Notes under the pieces: generated by a model
Database searches by the model: none
What the model saw: the letters and a program-made list of their open reading frames with translations, nothing else
Told to the model about the DNA's origin: nothing
Source of the DNA: Macrostomum lignano
Taxonomy: Eukaryota
DNA length: 64,000 nt
Reading direction: 5' to 3'
Assembly: GCA_002269645.1 (NCBI GenBank)
Contig: NIVC01000219.1
Coordinates: 286,262 to 350,261, forward strand
Position numbers and translations under genes: made by a program
Shown: positions 1 through 64,000 of the stretch, one piece after another
How positions within the stretch are numbered: position 1 is the first letter of the stretch
Layout of the letters: every line of letters starts with the position of its first letter

Positions 1-302
1 TGTGCCAAAATAGTTTAAGATTATCTGTGTCAAATTTGAAGAGAATTGGTAGAAGTGGAGCGGCGCCATGGAGGATTAAGTGAAAAAATTGCGCATTTTG
101 AGCAGTTTTTTGTACTTTTAGGCAGGAAGACTTGAGTCTAGGAAATTTAAAGGTAGCCTAAGACATTCTCGGTAGTAAGTTTAGGGTGGGTGTAAAGTTT
201 GGTGTAATTTGGTTGAGTGGTTTGGGAGTCCATAGCGATCAAATTTGTACACAGACACACACACACACACACACAGACAGAGTTTTGATTTATATGTAGA
301 GA
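1..302 (-). mobile_element. 5' end of a non-autonomous Helitron-like element, running off the window edge
   Basis: Minus strand starts TCTCTACATATAAA...CTCTGTCTG(TG)n, the same TC + TATA-like + microsatellite layout as the other Helitron 5' modules in this window. Confidence 0.5.
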
Positions 303-1933
303 TAAAGGAGATTTGTATAGTCTAGAAAGTCAGTGGTAAACTTTTTGCTTCTTTAAAATTAATAGTAAATAAAATTAGTATAAATTATCGCTAAGGATGT
401 CAATTTTGCATTACTCCAATTGTAGGTATAGTTTAAGTTTGTTTAAAATGAAATTATTGTGTAAAATTTTAAAAAGGCTTTTCGTATGAAGGCCTTTCTT
501 AGAAAACTCTACTCGTGAAGAGTGGCGCACAGACAGCGCACAAATGGCGCATAGACAGCGCACAAATCGTCCCAAAAATTATTCCGGCGCACACTGTGCC
601 ACCTTCCTGATTATGGGGCGTGCGCACTTGCGCGCTGCTCCAAAAATATGCGCGCGCATTTTCCTACCCCGAGCAAGAATTCCATCCTGAGCTGAGGTGC
701 TTTTCCTTCCCTGAGGCACTTTTCCTGCCCTGAGGCGATCTTACAACTCTATAGTGCTTTCTTTCCCTGAGGCAATTCTCGCTCTTAGCAGTTTCTGATA
801 CTCCCAATGAGGGGCTTAATACTCTAGAAAATGAGTAAGGCTTTTTGAATACTGCAATCTAGCAAATATATTCAGAGCAAGTTATTTAGCTTGCAGAACT
901 GTAATACGAAGGAAACAAGTTAACACAATTTATTTTTCTTGGCCTCTTCTAGGCTCCTATTTATACTTAAGTCTAAGATTTCTTATTTTTTTCAAACAAA
1001 AAATATTTGTGACAAATATTTTTATAACTCACAACATTTAAACAAAAGATAAATGATTTGTTTTTAGTGTGTATTTTAAATAGAGTTTTCTAAGAAGCAT
1101 AAAAATAAGTAAACTATTAGAACTATTATATAGTATTATACTATTATTAATGCACTCTCACTATCAATGTCATAAATGTTATAACAATGCTAATTGCTCT
1201 TACTAATAAATGTCCTACAACTGTCACCAAGTTGTGCTAGGGTAATACCTAGCATAGGTTCTCCTATGATAGTTAATGTACTTTTGTATGTACTTTTACT
1301 TTTTTCTACTGGTATCATATCAGTTTCTAACAGTTTCTAATAGTAGTATGGCACGAGATGTTTGCAAAGAGGACAAGGGCATGATACTACCATAGGCCAC
1401 AAGATTGGTCGCCGCTGTAATATAGCTTACCAGCTCGATCAAGTACTCGTAGCTGCTTATATGGATTAGTCCCGATAGGTGGCACCATCCATTGTAACTT
1501 TGCGCATTTGCAGCGTCTCGTTATTCTGACAGCTAGGCATCTGCTGGGAGCACATTGTCACTTAAAATGACTTAATAATTGCCTGTGAAAAAATGAATTA
1601 TGCATACAATTTTTACATAACTGAAACCAATATTAACAATACAACTAATGGTTTGAAATAAGCCATATAGGTACACTGTATCATCTGTGCCGCACCCGCC
1701 ACGATGCAAAGTGTAGTCCAACAACAAGCATGCTGCCTTTCCAGCATGCTCAAATACCTGTGGCTTGCTGTAAAACAAGGCGTATACAGCTTTTTCGTTC
1801 AACTGACTCCTGAACGACTTTCCTGACTTTAGCATTATGAGAAGCCAAAGGTCCAAGTCTCTGGGTTTTGGGTCTTCACATTGGACTTTTTTGACTTGGC
1901 CTTGGACATCAGGCTCTAACCCACCGTCGCGCC

Positions 1934-2190
1934 TGTTGTGCATGGACTTTTGGTTTAGCAAACGCACTAATGCTTCCCTTCTTTTGTCTATAGTCTAGGG
2001 TACAATCTTTTATTTCTTTAAGAGCCGAAGGTTAACAGTATTACAAAGGGCAAGCAAGACGTGCGCTGGCTAGAGGCAAATAAAGCTTGTGAACAGCTCG
2101 TATTTTAAATAATGCTTCGACTTGACTTTGATGTCAGATGGTAGCCTGGAGGCAATAGGCGGTATAGAAGCAGAAGAAAAGGACATAACA
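1934..2190 (+). repeat. 5' LTR
   Basis: tgttgtgcatgg...ggacataaca, matches 4146-4405. Confidence 0.9.
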
Positions 2191-3075
2191 ATGGCGACGA
2201 GTGTAAAAATCGGAGAGTTCGACGTGGCTAAACCGGAGCAATGGGAAGCTTATAAAGAACAACTCGAGCAGTTTCTCGTCGTAAACAAAGTGACCGAGGA
2301 GGCACATAAGTCAGAAAATATGATTACAGTGATTAGTAATGACTGCTATCAATTGCTCCGCAACCTGCTGTCACCAAAGAAGCCCAAGGATGTGAACTTC
2401 GACGATCAAGTCAAGGCCCTGGGGGAGCATTTTAACCCAAGGCCTAAGATCGTTGTCGAGAGATTCAACTTCCATAGCAGAGCCCAACATGAAGGAGAAA
2501 ATGTGAGCAATTTCATCGCAAGTCTGCGGAAGTTGGCTGCCACGTGTGGTTTTAATGAATTCTTGGACGAGGCACTGAGAGACAGGTTCGTTGTCGGCCT
2601 AAGGAATCGCCTGACACAGCAGCGTCTGTTGCAAGAAGACACACTGACACTAACTGGAGCACTTACTCTTGCGACTGCGATAGAAGCAGCGTAAAGAGGT
2701 GTGGTGACAATTTTGTCAACCGGTGCAATCCAGGCGGTGAAGTCTTCAAGAGCCAGTAAAAATCTGACAGACGGCTTGTCAGAGAAGAACAACAGAAATA
2801 ATCAATCTGGATACTTCCGCTGCAATGCACAAGATCACTGGGCAAAGAACTGCCCCTACCGTAGCAAGACGTGCAGCAAGTGCGGTCGAGTGGGACATAA
2901 AAGTGATGCCTGCCGCACAAAGGACAGGACTAAAGATTCCGGAGGTGGAAAGCAAAAGAAACTCAGCTCGTCCAGACATAAGAGACACGGCAGAGTGCAC
3001 TATGCACTAGTTCAACCAGCTCAGACAGCAGGGACTCAAACTGTACGAGTCAGGGACACCACAGGGGTGCTTTGA
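2191..3075 (+). pseudogene. Gag with two CCHC zinc knuckles and a premature stop at 2692-2694
   Basis: W..Y.EQLEQF and LRDRFVVGL gag motifs; CNAQDHWAKNC and CSKCGRVGHKSDAC knuckles. Confidence 0.85.
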
Positions 3076-3082
3076 AGTCACA

Positions 3083-4127
3083 GTGTGCTCGACTGGACAG
3101 GTCGCGCATGTCACTTCTCCACCATACGAGTGCGAACTGGAACTGAACGGAAAAGCTGTAAGATTTCAAGTGGATACTGGTGTGGATAAAACCCTGATCA
3201 ACGAGAAGACCAGCAAGCAACTTGGCCTGAAGCTTTCAAGGACTACCATAAGGTTGTCCAGCTACACGGATCACTCAATCCCAGTATTAGGTGATGCAAC
3301 AATTGACGTGGTTAGCCACAACGTCAGGCTTTACCAATTGCCTGTACTGATGGCAAAGGAGAACGAGTAAATCAGCTTGAACGCGACTGGCTTTCTAAGA
3401 TCAAGATTGACTGGGACAAGTTTGCGAGTGTGAACGTGACCACATTAGTCCAGCCTATAGATCTATTGGTAAGGAGGCATGAGCAAGTGTTTGCTGAGAC
3501 ATTGGGAACCATTGAAGGATTGAAGGCCAATATAGTGCTGAAGGAGAATTCAATACCAAAGTATTTCAAAAGTCGGCCAGTTCCATTTGCAATCAAAGGT
3601 CTCATTGAGGACGAGCTCAAGAGTTTGCAAGCCCAAGGAATCATCACGAAGGTGAAGCATCGGATTTCGCATCGCCAATCGTTCCTGTTCTCAAGCGCGA
3701 TGGAAAATCAGTGAGGCATGAGTTCCAGGAGGGAGAAAAACTTCTGACGCTTGATTTCAGAAGGGAGAAAGAGAACAGATGGATTCCTGCCGAGGTGGTC
3801 ACCCGCACAGGACCAATGTCTTACAGACTGCAGGTCAACGGGCAAATCTGGAAGAGGCACGTTGATCAAATTGTCAAGACAGACGTTCTTCCCACCCGAA
3901 TTCCACCAATCATGAAGAGGCATCAGGACGATCAGACTGACTTGGCTCGTGAGCAAATGCAGAGTGAGGACATCTCAAATCCAGCAGCCCAAAGCGTGCC
4001 CGTGCAGGACGAACCACAGACAACCGACTCAGACGGAACTCGTGGCAAGAGCACTGACACATCGGCTAAAGAACCTAGACGACTAAGGGACAGAGACAAA
4101 TTGCAGAAACCGGACCGGTTGAGATAA
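3083..4127 (+). pseudogene. pol remnant: aspartic protease, RT N-terminus, and integrase C-terminal tail
   Basis: FQVDTG protease motif; KYFKSRPVPFAIK at the RT start; a jump near 3710 to WIPAEV...GPMSY...WKRHVDQI, typical of Gypsy integrase tails. Confidence 0.85.
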
Positions 4128-4145
4128 TAATTAACAAAGGGGGAA

Positions 4146-4405
4146 TGTTGTGTATGGACTTTTAATTTAGCAAATGCAATAATGCTTCCCTTCTTTTGTC
4201 TATAGTCTAGAGTACAATCTTTTATTTCTTTAAGAGCCGAATGCTAACAGTATTACAAAGGGCAAGCAAGACGTGCGCCGGCTAGAGGCAAATAAAGCTT
4301 GTGAACAGCTCGTATTTTAAATAATGCTTCTTCGACTTGACTTTGATGTCAGATGGTAGCCTGGAGGCAATAGTCGGTATAGAAGAAGAAGAAGAGGACA
4401 TAACA
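4146..4405 (+). repeat. 3' LTR
   Basis: tgttgtgtatgg...ggacataaca, preceded by the purine tract aaagggggaa. Confidence 0.9.
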
Positions 4406-6249
4406 GCGGCCTTCACTAGGCATGAAGGAGTGGTGAATCGTCATTATAAATGACTCTGTGTACTTTCGAGCCAGCGTCTCTCAAAGTATAGATTTCTTGC
4501 GCTGTGAAGCTAGACGTACGAGCTGCTGCATCTCAGGAGCGTTAATCTTGCCTTCCACCACTTCATCTAAATTTTCAGTGGCCAGAAGGCAGATGGCATT
4601 AGCCACATCCATGGCAAAAGACGGATCCCGCTTTAGACATTTTTCCATATGTGCCAAAAATGAGCAGTGGAGTGCTGCGGCCAAATTTATGATGTCTCAT
4701 AAAGGCAGCAGAAGAAGCAGTATTTTGATTTAAAATAACAAACCATGCACACTCGACTTATTGCCACAGTTACAAATGATTCTACTATTTGCCTGTTCGA
4801 CATCTTGGGGATCACAGAGACGCCAAGTAAAATTGCTGCCAAGTAAAGTCCGTGGGGTGTTTCTAGTGCACACCTGTGGTATTTGGCTGGACAATCCAGC
4901 CCTCAAGCAGCTTCATGGACTTATAGGACCCTCCAGGTAGGATTGACTGATGGCATGCCTGAGTTGCAATGAAGTGCGAAGGACACAATAATGATCAAGC
5001 TCTCATAAAACTATTCCATTTAAATTGTAATACAGTATATGAATTTTACCTGAAGTCGCAGATAGTCTTCAACACGGAAGGTTGTAGACCAATCGAGTAG
5101 AAACTTCGCGACTTGGTCGACCAGCAGGGACACCTTCCAGTGCGACATCTGAAGGTCCTGTGCGATTTCCATTAGTGATACGATCGGCTTAAACAGGTCT
5201 TGCAGACAACAAGTCGAACACAAAATTGCTGCTGAACATCGCATACTGAAGTTTCTCATCATCAGAGCATCTGAGATTCTCTGTGCGAAACGCTTTGTGA
5301 AGCTTGTAATAGGACTCGTCCACTATCTGTGAAGGAGAATTGCATGTATACTTAAAATATGTTCGTCATGATGTAGTGCCTGTATGCGGCAATTATTTAA
5401 AAAATTGCACACTTTTTATATCTTTTGTTACTATCAACAAATTAATGAATCAATATACTAACTTCACTGCAGAGCTCGTGAATCGCTGGCTCGCGAAATG
5501 GGACATCGCTCGAGCTTTTCCATCATCAGATGCAGCTTCTAATGCGCCGTTACCGCGACCATAGCCAAATAAGCTTGCAAAATAGTTTGCATAGCTTCAA
5601 TGCAGACTCGAACTGCCGACCTTCTGCTTAGCCTATGCTTGTTATTGCCTGTCTACAGCAATTCAGTAATTCTTGAAATTAGCTATTCCTTCTAATCCCG
5701 CAAAACAGACAGTCATACTAATAACAGCCTGCAGTTATCCACTTTGCCGTCTACAACTTTCATTAACATCTGCAAAATACAATAATTCATTCAGCAGTCT
5801 GCAGTTATTATCCACTAAAACTCTGTAAATAGTTATCCCATCGGAAGTTTGCAGCTATACACTCATAAGTCTTGAGGAACAACCTCAGCAGTTTTTCGTT
5901 TTTCAACTTGGCAGTCTAAATGAATGATCCCTTCGACAATCTGCAGTTCTCCTCAGCAACCTGCTGAGGAGAAACAACAATTCTCATTCTCAGCAGTCTG
6001 CAGTTTTCCTCTTTGCTGGCCCCTCAGTATCCTCAGGAAGCTGCAATGATCCTTTCAATAATTGTACGGCTCATTATATAATCAATTTTCGATAGATATT
6101 GGCAGTCTTTTGCACATCAATGCAACGAAGATTTTGCATCGTCTGCAATTTAGCGATTAGTCCAGGCAGGCACAAGCTACAAATAAATGAAAATTAATTT
6201 ATTATACGCGTATTTTATCTCCCACGTGCATAAACTGAAGCTTGCAAAT

Positions 6250-6547
6250 ATTTAATTATTTATAGCTCGTAGCATCAGCTCAAGAAGTTAAAGTTTAGTC
6301 TATGGCCATAAACGTATTATTATTTTTTGAGCTCTCTGCGAGAAAAATGCACTAATTAGATAGGGAAAATACAGTTTTTTCAATATTTAAGACCTTTAGA
6401 ATTGAAGCAGATAAAAGAAATGTTAACCATACAATCCTTGGTTGAGTTGCAACTTTTTGGTGAAAACGCGTTCGAAATTGGTCAAGAATTGCAGTCTGTA
6501 GAGCGTTTTACACGGACAGACATAGATTAGAGATTTAGTATATAAAA
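6250..6547 (-). mobile_element. Non-autonomous Helitron 5' module abutting the 3' end of Helitron 1
   Basis: TATATACTAAATCTCTAATCTATGTCTGTCCG directly follows the CTAG. It shares gcgagaaaaat.cactaattagatagg with 12220-12250. The left limit is approximate. Confidence 0.55.
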
Positions 6548-7237
6548 CTAGAGAATTTGCCCCCCCTTCGGGGGAGACTGTACAGTTCTCTTTGGATTAG
6601 ACGCAATCTTCCATTGGATTTTTAAGGCCTAAATTAACAATCAAATAAAACCGACGTCCATTTTGTACTCAAAAGTATGCTGATATACAGAACAAGTAAG
6701 AAAAGCATCCGACCATGGACATGTTGAAGTTATTGCGGGCAAACTTATCACTTTTTATTTCAGAGACTCGCTTTTAATTATTACTTTTAGCATGTGGCAT
6801 AAGGTTACAATTGTATTTTTGCGGGTGAATTTAGTTAGTTAGTATAGTTTAGTTAGTTGGGTTAGTTTAGTTTTATTCGATTAAAAATTCTGGAACAAAT
6901 TTAAGTAGTAGTTAATTTGCTTGAAAGTTTGAGAACAAAAGTTTGATCTAGCAAATTGAAATTTTCAGCAGCATTGAATCTTAACGTAATCGACAACGAT
7001 TAACTTAAACAGCAACCTAAAATTACTTGCAGCATATCCTAAATAATTATTTAACCATAAAATATCCTCGGTTACTTGGGGTTGTAGCAGATTCCCGTAT
7101 TTTTCAGGGAGTTTCCCGTAAGCTTTCCATCTTTCATAGGAATTCGTTACAAATGTTCAACAGGCCAACGTACTAAAATGGAAAGTGTATTAATGTGTTC
7201 TTCAAGTACAAACTATTAAAAAGTCAAATCATAAACG

Positions 7238-8304
7238 TTAATATACATATGTATATATAAGTACCCGTTGCGCTCCACAGCGGATAACAACTCGACGCAT
7301 CCGGTCGATATGCGGCTGCATCGACGCTGGGAATTCAAATGCAAGCACGTCGTCAGCTGCGGTGTCAGTAATGTCCATAGTTGAGCTATTAGCTAGCGGT
7401 AGAAATTGGGTGCTGCTCTCGGACTCTTCGTACCAGGTTTTCAGATCTTGAGCAGTGTCGTGAACAGGCGAATACGAAATAGTTGATGATGAGCAACCAA
7501 GACAAAGCGAGCCGGCGTACTCTTGAATCTTGGCTTTTCTAATGGCGACTACGTCTCCTGGTCTCCACAAATGTACCTGGGTAGCAGAGGCGTCCCAGAA
7601 GTTGCAAAAAGTCTGAAAACCAGATTTGTCTACGATGCAGACTTTTGCGAGCTGCACCAACTTTCCGGAACGCGTGTTGACGTCAACGGGTTGTTCTACT
7701 TTGACAATGACACCGAGAACATCAACAAAACTGAAAATATAAAGAATGAAAATGTGTGAAGTATATATATCTTCCTGTTTATTCTACATTTTGAGGATGG
7801 ACTTACCCATTCACTCCAATTCTTGGTAGTTCGGAGAGCGCTTTGAACGGACCATTTATGGGAACTATCGCATCGCTACACTGGCGGAGAGAGTCCTTGT
7901 TATCCTCATTGATTGACAGAGTAACTTCATGCATATTGCTTGTTCGGTTGAATTTTGGATTAGCACACTTTACCATTCCTTCACGGATGGAGATTGTTTG
8001 CCCGTTTTCGCAAATGCTCCAGTGTTCTTGCAACTCATCGCCAAAAACTGCCACTCTGATTTCACCTGACTCATCTGACATCAAAAACGAAAACCATTTG
8101 TTCTTCTTGCCATCCCTAATCTGGTTTAGTAAAAAACGATGTTGTTTAAGTGGATTGATTTTATAAAAAAAGTATATATATGAAGCAAAATAGCAAATTA
8201 TGGAAGCTTACCTCAGTTCTTAACGAAGTAATTCCGGAGACTACGCCGCGCATGGGACCGACAGAAAGAGAAGAAATCGTTAACTTGCTTAGCTTGCTTG
8301 CCAT
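7238..8304 (-). CDS. Helitron-borne RPA70 (RPA1)-like ssDNA-binding protein with two OB folds and at least 3 exons (8304-8212, 8120-7807, 7730-about 7260)
   Basis: Spliced reading ...IRDGKKNKWFSFLMSDESGEIRVAVF...KCANPKFN...HEVTL and FVDVLGVI...IVDKSG...FW...VVAIRKAKIQEYAG matches RPA70 DBD-A and DBD-B. GT-AG introns keep the frame. The 3' end is uncertain. Confidence 0.85.
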
Positions 8305-8556
8305 CTTTTAACATAACGATGAAGACAAATTTAATGGAATTTACTACTTGCAGCTATAAATTCATCTTAAGCTAGAAATGCATCTCAAGCTTATGCATTC
8401 CGCGAAAAATACAGTTTCAGGACACACATTTTCTCATAGACGTTTTGCGTGACAGCATGCACTTTCAATATTTAATCGTGGCTCGTAGTAAAATAGCAAC
8501 ATATTTTTTTACATTGAATTGTAAAAAATTATTAATAGATAATAAAGACGTCCAAT

Positions 8557-11500
8557 TCAAAAAACTTCTGGGTAAACGATATTTTTGGTTCTTTCGCCGC
8601 ACATTCGAACTCGAACATTACAAACATTTTTTGCTCTGGAAAGTGCAGTGTAGAGCTGTCCATGCGCAAAACAGCTACCTGCAAGGTCAATTCCAACTAC
8701 GTCAAGGGATTGGCCTTGTGCTTTATGAATAGTCATGCAGAAACAGGGTCGTAGAGGAAATTGTAGCCTTCTGAACTTAACAGGTAGATCCAAATTACTT
8801 GGTATCAATGGTACGCGCGGCAACAAAACTGTTTCGCCTTTGAATTGACCAGCAGCAATTTGACATTGTAAGATATTGTTTCGCAATTCCTTAATGATTA
8901 ATCGTGTTCCGTTGCACAGTCGTGGTGGGTTTAAGTTTCGTAGTAGAACTACAGGCATCCCGCATTTGAGACAAAGCCGATGCTTTGGCAATCCAGGTGC
9001 GTCCATACTATTCAGCACTTCAGGTGGATAGTGCGTCAAGTCATCCTCATCCTCGACACTGTCAATTGATCTATATTCGCGATCAACGCCTGGAAATAAA
9101 TCTAAACATGCATCGTTAATTTTATCAACGGAGTCGTTTAGTGGAGCTAAAATGACGCGGCTCTCAAACAACTTCTCCCTGTTTTCGATCCCAGCGAACG
9201 TTGGGTATACAAACCGGATCAAATCAACATCAGTAGCGTCACCAGGCAAAACGATTTCGGGTGGTAGCACGATATTGGCGTCTGAATCACTCGGTATCGA
9301 ACCTTCGCCAACCTAAAATGGTTAGAAACAAAATAGAGTAAAGTATGAGACCCACTGTCACATCCTGCTTTCAATAATTCGAAAGTAACTTACCCGAAGT
9401 AGAAACTCAGCTTACCAGTTTGCCGATTGATCGACAGAGCCACTGTTAAAAAGTCGAATGTTTCGTGTCAAGTGATGTCTTTGAAACTTTAACCACAGAG
9501 CTGATCGACTTACACAGGCGATTACATTGTTTGCGCGTGTTCCATGTTTTACGACCGGCAGCAGCTGCCGAAAGTCGCCACAACAAACAACTGTTATTCC
9601 GCCAAACGGAGCTTCATTATCTCTAATGTCTCTTAAACTTCGATCAACCGCTTCCAGATCTTTTCTGTTAACCATCGATATCTCATCCCACACAATAAGC
9701 TCGGTTTTTCTGAAGATGGACGCCAGTTTGGATTGAGCACCAACGGAACATACTTCCCTTTCGAATCTCATAGTCCTTACCGGAATCTTGAACACCGAAT
9801 GTGCAGTTTGACCCCCAGGAAGCAGGGTGGCCGCAATTCCGGAGGACGCTACAGCAAGAGCCATCTGCCCTCGGCTGCGGACAAACGAAAGGATAACTTC
9901 CAGCAAGTAGGTTTTGCCTGTTCCAGCCGGCGCATCGACAAATTGCAAGTCACCAGTTTTGTTCGAAATGTTAGTAATAACTTGATCGTATATGCTTCTC
10001 TGTTCGTCAGTAAGCAAAGGCAATCGTTCAGTTAAGATGTCAGACTGTTCCATCGGATCGAACTGGATTGGCCCAGCCTTGGGTATTTCGCTTGCTGCTG
10101 GTAGACCATAGTCTGGTAGATTGCGACCTCCCATGAACTTAATCATCGACTGAAGCTCTCGAAGAACCAAGTCGTCACCTCGTCATCATTTAAACCCGAG
10201 TTTCGATAGCGCCAATCTTCACTCATGAACTCGGAGAAATCCCGCCACAGTTCAGTAGCATCAACTGGTTCGCCCCAGACTAAGATGACCGCGAATAAAT
10301 GACGCAGGGCCTTGGGCATTCGTGTCGGAGCGGCCTCATTCAAACTGAGTCTCCAGTGATAGTCGTGCTCCAATAGCTGCCGAGCAACGCATGCAGACCT
10401 ATACGTCGTGTGTTCGACTTCGTCCACAGTGCGCAAATGTTTGTAGCATGTGGGTCCTCTAACGTGCAGCAGCAACAGCCGGAGGTAAAACAAATCGCCC
10501 GTTCTTGGACTCACTGTGTACATGCGGGCAATGTTAGTAGTGCGTTTTACACCACGAAAGCCACTAACTGAAGTTCCTTGCTGAGCACGACGCCATTCCT
10601 TTGCTTCCTTGTGCCATACATAGTAAGATGGTGCTTCGATATAAAGCAACCGTTTAGCAAACTCGTCGACGCAACAGAGTTTGAAAATGCTGTAAGCATT
10701 GAGTCACTTGGTGTGCGTGCTTTGGCGCGTGCATTTTCTTCATTGAAGTAAACCGGCTGCTGACCTGGTAAATGAACGCAAAGTCTGATTACTGCTGGAA
10801 AGCGGTTGTGGATTTGGAAGCCTAAGATTGTATTTACTGCTTCCATTGGGCCTATGTATCTGGACGATAAATACTCGGCGATTTCGTTGACCACGGTTGG
10901 TTCTGCCGGATGCTCCTGTGGCTGCTCCTGTTGTTCTTGTTGCTGTGGCATTCGCTGTTCTGATTGCTGTTCTCGTTGCTGCTGCTGTTGTTCTTGTTGA
11001 TGCTGTTGTGGCTTGGGTTGCTCTTGTGGATCTTGCTTTTCATCGATTCTGGAAACTTTAAATGTTGCCATGTCACCACTCTTTAGCAAATATTTAATTA
11101 TATATTTGACGGCCTTGACGGTCGCACATACTTCAACATTTAAGTGACATGCGAATTCTCTCAATAGATCAGGATTATAAGGCACAACCCATCGATTGTC
11201 CATTTCAACCTGACGACCGCTGCATTGCTTTGTGACAGTGAAGCCTCCCATCACAGGGGACCGTCTCCGGTAAAAAGGATAGCCGGAATCATTCACGAGC
11301 GTCTCAGGTAAAAAGTCTTTTGGAAAATTCTTCGAACAACTATTTTTTCCATGCAAGAACACCTAGGGTTGAGAGCTCCGCAAGGACCATGGATCATGTG
11401 TGTTCGAACCAGCTGATAAAGAACAGGCTGCTTGCTAGGGTCCGGGATCTCTGTTGAGACGAACTGATCATATTTGTCTGGTGTAACTCGATACTGAGGT

Positions 11501-11794
11501 GCCAACCAAAGAAGAATGTGCACGTGTGGAAGGCCACGCTTCTGGTACTCCAATGCGCAGACATGCGCTTGAACTTCGCCGAAATTAGTTTTTAGCCGTT
11601 TGAGTAATTGAGCGAACACGCGCGGCATCTAACCTGTCAGACCGTGCACTTATGGATTCGTTCTGTATACGCTTCCGACTATACTCTAGTTGTTTCTCAA
11701 GCCGCGAATTACGCTCCTCCGCTGTTTCCTGCCGACGACGCAATTTTGCTTCCCGACTCTTTACTAACTCACTCTTTCGCTTCCTCTTCGGCAT
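8557..11794 (-). pseudogene. Helitron RepHel (HUH Rep + PIF1 helicase), frameshifted and internally deleted
   Basis: EYQKRGLPHVHILLW, YIIKYLLK, APAGTGKT, WDEISM, GDFRQLLPV and TIHKAQGQSL motifs; one intron at 9313-9393. Several frameshifts, an in-frame stop at 9412-9414, and a jump near 11620 from the N-terminal basic repeat directly to the region before Rep motif II. Confidence 0.9.
10915..11040 (-). repeat. CAG/CAA-rich poly-Gln tract in the RepHel linker
   Basis: Translates as QEQPKPQQHQQEQQQQQREQQ... Confidence 0.8.
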
Positions 11795-12879
11795 GAGCGA
11801 CAGCACACCCGCGCCCAGGTATCAAAAACTAAGAGACACATTCACATGAAATTGTTGAGACCGGTCGACCGGTTCAGGCCGACAAATAATCGAACAACAA
11901 ACAGAAGATCAGACAGGTCGACCGGTTCAGGCTGACAAACAAACAAACAAACAGAAGATCAGACAAATCACTCCAATCCAGCACGAATACGAATGAATCG
12001 AAGTTGAACAGACTCACCGGTTGAACTCACCGGTTGAACTCACCTTAAAGAACTTCAAGGTTATAAAATCAATGCGAGAAAAATACACTATATAATTAGC
12101 TTTATATATTGAAAGACTTTATTTAGACTCGAGCCGCCGCTGCTGCTGCTGCTGATGCTGCGGCCGCGTAGTCAACTTCACGGACCACCATAGATATAAA
12201 ATTGAAAATTTAACTCTGACTGCGAGAAAAATACACTAATTAGATAGGCGAAATACAGTATTTCTCCAATTTGAGAGGCTTCACACTACGACATCAAAAT
12301 GAAAATTAGACCACATAATCCCAGTAGAATTCCACATCGAATGAAACAAATTTGACGAAAATCTACCAAGTGGTTCAAGAGGAGATGCGAAACTTATAAA
12401 CAAAGTTACAAACATTTTCAGATTTAGTATATAAGAAGAATGATGACAGTGTCAGTGACAGTGATGATGATAGTGACAGGTACTGCCGTTGGCTTGGTAT
12501 TTGTAGGCCTACTATGAGCTTGCTTTGTTGGTTTGTTGTAGCTGACTGGTGGTAATGGTGCATACTGCAGTTGGTCTCGGTCAGTTGGTCGCGGGTTCGA
12601 TTGTTGTCTAATTGACTGAATAACATCAGTTCTTGCATAAGAGCGATCTAGCTCGGTTGTCTGTCTCTCAATATGAATCGAGGTTACTCTGGCAAGAGAT
12701 GTAGAATATGATGCTCTTGCAGCAGAATTGGATGTGGTGGCCTCGTGGCAAATGCGTTTACACTGATCTGGAGGTGGTTGCGTGAAGACACCATTCTTGA
12801 ATGCTGTAATAATGATTGGATGAGGGAAAATTTGGTATAGGTGCGTATATACAATGTATATAGAAACTGAACTAGCAAA

Positions 12880-13075
12880 CATTTAATCTAAACAGAAACC
12901 GAACTAGCAGTCAATCAATCGAGAAACTGAACTAACAGAGAATCAATCTAAACAGGAACCGAACTAGCAGAGAATCAATCTAGAAACTGAACTAGCGAAG
13001 AATCAATCTAAACAGAAACCGAACTAGCAGAGAATCAATCTAAACAGAAACCAAACTAGCAGACAGTCAATCTAA
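12880..13075. repeat. Degenerate ~32-bp minisatellite (AATCAATCTAAACAGAAACCGAACTAGCAGAG)
   Basis: About six imperfect tandem copies visible. Confidence 0.75.
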
Positions 13076-14479
13076 AAGACTGAACTTAGAGTAGGTGATT
13101 ATCTTACCTTCTTTTACATAGCGCTCGACCAATTCCTGCTTACGTGATCGCTTCATTTGACTTAAAATGCAAGTATAGTCAAACAACTGGTGTAATGTAG
13201 ACTTGGTTTGAGTTATTGAATATTTTCTGTCTGTGTGTTCGTGTATAAAGTATAAAGAAGCATGTTGACATGGTTGTTGGTATATTATCTGTAAACCATC
13301 TGCTCAAGTTGGTGCGAAAATATTATAGGTACTCAAGAATAGATCATTTTATTATCTTTCTTCAAAAGGGTGATAATAATCGCAAGTTTTCAATTCCACA
13401 TTTCGATAACACTTGAAATGTGTGAATAGCTTTGAAGTAAATTTAACTTGAATGAAATTATATGAAGTGTGTTTGTGCCACCATTGCTAGATTCGTTTAC
13501 TTGTATTTTGGACAGGTGCATATGCAATTCGTCTGAATAATCAATTATTCGTTGCGTTTTTTTAACGTGCACATGAAAATTTAGACTGCGTAATAATAGC
13601 TTCAAAATCTTCAAAATCTGTCTCTTCAGCTGATGTAGTGTTGCCCGTCGGCATCCGCAGCAGGGACTGAGAAATATTATTAAAAAAATTGTATTACGGG
13701 AAAAGACAGGGAAAAAGCTATCATCGACAACAATTAAAAATCGAGACAATTGTAAACTTACGTGCATACTCGGCAAAGAAATCCGCTTGTCATTAGAAGG
13801 TCGATTGTTGCTCGATTGTATAGTTATAGGGCGGCAGTTTAGCGTTAACACAGTGGTTCATAATTGTCTTTAGCAAATCTAGGTCTTTAGAAACAGCAAC
13901 GACAATAGCGGAATACATGTCGCCATCGTAGGAGACTCTAGTTTTAAGATCTTGGGTAGTTGTGCTATTTTCCGAAATCGAGCGGACAAGCGCATCAGTC
14001 AGTAGAGATTTGTCTTCTTCAGTTATGTAGAATGTTTTGTCTTTTAAAAAATACAGCAGCCAAAATGTTTCATTGCTACAGTTGGTGGGCTCCATCTGAA
14101 GCAAAATAGATGAGCAGAAAGTCTCGCTAATAGCAAATTTTAGCAGAAAGGTATAATTATAAATTCTGATTCAGACACAGGAATTCCAACACATTTTGTC
14201 ACAAAGCCAACATCTTTAGCTCTAAAACTAGACTTCCTGTAGTAGCCAATTCCAAGCATTGCCGAAGGATGTGTGGCCGTCATCTGTTTTGTAGGCATAA
14301 AGATCCTTGGTCATGGACAAAAATACACCAGAGACAAACTTCTTACAGATGGAAACGTGTGACACAAGAATAACTCTGTTATCACTTGTAAAAACTATGT
14401 TGTTAGGAAATTTGTCTGTCACATTAAAAGATGAAAGAGCAACATTAGAGTAAATGTCTCGAACTGCTAGAAGCTGATT

Positions 14480-14851
14480 TATTTTATTTTTTTTTTATTA
14501 GAGGCAGGGGGGTTGTGTGCACCCTGGCGCAATTTAAGCGTCATTGGCACACAACCGGCGAGAGGCATTACTGCCCATTCCGCCGACTCCCCTGAGCAGG
14601 CATACAAGCGCGCGGATACGTTACGCAGGCACACACTCACACAGGAGTGTACAGCGGCCCTAACTTTATTAATTGTTAGGCATGTACACTTCACTGCGCC
14701 TTGGGGGGTTGGCTCTCAAGGCCGTTAATTGCACAAGCGAGCCAAGCCAAGATTCCAATCCAGCCCCAAATTAATGTGGCTGCACTTGGAATCGAGCCTG
14801 GGTCGCGGCACACCAGAGCAGCTGCGCTACCGCTGGGCTACGGCCCCCCTG
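14480..14851 (-). mobile_element. tRNA-derived SINE
   Basis: Head GGGGGCCGTAGCCCAGCGG (A box) ... GGCTCGATTCC (B box), an A-rich tail, and a 12-bp TSD tagaagctgatt at 14468-14479 and 14852-14863. Confidence 0.9.
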
Positions 14852-16131
14852 TAGAAGCTGATTGAGTGATTGTTAAAATATTCCACTAGTGGCCCGAATT
14901 CTTTTTTTTAGCAATGATAGATAATTTTCAAAAGGAAAAGCAGAGATGTCCTCAGCTGTTACAGTATCTCCTAAATAATCGCATAGGTGCAGCAGACAAT
15001 GAAAGTTAAACGAATAAAAGCAGCGGTCAAATAGTTCCTCCACTTTGACAACAAATAGCTCAATCATTACACTGGCATATGACTTTAGATGAAGAAGTCG
15101 CGGCGAGGAGAGAATATACATGGCCATATGAAGGAGAAGAAAGTGCTGGTAATAATCATCTCTTAAGCTGTTGCGTAAAACAAATGGACCAAAGTATAGA
15201 AGCCAGCCTTGAAACTCGAAAGCCTTAAAATGGCACAGTTCATTTGTATGGCGTATTTTGCTCTGAAAGTCAGATGGAATACATTTCTGCAATGCTGTGA
15301 CCTGGGCGTTAACATTCTTTAGCAGCTGCTGTGATAATTTACATTGAAGCCAAATGCCTTTGATGGATGTAAAATAACATTTCAAAAGTTTTTTAGTAAC
15401 TCCAAGATATACCATATGCATTGTATCAGGAACAAAGCTATTTGAAATGAAACGAGACCCAACATTGGGGATCTTACAGATAGCATATTATTTTCTTGGC
15501 CAGCAAGGTAGGATAGATCAGTTCTTTGATTTGCAGGATTATAACTACTAGGAGGAAAAACTATACGCTCACGAAAGTATTCTACTTGTTTTCGACAATA
15601 CATGCAACCAGAGTAGCCACTGTGCCCAATGACTGACATAATAAAGCTACGAGCAGGAGCATCACATACGAAAATAATAGATCCAAGTTGCCAAACTTTG
15701 TCATCAATAAAAATGCCAGATGCCTTTAGTTGTTGTAATTCCTTAGTTAAATTATCCAAAAAAGGTTCAAATTTGGTTTTCCTACTCCACAAAATATGCC
15801 CAAAAGGTAATGGATTCTTGAAACCTTTGATTTGCATTAAAATAGTCCATAAGCCAATAGATGAAGAATGAAAAAGTGGCAAACCATCTATGTTGATTTT
15901 TATTTGAGGAATAGTTCCTGACGCCATGGAAAACTTTTCTGGTGCCTGTTGAAAGGCATATATCAAATTGCTAGCCATAGACAAATATGCCAGATTATTG
16001 GATGTTATTAAGCCCACAAGATTGGTGGAACCACAGTTTGGTTTGCCCATTTTCTTAAGAAGAAACATAGACTCTGGTATACCTTGAACATTGTATCGAT
16101 TAAGGATTGCCAATAGAGCTGAAATATGTAG

Positions 16132-17312
16132 TGTGAGCATCTTTGCGTGTATTTTGTTGTAAATTGACTGCATTAGTTTCTATATTGTTATTGAATTGTT
16201 ATTTTGCTTTAGTTTAGTCATGCGTTTTTTGTGTACTTTTTCTAGTTGGTTGAAATCTAAAATGGTAAACAGGTTAGAGTTAGACGCCGTTTGTGACTCA
16301 GCGGAGGGTTGAGTTTGTCTGCGAACCCCAGCTTTGCGCGGTCAGCCAATCAGAACCGGCCTGGACCCTGGCACGCGGCAAGTTTCAATTCTACCCGGCG
16401 CCGCGGGCACAGTGCAATTCGGCTTAGCAAGCGGCCGGCCAGACGACCACCACCCGGCTTGAGGGGGGTTTTGAGGGGTTGCGACTCTGACTATATATGA
16501 ATGTGTGTTTGGCAATCAGATCTCACTTTTTCCTTCTCCCTTTCCCCGGTTTTGTCTTGTCCAGCTTCCCGGCCGGTGGCCCGATTTTCTCCTCTCGTTG
16601 GTTCGCGCTTTGAGGCGCCTGAATTCATCACCCCGGTCCGTATTTTTGTTCCCGCCCAACCGCAGTAGTCTTGTGGCGTAACGTCTACGGCAAATTTCTG
16701 TCTGAAGTCGTCGCTATCAAGCGCGGTTAGTTAGAGACTGTCGGATCTGATCAAGTACGCGGCCTCGACCCCGAGGGCCTCAGTGTTACACTGAAGGGCA
16801 GTGCCGATAGAATTTAGTCGGTACTCCGTTGAACGGTCGGTTCGGCAGGGCTCTCGTTTGAGTGTAGGTTCTGGCTTAGGCCAGGGGTTAGGAGTCTTCT
16901 CCGTGGTCGTGTTCGGTTCTCCTTCTTCTTCTTCGAGCTGAGATCCGCTTGTCAGTGCGTAATATAATCATTATTATTAATCGTTATTATTCGTTATCAT
17001 CAGTCTAATTATCTGCGTCGCGAATTGCTTGAATCCTGTAACTTGTATAACCGAATTAAATCGTCTAGCCAATTATCAGTTGTATCACATAGGATTATCA
17101 CTCTCTAAATCTTTCGGTTTGTGTTCCCTCGTGTTCTTTCTTTTCTTGTACTGTACCTGCGGCTATTGGAGAAAGACTGGTAGGACTCGCCGACCGGCGA
17201 TAGGCGATTAGGATTAATAGCTTTAAAATCTCCAAACGCTCCAAGTAGGTTTGTCTAGGGCCTAAATAATTGCTTACCGTGCATGCTATTATCTAATTGC
17301 CTATTTATCACA
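16132..17312. mobile_element. Solo-LTR-like insertion (~1.18 kb)
   Basis: Bounded by TGTGA...TCACA, interrupts the CACTA frame between PYRTM and LHISALL, and has a TATA-like element near 16493. The TSD is not clean. Confidence 0.5.
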
Positions 17313-20300
17313 CATAGTTCGGTAAGGAAGGTTGAAAGTCAAATAAAACAAGAAAAGCTGTTCTGCCAATGTTAGCTCAGGTGCATCAGGCAAGGGAATA
17401 TCAGATTCTTTTTCATTGCTTTCATCAAATAAGCTATCCAATAGATCATTAAAGCCTATTTCTTCATTTTGCTCTTCCATTTCTATGCTATTACCATTGC
17501 TTTGTTCATCCAAGGATATAACAGTAGCTTCCATAGCACAAGCAGTAGCATCTTGATTATCTCGTAGATTAGTAGCTTCCAAATCATTAAGTCTAGTTAG
17601 TTCTTTTAAAATACTTTTAATCTTGCGATTTTGTACTCGAGCAGCACTTTTATTTGGTGACATATTAAATAGGACAATATCCAATGGGTCAAAATTATTT
17701 CTGGATTGAGTACAAAGCTTGCAAGTTAAAACGGTATATAATTATTAAATTTATACTTCTTTGTGATTTAATCTGCAAAGTAGAATAAATGTGTAACTTA
17801 CTCTTTAAGTTATTCTAAATAGTAAGCTAACTATTTTGATATTTTACATAATAAGTCTTTAGCTAGCCAAAAAACAGACAAATTAGATATAATATTGACA
17901 TTAAAAAAAACTTTAAAAATATTTTATAGATAGCAATAACACATAAACATATTAATATGCTACAAAATTTCTAAATACTATGGGCCCTTAAAATATTGCA
18001 ATCCTTTGTGAAATTGATGGTATTAGGCTTATAGCCATAGGCTATAACTAATGATTAATTAAATTTTTAAATATCTCTAAATTAATACACTGAAATTACA
18101 TTGCTTCAAATTATTATTTGCTTAAGATAGCCTTCTAGGCTAGGTTATTATACAATAGAGATATTATAGCATTCTGACTCTAGATTGTATCTTGAAATTT
18201 GATGTAGCCTTGTAGGATATAATTTTGTATCCAGATTTTTTTAATTTATAAAAAGTCCATGAAATGGGACTTTAAAATATGGAGTATTTATAGACATGGT
18301 TGCCATGCAGGCTCTTATTGTGATGGCTGCTATGCCTCTAGTATGGGGACTTTATATTTAAGGGACACAGCTGCCATGTCTATAAGCTCCAATATTACAG
18401 AAATGGCGGCCATGTCTATAAGTATAGTCCTAATCAATATTAAAGCCACGGCCACTATGCCTATAAGCTTTTGCATTATAGACACAGCCACATGTCTCTA
18501 AGTGTGGCATTTAAAATATTGTATCCCAACCCTTAAAATTGCATCTTGAATTTTGGGACACAATGAGATTTTGCATCTTACGTAGCCTAGCCTAGTGAAA
18601 AAATCTAGCTATTACAGATCTAAAGAATTTTATAACAATTATAATTTGACTAGTCTATACTCGTAGGTCTAATTTTAGGTTTTGCCTAATTAGCTAGATA
18701 TATAGCAATTTAGTGGGACTATAAATGAATATAGGAATATTATACAATTTTCCTAGACTCTAGAGGCTTCAATTCTTATAAGTTTATTACTTAGCTATTA
18801 AGTCACAAGTGAAATGGGCAATTTTGGGCAAAAAGGTTATCAATATAAAAGTAGTAGCCTTGTATAATTAAAGGAATATTCTAGAATCCTACAAATAGAA
18901 TAGGCCTATGACAAAAGCCTTAGGGTCAAGTCTAACATTAGCCTTTGGACTAAATAGCCAGGCCAAAGTTAGACCTAGCTAGACCTACATAAACCCTCCT
19001 ATCTTAGATATTATATTTAGCTTAAGGCCTTTGATTTCCATTGGCATTTCATGTCCATATAAAAAAATAAATATATTAAACAGTTTTCTACTGATTATAT
19101 TAAGGCACACTGGTATATACGGCTATTCAGGACAGTAGGCCTGTAGAAAATTTGTGTACCAACCAAAAAGTTATATAGTTTACAATAGTAAATAGTTCTT
19201 GTACTTAACAAGAAGCTAAACATACGCTCGTAGTAAGATTTTTATAAGTGGATGCAAAGACATGATGCGGCTGATGCCCTATACTATAGCATGACCTAAA
19301 CAATGCACCGAAATATGACGCCTGTTAATAATTCAAAAAAATATAGGTGACTACACTTCAAAAACTGGAGATTGTTCTGCATTGAGAAAAACACGCGTCA
19401 TTTTAACAAGCTATTTTATTTTTTGGAAAATTCATCTCAGGCCTTGAATAATTTAGGATTTTACAATATAGGCATCTATATATATAAATTAAGCTAAAAG
19501 TATTAATACGTTTTTTTAAAACATATGTAGAGCCTATCCATCCTTGCTTTTAAATCTAGAACATGGATTTCAGTGATTTGCTTCTGCATGTATTCCATGC
19601 AGATTGCGACCATGTAGAATCACCATTAATTCTTTTGTCGAAAAAATACAGTAATCACAGTCGATTAGTTATTTATTTGCATCTTTATAGTCTATAATGC
19701 AATTTTTAAATAAAATTACCACAATGTCTGACATTTCTTAAAATCCATGTTACAATATGGAATCGATATGGAATCCACTTACGAATTTTCACTGGGAGCC
19801 TCGACTCAAGCATCCAGCTCACCTTCAGATTCTGCAGCTTCTGAAGACCCCCTAGGCCTCGTCCTCTTCAATGTAGAGTCAATGACTTGACTCAAGTGAG
19901 CTGATAGCAGACTCCGGCAGGTTCCCTTTTTCTGCTGGCTTTTCTTTTTCCTCTATTTGCTCTTCTTGATGGCGCAGATTACCTTCCAGCGGTTGTTTTC
20001 TTGTTTTCTTTTGTCATCGCTGACGATCCTATCCTCCGATCCTCTGCAGTGCTTAGCCGTCCCCAATGCACATAGATAGGGCTGCAGTTCTTAGCCGTCC
20101 TCAATGCACAGAGATAGGGCTCATATCTCTGCAGTGCTTAGCCATCCTCAATGCACAGAAATAGGGCTCATATCTCCGCAGTGTATTCTTCTCTATACTT
20201 TTGCAGTGCCGCCTATCTCCCCAGTGCTAGTGCGGCAGTATCATAATTCGCCCTACTGCTTGTATTTTTCAGACTGCACACCGCATTCACACTGGGCTGT

Positions 20301-20726
20301 TAATCAGGACTGATGCTAGGCAAACGTCGAACTGCAGGTGCAATAGAGTCTACTTCCTGTTCGTTAGGTTGTGTGCTGCAAGCGGCTGGTGATGAGGGCC
20401 TAGCAGGGAGGGTGACAGGACGTAAGCCTGAGAAGGCCCATCAGAGTCCCCATCCTGATTCCAGGCCTGGGAATCCTGCGGAGTACCAGCCAACGTAGTC
20501 TCACCGTCATTGGAAAACCCGTCAAGGTCAGATATCAGAGACTCGGTTATCAAGGAATCCAGACGCCTCGCACAGTTGATGGGGCCCCTCGACATAGCTT
20601 TGCTAGTAGTGCTAGTAGAGTGAGTAGTTCGTTGCGAGTCGCCGGAATTAATGCTGGAATAAATGTGAGGAGATTTCATTTCGCCCGAATAAAATGTAAG
20701 ACGGTCACAAAAAGATAGTGATCATT

Positions 20727-21119
20727 AGTAGTAGTATGTTATAAGGGGCTGCGCCACACTTATTGCTCGGGCGCATTGCGCGCCAGCTCGCTGGTGACTC
20801 AGCCCCTTATAACATACTACTACTACCAGGAGGTCATGGTTGCAATTGTGTGTGATAAATAAATATACATATATCTGTGGGTGAGGGTGTTGAGGGTGAG
20901 GGCATGTGGGGGCATTGGCATGTGGAATATTTCACAGAACACAGATTTTCCGGAATTTTTATACTTTTAAAAAAGGAGGGTGCCCTCGCCCTCATGCCCT
21001 CACTCATTTGAAAAATCACTAAAAACAGGTGAAAAATGACTAAAAACAGGTGAAAATGGTCTGAAAACAGCGATTTTTTGTGATTTTCAAAAATTTTGAA
21101 AAGTGCAATTTTCACGATT
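20727..21119 (+). repeat. Polinton left TIR with terminal hairpin
   Basis: Near-perfect reverse complement of 26139-26532. It is cut on the inside by a Helitron at about 21120. Confidence 0.9.
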
Positions 21120-21733
21120 TCCTATATACTAAAAATGGTCTGTCTGTGTCTATGTGATCGATTAGAGAAAAAATGGCTGTACCGATTTTGTTCGAACTTG
21201 CACTGTTCGATCAGAAATTTTCCCGTGACTGTACATGCATCGTGGCTAAGAAATTTCTTGATGCTAAAGGCATTAAATATTCGAAAAACATGCTTTTTTG
21301 CAAAGGTCAAGCAAACTTTTCGACTTGAAATGCATTGTAAGAATGCTAGACAAAAAACTGACTGGTTGAATTCTGATTCTGAAATAGATTGCATCATAAC
21401 TGAATTGTAACTCCGACTTGAATTGAAAATGCAGTGTGGAAGCGTAGCACCAGACTTGATTTAGATTGCGTAACCATATTGTTAACTGATACTGACTGAC
21501 TGAGAAACTGATTATGTCATAACTGCTTCGTGTGATTTACTCTATGCTTGGATTTTAAAGTGTTGAATTATATAAGTGCAAAATTTGATGTTATCAAAAC
21601 GATGAGAGCTAGCCTAGAGGTGAACAAACTGAACTGTTAAATGCAGCGACGATGGTTCGAATTTTCATAGAGTATAATTTTTTAATTAAAGCTTTTCAAC
21701 GTCAGGAAAACTAAAAGACTTTTTAAAAAGAAT

Positions 21734-22985
21734 CGTCATGTAAAAATCATAGAAGCGTCATGTAAAAAATCATAGAAGCGTCATGTAAACAATCATAGAA
21801 GCGTCATGTAAAAAATCATAGAAGCGTCATGTAAACAATCATAGAAGCGTCATGTAAAAAATCATAGAAGCGTCATGTAAACAATCATAGAAGCGTCATT
21901 TAAACAATCATAGAAGCGTCATGTAAACAATCATAGAAGCGTCATGTAAACAATCATAGAAGCGTCATATAAAAATCATAGAAGCGTCATGTAAACAATC
22001 ATAGAAGCGTCATGTAAACAATCATAGAAGCGTCATGTAAACAATCATAGAAGCGTCATTTAAACAATCATAGAAGCGTCATGTAAACAATCATAGAAGC
22101 GTCATGTAAAAAATCATAGAAGCGTCATGTAAACAATCATAGAAGCGCCATGTAAAAAATCATAGAAGCGTCATGAAACAATCATAGAAGCGTCATGTAA
22201 AAAATCATAGAAGCGTCATGTAAAAAGCATAGAAGCGTCATGTAAAAATCATAGAAGCGTCGTATAAACAATCATAGAAGCGTCATGTAAACAATCATAG
22301 AAGCGTCATGTAAAAAATCATAGAAGCGTCATGTAAACAATCATAGAAGCGTCATGAAACAATCATAGAAGCGTCATGTAAAAAATCATAGAAGCGTCAT
22401 GTAAAAAGCATAGAAGCGTCATGTAAAAATCATAGAAGCGTCGTATAAACAATCATAGAAGCGTCATGTAAACAATCATAGAAGCGTCATGTAAACAATC
22501 ATAGAAGCGTCATGTAAACAATCATAGAAGCGTCATGAAACAATCATAGAAGCGTCATGTAAACAATCATAGAAGCGTCATGTAAAAAGCATAGAAGCGT
22601 CATGTAAAAATCATAGAAGCGTCGTATAAACAATCATAGAAGCGTCATGTAAACAATCATAGAAGCGTCATGTAAAAATCATAAAAGCGTCATGTAAACA
22701 ATCATAGAAGCGTCCTGCAGAAATCGTAGAAGCGTCATGAAATAATCATAGAAGCGTCATGTAAAAAATCATAGAAGCGTCATGTAAACAATCATAGAAG
22801 CGTCATGTAAACAATCATAGAAGCGTCATGTAAACAATCATGGAAGCGTTATGTAAAAAAATCATAGAAGCGTCATGTAAAAAGCATAGAAGCGTCATAT
22901 AAACAATCATAGAAGCGTCATATAAAAAATCATAGAAGTGTCATGTAAAAATCATAGAAGCGTCATGAAAAAATCATAGGAGCCT
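21734..22985 (+). repeat. 23-bp satellite array (ATCATAGAAGCGTCATGTAAACA)n
   Basis: Dozens of head-to-tail copies with period about 23. Confidence 0.97.
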
Positions 22986-23897
22986 CATTTAAAAACTAAT
23001 GAAAGTGTCATTTAAAAAATTAAGAAGCATCATGGTAGAATAAAAGAAGCGTCATGTCAGACATGAAGGGTGTCATGTAAAAATTAAATGCAGCTATAAT
23101 GCTGTGCTGGGGAGAAAAACTGAGACGTAAAGGCTCTCAGAGAATAACTGAGATTACGGGGGGGGGGTTCTGAGATGTCAAAGCAAAAGTCAGAAGCTAC
23201 TTCAAAGTTCATGTACTTTACTCAATTTTTTTATTGCATTATTTGTTGGCTCGCCACGGGGGGGGCGCTGATAGAAGAAGAGTCATGTAAAAAATAAAAG
23301 TAGCACTACGTATACATAAAAGAAAAGTCATGTCGAAGTTAAAAGATTCATTTGGGAATTGCTACGATGTCAAAGCTTGGTGGAAATCGTTATAGTGCTG
23401 TGATTCTTAAAGAAGGAATCACTAAAATGTCAAGGCTTAGGGGAGAAGAATTGCTGAGATTTCAAGGCTTTAGGTTGGGTTAAAGTTAGGTTTAGGTCAG
23501 GTGTGGGTTGAGGGTTATATTTTATCGGATTTCAAGGTTAACAGAATAACAGGGGATTTTTTAGATTTCAAGGTTTATGGGGGCCATCGCTGACATGTTA
23601 AGACTTACGGGGGAATATCTGAGATGTCAAGGTTCACGGGGGTATAAATGAGATTTCAAGGCTAAAGTCAGAAGCTACATGTAGTTTATTGAAAACTTTT
23701 TATTACATTATTTGATGCCTCCTCTGGGGAGGGATCGCTGATAAAAAAAGCGTAATGTAAAAAATAAAATAAGCTTCATGTCGAAGTTAAGAGATTCATT
23801 TGGGAATCTCTACGATGTCGAGGCTTGCAGGGAATCGCTATAATGCTGTAGTAGTGCTATAATGACTCTTAGAGAGAATTACTGAAATTTCAATGCT

Positions 23898-23958
23898 TTA
23901 GGGTTAGGTTAGGGTTAGGGTTAGGGTTAGGGTTAGGGTTAGGCTAGGGTTAGGGTTA
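23898..23958 (+). repeat. Interstitial (TTAGGG)n tract inside the Helitron
   Basis: About nine telomere-type hexamers; the same tract occurs in the other copies. Confidence 0.95.
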
Positions 23959-24119
23959 GAAGGTTGACAGATATTTTTAGATTTCCAAGGCTTATTTGGG
24001 GCATTGCTGAGATGTCAAGGGGGGAAGTTGATATGTTAAAGCTTGTGGGGGGGGGAATTACTGACATGTCAAGGCTTACAAGGTTTGACAGGAGATTTTT
24101 TAAGATTTCAAGGATACAT

Positions 24120-24600
24120 TATCAGAATCTCAGAATGGATTGTGTTGTTGTATTTTTCAACAATAGCTGGCAATGTGTGGAGCCACTTCTGATTACCCTG
24201 TAGATCAAATTCAAACCAGAGTTTATTTGTGAGAGTACGATTGAACCTCTCAATCATTGCATTCTTGGACTCGCCATAAATTGAAAACATCTTGTTAATA
24301 TATTCACCCCTTTCATCCTTCCTTCTAATGTTGTCTTTTGAAAACGAGTATAGCTTGTACATATGCTGATTATAAAACTCCTTGCCTTCATCTACACAAA
24401 GTCTCTCTGATCGTCTTCCTGATTCCTTAAATACTTTTTGGAAAGCTTCTGCAACTTCCGCTCCCGTCTTTGTTTTCAAAGGAACTGCCCAGGCGTAACG
24501 TGTAAAACCATCTATGATAGTTAGAGCATATTTGTAACCTCTTTCGGGCGGTAGGATAATGATATCTGCATGCCAAATTGTGTCTTGCATAGTGAATCAT
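24120..24600 (-). pseudogene. Polinton-type retroviral-like (rve/DDE) integrase, 3'-truncated
   Basis: WHADIIIL...YALTIIDGFTRYAWAVPLKTKTGAEV, LCVDEGKEFYN and KNAMIERFNRTL (D, D, E), then YNNTIHS where the Helitron junction cuts it. Confidence 0.92.
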
Positions 24601-26023
24601 TTTTCTAAATACTCTTGGCTTTCGATATTCTTTATGCAATTTTACTGCATCTTCATAGCTAAGACCCTTACCATAAATTGTTAGACAGTCTATACAATTG
24701 TTGGGGTTGTGAGTATGAATGCCTAATCCAAACCGAACTTTAGCCTTGATAATACGCTTTACTAGATTTCGAATGAGTCTCTCTTTCACAGACAAGTCAC
24801 TGGTTGGAATAGCATCTAAATCAGCTATCATTTTTTCATCAGCTATATGCTTCTTTGCTAGAGCTTCCTCTGGATTTGAAGAAGTGTTTTCAGCATCTCT
24901 ATAGTTTTTGTCATGATAGTAAGCAGTCCAATCGATTGGGTTAATTGGTAGACTGTCATACCGAGGCCGGTCTGTAATTGGATTGAGTCTCTTGTCTAAA
25001 TTTGTACCGGGCAGTTGATCCTCAGTCTTTCGAAAGAGGCTGGACTTTATCTTAAGGCTTCATCAGGATTGACCAGATCCTTCAGCCCCACCCCCATTAA
25101 GTCTCTGAACCTTCTCCATATCCTTGTCAACTTCGTTCGGACTTAGGAGCTTGGCTGCGGATTTCCACCATGTCCTCAAGCTTGTTACCATCGAACCATA
25201 GGTTCGCGGACGAAGTCCGATTGGGAACAGGAATTACCTGTGTTCCTTCAGAAGATTTCTCAACTGAAGTGGTACTTGAGGCTGTTATTGACGTACTAGA
25301 ATCGGACGGAGTTCCCGCAATTTGAAGGTGTCGCCAATCACTAAGCACTTGTTTAATGTTGGTTATAATGTTTTTGTATTGATCACCATAAAGAAATTTC
25401 AATGCAAATTCTCCTGTTATAAGGGTGATTCCATTGTCTAGTAAAATATTCTTTGGTTCCTTTGTAGTTTGATTGATGCATACATAATACAACTGATAGG
25501 TGGGATAAGAATTTTTATAGTCTAATAGTTTCTGATAATTCCTTTCACGACTTGATGAATTGTCCGTGTTATCAGAAGATTTAAGCTCTAATGCAATCTT
25601 TCGCTCAACGTGAACCAGGTCTATCTTTTTTACCTTCTCGAATCCAAAATAATTTTCTGCTAATATTTCATATAGTCTGCCTAGTCTCATTTGAATAACT
25701 TTAATCTTGTGTGAAATTATTAACTCTTCTTGAAAAAGATCATGAAGAATTTGATCATGCCCAACCTTATCATCAATTGGTTTCAGAAGAATTTCTCGAA
25801 TTGTTTGCTCCATTTTTACTATAGAAACTTTAACAAGTGCTTATTTGATGACTAGCAAGGACATTGACTTCCTCACTCAGGCCACTACGTAACCTGCAAA
25901 AGAATACCCTGGAATATGAAATTCGCCAGGATATTTTCCAGTGGTGAAGATGGGTGGTAGTTTTGTTATAGCTGACTGAATATCTAAGGCATTTCCTAGA
26001 AATATTGGTTTACTGAAGGCCAT
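24600..26023 (-). CDS. Polinton/adintovirus-type phospholipase A2 (parvovirus VP1u-like). Exon 1 is 26023-25892; exon 2 starts at 25011 and runs into the integrase N-terminus
   Basis: Joined reading MAFSK...GEFHIPGYSFAG|PGTNLDKRL...PINPIDWTAYYHDKNY...ADEKMI...KAKVRFGLG contains the Ca-binding loop (Y..GPG) and the catalytic HD. Exon 2 is open from 25011 and in frame with ORF 24427-24831. Confidence 0.88.
25012..25891 (-). ncRNA. Group I self-splicing intron, subgroup IC1, 880 nt
   Basis: The 5' exon ends in U and the intron ends in G. P1 CAGGU/GCCUG has U.G at the splice site; P2.1 GCUAGUC/GAUUGGC; P3 CACCUUCA/UGGGGGUG. Conserved elements: P AAAUUGCGGGAA, Q AAUCCGCAGC, R GUUCAGAGACU, S CUUAAGAUAAAGUC. 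P6 CUCCUAAGUCC/GGAUAUGGAG. Removing it restores AG|PG in frame. Confidence 0.92.
25127..25813 (-). CDS. Intron-encoded PD-(D/E)xK restriction-endonuclease-like protein (putative homing endonuclease)
   Basis: Intact 228-aa ORF starting in the P2.1 loop, with IQMRLG.LYE, KIDL, IALELKS and DNTDNSSS motifs. The last ~75 codons overlap the ribozyme core. Confidence 0.72.
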   Translation of the reverse strand: MEQTIREILLKPIDDKVGHDQILHDLFQEELIISHKIKVIQMRLGRLYEILAENYFGFEKVKKIDLVHVERKIALELKSSDNTDNSSSRERNYQKLLDYKNSYPTYQLYYVCINQTTKEPKNILLDNGITLITGEFALKFLYGDQYKNIITNIKQVLSDWRHLQIAGTPSDSSTSITASSTTSVEKSSEGTQVIPVPNRTSSANLWFDGNKLEDMVEIRSQAPKSERS

Positions 26024-26138
26024 TTTATATATATAAAATTTACTATCGTTAAATTAGATGACACTTTCATATTGTATATACCTGAAATTGCATTAAATTG
26101 ACCCGAGGATCCAACTTTTCTCATGGTTTTAGAGCTGG

Positions 26139-26532
26139 AATCGTGAAAATTGCACTTTTTCAAAATTTTTGAAAATCACAAAAAATCGCTGTTTTCAGAC
26201 CATTTTCACCTGTTTTCAGTCATTTTTCACTTATTTTTAGTGATTTTCAAAATGAGTGAGGGCATGAGGGCGAGGGCACCCCCCCTTTTTAAAAGTATAA
26301 AAATTCCGGAAAATCTGTGTTCTGTGAAATATTCCACATGCCAATGCCCCCACATGCCCTCACCCTCAACACCCTCACCCACAGATATATGTATATTTAT
26401 TTATCACACACAATTGCAACCATCACCTCCTGGTAGTAGTAGTATGTTATAAGGGGCTGAGTCACCAGCGAGCTGGCGCGCAATGCGCCCGAGCAATAAG
26501 TGTGGCGCAGCCCCTTATAACATACTACTACT
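26139..26532 (-). repeat. Polinton right TIR with terminal hairpin
   Basis: Ends ...CATACTACTACT, followed by the TSD ATCATT. Confidence 0.9.
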
Positions 26533-27499
26533 ATCATTGATGATGTCAGCCTACCATGTAACGCAATTGGCCGTTGAATGTGACCATATCTCACACCTAT
26601 CGTTATATGAGTAGTTGTTTACATCTAGCTATCGTGAGTGGGTTCTAGATCTGTTAGAAATGGACTCCACGGGTATTAAATATGATTGATGCCATATCAG
26701 CTTTAAAGCTAGGAGCTTCCATTGAAGAGATTATATTTGGCGATTATTGTTCTGGGATGTTGGCCCTCAGTGTGTTTCTGCAAAGCGTGTAGAACAAAGT
26801 AAATTGAACTAAATACGGAAACAAACCATACGTTATATACTTCGAGTATTTGAACAGCTAGATAATGAGTTCACATTTCCAGGTTAGAAATTAAAGTTAA
26901 AATTTATTTTTAAACGAAGGTAATGGCATCAATAAGCTGGAAAAAAGAATACTAGCTATCCCGTATAAAACGAAATGGCCAGAAAACTGGCTGTGACCGT
27001 CCCACTTGTGACCGATGTCAGAATCGCTGGGGACTGTTTAATGAGACCATTTGTGTTCATGAAAATAAGGGTCGCATGTTACTGTCCACTGTGACCATGC
27101 TTTGTGAACTTTTTGGTCAGGGTCACACCGCTACCGTTTAACTGTGACCGTATTTATGACCATTTTGTTCAAGGTCAAAATTAGTAACAAGAAACTAATC
27201 TATATATTAAAACAAGCAGTTAAAACCCGTGTATTTTTAACCCGGGGAATTCCAATCCCCGGAACTATTTTTGCATGTATTCTGAAATCTGAGGTCATAC
27301 TTGTTATATACTTGTTAACAAAAACTTGTTAATAGTTAGTAGAATAGACGTAAAAATAAAATGGAGTACAATCGTGCAAAATAAGGATTTGAAGCAAACA
27401 GTTGAAATTGTTGGCTGGGGTGCTGCGGAGAATTTCGGGCTATGTCTGTCTGGCTCAAAAACATGTATTGGCAAACTCTGGCCCTTGGATCCTTTGAAA

Positions 27500-27908
27500 C
27501 TTTTATGTCCTGTGTTTCCTTTTTTCTTCTTTTTCCTCTCTCCTCTCTCCTCTCCTCTCCTCTCTCCCCTCTTCTCTTGTACCTTCCCTCATCTCTCTTC
27601 TCTTTCATCTTTATCTCATCTCATCTCTTCTCTCTTCTTTTCTCTCTCCTCTCCTCTTTCCTCTCTACTATTTTCCCTCTTCTCTCCTCTCTCCTCTCTC
27701 CCCTTCTTCTTTCGTCTCTTCCCTCACCTCTTCTCTCTCGTCTATGATTTCTCATCTCTCATTTCTCTTCTTTTATCATTTCTCTCTCTACTCTTCTCAT
27801 TTCTCTCTGCTCTCGTAGCTTTTTCTGTCTTGTTTCTCTGCTGTGTCAGCGCCTTCGAGATTAGAGCCTCTCCCTCTCATTCTCCCTCTCTCACTCTCAT
27901 TATCTCTC

Positions 27909-27939
<31 letters not shown>

Positions 27940-27940
27940 A
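27500..27940. repeat. CT-rich polypyrimidine low-complexity tract
   Basis: About 440 bp almost entirely C and T on the + strand. Confidence 0.9.
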
Positions 27941-28449
27941 ACAAAATACTTCAGGCTAAAGCAAATTAAGAGTTACTCAAGCGAATATGGGTCCCCCCTC
28001 CAAAGTCAATTGAGTACTTGCCCACAACGCTACTCGGTAGGACGAATCGAATGCAAACTGACGGTGCCATCGATCCAGCGGCTTGGACTCCTGCTGATTG
28101 TTTAGACTTTGGTAACACCGGTGGAGAAACAGGTTCGAATTCTCGTAGGAGATCAGACAGGCTGGCATCCGCCATCATTTCAGCCATTTTTTCCAGCGAC
28201 TGGAACAGGCCTGTGCGGTGGCTGCTGCTCGAGCGTGGCTTTTTCATTCGTCTCCTCCGGCTCCAACTCGTGCTCCTCAAAAAAAGCCGTGTCCAATTTT
28301 GGCGGAGAAAGCCTTGTCCAATTCTGGCGGAGCAACGAAATCAGCGGCAGCACCATCAACGTTATAGCTATGTACCGGCGTCTGAAGACCGAGAGCAACA
28401 GCCGCTGGAACGTCAACGCTTGCAGCTTGATGGTCAATGGTGGCATGTC

Positions 28450-29160
28450 CAAGAGCAGCAGCTGGACGGTCGATGCCGGCAGGTCCAGGAGCAGCAGCTG
28501 AATGGTCGATGCCGGCAGGTCCAGGAGCAGCAGCTGGATGGTCGATGCCGGCAGGTCCAGGAGCAGCAGCTGGATGGTCGATGCCGGCAGGTCCAGGAGC
28601 AGCAGCTGGATGGTCGATGCCGGCAGGTCCAGGAGCAGCAGCTGGACGGTCGATGCCGGCAGGTCCAGGAGCAGCAGCTGGGTAGTCGATGCCGGCAGGT
28701 CCAGGAGCAGCAGCTGGATGGTCGATGCCGGCAGGTCCAGGAGGGTCTATGAAATTTGCTTGCGAGAAGTTTGCTTGCCGAAGTTTGCTTGCGGGACTTT
28801 TGCTTGCGGAAATTTGCTTGCCGAAGTCTGCTTGCCGAATTTTGCTTGCGGAATTGAGCCAGGAGCAGCAGCTGGATGGTCGATGCCGGCAGGTCCAGGA
28901 GCAGCAGCTGGATGGTCGATGCCGGCAGGTCCAGGAGGGTCTATGAAATTTGCTTGCGAGAAGTTTGCTTGCCGAAGTTTGCTTGCGGACTTTTGCTTGC
29001 GGAAATTTGCTTGCCGAAGTCTGCTTGCCGAATTTTGCTTGCGGAATTGAGCCAGGAGCAGCAGCTGGATGGTCGATGCCGGCAGGTCCAGGAGCAGCAG
29101 CTGGATGGTCGATGCCGGCATTTCCAGGAGCAGCAGCAGCAGCAGCTGGATGGTCGACGC
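28450..29160. repeat. 36-bp GC-rich minisatellite with a nested 194-bp tandem duplication
   Basis: Unit CCAGGAGCAGCAGCTGGATGGTCGATGCCGGCAGGT. The block gagggtctatg occurs at 28741 and 28935. Confidence 0.9.
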
Positions 29161-30686
29161 TGGCAACATCAGCTGGATGCTGATATGCAGCAGCAAGTGC
29201 AGCGGAAATCAAATCAAAATTAGTACATATAGTTGAAATCATCGCAGATTGATTTCGCACACATTAAATCGTCTGGCTCAGGGTGCTGACCGGAGCTCGA
29301 TGACGCTCGATCATGTTGAGTTGCTCCTGGTGGTGGGCGGCCTCCAGTACAGTAAAGCGGGCTCGTAACTTTAAATTTAAATTTCTCATATGCAAATATT
29401 TAGCGTCTTATGTACCTACTTCAACCAAATCTATGTTAATAAAAACTGCCGCCATGTTTTCAGCTTTGCTATGTTTACAGTCAGCCACCCAATGTCAAAT
29501 GTGTCCTTACTAACACAGTCTGTTAGAGCTAAGATTTAGTTGGCTAATCTAACTTAGTACTTAGGAGCAGTGCTCAACTAAGACTCAATAGTTACTATAA
29601 CTAGTCATGAACTAATAGTCTGTCAGGCACACCGGGCCGATCTTACAAGACAATACTAAACTGGAGCACACAGTCCGGGCTGAGTTGCAAACTCGGGGCA
29701 ACCAGGAGAGCAGAAATTCAAATTGGTGCGTGCGGTATTTATATACCCGCAGAACAGTGCATTAAAACAACTGGTGGGCCTCTTGGCACAACGTTGCGGT
29801 ATCCTATTCGTTTTCGCGTGTGCATGAGTTCCCAGTGAATTAATTGCGCACGTTAGTATACTCACTTTAGTCATTAGTAATAAATAATAATTCGCGTAGT
29901 TAACGATGAATTTCAGGAGCCTTACCACAATTGTAGCACATTATTATCAATATGAGCACAATAGATTATCCTGAGGCTATAATATAACTTATAAAAATTA
30001 TTAGAGCACAACCTCGGTGGAAGTTGAGTTACTAATGTCTAATTTTAATTCCCGCAATTAAGTTAAGTCAAAACTGTCTCATCTGGTGATTAAACTGCTG
30101 GATAATTGATAATCAAAGGTCTAAGGCGGTTTGGGTTGGCTCTATAGCATACAGGGAAATATTATTTGGTCCAATAGCACCGGAACACGATTATGAGGCA
30201 AGCCGAGCGCGAGGAGGGAGAAGAAGAGCCTACACCAAAAAACACGAAACTCCCGCACCCAAAACCGCGCCAAAACTGACCCACTAAAACCTCCAAACCT
30301 ACTGCAAAACGTGGTAACCAAAATAGTAGAAAAGTAGATAAAATGATAGACAGAATTTTTCCTAGAACTGAACATAAAAGCGCTTTCCCCCTAACTCGAT
30401 ATTAATTACAAAAAATCAATTTAAGTACAATAAAAAACGGATAGAAACTAAAAATGTTATAGCATAATGACATCGTCACAACGAGTGTATTTATCAGATA
30501 CAAATCTTTCTCACGATGGATTAACTTGAGTAAGCAAAAAGTAGTTTATCAAGCCAATTGTTCATAGTCAGATAATGTGGGTAGAAGGATAATAAGTGAG
30601 AAGAGCGAGATAAAACTTTTTACCCACAGTCAGATTAAAATGGCAGGCAAAAGTACAATGAAATTGTGACTTAAAAGTAGAACTTA

Positions 30687-33600
30687 CTAGCAATCTACGC
30701 CCCCGTTGGGGAGCCAAAGAAATGCAATACACGTTTTTTTAATAAGCTACATGTATCCTTGAAATCTTAAAAAATCTTCTGTCAAACCTTGTAAGCCTTG
30801 ACATGTCAGTTATCCCCCCCCCACAAGCTTTAACATATCAACTTCCCCCCTTGACATCTCAGCAATGCCCCCAATAAGCCTTGGAAATCTAAAAATATCT
30901 GTCAACCTTCTAACCCTAACCCTAGCCTAACCCTAACCCTAACCCTAACCCTAACCCTAACCCTAACCTAACCCTAAAGCATTGAAATTTCAGTAATTCT
31001 CTCTAAGAGTCATTATAGCACTACTACAGCATTATAGCGATTCCCTGCAAGCCTCAACATCGTAGGGATTCCCAAATGAATCTCTTAACTTCGACATGAA
31101 GCTTCTTTTATTTTTTACATTACGCTTTTTTATCAGCGATCCCTACCCTGAGGAGGCATCAAATAATGTAATAAAAAGTTTTCAATAAACTACATGTAGC
31201 TTCTGACTTTAGCCTTGAAATCTCATTTATACCCCCGTGAGCCTTGACATCTCAGCTATTCCCCCCGTAAGCCTTGACATGTCAGCAATGGCCCCCATAA
31301 ACCTTGAAATCTAAAAAATCCCCTGTTAACCATGAAACCCGATAAAATATAACCCTCAACCCACACCTGACCTAAACCTAACTTTAACCCAACCTAAAGC
31401 CTTGAAATCTCAGCAATTCTTCTCCCCTAAGCCTTGACATTTTAGTGATTCCTTCTTTAAGAATAACAGCACTATAACGATTTCCACCAAGCTTTGACAT
31501 CGTAGCAATTCCCAAATGAATCTTTCAACTTCGACATGACTTTTATTTTATGTATACATAGTGCTACTTTTATTTTTTACATGACTCTTCTTCTATCAGC
31601 GCCCCCCCGTGACATGAACTTTGAAGTAGCTTCTGACTTTTGCTTTGACATCTCAGAAACCCCCCCGTAATCTCAGTTATTCTCTGAGAGCCTTTACGTC
31701 TCAGTTTTTCTCCCCAGCACAGCATTATAATTGCATTTAATTTTTACATGAACCCTTCATGTCTGACATGACGTTTCTTTTATTCTACCGTGACGCTTCT
31801 TAATTTTTTAAATGACACTTTCATTAGTTTTTAAATGAGGCTTCTATGATTTTTTCTTGACGCTTCTATGATTTTTACATGACGCTTCTATGATTTTTAT
31901 ATGACGCTTCTATGATTGTTTACATGACGCTTCTATGATTGTTTACATGACGCTTCTATGATTGTTTACATGACGCTTCAACGATTTTTTACATGACACT
32001 TCTATGATTGTTTACATGACGCTTCTATGATTTTTTACATGGCGCTTCTATGATTGTTTACATGACGCTTCTATGATTGTTTACATGACGCTTCTATGAT
32101 TGTTTACATGACGCTTCTACGATTTTTATATGACGCTTCTATGATTTTTTAAATGGCGCTTCTATGATTTTTTAATGACACTTCTATGATTTTTTACATG
32201 ACGCTTCTATGATTTTTTACATGACGCTTCTATGATTGTTTACATGACGCTTCTATGATTGTTTACATGACGTTTCTATGATTGTTTACATGACGCTTCT
32301 ATGATTGTTTACATAAAGCTTCTATGATTGTTTACATGACGCTTCTATGATTGTTTACATGACGCTTCTATGATTGTTTACATGACGCTTCTAAGATTTT
32401 TTACATGACGCTTCTACGATTTTTTACATGACGCTTCTATGATTGTTTACATGACGCTTCTATGATTTTTTAAATGACGCTTCTATGATTTTTATATGAC
32501 GCTTCTATGATTTTTTAATGACGCTTCTATGATTGTTTAAATGACGCTTCTATGATTGTTTACATGACGCTTCTATGATTGTTTACATGACGCTTCTATG
32601 ATTGTTTACATGACGCTTCTATGATTGTTTACATGACGCTTCTAAGATTTTTCACATGATGCTTCTACGATTTTTTACATGACGCTTCTATGATTGTTTA
32701 CATGACGCTTCTATGATTTTTTAAATGACGCTTCTATGATTTTTATATGACGCTTCTATGATTTTTTACATGACGCTTCTTTGATTGTTTACATGACGCT
32801 TCTACGATTTTTATATGACGCTTCTATGATTTTTTAAATGACGCTTTTATGATTTTTTAATGACGCTTCTATGATTTTTTAAATGACGCATCTATGATTT
32901 TTATATGACGCTTCTATGATTTTTTAAATGACGCTTCTATGATTGTTTACATGACGCTTCTATGATTTTTTACATGACTCTTCTATGATTTTTTAAATGA
33001 CGCTTCTATTATTTTTTAATGACGCTTCTATGATTGTTCTATGATCTTGCTTGCTTGCAATCGATTAGAGATAAAATGGCTGGACCGATTTTGTTCGAAC
33101 TTGCACTGTTCGATCAGAAATTTTCCCGTGACTGTACATGCATCGTGGCTAAGAAATTGTTCGATGCTAAAGGCATTAAATATTCGAAAAACATGCTTTT
33201 TTGCAAAGGTCAAGCAAACTTTTCGACTTGAAATGTATTGTAAGAATGCTAGACAAAAAACTGACTGGTTGAATTCTGATTCTGAAATAGATTGCATCAT
33301 AACTGAATTGTAACTCCGACTTGAATTGAAAATGCAGTGTGGAAGCGTAGCACCAGACTTGATTTAAATTGCGTAACCATATTGTTAACTGATACTGACT
33401 GACTGAGAAACTGATTATGTCATAACTGCTTCGTGTGATTTACTCTATGCTTGGATTTTCAAGTGTTGAATTATATAAGTGCAAATTTTGATGTTATCAA
33501 AACGATGAGAGCTAGCCTAGAGGTAAACAGACTGAACTGCTAAATGCAGCGACGATGGTTCAAATTTTCATAAAGTATAATTTTTTTAATTAAAGCTTTT

Positions 33601-36600
33601 CAACGTCAGGAAAACTAAAAGACTTTTTAAAAACAAGCGTCATGTAAAAATCATAGAAGCGTCATTTACAAAATCATAGAAGCACCATTTAAAAAATCAT
33701 AGAAGCGTCACGTAAAAATATCATAGAAGCGTCATGTAAACAATCATAGAAGCGTCATTTAAAAAATCGTAGAAGCGTCATGTAAAAAATCATAGAAGCG
33801 TCATATAAAAATCATAGAAGCGTCATATAAAAATCATAGAAGCGTCATTTAAAAAATCATAGAAGCGTCATGTAAACAATCATAGAAGCGTCATGTAAAA
33901 AATCGTAGAAGCGTCATGTAAAAAATCTTAGAAGCGTCATGTAAACAATCATAGAAGCGTCATGTAAACAATCATAGAAGCGTCATGTAAACAATCATAG
34001 AAGCTTTATGTAAACAATCATAGAAGCGTCATGTAAACAATCATAGAAACGTCATGTAAACAATCATAGAAGCGTCATGTAAAAAATCATAGAAGCGTCA
34101 TGTAAAAAATCATAGAAGTGTCATTAAAAAATCATAGAAGCGCCATTTAAAAAATCATAGAAGCGTCATATAAAAATCGTAGAAGCGTCATGTAAACAAT
34201 CATAGAAGCGTCATGTAAACAATCATAGAAGCGTTATGTAAACAATCATAGAAGCGCCATGTAAAAAATCATAGAAGCGTCATGTAAACAATCATAGAAG
34301 TGTCATGTAAAAAATCGTTGAAGCGTCATGTAAACAATCATAGAAGCGTCATGTAAACAATCATAGAAGCGTCATGTAAACAATCATAGAAGCGTCATAT
34401 AAAAATCATAGAAGCGTCATGTAAAAATCATAGAAGCGTCAAGAAAAAATCATAGAAGCCTCATTTAAAAACTAATGAAAGTGTCATTTAAAAAATTAAG
34501 AAGCGTCACGGTAGAATAAAAGAAACGTCATGTCAGACATGAAGGGTTCATGTAAAAATTAAATGCAATTATAATGCTGTGCTGGGGAGAAAAACTGAGA
34601 CGTAAAGGCTCTCAGAGAATAACTGAGATTACGGGGGGGTTTCTGAGATGTCAAAGCAAAAGTCAGAAGCTACTTCAAAGTTCATGTCACGGGGGGGGCG
34701 CTGATAGAAGAAGAGTCATGTAAAAAATAAAAGTAGCACTATGTATACATAAAATAAAAGTCATGTCGAAGTTGAAAGATTCATTTGGGAATTGCTACGA
34801 TGTCAAAGCTTGGTGGAAATCGTTATAGTGCTGTTATTCTTAAAGAAGGAATCACTAAAATGTCAAGGCTTAGGGGAGAAGAATTGCTGAGATTTCAAGG
34901 CTTTAGGTTGGGTTAAAGTTAGGTTTAGGTCAGGTGTGGGTTGAGGGTTATATTTTATCGGGTTTCATGGTTAACAGGGGATTTTTTAGATTTCAAGGTT
35001 TATGGGGGCCATTGCTGACATGTCAAGGCTTACGGGGGAATAGCTGAGATGTCAAGGCTCACGGGGGTATAAATGAGATTTCAAGGCTAAAGTCAGAAGC
35101 TACATGTAGTTTATTGAAAACTTTTTATTACATTATTTGATGCCTCCTCAGGGTAGGGATCGCTGATAAAAAAGCGTAATGTAAAAAATAAAAGAAGCTT
35201 CATGTCGAAGTTAAGAGATTCATTTGGAAATCCCTACGATGTTGAGGCTTGCAGGGAATCGCTATAATGCTGTAGTAGTGCTATAATGACTCTTAGAGAG
35301 AATTACTGAAATTTCAATGCTTTAGGGTTAGGTTAGGGTTAGGGTTAGGGTTAGGGTTAGGGTTAGGGTTAGGCTATGGTTATGGTTAGAAGGTTGACAG
35401 ATATTTTTAGATTTCCAAGGCTTATTGGGGGCATTGCTGAGATGTCAAGGGGGGAAGTTGATATGTTAAAGCTTGTGGGGGGATAACTGACATGTCAAGG
35501 CTTACAAGGTTTGACAGAAGATTTTTTAAGATTTCAAGGATACATGTAGCTTATTAAAAAAACGTGTATTGCGTTTCTTTGGCTCCCCAACGGGGGGCGT
35601 AGATTGCTAGTGACGCTTCTATGATTGTTTACATGACGCTTCTATGATTGTTTACATGACGCTTCTATGATTGTTTACATGACGCTTCTATGATTGTTTA
35701 CATGACGCTTCTAAGATTTTTTACATGACGCTTCTACGATTTTTTACATGACGCTTCTATGATTGTTTACATGACGCTTCTATGATTTTTTAAATGACGC
35801 TTCTATGATTTTTATATGACGCTTCTATGATTTTTTACATGACGCTTCTACGATTTTTTAAATGACGCTTCTATGATTGTTTACATGACGCTTCTATGAT
35901 ATTTTTACGTGACGCTTCTATGATTTTTTAAATGGTGCTTCTATGATTTTGTAAATGACGCTTCTATGATTTTTACATGACGCTTGTTTTTAAAAAGTCT
36001 TTTAGTTTTCCTGACGTTGAAAAGCTTTAATTAAAAAAATTATACTTTATGAAAATTTGAACCATCGTCGCTGCATTTAGCAGTTCAGTCTGTTTACCTC
36101 TAGGCTAGCTCTCATCGTTTTGATAACATCAAAATTTGCACTTATATAATTCAACACTTGAAAATCCAAGCATAGAGTAAATCACACGAAGCAGTTATGA
36201 CATAATCAGTTTCTCAGTCAGTCAGTATCAGTTAACAATATGGTTACGCAATTTAAATCAAGTCTGGTGCTACGCTTCCACACTGCATTTTCAATTCAAG
36301 TCGGAGTTACAATTCAGTTATGATGCAATCTATTTCAGAATCAGAATTCAACCAGTCAGTTTTTTGTCTAGCATTCTTACAATACATTTCAAGTCGAAAA
36401 GTTTGCTTGACCTTTGCAAAAAAGCATGTTTTTCGAATATTTAATGCCTTTAGCATCGAACAATTTCTTAGCCACGATGCATGTACAGTCACGGGAAAAT
36501 TTCTGATCGAACAGTGCAAGTTCGAACAAAATCGGTCCAGCCATTTTTTCTCTAATCGATCACATAGACACAGACAGACCATTTTTAGTATATATAGAGA

Positions 36601-36621
36601 TAGAGATTTAGTATATTTAGA
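30687..36621 (-). mobile_element. Non-autonomous satellite Helitron, copy B, containing an inverted copy of itself
   Basis: 5' module at about 36600-35990 (minus), 23-bp satellite at 35611-35985 and 31850-33040, CCCTAA tract near 30910-30977, hairpin plus CTAG at 30687. Confidence 0.8.
33045..35610 (+). mobile_element. Non-autonomous satellite Helitron, copy C, inserted in opposite orientation
   Basis: A|TC at 33045, a slightly altered 5' module, 23-bp satellite at 33640-34460, TTAGGG tract near 35323-35385, hairpin ccccaacgggggg and CTAG|T at 35607-35610. Confidence 0.85.
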
Positions 36622-36859
36622 TAGCAATCTAGTGCGGCCCCCCTTCGGGGCGCCCAATAAGAAAGGAGCAAAAATAGTTCATGGAAAACAATAAAAAAAA
36701 CACATTTTCTTAAACACTAATTCCTTCTTCACATTTTAAAAATCACCTTATTCGTGTAAAATTGTCACGGACTAAGATGTTTGCAAAATTAAAAAAATCA
36801 CTTTTTCTCTAAAATTAACAAACAGTCAACAAAATATCGTTTCCCTAAATAGAAAATAT

Positions 36860-37270
36860 TCCCAAGACAGCAAGCAACCCCCTCCAAAAGTGAACAATCG
36901 CAGATAGCAAGCATCCTCTAATGCTCATAGCAAGAATCACCACAGATAGCAAGCATCTGCAGATTAGCAAGCACCCCCCAGATATTATAGAAGCATCCAC
37001 CCAGATAGCAAGCATTCTGCAGATAGCAAGCACCCCCAGATATTATAGAAGCATTCTGCAGATAGCAAGCACCCCCCAGATATTATAGAAGCATCCACCC
37101 AGATAGCAAGCATCCTGCAGATAGCAAGAATCCCTAAATAGCAAGCATCCTGCAGATAGCAAGAATCCCTGAATAGCAAGCATCCCTGGATAGAAAGAAT
37201 CCCATGCATGTAGCCAGTACCCTCTCTCCCAAATAGCAAGTATCCCCCCTCGAGAGCAAGCATCCACGAG
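36860..37270. repeat. Degenerate ~18-20-bp repeat (GATAGCAAGCATCCCCCA-like)
   Basis: The same motif recurs at 40685-40765. Confidence 0.8.
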
Positions 37271-37389
37271 ACAGCAAGTAGCTAGTGCAAATGTTACTTC
37301 CGCTAATGCAATAATCGCTTTCTCAGGTTGTGCAACAATCCACGTCTCAGCGAGCGCAATAATCTCTTTTTTAGACAGCGCAGTAATCA

Positions 37390-39855
37390 GCTTCTCAGCT
37401 AGTGCAATAATCCTTGGTTTATTAATAGCAATAATCCTTGATTAATCAAGTGCAATAATCCTTGGTTTATCAAGTGCAATAATCCTTGGTTTATCAAGTG
37501 CAGTAATCTTTGGCTTATCAAGTGCAATAATCCTTGGTTTATCAAGTGCAATAATCCTTTGTTTATCAAGTGCAATAATCCTTGGTTTATCAAGTGCAAT
37601 AATCCTTGGTTTATTAAGTGCAATAATCCTTGGTTTATTAAGTGCAATAATCCTTGGTTTATCTAGCGCAGTAATCCTTGGCTTATCAGGTGCAATAATC
37701 CTTGGTTTATCAAGTGCAATATTTGTTTATCAAGTGCAATAATCCTTGGTTTATCAAGTGAAATAATCCTTGGTTTATCAACTGCAATAATCCTTGGTTT
37801 ATCAAGCGCAGTAATCTTTGGCCTATCAAGTGCAATAATCCTTGGTTTATCAAGTGCAGTAATCCTTGGCCTATCAAGTGCAATAATCCTTGGTTTATCA
37901 AGTGCAATAATCCTTGGTTTATCAAGTGTAATAATCCTTGGTTTATCAAGTGCAATAATCCTTGGCTTATCAACTGCAATAATCCTTGGTTTATCAAGTG
38001 CAATAATCCTTGGTTTATCAAGCGCAGTAATCCTTGGCCTATCAAGTGCAATAATCCTTGGCTTATCAAGTGCAATAATCCTTGGTTTATCAAGTGCAAT
38101 AATCCTTGGTTTATCAAGTGCAGTAATCCTTGGCCTATCAAGTGCAATAATCCTTGGTTTGCCAAGAGCAATAATCCTTAGTTTATCGAGTGCAGTAATC
38201 CTTAGTTTTCCAAGTGCAGTAATCCTTGGTTTATTAAGAGCAATAATCCTTGGCTTATCGAGTGCAGTAATCCTTGGTTTGCCAAGAGCAATAATCCTTG
38301 GTTTATCAAGTGCAATAATCCTTGGTTTATCAAGTGCAATAATCCTTGGTTTATCAAGTGCAATAATCCTTGGTTTATCAGATGCAATAATCTTTGGCTT
38401 ATCAACTGCAATAATCCTTGGTTTATCAAGTGCAATAATCCTTGGCTTATCAAGTGCAATAATCCTTGGTTTATCAAGTGCAATAATCCTTGGTTTATCA
38501 AGCGCAGTAATCTTTGGCCTATCAAGTGCAATAATCCTTTGTTTATCAAGTGCAATAATCCTTGGTTTATCAAGTGCAATAATCTTTGGTTTATCAGATG
38601 CAATAATCCTTGGCTTATCAACTGCAATAATCATTGGTTTATCAAGTGCAATAATCCTTGGCTTATCAAGTGCAATAATCCTTGGTTTATCAAGTGCAAT
38701 AATCCTTGGTTTATCAAGCGCAGTAATTTTTGGCCTATCAAGTGCAATAATCCTTGGTTTATCAAGTGCAGTAATCCTTGGCCTATCAAGTGCAATAATC
38801 CTTGGTTTATCAAGTGCAATAGTCTTTGGTTTATCGAGTGCAGTAATCCTTAGTTTTCCAAGTGCAGTAATCCTTGGTTTATTAAGAGCAATAATCCTTG
38901 GTTTATCGAGTGGAGTAGTCCTTGGTTTATTAATATCAATAATCCTTGAATAATCCAGTGCATTAATCCTTGGCTTATCAAGTGCAACATTCTTTACTAT
39001 CAAGTGCAATAATCCATGGCTTATCAAGTGCAATAATCCTTGGCTTATCAAGTGCAATAATCCTTGGTTTATCAAGTGCAATAATCCTTTGTTTATCAAG
39101 TGCAATAATCCTTTGTTTATCAAGTGCAATAATCCTTTGTTTATCAAGTGCAATAATCCTTGGTTTATCAAGCGCAGTAATCCTTGGCTTATCAAGTGCA
39201 ATAATCCTTGGTTTATCAAGTGCAATAATCCTTGGTTTATCAAGCGCAGTAATCTTTGGCCTATCAAGTGCAATAATCCTTGGTTTATCAAGTGCAGTAA
39301 TCCTTGGCCTATCAAGTGCAATATTCCTTGGTTTATCAAGTGCAATAGTCCTTGGTTTATCGAGTGCAGTAATCCTTGGTTTTCCAAGTGCAATAATCCT
39401 TGGCTTCTTGAGTGCAGTAATCCTTGGTTTGCCAAGAGCAATAGTCCTTGGTTTATCGAGTGCAGTAATCCTTGGTTTTCCAAGTGCAGTAATCCTTGGT
39501 TTATTAATAGCAATAATCCTTGGCTTCTTGAGTGCAGTAATCCTTGGTTTGCCAAGAGCAATAGTCCTTGGTTTATCGAGTGCAGTAATCCTTGGTTTTC
39601 CAAGTGCAATAATCCTTGGCTTCCTGAGTGCAGTAATCCTTGGTTTGCCAAGAGCAATAGTCCTTGGTTTATCGAGTGCAGTAATCCTTGGTTTTCCAAG
39701 TGCAGTAATCCTTGGTTTATTAATAGCAATAATCCTTGGCTTCTTGAGTGCAGTAATCCTTGGTTTGCCAAGAGCAATAGTCCTTGGTTTATCGAGTGCA
39801 GTAGTCCTTGGTTTATTAATAGCAATAATCCTTGGCTTATCGAGTGCAGTAATCT
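37390..39855. repeat. 24-bp satellite array (AAGTGCAATAATCCTTGGTTTATC)n
   Basis: About 2.5 kb of period-24 repeats; it generates the spurious 8-aa-repeat ORFs. Confidence 0.97.
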
Positions 39856-40769
39856 AAGTGTTTTTATTTAGTCCTTTAATAAAACCTTTTAATAAAAAAA
39901 TTTACACTACTACTTTTAAACTACTTAGATTCGAACCTAGGTCGCTGCATTAGCAGTCTGGTCTGTTCAGCTCTAGGCTAGCTCTCATCGAAGTTATCAG
40001 TGATGTTGTACCACTTATATAATTCAACACTCACATCAAGTCAGGTAGAGTAAAAAGTCTCACGAAGCAGTTATGACATAATCAATTTCTTAGGCAAGTC
40101 AGTACCAGTGTCTATGAAAGTTTACAATATGGTTACGTAATATAAATTCAGTACTGCGCTATGCTTTCACACTCAAAGCTGTGACGCAATTCAATTGAGT
40201 GTCAAATTCAGCCAGTACACAGACGATAAATAAAGTGTATTGTGATGCAATCTATTTCAGAATCAGAATTCAACCAGTCAGTTTTTCTGCTAGCATTCTT
40301 ACGATGCATTTCAAGTCGAAAGAGCTGCTTGACCTTTGCAAAAAAGCATGTTTTTCGAATATTTAATCCCTTTAGCATCAAGCAATTTCTTAGCCACGAT
40401 GCATGTACTGTCACGGGAAAATTTCTGATCGAACAGTGCAAGTTCGAAGAAAATCGGTTGAGCCGTTTTTGCTAAAATCGATCACACACACACACATACA
40501 CACACACACATACCGACAGACCATTTTTAGTATATGGACTAGCAATCTTCGCCCCCCCGTTGGGGGGCATCTGTATAGAATCTCTGTTCTCTACAAGTAA
40601 CAAAAAGACAGCCAAATAAAGCCTTGACAAAGACAACAGACAAACTGCTCAAATAAAGTGTAATGCAAAAAGAAATCATCCCAAGACAGCAAGCATCCCC
40701 CAGATAGCAAGCATCCCCCAAATAGCAAGCATCCCCCAGATAGCAAGCATCCCCCAGATAGCAAGCATG

Positions 40770-41525
40770 GTAGCTCTTTAATGTTCGACATGGTGGCTCT
40801 ATAATCTTCGACATGGTGGCTCTTTAATGTTCGACATGGTGGCTCTTTAATGTTAGACATGGTGGCTCTATAATGCTCGACATGGTGGTCCTTTTATGCT
40901 TGACATGGTGGCTCTTTAATGTTTGACATGGTGGCTCTTTAATGTTTGACATGGTGGCTCTTAAATGTTTGACATGGTGGCTCTTTTAGGTTTGACATAA
41001 TGGCTCTTTAATGTTCTACATGGTGGCTTTTTTATTTTTGACATGGTGGCTCTTTTTTAATGTTTGGCATGGTAGCTCTTTAATGTTCGACATGGTGGCT
41101 CTTTAATTTTTGACATGGTGGCTCTTTAATGTTCGACATGGTGGTCCTTTTATGCTTGACATTGTGGCTCTTTAATGTTTGACATGGTGGCTCTTTAATG
41201 TTTGACATGGTGGCTCTTTAATGTTTGACATGGTGGCTCTTAAATGTTTGACATGGTGGCTCTTTTAGGTTTGACATAATGGCTCTTTAATGTTCTACAT
41301 GGTGGCTTTTTTATTTTTGACATGGTGGCTCTTTTTAATGTTTGGCATGGTAGCTCTTTAATGTTCGACATGGTGGCTCTTTAATTTTTGACATGGTGGC
41401 TCTTTAATGTTCGACATGGTGGTCCTTTTATGCTTGACATTGTGGCTCTTTAATGTTTGACATGTTGGTCCTTTTATGTTTGACATGGTGGCTCTTTAAT
41501 GTTTGGCATGGTGGCTCTTTAATTT
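40770..41525. repeat. 23-bp satellite (GACATGGTGGCTCTTTAATGTTC)n near the Helitron 2 3' end
   Basis: Period-23 tandem array, unrelated in sequence to the other 23-mer. Confidence 0.95.
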
Positions 41526-42661
41526 TTAACGTTTGTTAAACGTTTTTGACGTTTGTAACGCAAGAATTTTTTGTATTTTTTTGCGAATAAACTTGAAAAG
41601 TACAAAGTGAAACTTATGAACATGGCATTAAAAGTACAACCGATATGTCACGTATACATAGCGTGTGCAATGGCTGCATGTGACCAGATGAGTTCCTTTA
41701 ATACTCTACGTTAGTCTATAGTCGCAGCCCTCTGATTCGCTCATTCCTGCCCTCAAATCTATAGTCAGAACAATCAGTTCGGCTCTATTTCCTTAGCCTT
41801 TGCGCTTTGCCACAGACTATTCATATTTGTTTCGCCAAAGATTAAGAAATGAAGTAAGACAAAAGCTTCATTCAGGGCCTTCGCCTTAGTTAAAATTGAC
41901 ATCTTGTGAGTTTCGTATATTATTCAACTTTCAATATATGGAAGACGAAGGCCCCATCGCAAGTTGATGCAAATCGTTTTTTATGAGCTTACAGTCCACA
42001 GTTGTCACAGGTGACTTGAGATATTTTTGATTTTTGAAAAAAAGACTGTCACTCGTAGTTTGCGTAAAAATCCATATACTAAAATTCACTCTAATGTTAA
42101 GTTTTTGCGAACCTTGGAAAACTAAAAACAAAGTTGTTTCGTCTTTTGCATAAATTTGCGATATAAAATAAGTAAAGTTTTTACACAAATTATGATGAAA
42201 TTTCAGGGGAAAAATAAAAGACAAAATTAACTGCTCATCAAAGATTGAATTCATTAAAAGCAGTGCAAAAGAAGGTTTGTTTCAAAAGTTACTTTCGGCT
42301 ATATGAAATTGCCTTAAAATACAAATTAACTGTAAAGTGCAAATTGACTGTAAAAATTTATACAATGAATAAAATAAGCCTAATTGAGCTTCAACATAAA
42401 GTTCATTAGCTATTAGCTCGTACTCACTGCCATGCAATATCTACGCTTCGTTAGAAATGAGGTTGGGGCAATAAGTTTCCTGCGATTCTTTTAGGAATGA
42501 GAGCTATTGACAGCTATTGCTTTAGAGAATGAGAGCTATTACTTAAGAGAGATGGGAAATAATTATTCTATTTTTCCTTAAAAATAAATGAATATACTTT
42601 CTAGCCTTTTGCAATAATAAGGAAAATTATTGCTCACCCCTCATTTTTTACGATAAATAAA

Positions 42662-45600
42662 TTAGTCTTCAGTGAGAACTTCTGGAAACACAACGTTTCT
42701 GGTCCTTGTTCCCGGAATCCGGACGCGAACATTTGCCGCGTTCTTTGCTCGTGACAGCGCCGTGTACAGCTGGCCATGCGTGAAGCAACCGACTGACAGG
42801 TCAATGCCAACTGTGTCCAGAGACTGTCCCTGCGACTTGTGAATCGTCAGGCAGAAACTCGGCTTCACAGGGAACTGCAGCCGCTTAAAACTGACGGGGA
42901 GGTCCGCATTGCTAGGAATCAGCGGGATTCGCGGCAGAAGAATCTCGTCTCCCGTAAACTGGCCGGCGGCAATCTTGCATCTAAGCACGTTCTCGCCCAT
43001 TGCGAGTATGATCAGCCGCGTACCATTGCACAATCGTGGCGGGTTGATGTTCCTGAGAAGAACTACTGGCATACCCACTTTTAGCCTCAGCAAGTGAATC
43101 GGAAAGTTCGGGGCATCCAGCTGGTTGAGCAACTCAGGCGGGAAGTGCGTAGCGGCATCCTCATCGGCCACACTGTCTATTGAGCGGTACTCCCGCAGGC
43201 TGCCGGGGAACATGCCCAGGCACGTCTCGTTGATGGCATCCACTGAGTCATTGTACGGCGCCAGGATCGCTCGGCTTGCAAAGTAGCCGTCCCTCTCCAC
43301 TGAGGCCTCAAACGATGGGTACACAAAATTTATCAGATCATTGAGCGGCGCCTCCGCAGAAATAATGATCTCAGCAGGAAGAGACACTTTCTCCTCTGCA
43401 TCCTGCTCAATTGTTCCGGATCCGATCTGGGGGAGTTAAAAGTAAAATATTTAAAACGCTAGACAGACTTTAAGCAAGGCATTCTTGAATAAGCCACAAT
43501 TTTTAAAATGGAGCTCTCAACACGAAAGAAACCGAACATCCTTAAATCTTCCAATAAATAAACTGATGAAAACAAACTTACCTGCTTGAGTAGCTCGGTG
43601 TATCTCAAATACGTTGCAGAATCGGAACTGCTCAGCAATCGGATGTTTCTTGTAAGGCGATGCCGCCGGAAAAATTTCCACAGTGGGGATCTGCTGACAC
43701 ACGCCATGACGCTGTTGGCTCGAGTCCCATGCACCACAACGGGCAGCAGCTGGCGAAAGTCCCCAGCGCAAACGAAAACCACTCCGCCGAATGGCACGTC
43801 CTGCTTCCGCACGTCTCGCAAGCACCGGTCGACGGCCTCCAAATCCTTCCGGTTTGTCATAGAAATCTCGTCCCAGACAATTAGACGCACTGTCCGAAAT
43901 AAAGCGGCCTGTTTGGACTGCGCTCCAACAGCGCACACGTCTTTGCTCGAACGGATCGCCCGAATTGGTATCTTGAACCTGGCATAGACAAATAGTTTCA
44001 CCATGCCGAACATATTTACAGCACACGAAATATTTACAACTGCTTTTTGAAATATTGACAATAAATTACTCACGTTGAATGCGCCGTCTGTCCACCTGGC
44101 AAAAGAGTCGCTGCGATTCCAGAAGCCGCAACGGCGAGGGCGACTTCACCCCGGCTGCGCACGAAGGCTAGCAGAACCTCCAGCAGGAAGGTCTTGCCAG
44201 TGCCAGCAGGTGCGTCCAGGAAGTGCAAGCCGCTGGCGCCGTCCACAAGATTCTGAGTCACGGACTCGTACACCGCTTTCTGCTCATCTGTCAGCATTGG
44301 TAAGCGCGCCTCAGTAATCAGTGCTTGCTCAACCGTATCAAACTGCATTGGTCCATCTTGAGGTGTCACGGAGGCCGCAGGCAGGCCGTACTCTGGCAGG
44401 CTTCTCCCGCCCATGGAGATCAGCATGCTCTGAAGCTCACGCAGCGCCAGGTCAGTAATCTCCTCGGTGCTCAAGTCTCGGTGGTGAAACCGCAGGTCCT
44501 CGCTGAGATCCTCGGCAAAACTGCACCAGAGGTCGCTGCCATCCTCAGGCTCACCCCATATGAGAATTACGGCCAGAAGATGTCTCAGGGCTCTTGGCAT
44601 TCTTGACTGAACGGCCTCAGCTAGACACCGCCGCCAGTGGTCATCTCGCTGCAGCAGGCCAAGTGCCATGCAAGCAGCCTTGGCGCTCGGATGCACAACG
44701 CCGTCCACGGTCTGCAGCGCCTCGAAGCTAGTCGGTCCCCTAGCATTCAAAAGGAGCATTCGAACATAAAATAAATCACCTGCTCTTGGACTCACCGTGT
44801 ACATGCGTGCAACGTTTTTGTTCCGCACTACACCCGGATGGCCATCGACTCGCACACCCTGCTTGGCCCGCCGCCACTCTCTTTCGCTGGAGTGCCACAC
44901 AAAGTAGGACGGCACCTCCGTGTAGAGCAAGGACCCAGCAAATTCGTCAATACGGCACAGCTTGAAAAATGCCGTCAACGTCGAATCCTTCGGCGTTCTC
45001 GCTTTTGCTCTTGCGGTCCCCTCGTTGAAATACACGAGCTGCTCTTCCGACTTGTGAACGCAGAGTCGGATGACCGCCGGAAATCTGTTGTGCACCTGAT
45101 CAGAAAGTGGAAGGAAATATACAGCCTTTAAGTTTCAATGGAAATTCAATTTATACTATGACGAGGTGTTCACAGCTCTGGTTAAAATGAGCCAATAATA
45201 ATTAAAATGCGAATTACTTCAAAGCCCAAGATGGTATTCACGGCTTCCATTGGACCAATGTAGCGCGCGGACAGGTACTCTTTGATCTCATCACGTGGCT
45301 CATTTCCTGTCCTTTGCGTCGGCTGCTGGTCACCCACTGCCTGCTCTCTCGGTTCAGTTGGATTCCTATTGGCATCGACTTTGAACGTCGCCATGTCGCC
45401 ACCCTTTAGCAGGTACTTGATCACGTACTTGACCGACTTCACAGTGGCGCAAACTTCGACGTTCAAGTGGCATACAAACTGGAGCAACAGGTCAGGGCTG
45501 TACGGAACGACCCACCTGTTTTAATGAAAAAATAATATCATTAACTTTCAGAAACAAAAGCAGCAAAGCACAACTGAGCAATATATTAGCGTTTGAACTC

Positions 45601-48600
45601 CCCTGTTGTCCATGCGAATGCTCCGGCCTTTAAACAGCTTGTCCACTGTAAATCCGCCCATCTCAGGCGACAGTCTGCGGTACAGTGGGTAGCCTGTATC
45701 GCTGGTCAGCGTCACCTGCTGGAATTCTTTAGGAAAGCCCTTGCTGCATTCGCCATTCTCCATGCAAGGGCACGCTGGATTGTCCTTGCCGCAGGGGCCA
45801 TGGATCATGTGCGTCTTCACCAGCTCATACAGCACGGGCTGCTGCTCTGGGTCCGGAATCTCGGCAGACACGATGTCATCGTATCGGTCCGGAGTCACTC
45901 GCTGACCGCTCACGAGCCACAGCAGAAAGTGCACATGAGGAAGACCTGGAGCGTCAAAAAAGTAGAAAAAATCACAAACCTTTGTAAATCTAAATTTCAA
46001 TAAATCTTAAAACTTTGATTCTTGCAAGTCAGAATTTTTACTCACCACGCTTCTGGTACTCCAGTGAGCAAACGTGAGCGGCCTCTTTCCCATAGCGCTT
46101 GGTCAACTGGGCCAGCAGAGCTTTCTTCTTCATTTCAAAGACTCGGCTAACAATGTCGGGCCGGTCTTCTGCCCGCTGTCCAGGCAGCAGCTGGGCGCTG
46201 ATCTCCGGCCATTTCGGATTGCACGTTGCGGTGACAAACAGGTCCGGCTTACCGAACTTGTGAACATAGGTCATAGCGTCTTGTAGCCTCTCCATCAGGT
46301 ACCTTGGCCCGCCAACGAAGCTCGAAGACAGAAGCACATGCGCGGGCTTGCCTATGTCACTCGGATCTCTGTCGGTAGACCTGCCATCAGCCGCAAACAA
46401 AGCGTCCCGCAGACCGCTATACGTCTCGCTGCGCAGGTCCTGCTGATGGGTCCGCAAATACAGCAGCCTCTCTGCCTCAATCTTGGCACACATGTCCACC
46501 AAGTACTGCTGAAATAATCTTCGGCCATAGTGCAGCACACTGAACTGGCCCGCTCGCACCATGATTTCGCTCGCATAGTATTTCATGGGCGTTAATTTCT
46601 TGCCATTACTCATCAGCAACTCCGGGTGCCAGCCATCTTCGCCATTCGGGAACAGCAGCACATACTCCAGCGGGTCGTATGAGCGGTGCGTCTCACTGAT
46701 TCGCTGGGAACCGCCTCCACGCAGCTGAATCACGACGTCCCGACTGGCCGGTGTGTTCTCATTGTCCTCAACGATCAGGATACCGACCTCGTTCGCCGTA
46801 GGCAAGTTGTAGCGCCTGATTTCAAACGGATTTTGTGGGATACAGAGTCTGTACAAATTGGATAATTAGATACTTTATTACGCAAAATATGTTATTAAAG
46901 TGTCTTGCAGACATACCGAATGTGTTCCCCAGATGGTCGACGGTCAGGGTGAATCACGATTCGCGCATCTCCCAACTCCGGATCTTGACTGATTCGATGA
47001 GCGACTGCCCTCAGGCTGCGGACATAGCCGTTACACTCGTGAAGCAGCGTCTGCAGCAGCTCCAGTAGCTCCGGCTTCACCTTCTGGCTGAGACTCTGGC
47101 GGCTTTCAAGTTCGCGATCATTGAAATACACTTGCCAGCCATGGGGCTCAGCTGAATCTTCTGCAAACAGCGACGCCGTGTTGTGATGCAACTGGCCGCT
47201 GATGATGAAGCTGGGACACCAGCCTGGCACCAACCGCAGTTTGGCACCCAGCGATGTCAGGTGCAGCGCCGAGTTGTAACTTCTAATGTTGGTCAGGAAC
47301 TCAGCACTCATTCTGTGCTGCCCCATGTACAGATCCGCCAGCACTTGAGGCACGGTGCGGCTGGGTAGCTTTACCTTGCCTTTGGCGCAGCAGAAATTCC
47401 TCGTCTCAGAGCACCAAAGTAATGCACCGCATTGGTCGCATGCTCTGTCCATTGGGCCACAGTTATGGGCTGGCGCTTCAGGCCTGATAATCCGTTCTGG
47501 CCTGTGATTGGAAGGATTAGGATTAGGAAGGATTAATGGCAAATAGTTTTCCCGGTTAATCTTTCATTTTACAAAAAAATATTAGAATAAAACTTAAAAC
47601 TTGATTTCGATGACAAATAAATTATGATGACCAGTCACACCAATGACCTACCTCTCTTGAGCAGGTCTTGCGCCAAAATGACCTGCACTCTGCTGAGTTA
47701 ATCTTGGCTCCTCTGCATCTGCAATGGGCTCAGAACTGAAATCGGATTAGCAAATCGCAATGACTCATAATGCTCATGACGCAAAAGAATTCGGACGATT
47801 GCAATCGGTGGCTGCAAAGGGGACATACAGTACTGCAATACACTGCCATTTTCTTGATAAATTACCAGATCAACATTAAAACAACGGCTTAAAAGCGGAA
47901 CAACTTCATCAGGCACATATGTGCCTTCAGAAAAAGATGAATCAACAATGAAATCAGCATTTTCTGGCAAAACAAAGCCTTGTTCAATCAATTCTGGCAT
48001 AATCTGCACTACACGGCTCGTCAGCTCGTGTCTTAAAGATGCTGCATCGGTCTCAAGTGGAGTGCCCTGCAACTGGTCACAGACTGCATGAAAAAAACAG
48101 TTCCCATCACCAGGAATTCGAATTATGCGCAACGCATCAAAAGGTACCACAGACGGTGTGGCCAACTCACTACTATCAAACCTGGAATAGAGGAAATAAA
48201 GATTTAGTATATTTGGATTATACACAACTTCATTTGGCGGTTCTTAGAATAGTGAAGAATATTTTTATGCCATTCTACATTCTTACAAACCAGTCTAAAA
48301 TGTAATTGCATTATAAACAAAGATTCTTCGAAAACCATTTTCATCAGTAAAAAATGCTTAACCGATTCTCATAAATTAATATTGTTATATTAAATACCTA
48401 TCTCATAGATTTAAGATTCTTCGAAGCCGACTCACACATATAATATTCTTAGAAACAGGCTTCAAAACTTAATATTATTAGAAACCGAATTTATTTTAAT
48501 TGTAGATTCTATCTAAAATACTTATCTCATATGTATAATTCCTGGAAGCCTATCTCAAAAATATGAGAAAAATTGCGTTAAAAGACTTAGAAATGGGCTC

Positions 48601-49252
48601 TAGTTTTTCAGTATAAGCCTATGTACCAATTAAACAACAACTACAATACAAAATACCCATAAAAGAATAAACATGAACACAACGGGCACATTGATTATTA
48701 TCATTTAACGGTCACAGTGTGTTAAGAATGATCACAGAAATATATAATAGCTCAGATTAAAACGTCATCCTACCTGCTAACCGACACTCCTCGACGGCGA
48801 ATTTGTTCGGCTTCGATTCGAGCTCTTCGTTCATCTTCGGTTTCTGAAGCGCGTCGCTTCTCTGCACGAATTCTGTCTGCAGATCTACGCTCTTCACGCT
48901 GAGCGTCTGTTTCAGTTGCTCTTTGCTCAGCATTCTCCTGTCGGAGTCTCGTCAGGCGCTCTTCTCGCTGAGCATCGGTTTCACTTGCTCTTTGCTCAGC
49001 CTCCTGCTGTCGGAGTCTCGTCAGGCGCTCTTCTCGCTGAGCATCGGTTTCACTTGCTCTTTGCTCAGCCTCCTGCTGTCGGAGTCTCGTCAGGCGCTCT
49101 TCTCGCTGAGCATCGGTTTCACTTGCTCTTCGCTCAGCCTCCTGCTGTCGGAGTCTCATCAGGCGCTCTTCTCGCTGAACGGCACTCTCTTGCTGACGCT
49201 TCTTCTTGGCATCTCTGCTCTTCTTCAATGCGCTGGTGCCACGTCGAGCCAT
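42662..49252 (-). CDS. Helitron RepHel with N-terminal 23-aa STPR-like repeats, OTU protease, Zn finger, HUH Rep and PIF1 helicase; about 8 introns; possibly inactivated
   Basis: ETDAQREERLTRLRQQEAEQRAS repeats; GDGNCFFHAV...HYESL (OTU); CDQCGA...CCAKG; PDLFVTATCNPKW; EYQKRG|LPHVH; KYVIKYLLK; APAGTGKT; WDEISM; GDFRQLLPV; TIHKSQGQSL. A stop follows the OTU (47698), and one donor appears to be GG near 45600. Confidence 0.85.
47698..48181 (-). CDS. OTU-family cysteine protease exon of Helitron 2
   Basis: IPGDGNCFFHAVCDQL catalytic Cys loop and RHEHYESL His loop; spliced in frame to the STPR exon (donor 48773, acceptor 48182). Confidence 0.85.
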
Positions 49253-51484
49253 ATTGGAATTCGAATTGAAAAATAAGAATTTTGAGTGATAATGAAAAAA
49301 TAGTATGGGGGTTGTGTGCGAGAAAAGAGTATGGTATGAAATCTATCATGTCACGCGTTTTAAACTCATCAACCACACAACCCCAAAAAGCTGGACACCA
49401 TTTGTACACTGTCGTCAGACTGTCAGTGTGTACAGCAAGCCTAAATTCTGTCTCCAACACCCGCCTGCTAATTGGTCAGGACTTTTTATTATTTAATATT
49501 CTCTCTAAAACACCTTGGCCCAGTACTGTAATGAATTTTTAAGCCTAAGGCTAACTCTCCCATGTTAAAGGATTGAGATAAATTTTCTGAAGGAGGCGCA
49601 AATCTCAGTAGCCAATGTACATCTCTGTGGCATTTAATAATAATTCTATTTATCGATGGATGGTATGCACTTTTTATGATACGACGGTCTTACTAAAACG
49701 TACTTTAGCCTATAGATTGGGGGTCTTGAATATCGCATATGAAAAGGCAACTCAGGTTTCTTTAGCTTTAGCTTGCGATGTGAATCGATTAAATATACTC
49801 GTACGCTCGTATGTGTTTCACTCTCTCACTCTCCCTATTTCCAGCTTTTAAAGTTAGTTTGTTAATTGTGCACGTGAACATTTTATAATACACATCTCTT
49901 CTCGCAGTGTACATTTATAATTCTCTAGAGTGGCGACAAAAAATACTAATTTACTGACGCTGCCTAGTTTAATTCCAGTCAGAATGGCTCGCAGTAGAAA
50001 GTTCTGTTGACCCTTGCAGAAAGGCATGTGTTATGGAATATTCGTTTATATTCTATGCTTTACATGAGCTACTTATGCTTGAAATGAAACATTTGGTTCT
50101 TGGTTCTGGAGTAAGCATCGACATCTCAGCAATTCCCCCACTAAGCGTTTTACATAACGCTTCTTTTACTCGTATGTTTAACGCGATCGAGATGAGCACG
50201 AAGCAGAGATGAACACGAAGCAGTTATGAGAGTTATGACATAATCAATTTTTCAATCGGTCAGTATCAGTTCTAATTAAAGTTAACAATATGGTTACGCA
50301 GTCTAAATCAAGTCTCGTGCTATGTTTCCACAGAGTGTTTTCAACACTGTGACGCAATTCAAGTCGGAGTTACAATTCAGTTGTGATGCAATCTTTATCA
50401 CAATCGGAATTCAGCCAGTAGGTTTTTTCTCTAGCATTCTTACAACTCATACAATGCATTCCAGGTCGAAAGAGCTGCTTGACCTTTGCAAAAAAGCATG
50501 TTTTTCGAATATTTAATCCCTTTAACATTGAGCAATTTCTTAGCCAAGATGCATGTACCGTCCATGGAAAATTTCTGATCGAATGGTGCAAGTTTGAAGA
50601 AAATCGGTTGAGCCAATTTTTCTGAAATCTATCGCATAGCTAGTTAGTTACAGACATTTCATTTTTAGTATATAGGATTTTTTCTCTAATCGATCACATA
50701 GATAGATAGATAGATAGATAGACACAGACAGACCATTTTTAGTATATAGGACGAGTGGAACTCCTCCGTTGGAGGAGAAATCCGCTGAATTGAAATCCCC
50801 GGAATCCCATGGTTGGAATGTTGAATCTGCAGAACTCCATATCGTAACCCTAACCCTAGCTCTTGGGCCAGCGAAATTGAGCTACTGAAACGATCGCCTG
50901 CCCCCGTTGATGCATATGCATTGCGCCATCACTGTCGCAGCCCGGTTCTCACAAATGTACACTGCATTTAGCCGAATTTATTCATTTATTTCGGCCTTGT
51001 TACTTGCAAGCGTACAGTAAAGATCAAGTCTATTCAATGCAAAACTAATGGCAGTGTTTAATTAAATTATATTTACATATTATATACATAAAATAATCAG
51101 ACAGCACAATCCGAAGCAACCTGTCAAGACGAAAAGCAGTAGAGACCATGAAAAGCACATCAGTGTTTGAAATTGACATCGGGAATAATTAAAGAAGAGC
51201 AGAGTAGCACCACACAAAGCAAAGCAGAATGCGTTACTCGCTAATGTCGGAGCAGAGCAAAAACAGCAACTGAACTTCATAAAAGCGATTGACTGACCCA
51301 CAGCCAAGCTAGAGACCAAAGGAAAGAGGCGCGACTTCCTCCCGTAAGCACTACTGCAAGAGGATAATTTGACAGCTATCAATTTTGAGCTTCCTAATTT
51401 GGGTTACAACAATTTCTTCCTATTTCAAAGAGTCTTTGCCCCAAGTTGCTAATAACTTTTTGGCCCAGGTGGTCGCACATCTTT

Positions 51485-51754
51485 TTACATCCCTTCTGCC
51501 GTTAAAATTATTGAAATTGTAAATCGAAGCCGAGTTTCAGCTGAGCGAGCGGTCTGCTCCTGCTGACGCCGGGACTGCAGCCTTTCTTCACGCTGGACCT
51601 CCCCCTCATCGTCCAAGCGTTTATTCTTCGCTTCCCTTACCTTCTGCAGCCGAGCTTCCCGGTCAGCAGAGCTCTCCTCTCTGCGCTTCTTCTTCGCCTT
51701 TGAAGCATTCCGCGCACTACTCGCGAACGATGCACCTCTGCTTCGCTTGGGCAT
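51485..51754 (-). pseudogene. N-terminal remnant of a third Helitron RepHel gene
   Basis: MPKRSRG...KAKKKRREESSADREARL resembles the N-termini at 11794 and 49252. A hairpin ctcctccgttggaggag (50761-50777) suggests its 3' end abuts Helitron 2. Confidence 0.6.
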
Positions 51755-53104
51755 ATTGAATGATGAGAAATGAGAAGCTATGAGAAAGCTAGAACCTAAA
51801 TGAAAAATAAGTTATGAAGACTTTGACTTGAGAAGCATCAGTTTATATGGAATTCAATCATAGGAGAGTTGAAAAATCAATGAGCTTTCGCTATTTGGAC
51901 TGTGTACACTGCGGTGATTCATTTATTTAATCTCAATATTATCTCCAGCCAATCACTCAATATGAAAATCAGTCTATAGCCCATGCACCTCCCCAAATGC
52001 ACAGGGAGAGTCTAGGCTTGTGCATTGCACAGTCAGAATTGAAATTAATGAAACCCCTCCCCAGCCACTTAACGTTTTCACAATTGAAATCAAGAAATTT
52101 TCTATGACAAATTGCTCTGATGCAGTTGAGATTTCGGAACAGAAAATTATACCATTCTGTTCAGTTTTTCAAACTCTTTCCAACGGTGTGATTCACTTTT
52201 CTGTAGCTTCAAAATTGAAAGCAGAAATTAAGGTGCAAGTTTTCCCGTTTCTTACTTACAGAGCGCAATGTACACTCGGAGTTAAAATGAAGCCAATCCA
52301 TTCTCGCGCAGTGTGCACCTCCACCCCATTTTAACACTGAGCAAGTAGGCAGGCCCGACCGCCGCCAACCAATTCTCGTCTCAAATGCCGGTACCCCTCC
52401 CACAGCTGAAATGAAATACACTGCAGAGATAGGAGAAAAGTTGTGGCGCAACCATACAAAATAGCGCCAAGTGGCAAGTCCATGGAATGCGATAGACATC
52501 TGGTTGTCTGGTTTGTGCTGTTTTCTGCTTTTTTGAAGCAATTAAAATTGAAATTTGAAAATGAATTTTAAACTGTAGCATCGTCGGGACATTTGACATG
52601 TTTTGGTACCGGTTTGAAAGTTGAGTTGCAAGAATCCTAGGAGGAGATCGTCGACAAACCCGGCCCACCGGCCCACCCTACCACCGGACCACGACGTCAG
52701 CTTTAGTAAAGAGAGGATGAATGGAGCGCCTGTATCTTTAGTGTTTAGAGTTTTTTCTGTAAGTAATTCATGTCCCTACAAAAAAGCAGTTAAAAGCGTA
52801 CAGTGTAGTGACGCTCTAGAATAGGAGATAACAGCGATTGTCCAATCATGCAAGTCTGCAAGCGATACCCAATAGGAAATCTACGGAATTGATCGATGAC
52901 GGCAATAAAATGTTACTTTCGCGATTTAAGAGCTGAGAGTATTTCACATTTGAATCTTTGAACCAGTAAACTATTTCTTTGCCTCGAATTATGCAAAGCA
53001 CATTATTTCTTACAGTACTTCTGTCCAGTAAGTATCGATGCATCTTCACTGAATATTTGCTAAAATGATTGTTATAGCATTAATCATTTCCTAAAATCTT
53101 GCAG

Positions 53105-56100
53105 TTTCAACTGAAATCTGTCAGACTGCAATGGTCTTCAATAAAGTGGACAGAATCGTATTAGACTCGACTGCAAGTACTGAGCTTATCAACATAGCGA
53201 ATTCCGAATCAAACATTGACTGCCTAGCTAAATGTCAGTCAAAAGGATGCGCAGCTGCAAGCTTCATCTTAAAAAATGGTACTTGCAAGCTTTTGATCAT
53301 TAATAATGCTTCGAACAACCATGAGCTGCCAGATGGTTTTAGAGACAATGTTTTAATTTCAAAAAGCAACGACTCGAATTTGTGGAAGGCCGGGACGTTT
53401 GATAAAATGCTGAGAATGAGAGCCAAAGTTAACATGACCTATTTGAGTAAGTATTTGCTCAAACACTGTTCTGTATTCACTTTTTTTTAATTCATTTTTT
53501 TATTTGACGAAATCAGAACGAACAAGTAAGACTGTAAGACTGGCAAGTAAGTAAACTTACTTTAACTAGACTAAGAAGCAGCTGTTTACACTTTCTAACG
53601 AGCAGAAAATACCATATTCTTTCCTGAACAGTAGAAATTAGCAGGATTCTTAATCTCTCATAACAAATTCACAGTTCTCAGAAACGATGATGAGGAAGAA
53701 AGTGAAGGCAACTGCACACCCTGTGTATCTTTGTGAGCTGAGGTTTCAGCGAAATGGGCATGACTGCTTGTCTCCTCGCTGCCTGCAGGTCGACTATCAC
53801 TTTTATTTGCATTAGTGCTCAAAATTACTACCTGTCAACTTTAGACAGCAGCTCTGGGAGGCTGGGCAGCGTGCAGCAGCTCCTCATCAACATTACCGGC
53901 TGCTACCGGATCGAGGTGGGCGGCGCCAGAGGCGGCCCTGGAAAATCTCGCCTTGGTGGTTTGGGCGCCACAGCGTCTGATTGTTTCTGGCTGAACGCTG
54001 GCACCCGTCTGGCCATCGCGATCGGTCAGGCAGGAGCACCGTCGCTGTCGAGTCTAGCTGGAGCCGGCGGAGGAGGCGGCACCTTCGTGTACACGAACTC
54101 TGACACTGTCTACAGGAATGTCTCCATCAGCAACTGGAATGTCAGCGACTGTATGCGGGATGGTAGTTCGGAGGCGGCGAGCTGCTACCTTCTTCTTGCG
54201 GCTGGCGGCGGCGGCGGGGCCTCAAATTTGAATGATGGTGAGTGTAATCAGAAATAAACCTGCGGGTACCAGTCTAACTATAACTTGGGCCAATACTACC
54301 AAATCAGTCAATTAATTTGTTGCTTTTTTATTTGTTGAATGGAAAAACTAGAAAGGTTTCCATGTGCAATTTTGTTGGAAATATTGTTGTGGTATTCTAC
54401 GAGCTAATCAGGCTAGACTGATATTTATATAATATAGAAGTGCATTAGGAGAACGCTGATGGAAGCAGCAGATAAAAGATGCAGGTTGCTGGCCCACAGG
54501 AGACCCCAAAAGCCGATGGGCAGACCATACCAGAGCGCTGCACCAGCGTTCGTCGATAAGTCTATGTGAGCTCTGAGCTGCAGCAGCATCGTGGGGCTCA
54601 GAGCAATTTTTGCTTTGCTCGGGCGTCCCGCTTGCGCTTGACGCCCTGTAGCGCTAGGCGCACACTACTAGGCGTGGGTGAGTCAGGTCTTCCCGTTTGA
54701 GCCAGGCAACTGCATGTAGAGATCTGCATGAGGAATTGCCTCTTGTCAGGCCCTAAGAGTCAGCTGCGACGGTGAAGTCATCACAAGGTAGTTGCAAATA
54801 GTTTGGTGCCTGTTCCCTGCGGATCATCATTTGCTTGACCGCTTTAAAAAGCCGATAGTAAATGGTGACTTCTTTGGCGTCGGCTGGGAGAATATGTGCT
54901 TGATTTGCACTTCGGAATCATACCGTAACCCTTTCAGAATCAGAACTTAGCATTTGACTGTAGTTCCTCTTTTCACATGACTAGCTTGTTACGAGTATAT
55001 GTCCGTCGCACGATAAGGCGGTCTCTGACATAATCTTGGGATTTAAAAGGCTAGAAACTGGTGCTGGTGGTGGTGGTTCACCGGTGATTCCTGTAGCCAG
55101 GAGACGCTGCTCTATCGTTTAGTTTTTTAATCTTCTCTTGTCATCGCATGTTCACTGGCCGGGTGATTGTCTTTGCGAATTCAGCAAAAATGTGAAAAGT
55201 GACAAGTCCTGCGAAAGAATAATTGGTGTTAAACTGATGCACACTGACCGACCGTTTTTTTGGGCGGCTGTGCCTTTGGCTATTGAGGGCGTGTCTCGTT
55301 TGTGCTTTCTGGTGGCAGCAGGTCCGTAGCTAGCAGCGGAAAGTCGCCCACCGAAAAACTGTCGTGCTATTTTATACAGGTAACCTCGTCAAAGCGCATG
55401 ACCGTGACATCTCCACCAGTTCTCCAATATGAACGCTTTACTCGTAGCACGCTGTAACCCCCATGAAAATTTATTGCTCTGCTACTAACGCCATCTAGCT
55501 CGTAGTAACAAAGTAATGTGCCTAAGCTCATTGGTGCGATCCTAAGGCTTAGAAATTTCATAAAGTTTCCATGAGCGTTCTTAAAAGGGGCTCTCAAAGA
55601 CGCACTTTTATTTATCGATCTTTTCTTTATAAATATATTTTTAGGCATCGCTGGCCAAGCTGGTACGTCCGGAACAAATTCCAAAGGTATTTTGACTAGC
55701 AGCGAAGGATTTGGCGGCTCCAATGGGAATCCGGGATACTTAGATCCGGAGAAGCGTTTCAGCACAAATGCGCACGGCGGCTGCGGCGCAGGCTGGCTTG
55801 GTCGTGCCGTAAATGCTCGAAAGTTGAGCATTGATGGCGACCACGGAGGCGGCCTCGCTGACGGCTGGCTGGGCGGAGTTACTGGTAACGATGGTACAGG
55901 AGGCGATGGGGGCTTTGGTGGTGGCGGTGGAGGCGGTAACAATGCTGGAGCTTCTGGAGGCGGCGGTGGTTTTAGCGGTGGAGGAGCCGGTGTCGGCTAC
56001 ACCCAGGTCGGTGGTGGCGGTGGCTCTGTCTGCTTCGGAGGTGTCAGTTGCAGCATCAAAACTGCTGGCAACTCTGTTCGCGAGCAAGGCTTCGCGACCG

Positions 56101-56135
56101 TGCAACTGTTGAATTATCTGGCGTATGGTTGCTGA
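53105..56135 (+). CDS. Host gene encoding a PAN/apple-like module plus an ALK/LTK-type glycine-rich domain (multi-exon)
   Basis: CLAKCQSKGCAAASF...CKL (PAN-like); GCYRIEVGGARGG...LAIAIGQ.G...GGGGGTFV...LLAAGGGGG; last exon 55645-56135 is in frame after the donor at 54238. The 5' exons are unresolved. Confidence 0.7.
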
Positions 56136-58117
56136 TGAGATCGAATAAAAACTTTGTTGTAATACTTGTAAGTACGAGAAGTTTGGACTGCAGAAGTTAT
56201 AACTCAGAATTACGCTCGTAGCAACAAAATATTATACCACTTTATGAGCGAATGAACTAAATTGTCAGCCAGTGCAAGTCATTACATTAAGAATTAAGTT
56301 TGATTGATTTCATTGACGGTTCCTATGAATCTTGAACTCAATGCGCGAAAGTGAGCCTAGCACCCTCCTAGCCCTTTCGTAGCTTTAACACTTAAAAACG
56401 TCAATGATCGTTCGAAACCTGTTTCGATTACTTTCCTTCTCTTTATAGTTCTCTTTCTCTTATTATTTCATGATTTTGTAAAATGTATTCTCGTCGGTTG
56501 TGTGATTTTATGAATTAATTTCCATGTAAGGTATGTAATATTGTTCTTGAAACTTTGCTTTCCTTTTAAATGTTTCTTGAAAGTTTCTTGTTACTACCTT
56601 ACGTAAACTTTTTTGTACTGTAGGAAACCTAAAATGTTACGTAAATTATTAAATTAATAAATATACCACAGCCAACCGTCATATTTCCAACCCCCCACAT
56701 GTTTAGCCCATATGACTGATAAACAAAACAAAAGAACCAGCGCCTGGCTTTCCAATTCACTTCGTTAAATGAAATCCTTTTAAATTGAATAGTTATTTGA
56801 TGAAGTCCTGGACAAGCCTGTACAGCCCTGCGGAATAAAATCCTATCACCTTATCAAGAATTCATTCTTGTCCCATATTAACAGGGCTAATAAATCCTCG
56901 CTCTGGAACGATCTATTAAGGGAGAGGGCGCAGAAACGATCAGAGTTACCAAAATTTTCGCGAATGAACCGCATTCTATAGGTACTCGAGGTAAGTGGAA
57001 GAAACAGCGAGTCTGTTTTAATTAGAAAATGGCTATTAAATGCTATGCTGTGAAACTTTACTTTCCACTCCAAACAAAAAAAGTTAAAGATAATTCATCA
57101 GTTTTGTTTTTAGATTGCTACCAGACTAAAAAAGCCAACCTTTTTACGTCGAAAACCTTTCTATATTCCCATCTTTTTCCTGGCTCTAACCCTTTGCTAT
57201 TATCTTCTTATCTGCACTTTACGTTTTTCCAGCTCTCATCTGCCTCTTTAGCCTTTGCTGTTTTATTTCGTAGCTGTTTTGACGTTAGTAACGTTCATCG
57301 CCTTCTTACCCTCCGCTTTCGCAAAATCCCTATTTTCGCTTGATATATTGACGTTGAATGGTCTCTCCTCATGTGCTGATGTGAAAAGCATTTCCCTTAA
57401 TGCTAAGGCTACTACAACTATTCCACAGAAACTCTACCCCGTCTGATTCGCCATATTTTATCTAATGCAAAAAGTTCGTTTCATCACTTGATATTAGACT
57501 ATCATCACTCGCAACGAGTGCTTCAACAGCAGCTGCATCCTTGAAAACGGTCTTGTCGCGCTTTTTGCGAAATCATTGTATTTTTTGCTCATTCAACAGC
57601 TGCTTCAACTGCACTTATCGAGTCTGCAGATACAAAAGTGCCCGTTTAAATATCCTCATGTAGCGTTGGACTTAGCCGTTAACTCAAAATTCAACATTGT
57701 CATAATTTTTTAGAGCATATGTCTGCATTTTCATTGCATCAATGTGGCCATTCTGGCCTATGACATGACATTTTCTATGACATTTATTTTAGTAGACGGA
57801 ATACAAACAAAGCAACAGGACAAAAGATGCGCATACAATGTGTTTTTAAAAGTTAGTCAACAGTTAGTCAGTTGAGTTGCCGTTAACGCGCCAAATTATT
57901 CATTATCAGACATTGAGTCCGCTAGTTGTTCAGGCCTTAAAAATCAAACGTACAATTTTGAAATGTGCCAGAAAATTTGACACTGGTCGTTGAAACGAGC
58001 AAAGGCGTATGCGGTTGGCCTTCAGCTTGATAAACTTCGCAGGTACCTACTGATTTCTTGATTGACATTACACCAGTAGGGCCCACACGCTTAACGCACA
58101 CGGTCGACGTACTAGCG

Positions 58118-58772
58118 TCAACGAACGGCTTCGGACATAGCTCTAAAGTCGGCGTCTCTCCTAATCCTTGAGTATCGTTCTACACTCACCGGGTTCTTGT
58201 GACCAGTGCTGCAAACGATCGCGGAATTCGAAAATCCATGCACCTTCAAAACAGTAACGTGCGTTACACGAATGCAAGGATTCGTGTATCGCTTAGAGAG
58301 CCCCAGTTTAGTAGAAAGTCGACTCATCAGTTGATCTATCGTGTTCTTGCCAACCTACGGAAGCCACAGTACCAGCGCTTATCCGATATATCTTTCAACG
58401 TTGACACACGTTTCTTGTGTGTATGTGACTGGCCATAGACTAGCTGTGGGTACACGTTTCTTGACACACAAGCAACTCGATTTTAAGATTGTGCTGATTG
58501 TTTAGGCACTGAAGGTACATCTTCAATGCAGCAACAGGACAGCTCCTATTTTCAGACTCAGAGTACATGCGTGCTTGTTTAGTATCCTGGAACTCGGTCT
58601 TCTTCAGAGATGTCCTTGAGTTCTTACTCAGAAAGTCATGTTTCAGGGCGACATAGTCGCGCCCCTTAGAATCTTGTAGAAACGCGAAGCTTTCTAAGGT
58701 TAGAGTTGGTAGAGTTTCTCGTCTTTGCAATCAAAAGTAGTAAATTAAATGAAACATGACCTCGTCTTGCAG
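58118..58772 (-). pseudogene. Crypton-type (DUF3504-like) tyrosine recombinase relic
   Basis: LQDEVMFHLIYYF.L..RETL, CPVAALKMYL and YTNPCIR...STGHKN...ERYS, where the H-x-x-R His is replaced by P; stops and frameshifts present. Confidence 0.75.
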
Positions 58773-59288
58773 TACGACTTATTAGACCTATCAAAATAAT
58801 TTATTGATTTATCGGTAAATAATAATCGCAGCAAATTCCTCTCGAGATTTAAGCTGATTAGCCAGCTTGTACTTAGGCAGTCTTGCATGATGGCATCGTA
58901 ATTAAGAATTGACAGGCCGTCAATTGATACTGAACCAACGTTAAAGTTGTTATTTTTGTTAGTTATGCAAAAAAGACTTTCGCGCTGATTTAAGTTAGCA
59001 GAAAGAACTGTACGCGCGTGAATAAAAAATAATTTTTTTAAGCGTACGAAGTTTACGGCTATTTCGTTAGGACTATAGTCACAAATGCAGGCAGATCACA
59101 AAGTAATCAATTGATGCGTATAATAGAACCGGAGCGAGAGTCGGCAGTGTCGGTTAAGTGAAAAACCACCAGGACCTGACGCGTTTTCGTTTGTCTAAAA
59201 GGAATGTGAAACCATATTAATATCTCGCGAGTAGTCTGTCGTGATCGTTATGATAAAAATAGTTTCTAAATGACTGATATATGGTTGG

Positions 59289-60074
59289 TACGTTGAAGTT
59301 CACAAATATAACAGCTACGGTTACAACACGAGACGTGACGGCAGTGACATGGGGCGTGGTCGTGTTCTCAGTCACCCGTCGAGGATGACCGAGCTAGTTC
59401 CAGTCGCGCTTTAAGCAGCACAGCTTGTGCTTTGATAGGCTAGGAACAACTTTTCGGCACGGTTCGTGCACCATAACAAATAACCGCTACCTTACCCGCA
59501 GTCGGCACTGGCGACGAGCTTAAGAGTTTCCGGTCAATCTCTTGAGCAGGCCGCTGCTCCGAGTTGACAGTAAGCTCGCTAAAGTCGTGTGCCGGGACCG
59601 GTTCTGAATGTTGTGACTGATGGTCTGACGACTATCGCGGCCATGGCGGTGGCGGAAAGATTGCCCGCACTTTTGAGCATCACCGGAAGAACCGCAGTTA
59701 CCGTTACGGTAAGCGCCATTGACGTCGAGTGAATGACTGCTCTGAGCAACTGAAGCAAAGAATCTTACCGGCGGCTACTCCCAGCCCGTCAGCCGTAGCA
59801 CAGGTGGTGAGCTAATTGGGTGCGCTGTGGTCGTCGCCGCATGTCGGTAAGCCAACTAGCACCTACCCTTAGACTAAGCAGAAGCTGCTCACTGCTAGCC
59901 AGGGCTACGGGGCTGTAACGGGCGGTTTACGAGGACTTGCGACGACTGATATTCCAGTAGGATCCGCCACCGTCCGTTTTGAAAAACGGTCTTCTTGAGT
60001 TTCCGTTCGCTTTCCTGCCGCGATTAAACTAAGCGCTCACCGTTCGATTTGTCCACTCAACTTATTGTCCTTAT

Positions 60075-60132
<58 letters not shown>

Positions 60133-61876
60133 CTCTCTTTTATCCCACGTTATCACATGTGGGAATTGCATGCTCGCATGTCGGATGTCGTGCAACTCAG
60201 CCGCTGACCGTGGGGGCATCGATTGACGGTCAAGTTTACCTCCGAATACTCAAGACTCGAAACCACATGTACCGGAGATTTCACAAGTGTCACGAGTTCT
60301 ATCGTCCTTAGTCAATTATTTATTTGAACTATTTCAATGATGTCACTCAGTATTTTAAGTACTTTTCAATAGTTCGCTTTTTGTGGACTAGGGATTAGGT
60401 CCCGTCAGACTTAACGTCAGCATCTCGGATGTAGCTCTGGGCGTTGGTCGACGACCTAGACCTCGGTCTGTTCCAGCTGACGCACGACCCGGAAGACAGG
60501 TCGAGCGTGTACCTTATGGTGCGCCTCTTATACTACTTTGTTTTGGATAGTCTTTCTGTCGGTTCGGACCGTCTCTACTGGTGATTTCGAGACCTCGACG
60601 ACTGACAGATACCGTTCCTGTGACCTGAGCAAAACGATCAGCTTCGACCCGCTTAGCTGGTGCCAGTGGTACCTTTGGTTCGATTGGCTCGCGACGTGCT
60701 TTGTCAGCGTGACAGGCTACGACAGCTTCGGCGACACGTTAACAACTTCGTCTTCTTCGAAGAACTGCTCTGCGATTACTAACACTCTTTCTAGTAAAAA
60801 CGAGATAAAACTACCATGTGCACATAAATTAAGAGTGCTAGGACGTGAAAACATCAATGACTCGCGACCATCTCGTCTTCCAAATACCTTCCCGACGCGA
60901 CGCGCGAATGAACTTACATCATGTCTTGATTCTATAATATCGTTCTTCGTTGCCTTCACCAAACTGTTTTTACCGTCATCAACTCATGTTGTTGAAAGTA
61001 AGGGATGAGTTAGATTAAGGTTATGTTTGGTAAAAATCATATACCTTCTTACGGTTTCTTACACAAGAACCCTTTTTTACAGTAATCTTCTAAAAACCTT
61101 CCTCCTGAAATTTAGTCTCTAAAAAATGTTCTTTTGCTGACCTTTACGAACATTCTTTGTCGAACAAAGCTTTAAGTTTGAAAGACAGAAATTTCCAGTG
61201 TCGACTAGTGTCGGTGCACAAGTGGTACCCAGTGATGCCCAACGCGCCGGTCGGTTAGTGCGTCGACTTCATGTTCGCATTGCGGTGTTGACCGGCCAAC
61301 GTCGAGACTGTTTCGCCCGCTGCTAGACGGGGATTGACATGAATTGATGCGTCTACCATCCCCCCGCAGTTTCAGGGCTGTGCTATCTACCTCATAGTTA
61401 CGTGGACGACTCCTGTGGTGTTTCCGGCTAATGGTCACTCTTAGACTTGATTAATACACTATATACGCTACGCACGTGACGTACTCCTGCTAAAGAGATC
61501 TTCCGCGACGCAGTACCACGGGTGTGGAAAGATGCTCATAAATAAAAATCCACCTCGTAGATATAGTTGTTTTTAATGTGAACTAAACGACGTATATAGG
61601 ACGTCTAAGGGTCGGTACTACGACTTTTCACCTCTTAGAGTGCCACCGCTCCTGCAAGGACATAAACGGTCTCCAGGCCCGAGAGTGGACCAAGTTCCCC
61701 AAGTGCTCGTCTGGGTGCAACGAGTGCATTAGTACATGAGCCGAGTGGAGCCGGGCATGCGGTCAAGCGTCGCTCTTAGAAAAGTCGGCTGACACCGCGG
61801 GTTGTAGTTTTCGCGTTAAAAACAGTTGCGACGAATGTAGAAGTTTAACCACAGACCAAAACGGCCGAAGTAAATT
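59289..61876. CDS. alp: Alkaline phosphatase gene, readable only as the base-by-base complement from left to right (exons 59289-60053, 60402-60782, 61196-61435, 61606-61876)
   Basis: The complement gives a signal peptide, AKHVVLFIGDGMG, DSAGTATAFLTGVK, THATPAAAY, VEAGRIDHGHH, TADHSHVF, ESHGGEDV and a hydrophobic tail, with canonical GT-AG introns and a few single-base frameshifts. Confidence 0.93.
60075..60140. repeat. (CT)n microsatellite, which is (GA)n in intron 1 of the complemented ALP gene
   Basis: Directly visible. Confidence 0.95.
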
Positions 61877-63040
61877 AAATGAGTTCGCTAAGTAAAAGGA
61901 TTGATTAAAACTATACAATGCATTGGCTAAAAAAAAAATTAAAACTCGAAATATAAAACGGCCTAAAGTTATATTTAGATAAAGTGCCTAAGTTGCTGAT
62001 TAAAAAATGAAGATATGCTAAGCGTTGAAGTTAAGCATATTATTGGATTTATTGTTCTTATGGTTAATGAAAGAAAGTAAATAGTCAAAGAAAAGACATT
62101 CGTACAGCAAGAAAAGTTGATAATTAATGGTTGGTTATTTGCAAGATGGGGATAAGTCTTAAATGTTTCGTTTAAAACCTACGGAAGTATACTAATTAAT
62201 ATGTAAAAACGCAAGATAAACCACGTTTGACGCAAGTTAATCCACCCTGTGTGCGTCGCCTTTGCTCGGTTCGGCTTTCTGAGAGAGTGCAGGTGGTTCG
62301 ACTAAAACCTTATTCCCGGAATAGGTTCCGTGTCTCTGACATGTACGGACTGTAGATCTTTCAGACAAGGCGACATGTCGGACAGACTTGTAGACATACT
62401 TACGCACGAACGCATAACCACGCGAGTTCTCCGTCGTCTTACCCGCTTACTAGTCTTGACACGCTACTACAGCGGTTTCCGCGACGATCGACGTCCCACG
62501 GACGTCAGGTCACTTATAAAATAACAACAGTCGTGATTTTTCATTACTTTTTTAGGTATTCATATCTAATGTGTAACGACGACAGGTTATGACACTTATC
62601 GATTGTAACGGCTGTCAACTAAAAAATATTCCTTGCACGTTTCAGCTCGCTTAGGAACTATGAAGCATGTAGTTAGGAATCGATTTTACGGCACAAAAAC
62701 TGTCCTCTCCGAAGTATTAAAATATTTCAAAAAACCCTCAAACAAATTAGTTCTTAGAATTGATCGAGGAAAACATTGTTCAGACAAAAAATTGCGTGTT
62801 CACAAAGTTACGGGACTCCCCAAGTATCGGTATTGACGTCGACAGTCGAAATGCTCGATCGTTTCTTTCTGTCGCTCAGACGAGGACCAAATAAGTTAGA
62901 GGGGTCGTCTGCGTCTATCCGACAGTTCAGAAAATGCTCGAGCGTAAAAGGATTCGACTCGGTGGAGGCTCTGTTAATGTAGGCCTGTTAATGTAGAAGC
63001 TACCGCGCAGACATTACACTTCAGTATTTGCAGTAACACG

Positions 63041-63871
63041 AAAAAAACTCCGTCCCGCTGTATGCACCCTAACACGACACTTTAGGTGAAATTGTCACAT
63101 AACCGGCGAGAGGCATTATACTGCCCATAACGCTGACTCCGGCCTGAGCAGGCACACAAGCGCGCGGATATACGTGCGAAGTCATACGCCCTGACACACA
63201 ACGACAGCGGCCCTAACTTTATGTATCGTTAGGCATCAGGGCTTGGCATTGTTAGTAGCCCCAAGTATCCAGTACCGAGCAGTCTAACCCAAGTCTGACC
63301 GAGTACCGAGCATTTTACATGTAAAAAGCGGACGAGTACGAAGTACTCACCAGATCTTTATATAATTTATATCGCACAAATGCAATACGTTGAGCAAACT
63401 CAAAAACGTAATTGAGCTGTGCAACTTCTTCTTTAAGCTTCAACTTCACCAGGAAAAATCACTTTTTTGAAAGTTTCTTTCCTAGACCTACCTTTTCTAG
63501 GAAAGAATATCGTGAATATTACTTTTTAAGTTTCAATCCCCTTCACCTCGACATCAAAACTTGACAGTTCAGTTGGGAATGGTTGATAAAATTACTCGTC
63601 TAATACTCGTCAAAACTCGATTGTAAACGATCACCGTTTACAAAAACATTTTTGTACACCCAGTACCAAAGCACCGAGTACCGAGTACTCGCCCAGTCCT
63701 GTTAGGCATGTACCGGTACACTTCACTGTAGCTTTGGAGTTCAGCCCTCAAGGGCATTAATTGAACAAGCAGACCCAAGCCGAGATTACAATTTAGCCCC
63801 TTAAATTAATGATCACTTGAAATCGAATCTGACGTAAAAACACCGTGCTTGACCACTGGGCTACGGCCTCC
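63041..63871 (-). mobile_element. Diverged copy of the tRNA-SINE at 14480-14851
   Basis: Shares aaccggcgagaggcatta, cagcggccctaacttta, ttaggcatgta and gggctacggcc with the first copy. Its tail (63041-63056) lies in the complemented segment. Confidence 0.8.
63237..63701. mobile_element. hAT-type MITE (465 bp) inserted in the SINE
   Basis: 8-bp TSD ttaggcat (63229-63236 and 63702-63709), imperfect TIRs CAGGGCTTGG / CCCAGTCCTG, and subterminal CCGAGTA repeats. Confidence 0.85.
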
Positions 63872-64000
63872 TTATCAAAAAGGTGCTTAAGTTTGTATCC
63901 TTTTTTTACTTGTATGGAAATGAGGTTTATGAAAAGCGTTTAAATAATAAGCAAGTATAGCACCACAATCGGTCAGCAGTTGATGCAGGGACAGTTAGAT

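Follow-up and report, generated by a model that had tools for sequence, protein, structure and literature searches.

Polintons of Macrostomum lignano that encode an Eco47II-family nuclease in or beside a group I intron lack GGNCC, the word the intron splits, in all stretches tested

A 64,000-nt stretch of Macrostomum lignano DNA (contig NIVC01000219.1, positions 286,262 to 350,261 of the forward strand; here called the window) contains a Polinton whose PLA2X-integrase gene is interrupted by a group I intron, and the intron encodes a nuclease of the Eco47II restriction enzyme family. The explanation we favor, and consider probable, is that the nuclease is a likely dimeric, likely GGNCC-cutting enzyme with no detectable methylase, carried by a Polinton that has no GGNCC in any carrier stretch tested and in which a predicted self-splicing intron interrupts the one site still present in intron-less sisters. 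The explanation starts from what was observed directly, namely the family and fold of the nuclease, the position of the intron, the absence of the site, the strict co-occurrence of nuclease and intron, purifying selection on the nuclease and the lack of a methylase. Taken at its fullest, it would be a case of restriction without modification, in which the site of a 5-bp cutter has been erased throughout the element, so that no Gly-Pro pairs are left, the last site is masked by a ribozyme, and the enzyme acts both as a homing drive and as a shredder of rival viruses; to this fuller version we give an even chance.

The window Polinton (20727-26532) is internally deleted. It is bounded by 377-nt inverted repeats (20727..21102 and 26157..26532) with arms 98% complementary, and by a 6-bp target-site duplication, ATCATT (20721..20726 on the left, 26533..26538 on the right); the left repeat starts AGTAGTAGT and has a terminal hairpin. 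Its assignment to the Polinton/Maverick (adintovirus-like) elements is based on terminal repeats starting AGT, the 6-bp duplication, an rve integrase, a DJR capsid, an A32 ATPase and PLA2X, a name used as in PMC8502044. The capsid and ATPase are encoded by sister elements, as is a D5 primase. A polymerase and a protease were seen in element translations only, the domain scan giving no polymerase or protease family match. The PLA2X-integrase gene is on the minus strand. Exon 1 (25892..26023, 44 codons) ends ...HIPGYSFAG, and exon 2 (24108..25011; PF08398, PF00665) begins PGTNLDKRL, runs into the rve core and is shortened, with a frameshift near 24.6 kb, so that the integrase is broken in this copy. 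An earlier reading of the window, made from the sequence alone, had remarked that the nuclease ORF stays open beside a broken integrase. The remark is true of the window copy but peculiar to it: the 424-codon PLA2X-integrase frame is open in 10 of 20 intron-bearing sister loci, and 12 of 54 nucleases are broken. As evidence of selection the remark gives way to the dN/dS values presented below.

Several other features of these elements were recorded. Each terminal repeat opens with a 32-35 bp hairpin with a GC-rich 36-nt loop (20727-20830, 26431-26536), an unusual end for a Polinton, and at 21700-24100 a 23-nt satellite and a TTAGGG tract stand in place of the element interior. Searching the genome with the nuclease gave 110 matches in two groups: A, with about 85-100% identity to the window copy, and B, with about 67%. 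Wnt gave 86 matches there, which marks the host as an animal. Polymerase-region proteins of both families (L116:5074-6537, L126:1559-4645) contain an Endonuclease VII domain, a second nuclease in the element. A genome search with PF08398 gave at least 150 PLA2X matches, and the top ones, which were examined, come from a third Polinton family, in which the integrase is separate and a GPLNP motif is present. No close relative of the nuclease or of PLA2X was present in a collection of viral contigs.

The nuclease ORF (25127..25813, minus strand) runs uninterrupted from an ATG at 25813 to a TGA at 25127 and specifies 228 aa. The sequence-only reading had described an intact ORF starting in the P2.1 loop, had assigned it by its motifs to the PD-(D/E)xK nucleases rather than the His-Cys box enzymes, had noted a resemblance to Eco47II-like restriction enzymes, and had proposed Pfam, Foldseek or AlphaFold comparison of the nuclease domain. 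These points stood up well. The frame is open, the extended P2.1 stem was located, and all the listed motifs were found (Q41..G45..E49; I64-D65-L66; E76-L77-K78-S79; N82-T-D-N-S-S-S88). RE_Eco47II (PF09553) was the sole Pfam family found, at 30.1 bits against a gathering score of 25.9, and hhalign against an annotated Eco47II-family enzyme gave a probability of 97.9%; no NCBIfam family matched. Neither His-Cys box motifs nor a beta-beta-alpha-metal fold was seen, Pfam giving RE_Eco47II alone and the structural model being of the PD-(D/E)xK type. The nuclease is an Eco47II-family restriction enzyme of the PD-(D/E)xK type, not a His-Cys box enzyme. The domain comprises residues 1-158 (25340..25813), or about 160 aa, and no DNA-binding module is added to it; the codons of the predicted catalytic residues E49, D65, E76 and K78, together with those of the N82-T-D-N-S-S-S88 loop, lie at 25550..25669. 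The earlier reading's view of His-Cys enzymes as the norm for nuclear introns is only partly apt as a comparison, because this intron is in a Polinton gene and not in rDNA.

An AlphaFold model of the nuclease, made with an alignment of 120 sequences, had a pLDDT of 96.5 and showed the restriction-enzyme alpha/beta core with the helix E, the PD aspartate and the (D/E)xK. The best structural match was EcoO109I (Z 9.5, rmsd 3.8, 157 residues aligned), the next having a Z of 7.1. Foldseek gave EcoO109I at E 2e-4 and AvaII at E 3e-3, and among viral models it gave nothing at E up to 0.001. From the ESM Atlas came no more than leads, among them Eco47II and EcoO109I clusters at 0.90-0.91. I-Ssp6803I, which may still share the fold, was absent among the 50 fold matches listed. 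In a weak alignment with AvaII (E = 1), E49/D65/E76/K78 fall on the catalytic positions E123/D147/Q161/K163, and N82-T-D-N-S falls on residues that read two G:C pairs; N85 is conserved in at least 90% of the 120 homologues. The loop correspondence is a lead to GG:CC reading, not proof of it. EcoO109I cuts RGGNCCY and AvaII cuts GGWCC (PMC7337904), and an Eco47II homologue has been predicted to cut GGNCC (PMC10305163). Judged indirectly, by the missing site and the co-occurrence described below, the nuclease likely cuts GGNCC as well. When modeled as a homodimer the nuclease scored 0.48, the best control scoring 0.00, with run-to-run contact agreement of at least 87% and pLDDT of at least 82; of solved one-chain pairs, 21 of 30 attain the mark for a dimer, and of single chains, 0 of 23. 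The pass may be owed to likeness with solved restriction enzymes; on the model, the nuclease is likely a dimer.

The intron that holds the ORF is IC1-like, 880 nt long (25012..25891, minus strand), and lies between a Gly and a Pro codon (GGN|CC). Its borders, from 25891 to the terminal G at 25012, were set by natural intron-less alleles in the same genome, exon 1 ending ...GYSFAG at 25892 and exon 2 beginning at 25011. An Rfam group I match at 25021-25404 scored 87.9 bits, the cut-off being 50. The ribozyme core, P3-P9, occupies 25021..25332, with P7 strands at 25103-25099 and 25047-25043, and P1 (25878..25896) pairs exon CAGGU with the guide GCCUG, placing a U.G pair at the 5' splice site (25892|25891). 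The 3' arm of the extended P2.1 (25333..25353) doubles as codons for residues 154-160, and the 5' arm lies with an AT-rich upstream element at 25814..25856; the stem arms (25832-25856 and 25333-25353) form a duplex of -28.7 kcal/mol, with the ORF looping out of it. In a comparison of 10 related introns, 93% of cells are paired, and both partners change in 12 of the 24 pairs; when the partners are slid, pairing is 34-51%. The intron is predicted to self-splice. One contig (depth 3.3), from a sequencing run only presumed to be RNA, joins an intron-type exon 1 at the exact 5' site, and the variant junction of this one suggestive joint was not found in the genome assembly; the other read-contig joint is the natural intron-less DNA allele. 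The AT-rich element resembles elements that precede other Polinton genes, and it may be the nuclease's own viral promoter.

Introns of the two families differ in detail. A terminal G is present in the window copy and the A copies compared, while most B introns end in A (e.g., L013, L014, L017, L093-L096) and a few in G; an A ending may slow splicing. B introns keep the P7 G-C pair and have compensatory changes adjacent to it. In seven B copies (L015, L018, L032, L185-L187, L197) the insertion site holds a second ribozyme core, missed by the Rfam search, which has P2/P2.1 and P5abc in common with the main intron and has P4, P6a and P7 rewritten and compensated. The 3' splice site of these copies is ambiguous and the in-frame reading is Gly-Ala-Gly; therefore the Pro of Gly-Pro may be dispensable. 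These copies and the A endings both weigh against the explanation we favor. A double hairpin of about 30 nt at 25191-25222 is an optional insert in the intron, is found elsewhere in A and B elements, including L013 (between nuclease and exon 1) and L017 (P5 region), and looks like a tiny mobile palindrome.

The sequence-only reading also had about 75 codons of the ORF pass through P3-P6. The count was right: the ORF ends in the P6b loop, which is 75 codons on from the P2.1 3' arm and 67 on from P3. The resulting C-terminal read-through tail of about 70 codons (25127..25339, over P2.1/P3-P6) is not conserved as protein. Homologues enter the same ribozyme in three reading frames (LQIAG, SKLRE, SNCSG), and the free-standing family B nuclease has no tail, ending at 161-177 aa; these two facts rule out the tail as a selected protein domain. 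A single-sequence AlphaFold run on all 228 aa gave an uninformative pLDDT of 36.8, and disorder of the tail is therefore not supported by structure. The tail is likely incidental read-through rather than conserved protein. At the DNA level, then, the core does encode protein as well as catalyze, as the earlier reading claimed, but the tail probably has no function as protein. Extension of an ORF into the intron core has been termed 'core creep', which the tail here fits; the coding/ribozyme overlap is 227 nt, the longest one tabulated in that source being 81 nt (PMC3073962).

To describe nuclease and intron together, 85 loci were examined, of which the 80 with both exons were kept and 5 were dropped. 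The nuclease was inside the intron at 23 loci and free-standing at 31, 12 loci had the intron only, and 14 had neither. The free-standing gene lies directly upstream of exon 1, and the same site is then occupied by an ORF-less intron of 300-337 nt. All 54 nuclease loci with both exons carry the intron, and no nuclease was found beside an uninterrupted site among the 80 loci; the insertion splits GGN|CC, so the inferred target is destroyed in all 54 carriers. The insertion site is open in 14 of 26 nuclease-free loci, which is not a frequency because these loci were hand-picked, and since copies are related the 54 loci stand for far fewer independent cases. The 12 loci with the intron and without the nuclease count against the explanation we favor. 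The same in-intron layout at the same site was found in an independent metagenome contig (L132). Misassembly or chance is ruled out by that contig, by the 110 genome matches and by DNA-type runs covering the stretch.

Among the 54 nuclease copies, 36 are intact, 12 are broken or truncated and 6 were unscored. D65, E76 and K78 are conserved in all 48 scored copies, and over codons 1-150 the dN/dS was 0.08-0.42 in 15 pairs, showing that the nuclease is under purifying selection. The broken copies would suit a protein that is inactive or has been repurposed, for example as a splicing helper or a DNA-binding protein, and does no cutting. This we regard as very improbable, given the invariant catalytic residues and the low dN/dS, the lack of an open site in any carrier, and the occurrence of ORF-less introns without the nuclease.

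Gly-Pro codons always spell GGNCC, and it is these that the intron splits. GGNCC was counted in 8 nuclease-bearing stretches of element DNA (8.6-17.8 kb); all 8 had 0, where a third-order Markov model gave 3.8-13.0 expected (P 2e-6 to 2e-2), and GGNCC was the most depleted of 32 palindromic words in the 5 carrier stretches ranked. GGWCC and GGSCC were both 0 in carriers, and one-mismatch words were undepleted. Host DNA showed no GGNCC depletion, and in the third, unrelated and nuclease-free Polinton family 5 of 5 elements had 5-17 GGNCC, as expected. Both intron-less A sisters (2/2) had a single GGNCC, at the insertion point, and two intron-less B elements had 2 and 4. The A and B backbones can be aligned over only about 3 of 17 kb, mostly at 64-70%; therefore the purge amounts to about two independent events, not eight. 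With the intron-less A sisters purged and the intron-less B elements retaining only 2 and 4 sites, an enzyme from outside the element, or a shared history, could account for the avoidance. As a further point against the explanation we favor, the B carriers (L126+L013, L127+L128, L015+L208, L209+L018), unlike A, are about half-depleted for CCNGG (5-8 vs 16-17 expected), possibly through the pressure of another enzyme.

The nuclease might instead be a conventional homing endonuclease with a long site (at least 15 bp) centered on GGNCC, the absence of GGNCC being a relic or the doing of another enzyme, such as that of a helper giant virus. Such an enzyme would always be accompanied by an intron at this site, lying inside it or alongside, as the nuclease is, and a long site would spare the host; the purging of the intron-less sisters, and the existence of related restriction-modification pairs in giant viruses, would also be accommodated. 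We nevertheless think it unlikely. A domain of about 160 aa has no added DNA-binding module, bases adjacent to the site vary between alleles and families, and the third Polinton family, in the same host, is unpurged. Further, the purge of GGNCC in every flanking context, GGWCC and GGSCC alike, points to a 5-bp rather than a long recognition site.

With a 5-bp site, the explanation we favor would run as follows. The enzyme would have come from a restriction-modification pair of the giant-virus type, the methylase having been lost, and carriers would have been selected to lose every GGNCC. The intron would remove the last GGNCC at the DNA level, with splicing restoring the protein. GGNCC-free carriers and an intron on the one remaining site thus make self-protection without a methylase likely. 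Faced with an intron-less sister of about 17 kb that has itself been purged, the 5-bp cutter would break the DNA just once, where the intron inserts; the sister would be repaired from a carrier and receive a copy of the intron, so that the enzyme acts as a homing enzyme. Unpurged DNA, whether of other Polintons, a helper virus or the host, would be cut many times, and the enzyme would double as a weapon of competition. The nuclease would be silent in integrated copies and expressed from its own viral-type promoter, the ribozyme tail being incidental. GGNCC abounds in host DNA, and the explanation therefore has to assume tight silencing.

It could also be that the enzyme is purely a GGNCC nuclease for competition or degradation of host DNA, with no homing, that the intron is an immunity patch, and that the patchy distribution results from intron loss and recombination. 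Free-standing copies are in the majority (31/54), a 5-bp cutter would shred unpurged competitors, and a role in keeping out co-infecting viruses has been proposed for marseillevirus systems (10.1101/2019.12.21.884833). When 30 A loci were placed on a tree built from downstream DNA, there were at least 3 changes of intron state, with junction bases tracking the state. The pattern is one of exchange and does not give its direction, so that loss or ordinary recombination fits as well as homing, and gain and loss are indistinguishable. Still, the sole site of the intron-less A sisters is the insertion point, as homing requires, divergent intron types are found on identical exon 2, and the in-intron layout is repeated in the independent contig and implied by the ribozyme-derived tails of many homologues. 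We rate a pure competition role as improbable, a shade below the long-site homing enzyme, and retain homing together with competition as the preferred reading.

The origin of the enzyme was approached through its distant relatives, which are 28-39% identical and reside in giant-virus-like contigs. Their loci include a C5-methylase ORF in 26 of 34 metagenome cases and in 9 of 10 viral ones, two sets that overlap, and one nuclease homologue is fused to such a methylase. All three plasmid matches of that methylase type that were examined, of 15 listed, lie beside Eco47II-family (2) or TdeIII-family (1) enzymes; TdeIII cuts GGNCC. Descent of the enzyme from restriction-modification systems is thus supported by sequence comparison. 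In the Polintons, a tblastn search with the related C5 methylase (E up to 1) gave no match in 14 element loci, there was no methylase among 19 element ORFs scanned, and the genome's 12 C5-methylase matches are all on other contigs. With no linked methylase, the nuclease is not a member of the type II restriction-modification systems. The Polinton-type nucleases form one supported clade, apart from the giant-virus-type relatives. The free-standing B form nests among intron-tailed homologues in both trees (support 94/88, 92/88), and the alternative order of free-standing and in-intron forms was not rejected by the AU test (p-AU 0.26, 0.18). The idea from the sequence-only reading that a restriction nuclease was recruited for homing is borne out as to descent, but the short GGNCC site has seemingly been kept and a long homing site not gained.

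I-Ssp6803I, of a cyanobacterial tRNA intron, is a tetramer with a long target. It resembles the present enzyme in being a PD-(D/E)xK protein of a group I intron, with an ORF that overlaps intron structure (PMC3073962), but belongs to a different branch of the superfamily, and the site inferred here is 5 bp. With the Eco47II-family type IIP enzymes (PF09553), EcoO109I and AvaII, the nuclease has in common the fold, the E/D/E/K positions, the N-T-[DE]-N-S loop, the predicted dimer and likely GGNCC; it differs in that no methylase partner was found, in its size (about 160 aa vs their 230-270), and in that its gene lies within a group I intron of an animal Polinton or next to one. Chlorovirus and marseillevirus restriction-modification pairs, the type of the nearest non-Polinton relatives of the nuclease, likewise place a bacterial-type short-site cutter in a eukaryotic virus, and virus exclusion has been proposed there (10.1101/2019.12.21.884833); self-protection in the Polintons is apparently by site loss and intron, not methylation. 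A 2026 preprint suggests that Polinton-like viruses may encode restriction-modification systems (10.64898/2026.10.13.758929; for other literature see PMC10748475 and PMC3943268). Collaborative homing pairs an ORF-less intron with a free-standing endonuclease that lies beside it and has the same target (Bonocora and Shub 2009, as cited in PMC11296320). Family B shows exactly this layout and family A the composite form at the same site, here with both states in one eukaryotic genome, so that gain and loss of nucleases by mobile introns can be studied directly. The nesting of the free-standing form inside intron-tailed homologues in the best trees is the reverse of the order proposed for collaborative homing, with the AU values given above. 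If the favored explanation is true, a short-site restriction enzyme serves as a homing enzyme whose specificity comes from the composition of the target genome and not from the protein, and an element has a way to keep a restriction enzyme without a methylase. The GGNCC purge would also be a sign that in this animal Polintons compete in the form of free viruses, and a general method is offered, in which the target of an orphan viral nuclease is predicted from the word missing in its genome.

Within the reach of a literature search that covered few subscription papers, no paper described this enzyme in either an intron or a Polinton, and none described Polintons purged of GGNCC or animal Polintons with group I introns. 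The enzymes of nuclear rDNA introns are all, by published description, of the His-Cys kind with sites of 15-20 bp, and reviews place nuclear group I introns in microbial rDNA only (PMC3679873). The present introns are likewise nuclear group I introns, but they lie in protein genes of an animal nuclear genome and have a restriction-type enzyme. Protist Polinton-like viruses have group I introns of 309-376 bp with no enzyme annotated (PMC12220804); both sets are in integrated Polinton-type elements, and the present one differs in its animal host, its PLA2X-integrase gene and its restriction-type enzyme. Finally, related group I cores, with 65-82% identity and several to a contig, were present at 124 viral-contig loci with the ribozyme motif (L214-L337), some in giant-virus bins, which had neither the nuclease nor PLA2X; by sequence, these cores are a possible source pool for the ribozyme.

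Follow-up and report, generated by a model that had tools for sequence, protein, structure and literature searches.

The Polinton copy and its interrupted gene

The window, i.e. the whole 64,000-nucleotide stretch of Macrostomum lignano DNA that was analysed (contig NIVC01000219.1, positions 286,262 to 350,261), contains a Polinton copy at 20727-26532, with the same 6 bases flanking both ends as a target-site duplication (Table 1). The terminal inverted repeats, the 6-bp target duplication and the rve integrase are Polinton or adintovirus-like traits; capsid, packaging ATPase and protein-primed polymerase genes are missing from this copy, which has an internal deletion and includes some 3 kb of unrelated repeats. 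Longer copies have double-jelly-roll and A32 ATPase matches in Pfam, as well as polymerase-like ORFs that were named by eye, their sole Pfam match being Endonuclease_7. The Endonuclease VII domain is present both in the polymerase-like ORF at L130:1831-4425 and in a 478-aa ORF at L106:4083-5516. An Rfam match to MIR156 in the terminal repeat is due to chance (28 bits vs 62). The window also contains fragments of Helitron-like Rep/helicase, recognised by eye in the list of ORFs (9412-11806 and 42662-45095), broken transposase-like ORFs (15000-17700), several copies, both direct and inverted, of a repeat that includes 23-nt tandem arrays, one of them within the Polinton (21100-24100, 30800-36000), and telomere-like CCCTAA repeats near 30910.

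In natural intron-less copies a PLA2 domain and an rve integrase form one ORF of 423-452 aa with both Pfam domains. PLA2 is fused in frame to the integrase at L110:5083-6438 and L131:4071-5339; the PLA2X protein of the adintovirus paper, in the part of its text available to us, carries a protein-X-like tail, unlike the fusion found here. Exon 2 of the window copy has a frameshift near 24,590 and is cut off near 24,110.

Table 1. Features of the Polinton copy and its intron (positions in the window).
Feature	Position	Strand	Evidence or remark
Exon 1 of PLA2-integrase gene, 44 codons	25892..26023	-	continuous 452-aa ORF in natural intron-less copies
Exon 2: remaining parvovirus-type PLA2 domain and rve integrase	24108..25011	-	PF08398, PF00665
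Group I intron, 880 nt, terminal G	25012..25891	-	Rfam RF00028, 87.9 bits; precise absence from intron-less copies
5' half of split site: GGT, Gly codon, U at -1	25892..25894	-	U.G pair in P1
3' half of split site: CC of Pro codon	25010..25011	-	
P1 helix and internal guide sequence	25878..25896	-	8-bp helix, 3-nt loop
5' arm of 12-bp stem enclosing nuclease domain, between P2 and P3	25832..25843	-	perfect inverted repeat with 25342-25353
3' arm of nuclease-enclosing 12-bp stem	25342..25353	-	pairs with 25832-25843
Ribozyme core P3-P9	25021..25330	-	RF00028 match; P7 G-binding pair
Intron ORF, 228 aa: Eco47II-family PD-(D/E)xK nuclease and tail	25127..25813	-	PF09553 above cut-off, E 7e-7
Nuclease domain, aa 1-158	25340..25813	-	model pLDDT 96
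Right terminal inverted repeat of Polinton	26157..26532	.	377-nt inverted repeat, 98%; end at 26532
Left terminal inverted repeat of Polinton	20727..21102	.	pairs with right repeat

On the minus strand, exon 1 ends with GCA GGT at 25892 and exon 2 starts with CCC GGT at 25011. The original prediction had placed an intron inside GGT|CC; the junction can be read directly, and the intron is absent at the exact insertion point in 10 of the 30 best PLA2 loci of the host genome (the gap is 0 in 9 of them, while a one-base indel shifts the other), which gives the boundaries a second, independent basis. The core is matched by RF00028 (E 3.5e-22, 25021-25404; gathering cut-off 50 bits). The intron shows two group I hallmarks, U.G pairing at the 5' splice site and G as its last base; the U.G pair of the folded P1 falls exactly on the splice site (z -2.9). 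The G-binding G-C pair of P7 is kept, and alignments of two families of intron-bearing elements, here called families 1 and 2, reveal three double (compensatory) changes. From these features the intron would be expected to be self-splicing. A spliceosomal intron is ruled out by the ends, TA..TG. In four contig runs (RNA type guessed) the only exon joint corresponds to the intron-less allele and is uninformative on splicing either way.

The intron-encoded nuclease

The nuclease ORF sits between P2 and P3 and its last 70 residues translate through the ribozyme core. The suggestion that this ORF is Eco47II-like was borne out: PF09553 is matched with 29.4-30.1 bits (cut-off 25.9), 93 of the 110 aligned homologues match it too, and the nuclease profile finds an annotated plasmid Eco47II-family protein with 98% probability. 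The best fold match of the nuclease model is EcoO109I (Z 9.4, rmsd 3.7, 157 aligned residues, Foldseek TM 0.66; next Z 6.4). A profile search of PDB sequences returned, at E<=1, only AvaII (E 0.64, insignificant alone), and a PDB search with the single nuclease sequence gave nothing relevant.

According to the available part of the AvaII study (PMC7337904), catalysis in this enzyme depends on D147, Q161, K163 and E123, the G:C pairs are read by N167, T168, N170 and S171 in the major groove and by N116 in the minor groove, while H108, M112 and E115 select the central W. The catalytic residues align with D65, E76, K78 and E49 of the intron nuclease, respectively, and the four major-groove positions are kept (N82, T83, N85 and S86), N85 being found in 101 of 110 homologues. 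The minor-groove N116 is replaced (M42) and the W-selecting residues are not kept, a combination that fits GGNCC. However, the missing N116 weakens the alignment argument, as does the fact that the contacts of N167, T168 and S171 are main-chain and independent of the side chain in the same source. A specificity limited to GGWCC was rejected, as GGSCC is also missing from the elements and the W-selecting residues of AvaII are not conserved.

The PD-(D/E)xK active site (D65, E76, K78) is intact in 10 out of 10 intact copies examined and in 107-109 of 110 homologues. The dN/dS values are 0.13-0.22 in 10 of 11 pairs (one pair is saturated), i.e. the nuclease is under purifying selection both in the intron-encoded and in the free-standing position described below. 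The model and the fold comparison indicate that the 158-aa domain has no added DNA-binding module and is shorter than AvaII and EcoO109I. Together with the site avoidance, the residue conservation suggests that the enzyme would cleave GGNCC.

Avoidance of GGNCC and Gly-Pro

Depletion of GGNCC in full-length intron-bearing Polintons had been put forward as a check of the original prediction, and it is complete: the site is found 0 times in 135.6 kb of 10 out of 10 intron-bearing elements (129 expected from an order-2 Markov model), these elements representing two distant families and about two independent lineages. Each stretch around the selected copies was counted separately, and the element bounds, based on terminal-repeat matches and on sequence common to the copies, were set after the site positions were known; nine full 10-kb stretches contain zero GGNCC without trimming. 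Single full elements have 0 vs 17.1 expected (P 4e-8) and 0 vs 16.6 expected (P 6e-8). Taking one representative per family, GGNCC is the lowest of 256 two-plus-two gapped words, the next word being at 0.61 and 0.31 of expectation, and GG-Nk-CC at other spacings is present 7-24 times. Both halves of the pattern contribute (observed/expected GGWCC 0/10.9 and 0/11.9, GGSCC 0/6.2 and 0/4.7 in the two families). The capsids of families 1 and 2 are only about 23-28% identical, and at such a distance (about 25%) each family must maintain the avoidance separately.

The flanking DNA is also below the Markov model (144 vs 219.5 expected), so the model overestimates somewhat; scaling the expectation by 0.66 leaves P at about 1e-5 per full element. 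Outside the Polinton the window has no GGNCC dip. A third Polinton family of this host genome, with a capsid at 48-62% to that of family 1 and no nuclease match in 20 kb, has 17 GGNCC vs 9.4 expected at the same GC in 4.6 kb, and another Polinton, outside those tested for a nuclease gene, has 7 vs 13.1 expected. Five intron-less elements contain 2, 2, 2, 5 and 1 GGNCC, the PLA2 site always being among them; in the copy with five (C1051), four lie outside the shared element sequence. The proteins follow the same course, as the proteomes of two intron-bearing elements contain 0 Gly-Pro and those of two intron-less elements contain 1, with 5.5-6.9 expected. Family 2 elements (L123-L124, L290-L293) differ from family 1 in that CCNGG is low (8 vs 25.5), CTNAG and CANTG are partly depleted and CNNNG is at about 0.83 of expectation; these partial depletions could possibly point to a second nuclease target.

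One could argue that the position of the intron is a coincidence, i.e. that introns favour conserved codons, that Gly-Pro always spells GGNCC, and that the enzyme cuts some other sequence or none. The 5-mer at the junction is forced by the fixed GGN CCN spelling of Gly-Pro and by the U that group I introns require at -1, and the split site alone is weak evidence; the Pfam match is also modest (29.4 bits vs 25.9). Nevertheless, this explanation is very improbable, as it accounts neither for the absence of exactly GGNCC, among 256 words, from whole elements nor for the match to the fold and motif of GGNCC/GGWCC enzymes. What goes beyond chance is that the split site is the sole Gly-Pro and nearly the sole GGNCC of the whole 17-18 kb element.

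The original prediction also held that a plain 5-bp cutter would be toxic and that the enzyme should have an extended specificity. In this scheme it would be a classic homing endonuclease with a GGNCC core, and the genome-wide loss would reflect relaxed cutting or an earlier state of the enzyme. Known homing enzymes do have long sites, which avoids toxicity (in the available text of PMC3943268 and PMC3984707), the intron appears to move across haplotypes with a short tract, and a tetramer could lengthen the site, as recorded for a cyanobacterial PD-(D/E)xK enzyme. Yet the loss is complete and independent of context in two lineages too distant for passive inheritance, the target flanks vary widely outside the 5 P1-paired bases, and the domain is a short one without an extra module. 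Every GGNCC is lost over 17-19 kb in the two families, whatever the flank or the middle base, which argues for a plain 5-bp cutter, since an enzyme with a long site would not require such a loss. We therefore consider an extended specificity improbable, and this part of the prediction was probably wrong.

Intron-less alleles and probable movement of the intron

The host genome (764 Mb), whose 86 matches to Wnt genes mark it as that of an animal, gave 150 scored PLA2 matches among 477 candidates and 152 nuclease matches from 247 candidates. Among the 30 best PLA2 loci, 19 have intron and nuclease, 1 has only the core and 10 have no intron, so that intron-less copies persist in the genome. A natural query spanning the junction and further stretches, with duplicates removed by contig place, yielded 32 distinct intron-less alleles. 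The Gly-Pro codons of PLA2 had been predicted to hold the site fixed, and GGNCC is indeed present in 29 of the 32 (three degraded copies have GGCCA); the expectation that GGTCC itself would be kept did not stand, as 24 alleles have GGCCC, 4 GGTCC and 1 GGGCC. None of the 32 has a nuclease within about 1.5 kb upstream.

In family 1, intron-bearing and intron-less copies differ at -6, -4, -1 and +3. The intron, together with G-6, A-4 and T-1, is found on several exon backgrounds, i.e. on haplotypes common to different intron-less lineages (L043 with L023 and L141, L017 with L024 and L142, the window with L014). The comparison covered 7 intron-bearing and 9 intron-less loci, some exons of which were unreadable. 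Beyond the 5 bases paired in P1 the target flanks of intron-bearing alleles differ widely. This pattern is the one expected from homing with a short co-conversion tract (-6 to +3), but recombination and selection for P1 pairing could equally give it. At one locus (L022, G000:C1874) a second PLA2 gene, which has no intron, is preceded about 600 nt upstream by exon 1 and the 5' end of the intron, an arrangement that looks like a recombination product.

A free-standing nuclease and an ORF-less intron in family 2

In family 2, whose PLA2 exon 2 is about 58% identical, the intron found at the same site contains no ORF and measures 299-337 nt. Immediately upstream of the PLA2 gene there is a slot occupied either by a free-standing nuclease (64-68% identical) or by an unrelated Zn-finger/HNH-like gene. 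The intron is present in 25 out of 25 loci with free-standing nuclease and PLA2 exon 2 and in 25 out of 28 with the HNH-like gene, the association of nuclease and intron not being significant (Fisher P 0.14); three further nuclease loci have no exon 2 in the stretch and two loci have neither gene. Many copies with the HNH-like gene combine intron and avoidance without a nuclease. The HNH-like gene (L127:4526-5092 and homologues, 189-199 aa), which alternates with the Eco47II-like gene upstream of PLA2, has no Pfam match, and the nearest named atlas clusters are HNH at 0.87-0.89.

In the ORF-less introns (L061-L100), 25 of 33 readable ends are A and not the canonical G, despite the kept G-binding pair of P7; many of the A-ending introns are near-identical copies, and the A end may impair splicing. 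A third intron type occurs at the same 5' site in seven loci (L064, L168-L171, L176, L177). Its guide sequence differs, its 3' end is ambiguous and the start of exon 2 is changed. It has no Rfam match at E 0.001 in the two that were scanned, a free-standing nuclease is present in all seven loci, and two such elements contain 0 GGNCC.

In layout, family 2 corresponds exactly to collaborative homing, in which a free-standing nuclease lies next to an ORF-less intron; at that site, and in the same genome, family 1 carries the composite form. The available text of a review (PMC3984707) describes collaborative homing in phages as a precursor of composite introns. In a 52-row nuclease tree (midpoint root; L017, which has no intact ORF, was dropped) the free-standing copies are sister to the enzyme of the window (97/87), within tail-bearing homologues (96/84). 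Since the clade that contains them consists of intron-linked homologues, the order here may be the opposite of that in the phage model, given the midpoint root. The tree hints at an escape of the nuclease from the intron, or at repeated capture.

Relatives of the nuclease and the methyltransferase

Out of 17 close homologues of the nuclease (46-65% identity) ten have tails that translate the ribozyme core. The full layout also exists outside this genome, in metagenomic contig L198, where the intron lies at the same site, GGT|CC, and the nuclease is 55% identical; an Rfam scan of 20 relative loci detected an intron only in this contig and none in the other 19. In IMG/VR, neither the nuclease alone nor the intron-less PLA2 region found a relative, and the pattern of the intron 5' end gave 120 matches; DNA was at hand for 80 of these, and neither PLA2 nor nuclease nor core occurs in them.

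Distant relatives (about 30-35% identity) are found at 90 loci in IMG/VR and metagenomes, four of the IMG/VR names being tagged GVMAG (giant virus). A C5 methyltransferase adjoins the nuclease in 27 of the 28 longer distant loci checked, and the 28th ends about 550 bases beyond the gene. Plasmid relatives of this methyltransferase adjoin annotated Eco47II-family enzymes in 3 of the 3 records opened (ranks 1, 2 and 4). In the Polintons no cognate methyltransferase lies beside the nuclease: a C5 methyltransferase was found neither in 55 host-genome stretches nor in the window, and other classes were covered by Pfam on 26 element proteins. Around the methyltransferase-paired relatives the avoidance is weak (GGNCC ranks last among 16 words in 6 of 44 loci and totals 371 vs 504, with low power at 21-30% GC), as expected if methylation protects.

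Such pairs, common in viral and metagenomic contigs, raise the question whether an outside enzyme drives the avoidance, e.g. that of a co-infecting large virus with a GGNCC restriction-modification system; the intron would then guard the last site, and the element's own nuclease would be a passenger or a late addition. The family-2 copies in which the HNH-like gene replaces the nuclease, and the depletion of intron-less copies, would agree with this. We find it quite improbable, because the nuclease is under purifying selection in both positions and no depletion is seen in the related family of this host genome; moreover, copies without the gene recombine with gene-bearing ones, so that shared avoidance is expected either way.

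Proposed mechanism

We propose that the product of the intron ORF is an active, type II restriction-like nuclease directed at plain GGNCC, and that the Polinton is protected by loss of the site together with an intron in the one unavoidable Gly-Pro site; we put the probability of this reading at roughly three in four. The ancestors of the nuclease would have been the R half of restriction-modification pairs, the methyltransferase having gone in Polintons. Self-protection would consist in purging GGNCC and hence Gly-Pro from all other proteins: as Gly-Pro always reads GGN CCN, synonymous changes remove the site everywhere except at Gly-Pro. Since the Gly-Pro of PLA2 cannot be lost, the intron would split the last site in the DNA, and the site would be restored only in RNA. 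The avoidance would thus make the intron indispensable to any copy with the enzyme.

Eco47II and Sau96I cut as G^GNCC; the intron nuclease probably does the same, in which case the break would bracket the insertion point. In a co-infected cell an intron-less relative would be cut at essentially one place, and repair would copy the intron in, with a tract from -6 to +3. As such a relative offers one or two sites in 17 kb, a 5-bp cutter would behave as a homing enzyme with a single site. In unrelated viruses and in host DNA it would cut at many places, as a weapon or for degradation of the host during viral replication; the host flanks have about 1.6 GGNCC per kb, so tight silencing in the integrated copies must be assumed. 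Taken as a whole, this would be a methylase-free restriction system, in which a 5-bp cutter derived from viral restriction-modification pairs is directed against rivals or the host, genome and proteome are recoded (no Gly-Pro) and the intron takes the role of the methyltransferase, a reading that we regard as somewhat probable. It suggests an unusual route for a virus to cut the DNA of its rivals while sparing its own.

Comparison with known systems

The element can be compared to mobile group I introns on the one hand and to restriction systems on the other. Mobile group I introns with homing endonucleases (six families) likewise have a ribozyme core, a nuclease ORF in a peripheral loop and a short co-conversion tract, and their intron splits the site of the enzyme (here a predicted one) at conserved codons. 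Targets of over 14 bp, often over 20, are a hallmark of homing endonucleases in the available text of two reviews (PMC3943268, PMC3984707). In contrast, the Polinton enzyme is of the Eco47II family, the evidence points to a 5-bp site, and uniqueness would come from genome-wide avoidance. I-Ssp6803I, a PD-(D/E)xK homing enzyme, belongs to a separate family (PF11645) with a 17-bp profile. The fold, the catalytic residues and the recognition loop are those of the type II restriction-modification group of Eco47II, Sau96I, AvaII and EcoO109I; there a methyltransferase protects, whereas Polintons have none, and protection would be by site loss and the intron. Another case of self-protection by site absence is PacI, an orphan restriction enzyme whose host is reported to lack its site; unlike the Polinton enzyme it is an 8-bp HNH enzyme of a bacterium, with no known intron or homing. 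The element therefore resembles both kinds of system, yet departs from each in one defining property: no C5 methyltransferase was found in the stretches searched and, judging from the avoidance and the protein model, its site would not be long.

As far as the available texts go, chlorovirus restriction-modification systems degrade host or foreign DNA (PMC12085832), and PhiPA3 gp210 is likewise an intron-encoded nuclease, directed against a co-infecting phage and proposed as a weapon between viruses (PMC11620839). The latter is an HNH enzyme of a bacterial virus with one specific target, whereas the Polinton enzyme would be a frequent cutter in an animal virus, a role that we infer. Polinton-like viruses of protists also have group I introns, about 300 nt long and located in a short gene (PMC12220804); the hosts differ, and the main text, in the part available, identifies no encoded endonuclease and has 0 mentions of Eco47. 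A literature search among mostly open papers found no published description of such an intron/GGNCC system in Polintons, though supplements such as those of PMC12220804 and PMC11835236 could contain introns of this kind; the literature compared, in part, also includes PMC11296320, PMC10748475, bioRxiv 10.64898/2026.10.13.758929, PMC2441816, PMC8502044 and PMC3424549.

In the available text of a 2025 database (PMC11835236), animal group I introns are found only in placozoans, corals and sponges and are mostly mitochondrial; here they are present in many copies in an animal nuclear genome, via integrated viruses. Because composite and free-standing forms co-exist at one site, a single genome allows the origin of mobile introns to be tested. 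Whether these Polintons replicate and compete as viruses that co-infect cells is a long-standing question, and the avoidance is evidence that they do. If the proposed mechanism is true, homing would be carried out by a 5-bp restriction enzyme, with uniqueness supplied by the genome and not by the protein, although long sites are held to be a requirement for homing enzymes; a group I intron would also have gained a protective function for its host virus.

What the first reader, a model, noticed from the sequence alone, without database searches (positions are those of the whole stretch)
25012..25891. Group IC1 self-splicing intron inside a Polinton/Maverick gene in an animal-type nuclear genome
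Seen: the PLA2 Ca-binding loop GYSFAG|PGTN is split by 880 nt that follow the group I rule (exon ends in U, intron ends in G). P1 with the U.G wobble, P2.1, P3 (8 bp), P4, a P5abc-like extension, P6, P7, P8, a P9 hairpin and near-canonical IC1 P/Q/R/S sequences can all be read. Known: IC1 introns occur mainly in nuclear rDNA of fungi, algae and protists and in some large algal viruses; animal group I introns are known from mitochondria of a few basal lineages. Inference: a virus-like Polinton carried a ribozyme into a protein-coding gene in an animal nucleus. The shared TIRs, TSD and neighbouring Helitrons argue against contamination.
Basis: partly seen in the sequence, partly recalled or inferred. 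Interest (0 to 1): 0.97.

Follow-up and report, generated by a model that had tools for sequence, protein, structure and literature searches.

The report
Mobile group I intron in Maverick gene
A real self-splicing (group I) intron carrying its own restriction-enzyme-like homing nuclease interrupts the phospholipase-integrase gene of a gutted Maverick/Polinton element in repeat-rich nuclear DNA that is probably from an invertebrate, where such introns are not otherwise known.

Summary
Rfam RF00028 matches the minus strand at 25404-25021 with 87.9 bits (gathering score 50, E 4.5e-21). Intron-free relatives of the host protein read straight through ...YSFAG|PGTNL..., and another relative carries the intron's 3' end at the same site.

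Its first ~165 residues are an Eco47II-family PD-(D/E)XK nuclease (Pfam above threshold, AF2 pLDDT ~97, closest folds EcoO109I and AvaII). Its tail is read-through over ribozyme helices P3-P6b.

The intron-free junction reads AGGT|CCC. That is the GGNCC-type site of those enzymes, and any Gly-Pro codon pair produces it. I infer a homing target that the intron destroys.

The host gene is a PLA2-integrase fusion with one frameshift. It sits in a 5.8-kb remnant with 393-bp TIRs, (AGT)n ends and a 6-bp TSD. The remnant has no polymerase or capsid genes.

IC1 membership and animal origin are plausible but unproven. I rate this a new variant of a known kind.

The parts
25012..25891 (-). Group I intron, 880 nt, from the first intron base after U25892 to the terminal G25012
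   Evidence: The junction is fixed by intron-free relatives P0018 and P0019.
25021..25404 (-). Ribozyme core matched by RF00028 (P3-P9 plus upstream hairpins)
   Evidence: 87.9 bits, E 4.5e-21, model positions 1-253 of 253.
25878..25896 (-). P1: five exon-guide pairs with the U25892.G25882 wobble at the 5' splice site, extended by three intron pairs
   Evidence: MFE fold; sequence.
25854..25877 (-). Hairpin after P1, candidate P2
   Evidence: MFE and centroid.
25829..25843 (-). 5' arm of the long-range helix that encloses most of the ORF, candidate P2.1
   Evidence: this is the longest inverted repeat in the intron, 15 nt and 93% complementary. It is paired in the MFE fold.
25342..25356 (-). 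3' arm of candidate P2.1, just upstream of P3
25170..25304 (-). Large multi-hairpin extension of P5 (scaffold domain)
   Evidence: Insertion in the model alignment; fold.
25127..25813 (-). Intron ORF, 228 codons plus stop. Residues 1-165 form an Eco47II-family PD-(D/E)XK nuclease. Residues 166-228 are an unstructured tail read through P3-P6b, with the stop in the P6b loop.
24108..26023 (-). Host gene: N-terminal parvovirus-type PLA2 domain fused to an rve integrase. It is interrupted by the intron and broken by one frameshift in the integrase part.
25892..26023 (-). Exon 1 (44 codons from ATG; ends YSFAG)
   Evidence: 80% identical to the N-terminus of P0018.
24811..25011 (-). Exon-2 part of the PLA2-like domain (PGTNL ... 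HD motif)
   Evidence: PF08398 profile positions 13-64. P0018 carries the whole domain at 28.4 bits.
24360..24584 (-). rve integrase core domain
   Evidence: PF00665, 41.6 bits.
20727..26532 (.). Maverick/Polinton-type remnant, 5,806 bp
   Evidence: TIRs, end motif and TSD. No polymerase, capsid, ATPase or protease ORF.
20727..21119 (+). Left TIR; starts with AGT repeats
   Evidence: 97.7% identical to the right TIR.
26139..26532 (-). Right TIR
20721..20726 (+). Target-site duplication ATCATT, left copy
26533..26538 (+). Target-site duplication ATCATT, right copy
21123..23544 (+). Partial copy of an unrelated TIR/satellite element lying inside the remnant
   Evidence: A full copy lies at 33060-36594.

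Best explanation
This is a mobile group I intron of IC-type architecture. It was inserted between the Gly and Pro codons of the calcium-binding loop of a PLA2-integrase gene belonging to a Maverick/Polinton-type element. Shown: the ribozyme core is complete, and the 5' splice site has the U.G wobble in P1. The intron ends in G, and removing exactly these 880 nt recreates the motif that intron-free relatives carry. Shown: the intron encodes an intact nuclease of the Eco47II restriction-enzyme family whose body lies inside the loop of a peripheral helix (candidate P2.1). Its reading frame then runs on, as an unstructured tail, through P3-P6b. Inferred: the RNA splices itself out of the transcript by the usual guanosine-initiated two-step reaction, so the insertion costs the host gene little. 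Inferred: the nuclease cuts intron-free copies of the gene at the GGNCC-type sequence that every Gly-Pro codon pair creates (here AGGT|CCC). Repair from an intron-bearing copy then spreads the intron, and insertion splits the site and so protects intron-bearing copies. This particular copy lies in a gutted, frameshifted remnant and is most likely a recent fossil of that process.
For: Ribozyme: RF00028 at 87.9 bits, full length. P3, P4, P5, P6 and P6a are all standard pairs in the alignment. P1 with the wobble and the P2/P2.1 candidates come. Splice sites: P0018 and P0019 read through the junction without the intron. P0018 covers its residues 1-128 as two pieces equal to exon 1 and exon 2, and its PLA2 domain (28.4 bits) spans the junction. 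Same-site intron in a relative: the first residues of P0016 mirror the translated last 48 nt of the intron and then continue as exon 2 at 72% identity. Nuclease: PF09553 at 29.4 bits against a cut-off of 25.9, and 69 of 80 relatives hit the same family. D65, E76 and K78 are nearly invariant. AF2 pLDDT is ~97 for residues 1-165 and ~50 for the tail. The best PDB folds are EcoO109I and AvaII. Relatives also sit in group I introns: 4 of 15 keep the tail in the same frame, and 6 of 15 read the same P3/P4 nucleotides in another frame. Target: the junction is AGGT|CCC, while AvaII cuts GGWCC, EcoO109I cuts RGGNCCY and Eco47II homologues go with GGNCC (PMC7337904, PMC10305163). A bacterial relative lies next to a C5 methylase, which is the ancestral restriction-modification setting.
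Against: There is no RNA evidence of splicing. The MFE z-scores are unremarkable (-1.6 to -1.7), and P2, P2.1 and P7 rest on one sequence without covariation. P10 is at best one or two pairs. A nuclease with only 5-bp specificity would be harmful to any genome, so the real target must be longer or the enzyme otherwise restrained; neither was tested. How an ORF inside an intron of a presumably Pol II-transcribed gene would be translated is unknown. This copy's host gene is frameshifted and the element has lost its other genes, so present-day activity of this copy is doubtful.
Confidence: 0.8

Rival explanations
1. The identification is the same, but the host is not an animal. The window would come from a protist, fungus or other eukaryote, making this one more case of the group I introns already reported in integrated Polinton-like viruses of protists.
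For: No host marker gene lies in the window. The Helitron helicase's best named hits reach only 48% identity and include plants and oomycetes as well as animals. All relatives of the intron ORF and host gene come from metagenomes or read-set assemblies. RF00028 introns in protist PLVs are published (PMC12220804).
Against: The top named Helitron hits are arthropods, molluscs and rotifers. The element has the (AGT)n end motif and 6-bp TSD described for Mavericks of animals (PMC8097293). PLA2 genes are a trait of animal-associated adintoviruses (PMC8502044). One Helitron carries an STPR domain, which to my knowledge is an animal-type domain.
Confidence: 0.25
2. The intron ORF is not a homing nuclease. 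It would be a decaying or re-purposed restriction-enzyme gene, for example a splicing helper, and the GGNCC junction would be coincidence.
For: No activity data exist. A 5-bp cutter is an unlikely homing enzyme. A fixed-register GGNCC arises by chance about once in 256.
Against: The ORF is intact and every residue invariant across the closest relatives (alignment A2) is present in it. The catalytic D/E/K triad is kept across 80 relatives. Both intron-bearing and intron-free alleles exist among relatives, which is the pattern homing produces.
Confidence: 0.12
3. It is an assembly chimera or contamination with fungal, algal or protist rDNA carrying a group I intron.
For: Nuclear group I introns are otherwise known only from rDNA (PMC3679873).
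Against: There is no rRNA hit anywhere in the window. Both flanks are the two halves of one PLA2 domain in the correct order and phase. An independent relative carries the intron at the same codon boundary. The gene lies inside a TIR/TSD-bounded element.
Confidence: 0.02
4. It is an ordinary spliceosomal intron, or a non-splicing insertion that merely resembles a ribozyme.
For: The host is eukaryotic nuclear DNA, where spliceosomal introns are the rule.
Against: The 3' boundary that restores the conserved motif ends in TG, not AG. The nearest AG-ending alternative would destroy the GPG loop that relatives keep. The covariance-model score is far above chance.
Confidence: 0.01

Closest known systems
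RF00028 group I introns in integrated Polinton-like viruses of protists (Paulinella, Desmodesmus, Rhodomonas; PMC12220804)
   Same: [quoted passage not shown]
   Different: Those introns are 309-376 nt with no recognised endonuclease, lie in a short gene next to the capsid gene, and their hosts are protists. This one is 880 nt, carries a nuclease ORF, sits in a PLA2-integrase gene, and its element has Maverick-type ends.
Nuclear rDNA group I introns of subgroups IC1/IE with His-Cys box homing endonucleases (e.g. the Physarum and Didymium introns; PMC3679873)
   Same: IC-like core with P2/P2.1 and an elaborate scaffold domain. The nuclease gene is inserted in a peripheral helix in the sense orientation, and the intron is optional among relatives.
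   Different: The host gene is protein-coding, not rRNA. The nuclease is PD-(D/E)XK, not His-Cys box. There are no P9.1/P9.2 helices.
I-Ssp6803I, the PD-(D/E)XK homing endonuclease of a cyanobacterial tRNA group I intron (PMC3424549, PMC3943268)
   Same: A restriction-enzyme fold recruited as an intron-encoded homing nuclease.
   Different: It belongs to a different Pfam family (PF11645 against PF09553). No sequence or fold match to it was returned. Its host is bacterial.
Type II restriction endonucleases Eco47II, AvaII and EcoO109I
   Same: Family membership (PF09553) and closest folds. Their GGNCC-type sites match the intron-free junction.
   Different: Those enzymes work with a partner methylase in bacteria, as the MAG relative does. 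Here there is no methylase and the gene lies inside a ribozyme.
PLA2X genes of adintoviruses and Polintons (PMC8502044, PMC3671162)
   Same: A parvovirus-type PLA2 domain in a Polinton-class element.
   Different: PLA2X is fused to an adenovirus pX-like domain. Here, and in relatives P0016/P0017, the PLA2 domain is fused to the integrase.

Membership tests
Group I intron (RF00028) | Covariance-model score at or above the curated threshold | tested here: met
   87.9 bits against 50; full-length match.
Group I intron (RF00028) | 5' exon ends in U paired with G in P1; intron ends in G | tested here: met
   U25892.G25882 in an 8-pair P1; G25012 is the last intron base.
Group I intron (RF00028) | Removal restores the host reading frame and a conserved motif | tested here: met
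   Tested exon by exon against intron-free P0018 and P0019.
Group I intron (RF00028) | Helices supported by covariation among relatives | not tested
   The relatives' DNA was not fetched; only one RNA sequence was available.
Group I intron (RF00028) | Self-splicing activity | not testable with these tools
   No transcript data were available.
Subgroup IC1 | P2 and P2.1 present | tested here: inconclusive
   A hairpin follows P1 and a 15-nt long-range helix lies before P3. This rests on a single sequence.
Subgroup IC1 | Complex P4-P6 scaffold (P5abc-type extension) | tested here: met
   A 133-nt multi-hairpin insertion in P5. The criterion is from PMC3679873.
Subgroup IC1 | Peripheral P9.1/P9.2 as in the model IC1 intron | tested here: not met
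   Only 8 nt lie between P9 and the terminal G. To my knowledge this feature is not universal in IC1.
Subgroup IC1 | Best score with a subgroup-specific model | not testable with these tools
   Rfam holds one model for all group I introns.
Polinton/Maverick | Long TIRs, 6-bp TSD, (AGT)n//(ACT)n end motif | tested here: met
   393-bp TIRs at 97.7% identity, TSD ATCATT, ends starting with AGT repeats. The criteria are from PMC8097293.
Polinton/Maverick | rve-type integrase | tested here: met
   PF00665, 41.6 bits; the gene carries one frameshift.
Polinton/Maverick | Protein-primed family B polymerase | tested here: not met
   No such ORF in the element or the window. This copy is a remnant.
Polinton/Maverick | Capsid proteins, packaging ATPase, maturation protease | tested here: not met
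   None found (same calls).
Eco47II restriction endonuclease family (PF09553, PD-(D/E)XK) | Pfam score above the curated cut-off | tested here: met
   29.4 bits against 25.9; 69 of 80 relatives also match.
Eco47II restriction endonuclease family (PF09553, PD-(D/E)XK) | Catalytic D ... E-x-K and restriction-enzyme fold | tested here: met
   D65, E76 and K78 are at least 90% conserved. The confident AF2 model has EcoO109I and AvaII as top PDB matches.
Eco47II restriction endonuclease family (PF09553, PD-(D/E)XK) | Partner methylase (restriction-modification pair) | tested here: not met
   No methylase in the element. The bacterial relative has one adjacent.
Homing endonuclease (functional class) | Encoded within a self-splicing intron, with intron-free alleles among relatives | tested here: met
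Homing endonuclease (functional class) | Cleaves the intron-free allele at or near the insertion site | not testable with these tools
   Inferred only, from the GGNCC-type junction.
Known nuclear or PD-(D/E)XK homing nucleases (His-Cys box; I-Ssp6803I family) | Sequence or fold match to the family | tested here: not met
   No Pfam, PDB-sequence or Foldseek hit to either.
Parvovirus-type PLA2 domain (PF08398) | Profile match plus calcium loop and HD catalytic motif | tested here: inconclusive
   Exon 2 alone scores 21 bits against 23.9, and exon 1 alone gives nothing. Intron-free P0018 scores 28.4. The motifs YxGxG (split) and HD are present. The joined protein was not searched, by rule.

The most novel reading that the evidence does not exclude
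A lineage of mobile group I introns armed with Eco47II-type nucleases circulates among Maverick/adintovirus-like elements of invertebrates. It homes into the GGN|CCN of a conserved Gly-Pro pair. This would place self-splicing ribozymes in protein-coding, non-ribosomal genes of animal nuclear genomes, and would add a seventh structural lineage to the known homing endonucleases.
Probability: 0.45. Interest if true: 0.88.

Novelty: new variant of a known kind. Interest (0 to 1): 0.76.

Why it matters
Reviews state that all known nuclear group I introns sit in rDNA and that all nuclear homing nucleases are of the His-Cys type (PMC3679873). The only exceptions I found are bare ribozymes in Polinton-like viruses of protists (PMC12220804). 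Vertebrate Maverick genes are reported to have no introns (PMC8097293).

If the host is an animal, this is a route by which a ribozyme and its nuclease reach animal nuclear DNA. Whatever the host, it shows a type II restriction-enzyme family turned into an intron-borne homing nuclease.

The target hypothesis is unusually clean. The family's GGNCC site is what every Gly-Pro codon pair encodes, so synonymous change cannot remove the target from a catalytic loop.

Tried and rejected
- **Alternative 3' splice site at 25021, where the Rfam alignment ends.** It is also in frame, but it is rejected because P0018 and P0019 lack the three extra residues.
- **Spliceosomal reading.** Rejected on the boundaries and on loss of the conserved motif.
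- **rDNA chimera.** There is no rRNA hit.
- **Second ribozyme, such as a capping ribozyme, or any other RNA family in 24800-26100.** None at E <= 1.
- **Nuclease against phage genomes (tblastn).** No match.
- **Nuclease against PDB by sequence.** Only noise on the low-complexity tail.
- **Nuclease against BFVD folds.** Nothing at E <= 1e-3.
- **Alignment A3 as a locus query.** It was too diverse. A2 found a single bacterial MAG locus with no intron.
- **Host identification through the Helitron helicase.** The hits lean towards animals but are not decisive.
- **Cluster look-up of relatives.** It gave no names and one run accession only.
- **GGNCC avoidance.** One site in the element against 6.7 expected. 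The satellite content makes the shuffle control weak, so I treat this as a hint only.

Full report
**1. Observation**

A whole-window Rfam scan gives one hit. RF00028 (group I catalytic intron) matches the minus strand at 25404-25021 with 87.9 bits against a gathering score of 50, E 4.5e-21. All 253 model positions are matched and the hit is untruncated. A permissive rescan of 24800-26100 finds nothing else.

On the minus strand the upstream exon ends in U (25892). The segment 25891-25012 is 880 nt long and ends in G.

From the model alignment I read these helices in window coordinates:
- P3: 25330-25323 with 25096-25089.
- P4: 25319-25314 with 25161-25156.
- P5: 25309-25305 with 25169-25165.
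- P6, P6a and P6b: between 25155 and 25109.
- P8: 25087-25056.
- P9: a GAAA-capped hairpin at 25039-25020.

P7 cannot be drawn in the nested model. By eye it pairs 25105/25103-25099 with 25047-25042. All pairs in P3, P4, P5, P6 and P6a are standard. A 133-nt insertion extends P5.

**2. Splice sites**

I tested the splice model exon by exon, by reference.

Exon 1 (26023-25892) reads 44 codons from ATG and ends YSFAG. The frame after 25011 starts PGTNL and reaches the HD catalytic motif.

A search with the exon-2 frame found four relatives:
- P0018 and P0019 run through YSFAG|PGTNL (VG|PG in P0019) with no interruption.
- P0018 maps back to the window over its residues 1-128 as two pieces with the outer bounds of exon 1 and exon 2.
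- The PF08398 match of P0018 (28.4 bits, above threshold) spans the junction at residues 44/45.
- P0016, at 72% identity, begins with residues that mirror the window's last 48 intron bases read in the exon-2 frame, then continues as exon 2.

So a relative carries the intron at the same codon boundary, and both intron-bearing and intron-free alleles exist. The in-frame alternative acceptor at 25021 is excluded by the same alignment.

**3. 5' region**

In the fold of the whole intron, P1 is an 8-pair hairpin with U25892 opposite G25882. A second hairpin follows at 25877-25854. A long-range helix then joins 25843-25829 to 25356-25342, just before P3.

That helix is the longest inverted repeat in the intron, at 15 nt and 93% complementarity, and it encloses the body of the ORF. 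I take the two as P2 and P2.1. This rests on one sequence, and the fold z-scores are unremarkable.

Only 8 nt follow P9, so there is no P9.1/P9.2. By the criterion in PMC3679873 the architecture is IC1-like, with a complex scaffold domain, P2 and P2.1. Subgroup membership could not be tested.

**4.

An ATG-to-stop ORF of 228 codons runs from 25813 to 25127 on the intron strand.

- **Family.** It matches PF09553 (Eco47II restriction endonuclease) at 29.4 bits against a cut-off of 25.9.
- **Close relatives.** Fifteen relatives at 46-61% identity exist. All come from metagenome or read-set assemblies and none is named.
- **Wider family.** An exhaustive HMMER search finds 211 relatives. Almost all match only residues 1-160. 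Of 80 aligned relatives, 69 hit PF09553, and D65, E76 and K78 are at least 90% conserved.
- **Fold.** AlphaFold2 gives pLDDT ~97 for residues 1-165 and ~50 for 166-228. The best PDB matches are EcoO109I, AvaII and Ecl18kI.
- **Other homing-nuclease families.** There is no match to the I-Ssp6803I family, to His-Cys box proteins or to other homing-nuclease families. Nothing was found in phage genomes or BFVD.

The tail is RNA, not protein. The four closest relatives keep it in frame, and it is the translation of P3/P4 and P4'/P6. Six further relatives show the peptide obtained when the same window nucleotides are read in another frame. So 10 of the 15 relatives' ORFs also run into a group I core. 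The window's stop codon lies in the P6b loop.

**5. Target hypothesis (inference)**

Exon 1 ends AGGT and exon 2 starts CCCG, so an intron-free allele reads AGGT|CCC.

The known recognition sites are:
- AvaII: G^GWCC (PMC7337904).
- EcoO109I: RG^GNCCY (PMC7337904).
- Eco47II homologues: paired with GGNCC (PMC10305163).

The junction fits all three. Gly-Pro is always GGN-CCN, so synonymous change cannot remove the site. The intron sits at GGN^CC and splits it. The chance of this at a fixed register is about 1 in 256.

A bare 5-bp specificity would be harmful to a genome, so a longer target is expected; this was not tested. In a bacterial MAG, a relative lies directly upstream of a C5 cytosine methylase and has no intron nearby. 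That is the ancestral restriction-modification setting.

**6. Host gene and element**

P0016 and P0017 continue from the PLA2 region into an rve integrase, so the host gene is a PLA2-integrase fusion. PLA2 domains in Polintons and adintoviruses are known, but there they are fused to a pX-like domain (PMC3671162, PMC8502044).

In the window the integrase part aligns to these relatives in two frames. That means one frameshift and no internal stop within the pieces. A sequencing error cannot be excluded.

The gene lies in a 5,806-bp unit, 20727-26532, with these features:
- 393-bp TIRs at 97.7% identity.
- Ends starting with AGT repeats.
- A perfect 6-bp TSD, ATCATT.

These match the end motif and TSD described for Mavericks (PMC8097293). 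The unit has no polymerase, capsid, ATPase or protease ORF. About 2.4 kb of it is a partial copy of an unrelated TIR/satellite element. It is a remnant.

**7. Host organism**

This is unresolved. The window is made of transposons and satellites.

- The Helitron helicase's best named hits are arthropods, molluscs and rotifers at 48% identity or less, with plants and oomycetes further down.
- CpG observed/expected is 0.88, which is not vertebrate-like. Nothing suggests a human contig, so that rule was not triggered.
- The Maverick end motif, the PLA2 gene and an STPR domain lean towards an invertebrate.

I put animal origin at about 0.75.

**8. Literature**

- All known nuclear group I introns were reported to be in rDNA, with His-Cys nucleases (PMC3679873).
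- Vertebrate Maverick genes have no introns (PMC8097293).
- RF00028 introns without a recognised nuclease have been reported in Polinton-like viruses integrated in protist genomes (PMC12220804).
- Six homing-nuclease families are recognised (PMC3943268, PMC3384342), and none of them is PF09553.
Noticed in passing
window 7200-11630 and 42660-49340, minus strand: Two Helitron copies (Helitron_like_N, PIF1, Pif1 2B, RPA-type OB, and an STPR domain in one copy), each read in several ORF pieces.
   Followed up: partly
window 33060-36594; partial copies at 21123-23544 and 30817-33038: A 3.5-kb TIR element whose arms are 100% identical. Each arm consists of a ~600-nt unique module plus a 23-bp satellite array. 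One partial copy lies inside the Maverick-type remnant.
   Followed up: partly
window 37401-39854: A 24-bp satellite of about 102 copies produces a spurious 720-codon ORF with no family match.
   Followed up: yes
window 28422-29130: GC-rich 36-bp and 193-bp tandem repeats give open frames on both strands.
   Followed up: no
window 20727-26532: GGNCC occurs once in the element against 6.7 expected from mononucleotide shuffles (1.2% of shuffles are as low). The window as a whole is not depleted. This could reflect site avoidance or just AT-rich satellites.
   Followed up: partly
window 25170-25304: The P5 extension carries two extra hairpins compared with the closest relatives. They appear as two insertions in the ORF tail in alignment A2.
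   Followed up: no
L001 2001-3300: A bacterial MAG relative of the intron nuclease, apparently in pieces, lies directly upstream of a C5 cytosine methylase (PF00145, 224 bits). No group I intron is present.
   Followed up: yes
proteins P0005 and P0291-P0304: The second group of nuclease relatives (cluster of 30) sits on metagenome contigs of up to 65 kb. That is too long for a Polinton, so this intron family may also live in larger viruses or cellular genomes.
   Followed up: no
window 2113-2691: An ORF with a weak PNMA/gag-like match (21.7 bits, below the cut-off).
   Followed up: no

Follow-up and report, generated by a model that had tools for sequence, protein, structure and literature searches.

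A 4,139-bp interval of a Macrostomum lignano contig is written as the unreversed complement and conceals a copy of an alkaline phosphatase gene

The window, by which we mean the whole stretch of 64,000 nucleotides that was analysed, ends in a region that is collinear with two Macrostomum lignano loci of the assembly GCA_002269645.1, denoted L001 and L002, which served as comparators throughout. This region contains the following features (strands are given where they apply):

52717..58917, left-hand flank, not complemented, collinear with L001 and L002, 98.5% identical to L001 3407-9630
58121..58730, minus strand, tyrosine-recombinase-like ORF fragments in normal sense, fully outside the block
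58918..63056, block written as complement without reversal, whose complement-only version matches L001 and L002
59289..60053, plus strand after complementing, alkaline phosphatase exon 1, start ATG written TAC, deletions of 2 nt at 59503 and of 1 nt at 59746
60068..60146, dinucleotide microsatellite of intron 1, written (CT)n, in true sense (GA)n
60402..60782, plus strand after complementing, alkaline phosphatase exon 2, flanking AG/GT written TC/CA
61196..61435, plus strand after complementing, alkaline phosphatase exon 3, window-specific insertion of 1 nt at about 61306-61308
61606..61876, plus strand after complementing, alkaline phosphatase exon 4, stop TAA written ATT
63041..63826, short interspersed repeat split by the right edge, with normal-sense matches of 63059-63236 and 63700-63826 to 14514-14795
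63057..64000, right-hand flank, not complemented, collinear with L001 and L002, 98.6% identical to L001 13774-14715 and 98.7% to L002 13303-14245

Throughout its 4,139 bp, delimited to the single base, the block consists of the base-by-base complement, unreversed, of the normal-sense sequence at the two independent comparator loci. Its complement-only version matches L001 9631-13773 at 98.2% identity and L002 9148-13302 at 98.3%, each match spanning about 4.15 kb with the left-to-right order kept, and the raw letters match these loci, on either strand, at the microsatellite only. On either side of the block the window aligns with these loci as written and without any change of order; its left flank is 99.45% identical to L002 945-9147 in a match that starts at window position 50718. 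Upstream of this position the window diverges from L002, and upstream of 52717 from L001; the window copy is identical to neither locus. A chromosomal inversion or other real rearrangement would account for the presence of two breakpoints and for nothing else. As an inversion yields the reverse complement of a segment, an inverted block would match the other strand of the reference with its order reversed, and no such match was found; instead, the complement-only version is collinear end to end with L001 and L002, and the minus strand of the window across the block is the true plus strand backwards. We regard the probability of such a rearrangement as practically nil.

A base-level view against the reference places the switches of sense, abrupt to a single base, at 58917/58918 and 63056/63057. 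The original prediction, made from the letters of the window, had described a segment of about 4.3 kb, complemented and unreversed, from 58773 to 63056; the phenomenon is borne out by homology, whereas the left boundary, given there as approximate, has to be moved to 58918. The cue for that boundary was the failure of a reading frame assigned to a Crypton, and the ORF fragment in question ends at about 58730, in normal-sense sequence, for reasons of its own. The minus-strand ORFs concerned (58121-58354 and 58443-58730) show a weak match to the Pfam Phage_integrase family (E=0.0037), which lies under the curated cut-off. A left edge drawn from composition alone, near 58,000 where the cumulative reversal score peaks, was rejected on account of the homology at 58917/58918 and the normal-sense coding at 58121-58730. 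At the right edge the predicted switch within a SINE at about 63057 proved accurate, the exact position lying in the short interspersed repeat, whose T-run and GAGGCAGGG (63041-63056) are complemented and whose remainder is in normal sense. This repeat is interrupted at 63237-63699, where some 460 bp of other sequence intervene, and a second copy of it lies at about 14486-14855. Neither ARAGORN nor Rfam detected a tRNA-like part in the right-edge repeat, and the predicted SINE is therefore retained as a short interspersed repeat, with the name serving only as a descriptive label. When the sequence at the edges was inspected by eye for special features, nothing stood out apart from a mirror repeat of 5 nt on the left side, no more than chance would give.

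The complement-only reading of the block recovers the Pfam alkaline phosphatase domain (PF00245, Alk_phosphatase) with E=3.5e-110 and a bit score of 369 (cut-off 24.4), and a search with this reading returned 8000 homologues, the best match being an annotated M. lignano protein (P0001). The exon structure was taken from the one that reproduces P0001 exactly on L001 and was mapped to the window; all three introns are GT-AG in the complement reading and CA..TC in the raw letters. The stretches GDGMGVS, TADSAGTATA, THATPAAAY, EAGRIDHGHH, TADHSH and SHGGEDV all occur in complement-only frames, and include the catalytic serine motif (D-S-A) as well as conserved metal-ligand stretches, whose roles are those generally ascribed to them in the family. 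The Pfam match, the motifs and the exon mapping thus uphold the predicted four-exon alkaline phosphatase with its active-site motifs and GT-AG introns. The claim that the gene is unreadable in six frames and invisible to annotation held as well, since a tblastn search with P0001 gave no match in any of the six frames of the raw window and recovered all four exons solely once the block had been complemented. As written, the block does contain an ORF of 156 aa, which is spurious; exact look-ups of ten ORFs of the window, this one among them, returned no record, and as normal-sense control ORFs gave none either, the result says nothing about the block. The gene is not, however, complete as had been supposed: three frameshift indels, absent from L001 and L002, persist after complementing, namely the two deletions in exon 1 and the insertion in exon 3 (at about 61306), which puts the remaining coding sequence out of frame. 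The spliced coding sequence measures 1657 nt, which is no multiple of 3, and the reading frame across the spliced exons is accordingly not intact. These frameshifts may reflect either real decay or long-read indel errors. The C-terminus encoded in the window, SGFAGFI, is found in no annotated protein of the cluster, which have SGFVGFV in its place; this is compatible with a hidden gene and equally with an unannotated source. The hidden gene is an ordinary alkaline phosphatase, either one more copy or an allele of BOX15_Mlig021345g1/g2, and the enzyme itself is already known from other copies annotated in M. lignano.

The composition of the window can be read independently of homology. Within the block, and only there, the dinucleotide biases, expressed as observed/expected ratios, are mirror-swapped: CG/GC stands at 0.84/1.33 outside the block versus 1.31/0.98 inside, TA/AT at 0.78/0.95 versus 0.89/0.76, and CA/AC at 1.16/0.80 versus 0.85/1.10. 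The block scores -151 in trinucleotide reversal log-likelihood, whereas no segment of the same size elsewhere in the window scores below +59. Only one other 1-kb segment has a negative reversal score (16201-17200, -19.8); it is CpG-rich with a CA/AC bias in the normal direction, and we read the score as an effect of composition rather than of reversal. Long complement-only ORFs elsewhere in the window were likewise dismissed, since they fall within repeats or transposons rich in GC. When the entire window was complemented, it matched nothing in the window itself, and L001 and L002 only at 58918..63056.

The differences that separate the window from its two comparators run through both edges of the block. 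Substitutions relative to L001 occur at similar densities in the block and flanks (10.6, 8.7 and 11.7 per kb), indel rates are likewise alike, and transitions exceed transversions in the block (27:17) as in the left flank (32:22). Between about 55.7 kb and about 61.86 kb, a span that includes the left edge, the window lies near L002, and window-specific substitutions increase from about 61,860, inside the block, and continue unchanged past the right edge to 64,000. The mosaic of window-, L001- and L002-specific differences is therefore unbroken at both edges, and block and flanks constitute one haplotype. The whole window contains no Ns, which together with the unbroken divergence argues that an interval of already contiguous sequence was complemented. 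These results bear on a second possibility, that a patch from another source, either a read or a contig of another haplotype, was inserted as its complement during gap filling or scaffolding. Such a patch would belong to the appropriate general class of artefact, and the window-specific differences over the block's first 2.9 kb, which comprise four indels (three of them exonic) and no substitutions, could suit a poorly polished insert. However, L001 and L002 each carry unique indels at rates similar to that of the window, so that indels are not peculiar to the block; the edges and their surroundings are free of Ns, and relatedness to L001 and L002 stays constant there, the sole change point (about 61,860) falling inside the block. 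We consider a patch unlikely, and the stage favoured by the original prediction, scaffolding or gap filling, finds no support in the N count or in the pattern of differences at the edges.

A biological origin has been proposed for sequences of this type. Seligmann suggested that a polymerase may systematically exchange A<->T + C<->G along a stretch and return abruptly to regular copying (PMC4942731), and reported such a stretch, exchanged by A<->T + C<->G, from the 16S rDNA in the mitogenome record of Kamimuria wangi; the same article states that its author alone reads such GenBank records as 'swinger' sequences and that this exchange rule is the only one seen in DNA (PMC4942731). Applied to the window, this would mean a real 4.1 kb parallel copy that recently inactivated one alkaline phosphatase copy. 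The formal fit is good, as an A<->T + C<->G stretch is entered and left abruptly amid regular sequence. However, no such polymerase activity has been demonstrated, and the two other copies of the locus, L001 and L002, are in normal sense. A real event would have ruined the gene, whereas the complement reading retains its exons and splice sites along with low divergence in the exons. Moreover, the only exchange rule seen in DNA (PMC4942731) would be the expected product of complementing without reversing. These points render swinger polymerisation extremely improbable in the present case.

Based on these observations we propose, and hold to be very nearly certain, that the block is an in-silico artefact, in which an interval of assembled contiguous sequence was replaced by its unreversed complement; in the animal itself, the DNA is almost certainly the complement of the written letters. 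As no polymerase is known to copy a template in parallel orientation, we infer that software or handling was the cause. The stretch would first have been assembled into one contiguous sequence, and a later step would have swapped a coordinate interval to its complement (A<->T, C<->G) with the reversal omitted, complementing in place of reverse-complementing being a classic string error. This step might have been post-processing by the assembler, curation by hand, handling of the record or preparation of the window, as the sequence is compatible with each. The original reading of the block as artefact rather than biology is thereby sustained by the complement-only match to two loci, the composition swap and the unbroken haplotype.

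Biologically the case is unimportant, given an ordinary alkaline phosphatase with other annotated copies in the species; its value lies in quality control. A complement-only block escapes six-frame translation, protein-to-genome alignment and nucleotide alignment on both strands, and, if the error is in a deposited record, a gene copy is silently missing from annotation, copy-number counts and read mapping. Two cheap detectors suggest themselves: the k-mer 'reversal' log-likelihood, which set the block apart from all window segments of the same size, and a homology search using complemented sequence. A phrase search of the literature for complement-only database errors returned nothing on point, the swinger papers offering the only close description, and the identical pattern seen here, with its plainly clerical explanation, bears on the published claims of swinger DNA.

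With BOX15_Mlig021345g1 (PAA68686.1, contig NIVC01001376.1) and g2 (PAA75626.1, contig NIVC01000870.1) the window has four exons and three GT-AG introns in common, as well as the structure of the locus for at least 11-13 kb; with the block complemented, the DNA is 98.2-99.4% identical. Only the copy in the window stands in complemented form, for 4,139 bp, and it alone has the three frameshift indels and the distinct C-terminus (AGFI versus VGFV). An ordinary assembly misorientation, in which a segment is placed as its reverse complement, resembles the block in being local, in having two abrupt edges and in disrupting annotation; unlike the block, which is unreadable in six frames, a misoriented segment remains legible to gene finders on the opposite strand. 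Swinger DNA, as described for the 16S rDNA of Kamimuria wangi (PMC4942731), is closer: its homologues too match only after A<->T + C<->G exchange, and its switches are likewise abrupt and embedded in regular sequence (PMC4942731). The block differs from that case in being nuclear, in its length of 4.1 kb and in including introns. Whereas swinger records have been interpreted as a biological mode of polymerisation, the normal-sense copies, gene structure and haplotype continuity of the block point to an error of handling.

Across all six frames of the window as written, the region 58.9-63.1 kb contains no recognisable protein. Its plain complement, read left to right, displays open stretches with LFIGDGMGVS, TADSAGTATAFLTG, THATPAAAYSH, VEAGRIDHGHH, VTADHSHVFT and ESHGGEDVPVFA, which are hallmark alkaline phosphatase motifs. 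Concatenated, these stretches match Pfam PF00245 with E=3.5e-110, while neither the spurious ORF of the raw reading in this region (60538-61008) nor the spurious ORF spanning its left edge scores anything against Pfam; the hidden phosphatase noticed in the original prediction is thus real and far beyond chance. A database search with the complement-read protein gives Macrostomum lignano BOX15_Mlig021345g1 (P0001, 552 aa) as best match; this gene lies at locus L001 (GCA_002269645.1, NIVC01001376.1), and a second annotated copy, g2, at locus L002 (NIVC01000870.1). As had been claimed, the gene is invisible in every frame: tblastn with P0001 recovers all exons once the segment is complemented, and nothing in the raw window.

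Base-by-base comparison shows identity up to 58917, complement over 58918-63056 and identity again from 63057, defining a block of 4,139 bp with both edges exact; the two loci match the window as follows:

Left flank, window 52717-58917, normal sense: L001 3407-9630, 98.5%
Left flank, window 50718-58917, normal sense: L002 945-9147, 99.45%
Block, window 58918-63056, complement only: L001 9631-13773, 98.2%; L002 9148-13302, 98.3%
Right flank, window 63057-64000, normal sense: L001 13774-14715, 98.6%; L002 13303-14245, 98.7%

The left-to-right order of segments is the same in the window and both loci throughout flanks and block. An inversion would give the reverse complement; tested against L001 and L002 it does not hold, there being no reverse-strand match of the window to either locus except a microsatellite. 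The predicted right edge (63056/63057) was exact and does fall inside a single element, a short interspersed repeat, whereas the predicted left edge, 58773, lay 145 bp too early. The tyrosine-recombinase-like ORF fragments used as its landmark occupy 58121-58730 on the minus strand; wholly in normal sense, they simply end at that point and do not mark the block edge.

Composition gives evidence independent of homology. Complementing without reversal turns a dinucleotide XY into its complement, equivalent to YX in double-stranded statistics, and the observed/expected ratios are as follows:

CG / GC: outside the block 0.84 / 1.33; inside 1.31 / 0.98
TA / AT: outside the block 0.78 / 0.95; inside 0.89 / 0.76
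CA / AC: outside the block 1.16 / 0.80; inside 0.85 / 1.10

By a trinucleotide log-likelihood contrasting "as the rest of the window" with "reversed", the block scores -151 and every 4,139-bp segment elsewhere in the window at least +59 (mean +188); 1-kb sliding windows average -34 within the block and +44 outside. The sole clearly negative stretch outside it, 16201-17200 (-19.8), probably reflects composition, because it is CpG-rich and retains the normal CA>AC bias. This stretch is also T-skewed and non-coding, and adjoins a transposon-like minus-strand ORF (15382-16173). Neither the window itself nor its comparison with L001 and L002 revealed any further complement-only relationship.

Against L001, block and flanks have the same substitution and indel rates; the differences look natural, and the block is no more distant from the references than the sequence around it:

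Left flank: 8.7 substitutions/kb, 2.6 indels/kb, transitions:transversions 32:22
Block: 10.6 substitutions/kb, 2.9 indels/kb, transitions:transversions 27:17
Right flank: 11.7 substitutions/kb, 2.1 indels/kb, transitions:transversions 6:5

In a three-way comparison the window is near L002 from ~55.7 kb to ~61.86 kb, across the block's left edge, and from ~61,860 carries 15-18 substitutions/kb of its own, unchanged over the right edge to 64,000. Since this pattern is unbroken across both edges and the window contains no N, the block is of the same haplotype as its flanks, and it was an interval of already contiguous sequence that was complemented. An artefact had been proposed, and complement-only collinearity, shared haplotype and the failure of inversion bear this out; the same continuity and lack of Ns argue against the specific suggestion that a scaffolder or gap filler put in foreign sequence. 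They argue instead for a string operation after assembly, such as a script complementing without reversing, a curation edit, record handling or preparation of the window.

Four exons with three GT-AG introns, as predicted, are the sole structure on L001 that yields P0001 exactly, and map to the complemented block:

Exon 1: L001 10001-10768; window 59289-60053
Exon 2: L001 11116-11496; window 60402-60782
Exon 3: L001 11911-12149; window 61196-61435
Exon 4: L001 12320-12590; window 61606-61876

The raw window spells the start ATG as TAC, the stop TAA as ATT and the GT..AG introns as CA..TC. The gene is not quite complete, contrary to the original prediction: its spliced CDS of 1657 nt bears three frameshift indels missing in both L001 and L002. 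Deletions of 2 bp (59503) and 1 bp (59746) jointly restore the frame after ~80 codons, and a 1-bp insertion (~61306) throws everything encoded after it out of frame. L002 carries its own 1-bp exon deletion (59625 in window coordinates), which probably explains the annotation of g2 as a truncated 392-aa protein; because g2 too has such an indel, those of both copies may be consensus errors of long-read assembly rather than decay. These copy-specific indels sit in exons otherwise nearly free of substitutions. All six proteins annotated in the cluster lack the window's C-terminus, which fits this copy being unannotated. Exact look-ups with ten ORFs of the window, normal-sense controls among them, gave no match.

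Outside the block the window is rich in transposons and reads normally:

Helitrons: two copies, both on the minus strand, at 8557-11362 and 42662-48225 (domains Helitron_like_N, PIF1 and Pif1_2B)
Tandem repeats: long arrays at 37663-39871 and 28018-29260, with several frames open on both strands
Glycine-rich ORFs: 53754-56132 on the plus strand, upstream of the gene for the phosphatase, without Pfam match

An ORF after the larger Helitron copy has a weak OTU-protease-like match (E about 1e-3, under the Pfam cut-off), and the window also holds a retroviral-type integrase fragment. DKPRIIAL-like units make up a 720-aa ORF in one array; the other is GC-rich and built of QVQEQQLDGRCR-like units. 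In L001, sequences 75-85% identical to the glycine-rich ORFs occur downstream of the phosphatase gene (17293-17676 and 18159-18584, corresponding to positions past the window's end), an arrangement suggestive of a duplicated gene or repeat on both sides of the phosphatase. The repeat cut by the right edge has a second copy at ~14486-14855 and is interrupted by ~460 bp of other sequence (63237-63699), common to both loci, as the end-to-end alignment of the right flank shows. Collinearity ends upstream of 52717 (L001) and 50718 (L002), leaving only repeat-level matches of 77-78% (window 49300-52716 with L001 1-3406; ~49770-50717 with L002 1-944); insertions or deletions, probably transposons, set the copies apart in this part.

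The block is not a biological feature, and is of low biological interest with some use for quality control. No polymerase or repair pathway is known to perform the parallel template copying that a plain complement of ancestral sequence needs. The sole known published claim of plain-complement DNA is that of Seligmann's "swinger" sequences with A<->T + C<->G exchange, for example in the 16S rDNA of the mitogenome record for Kamimuria wangi (PMC4942731), and that the block is real DNA of this kind is improbable in the extreme. Their author himself notes that the swinger interpretation of the records is his alone and that only one exchange rule is seen in DNA (PMC4942731); a single rule is what we would expect of handling errors that complement without reversing.
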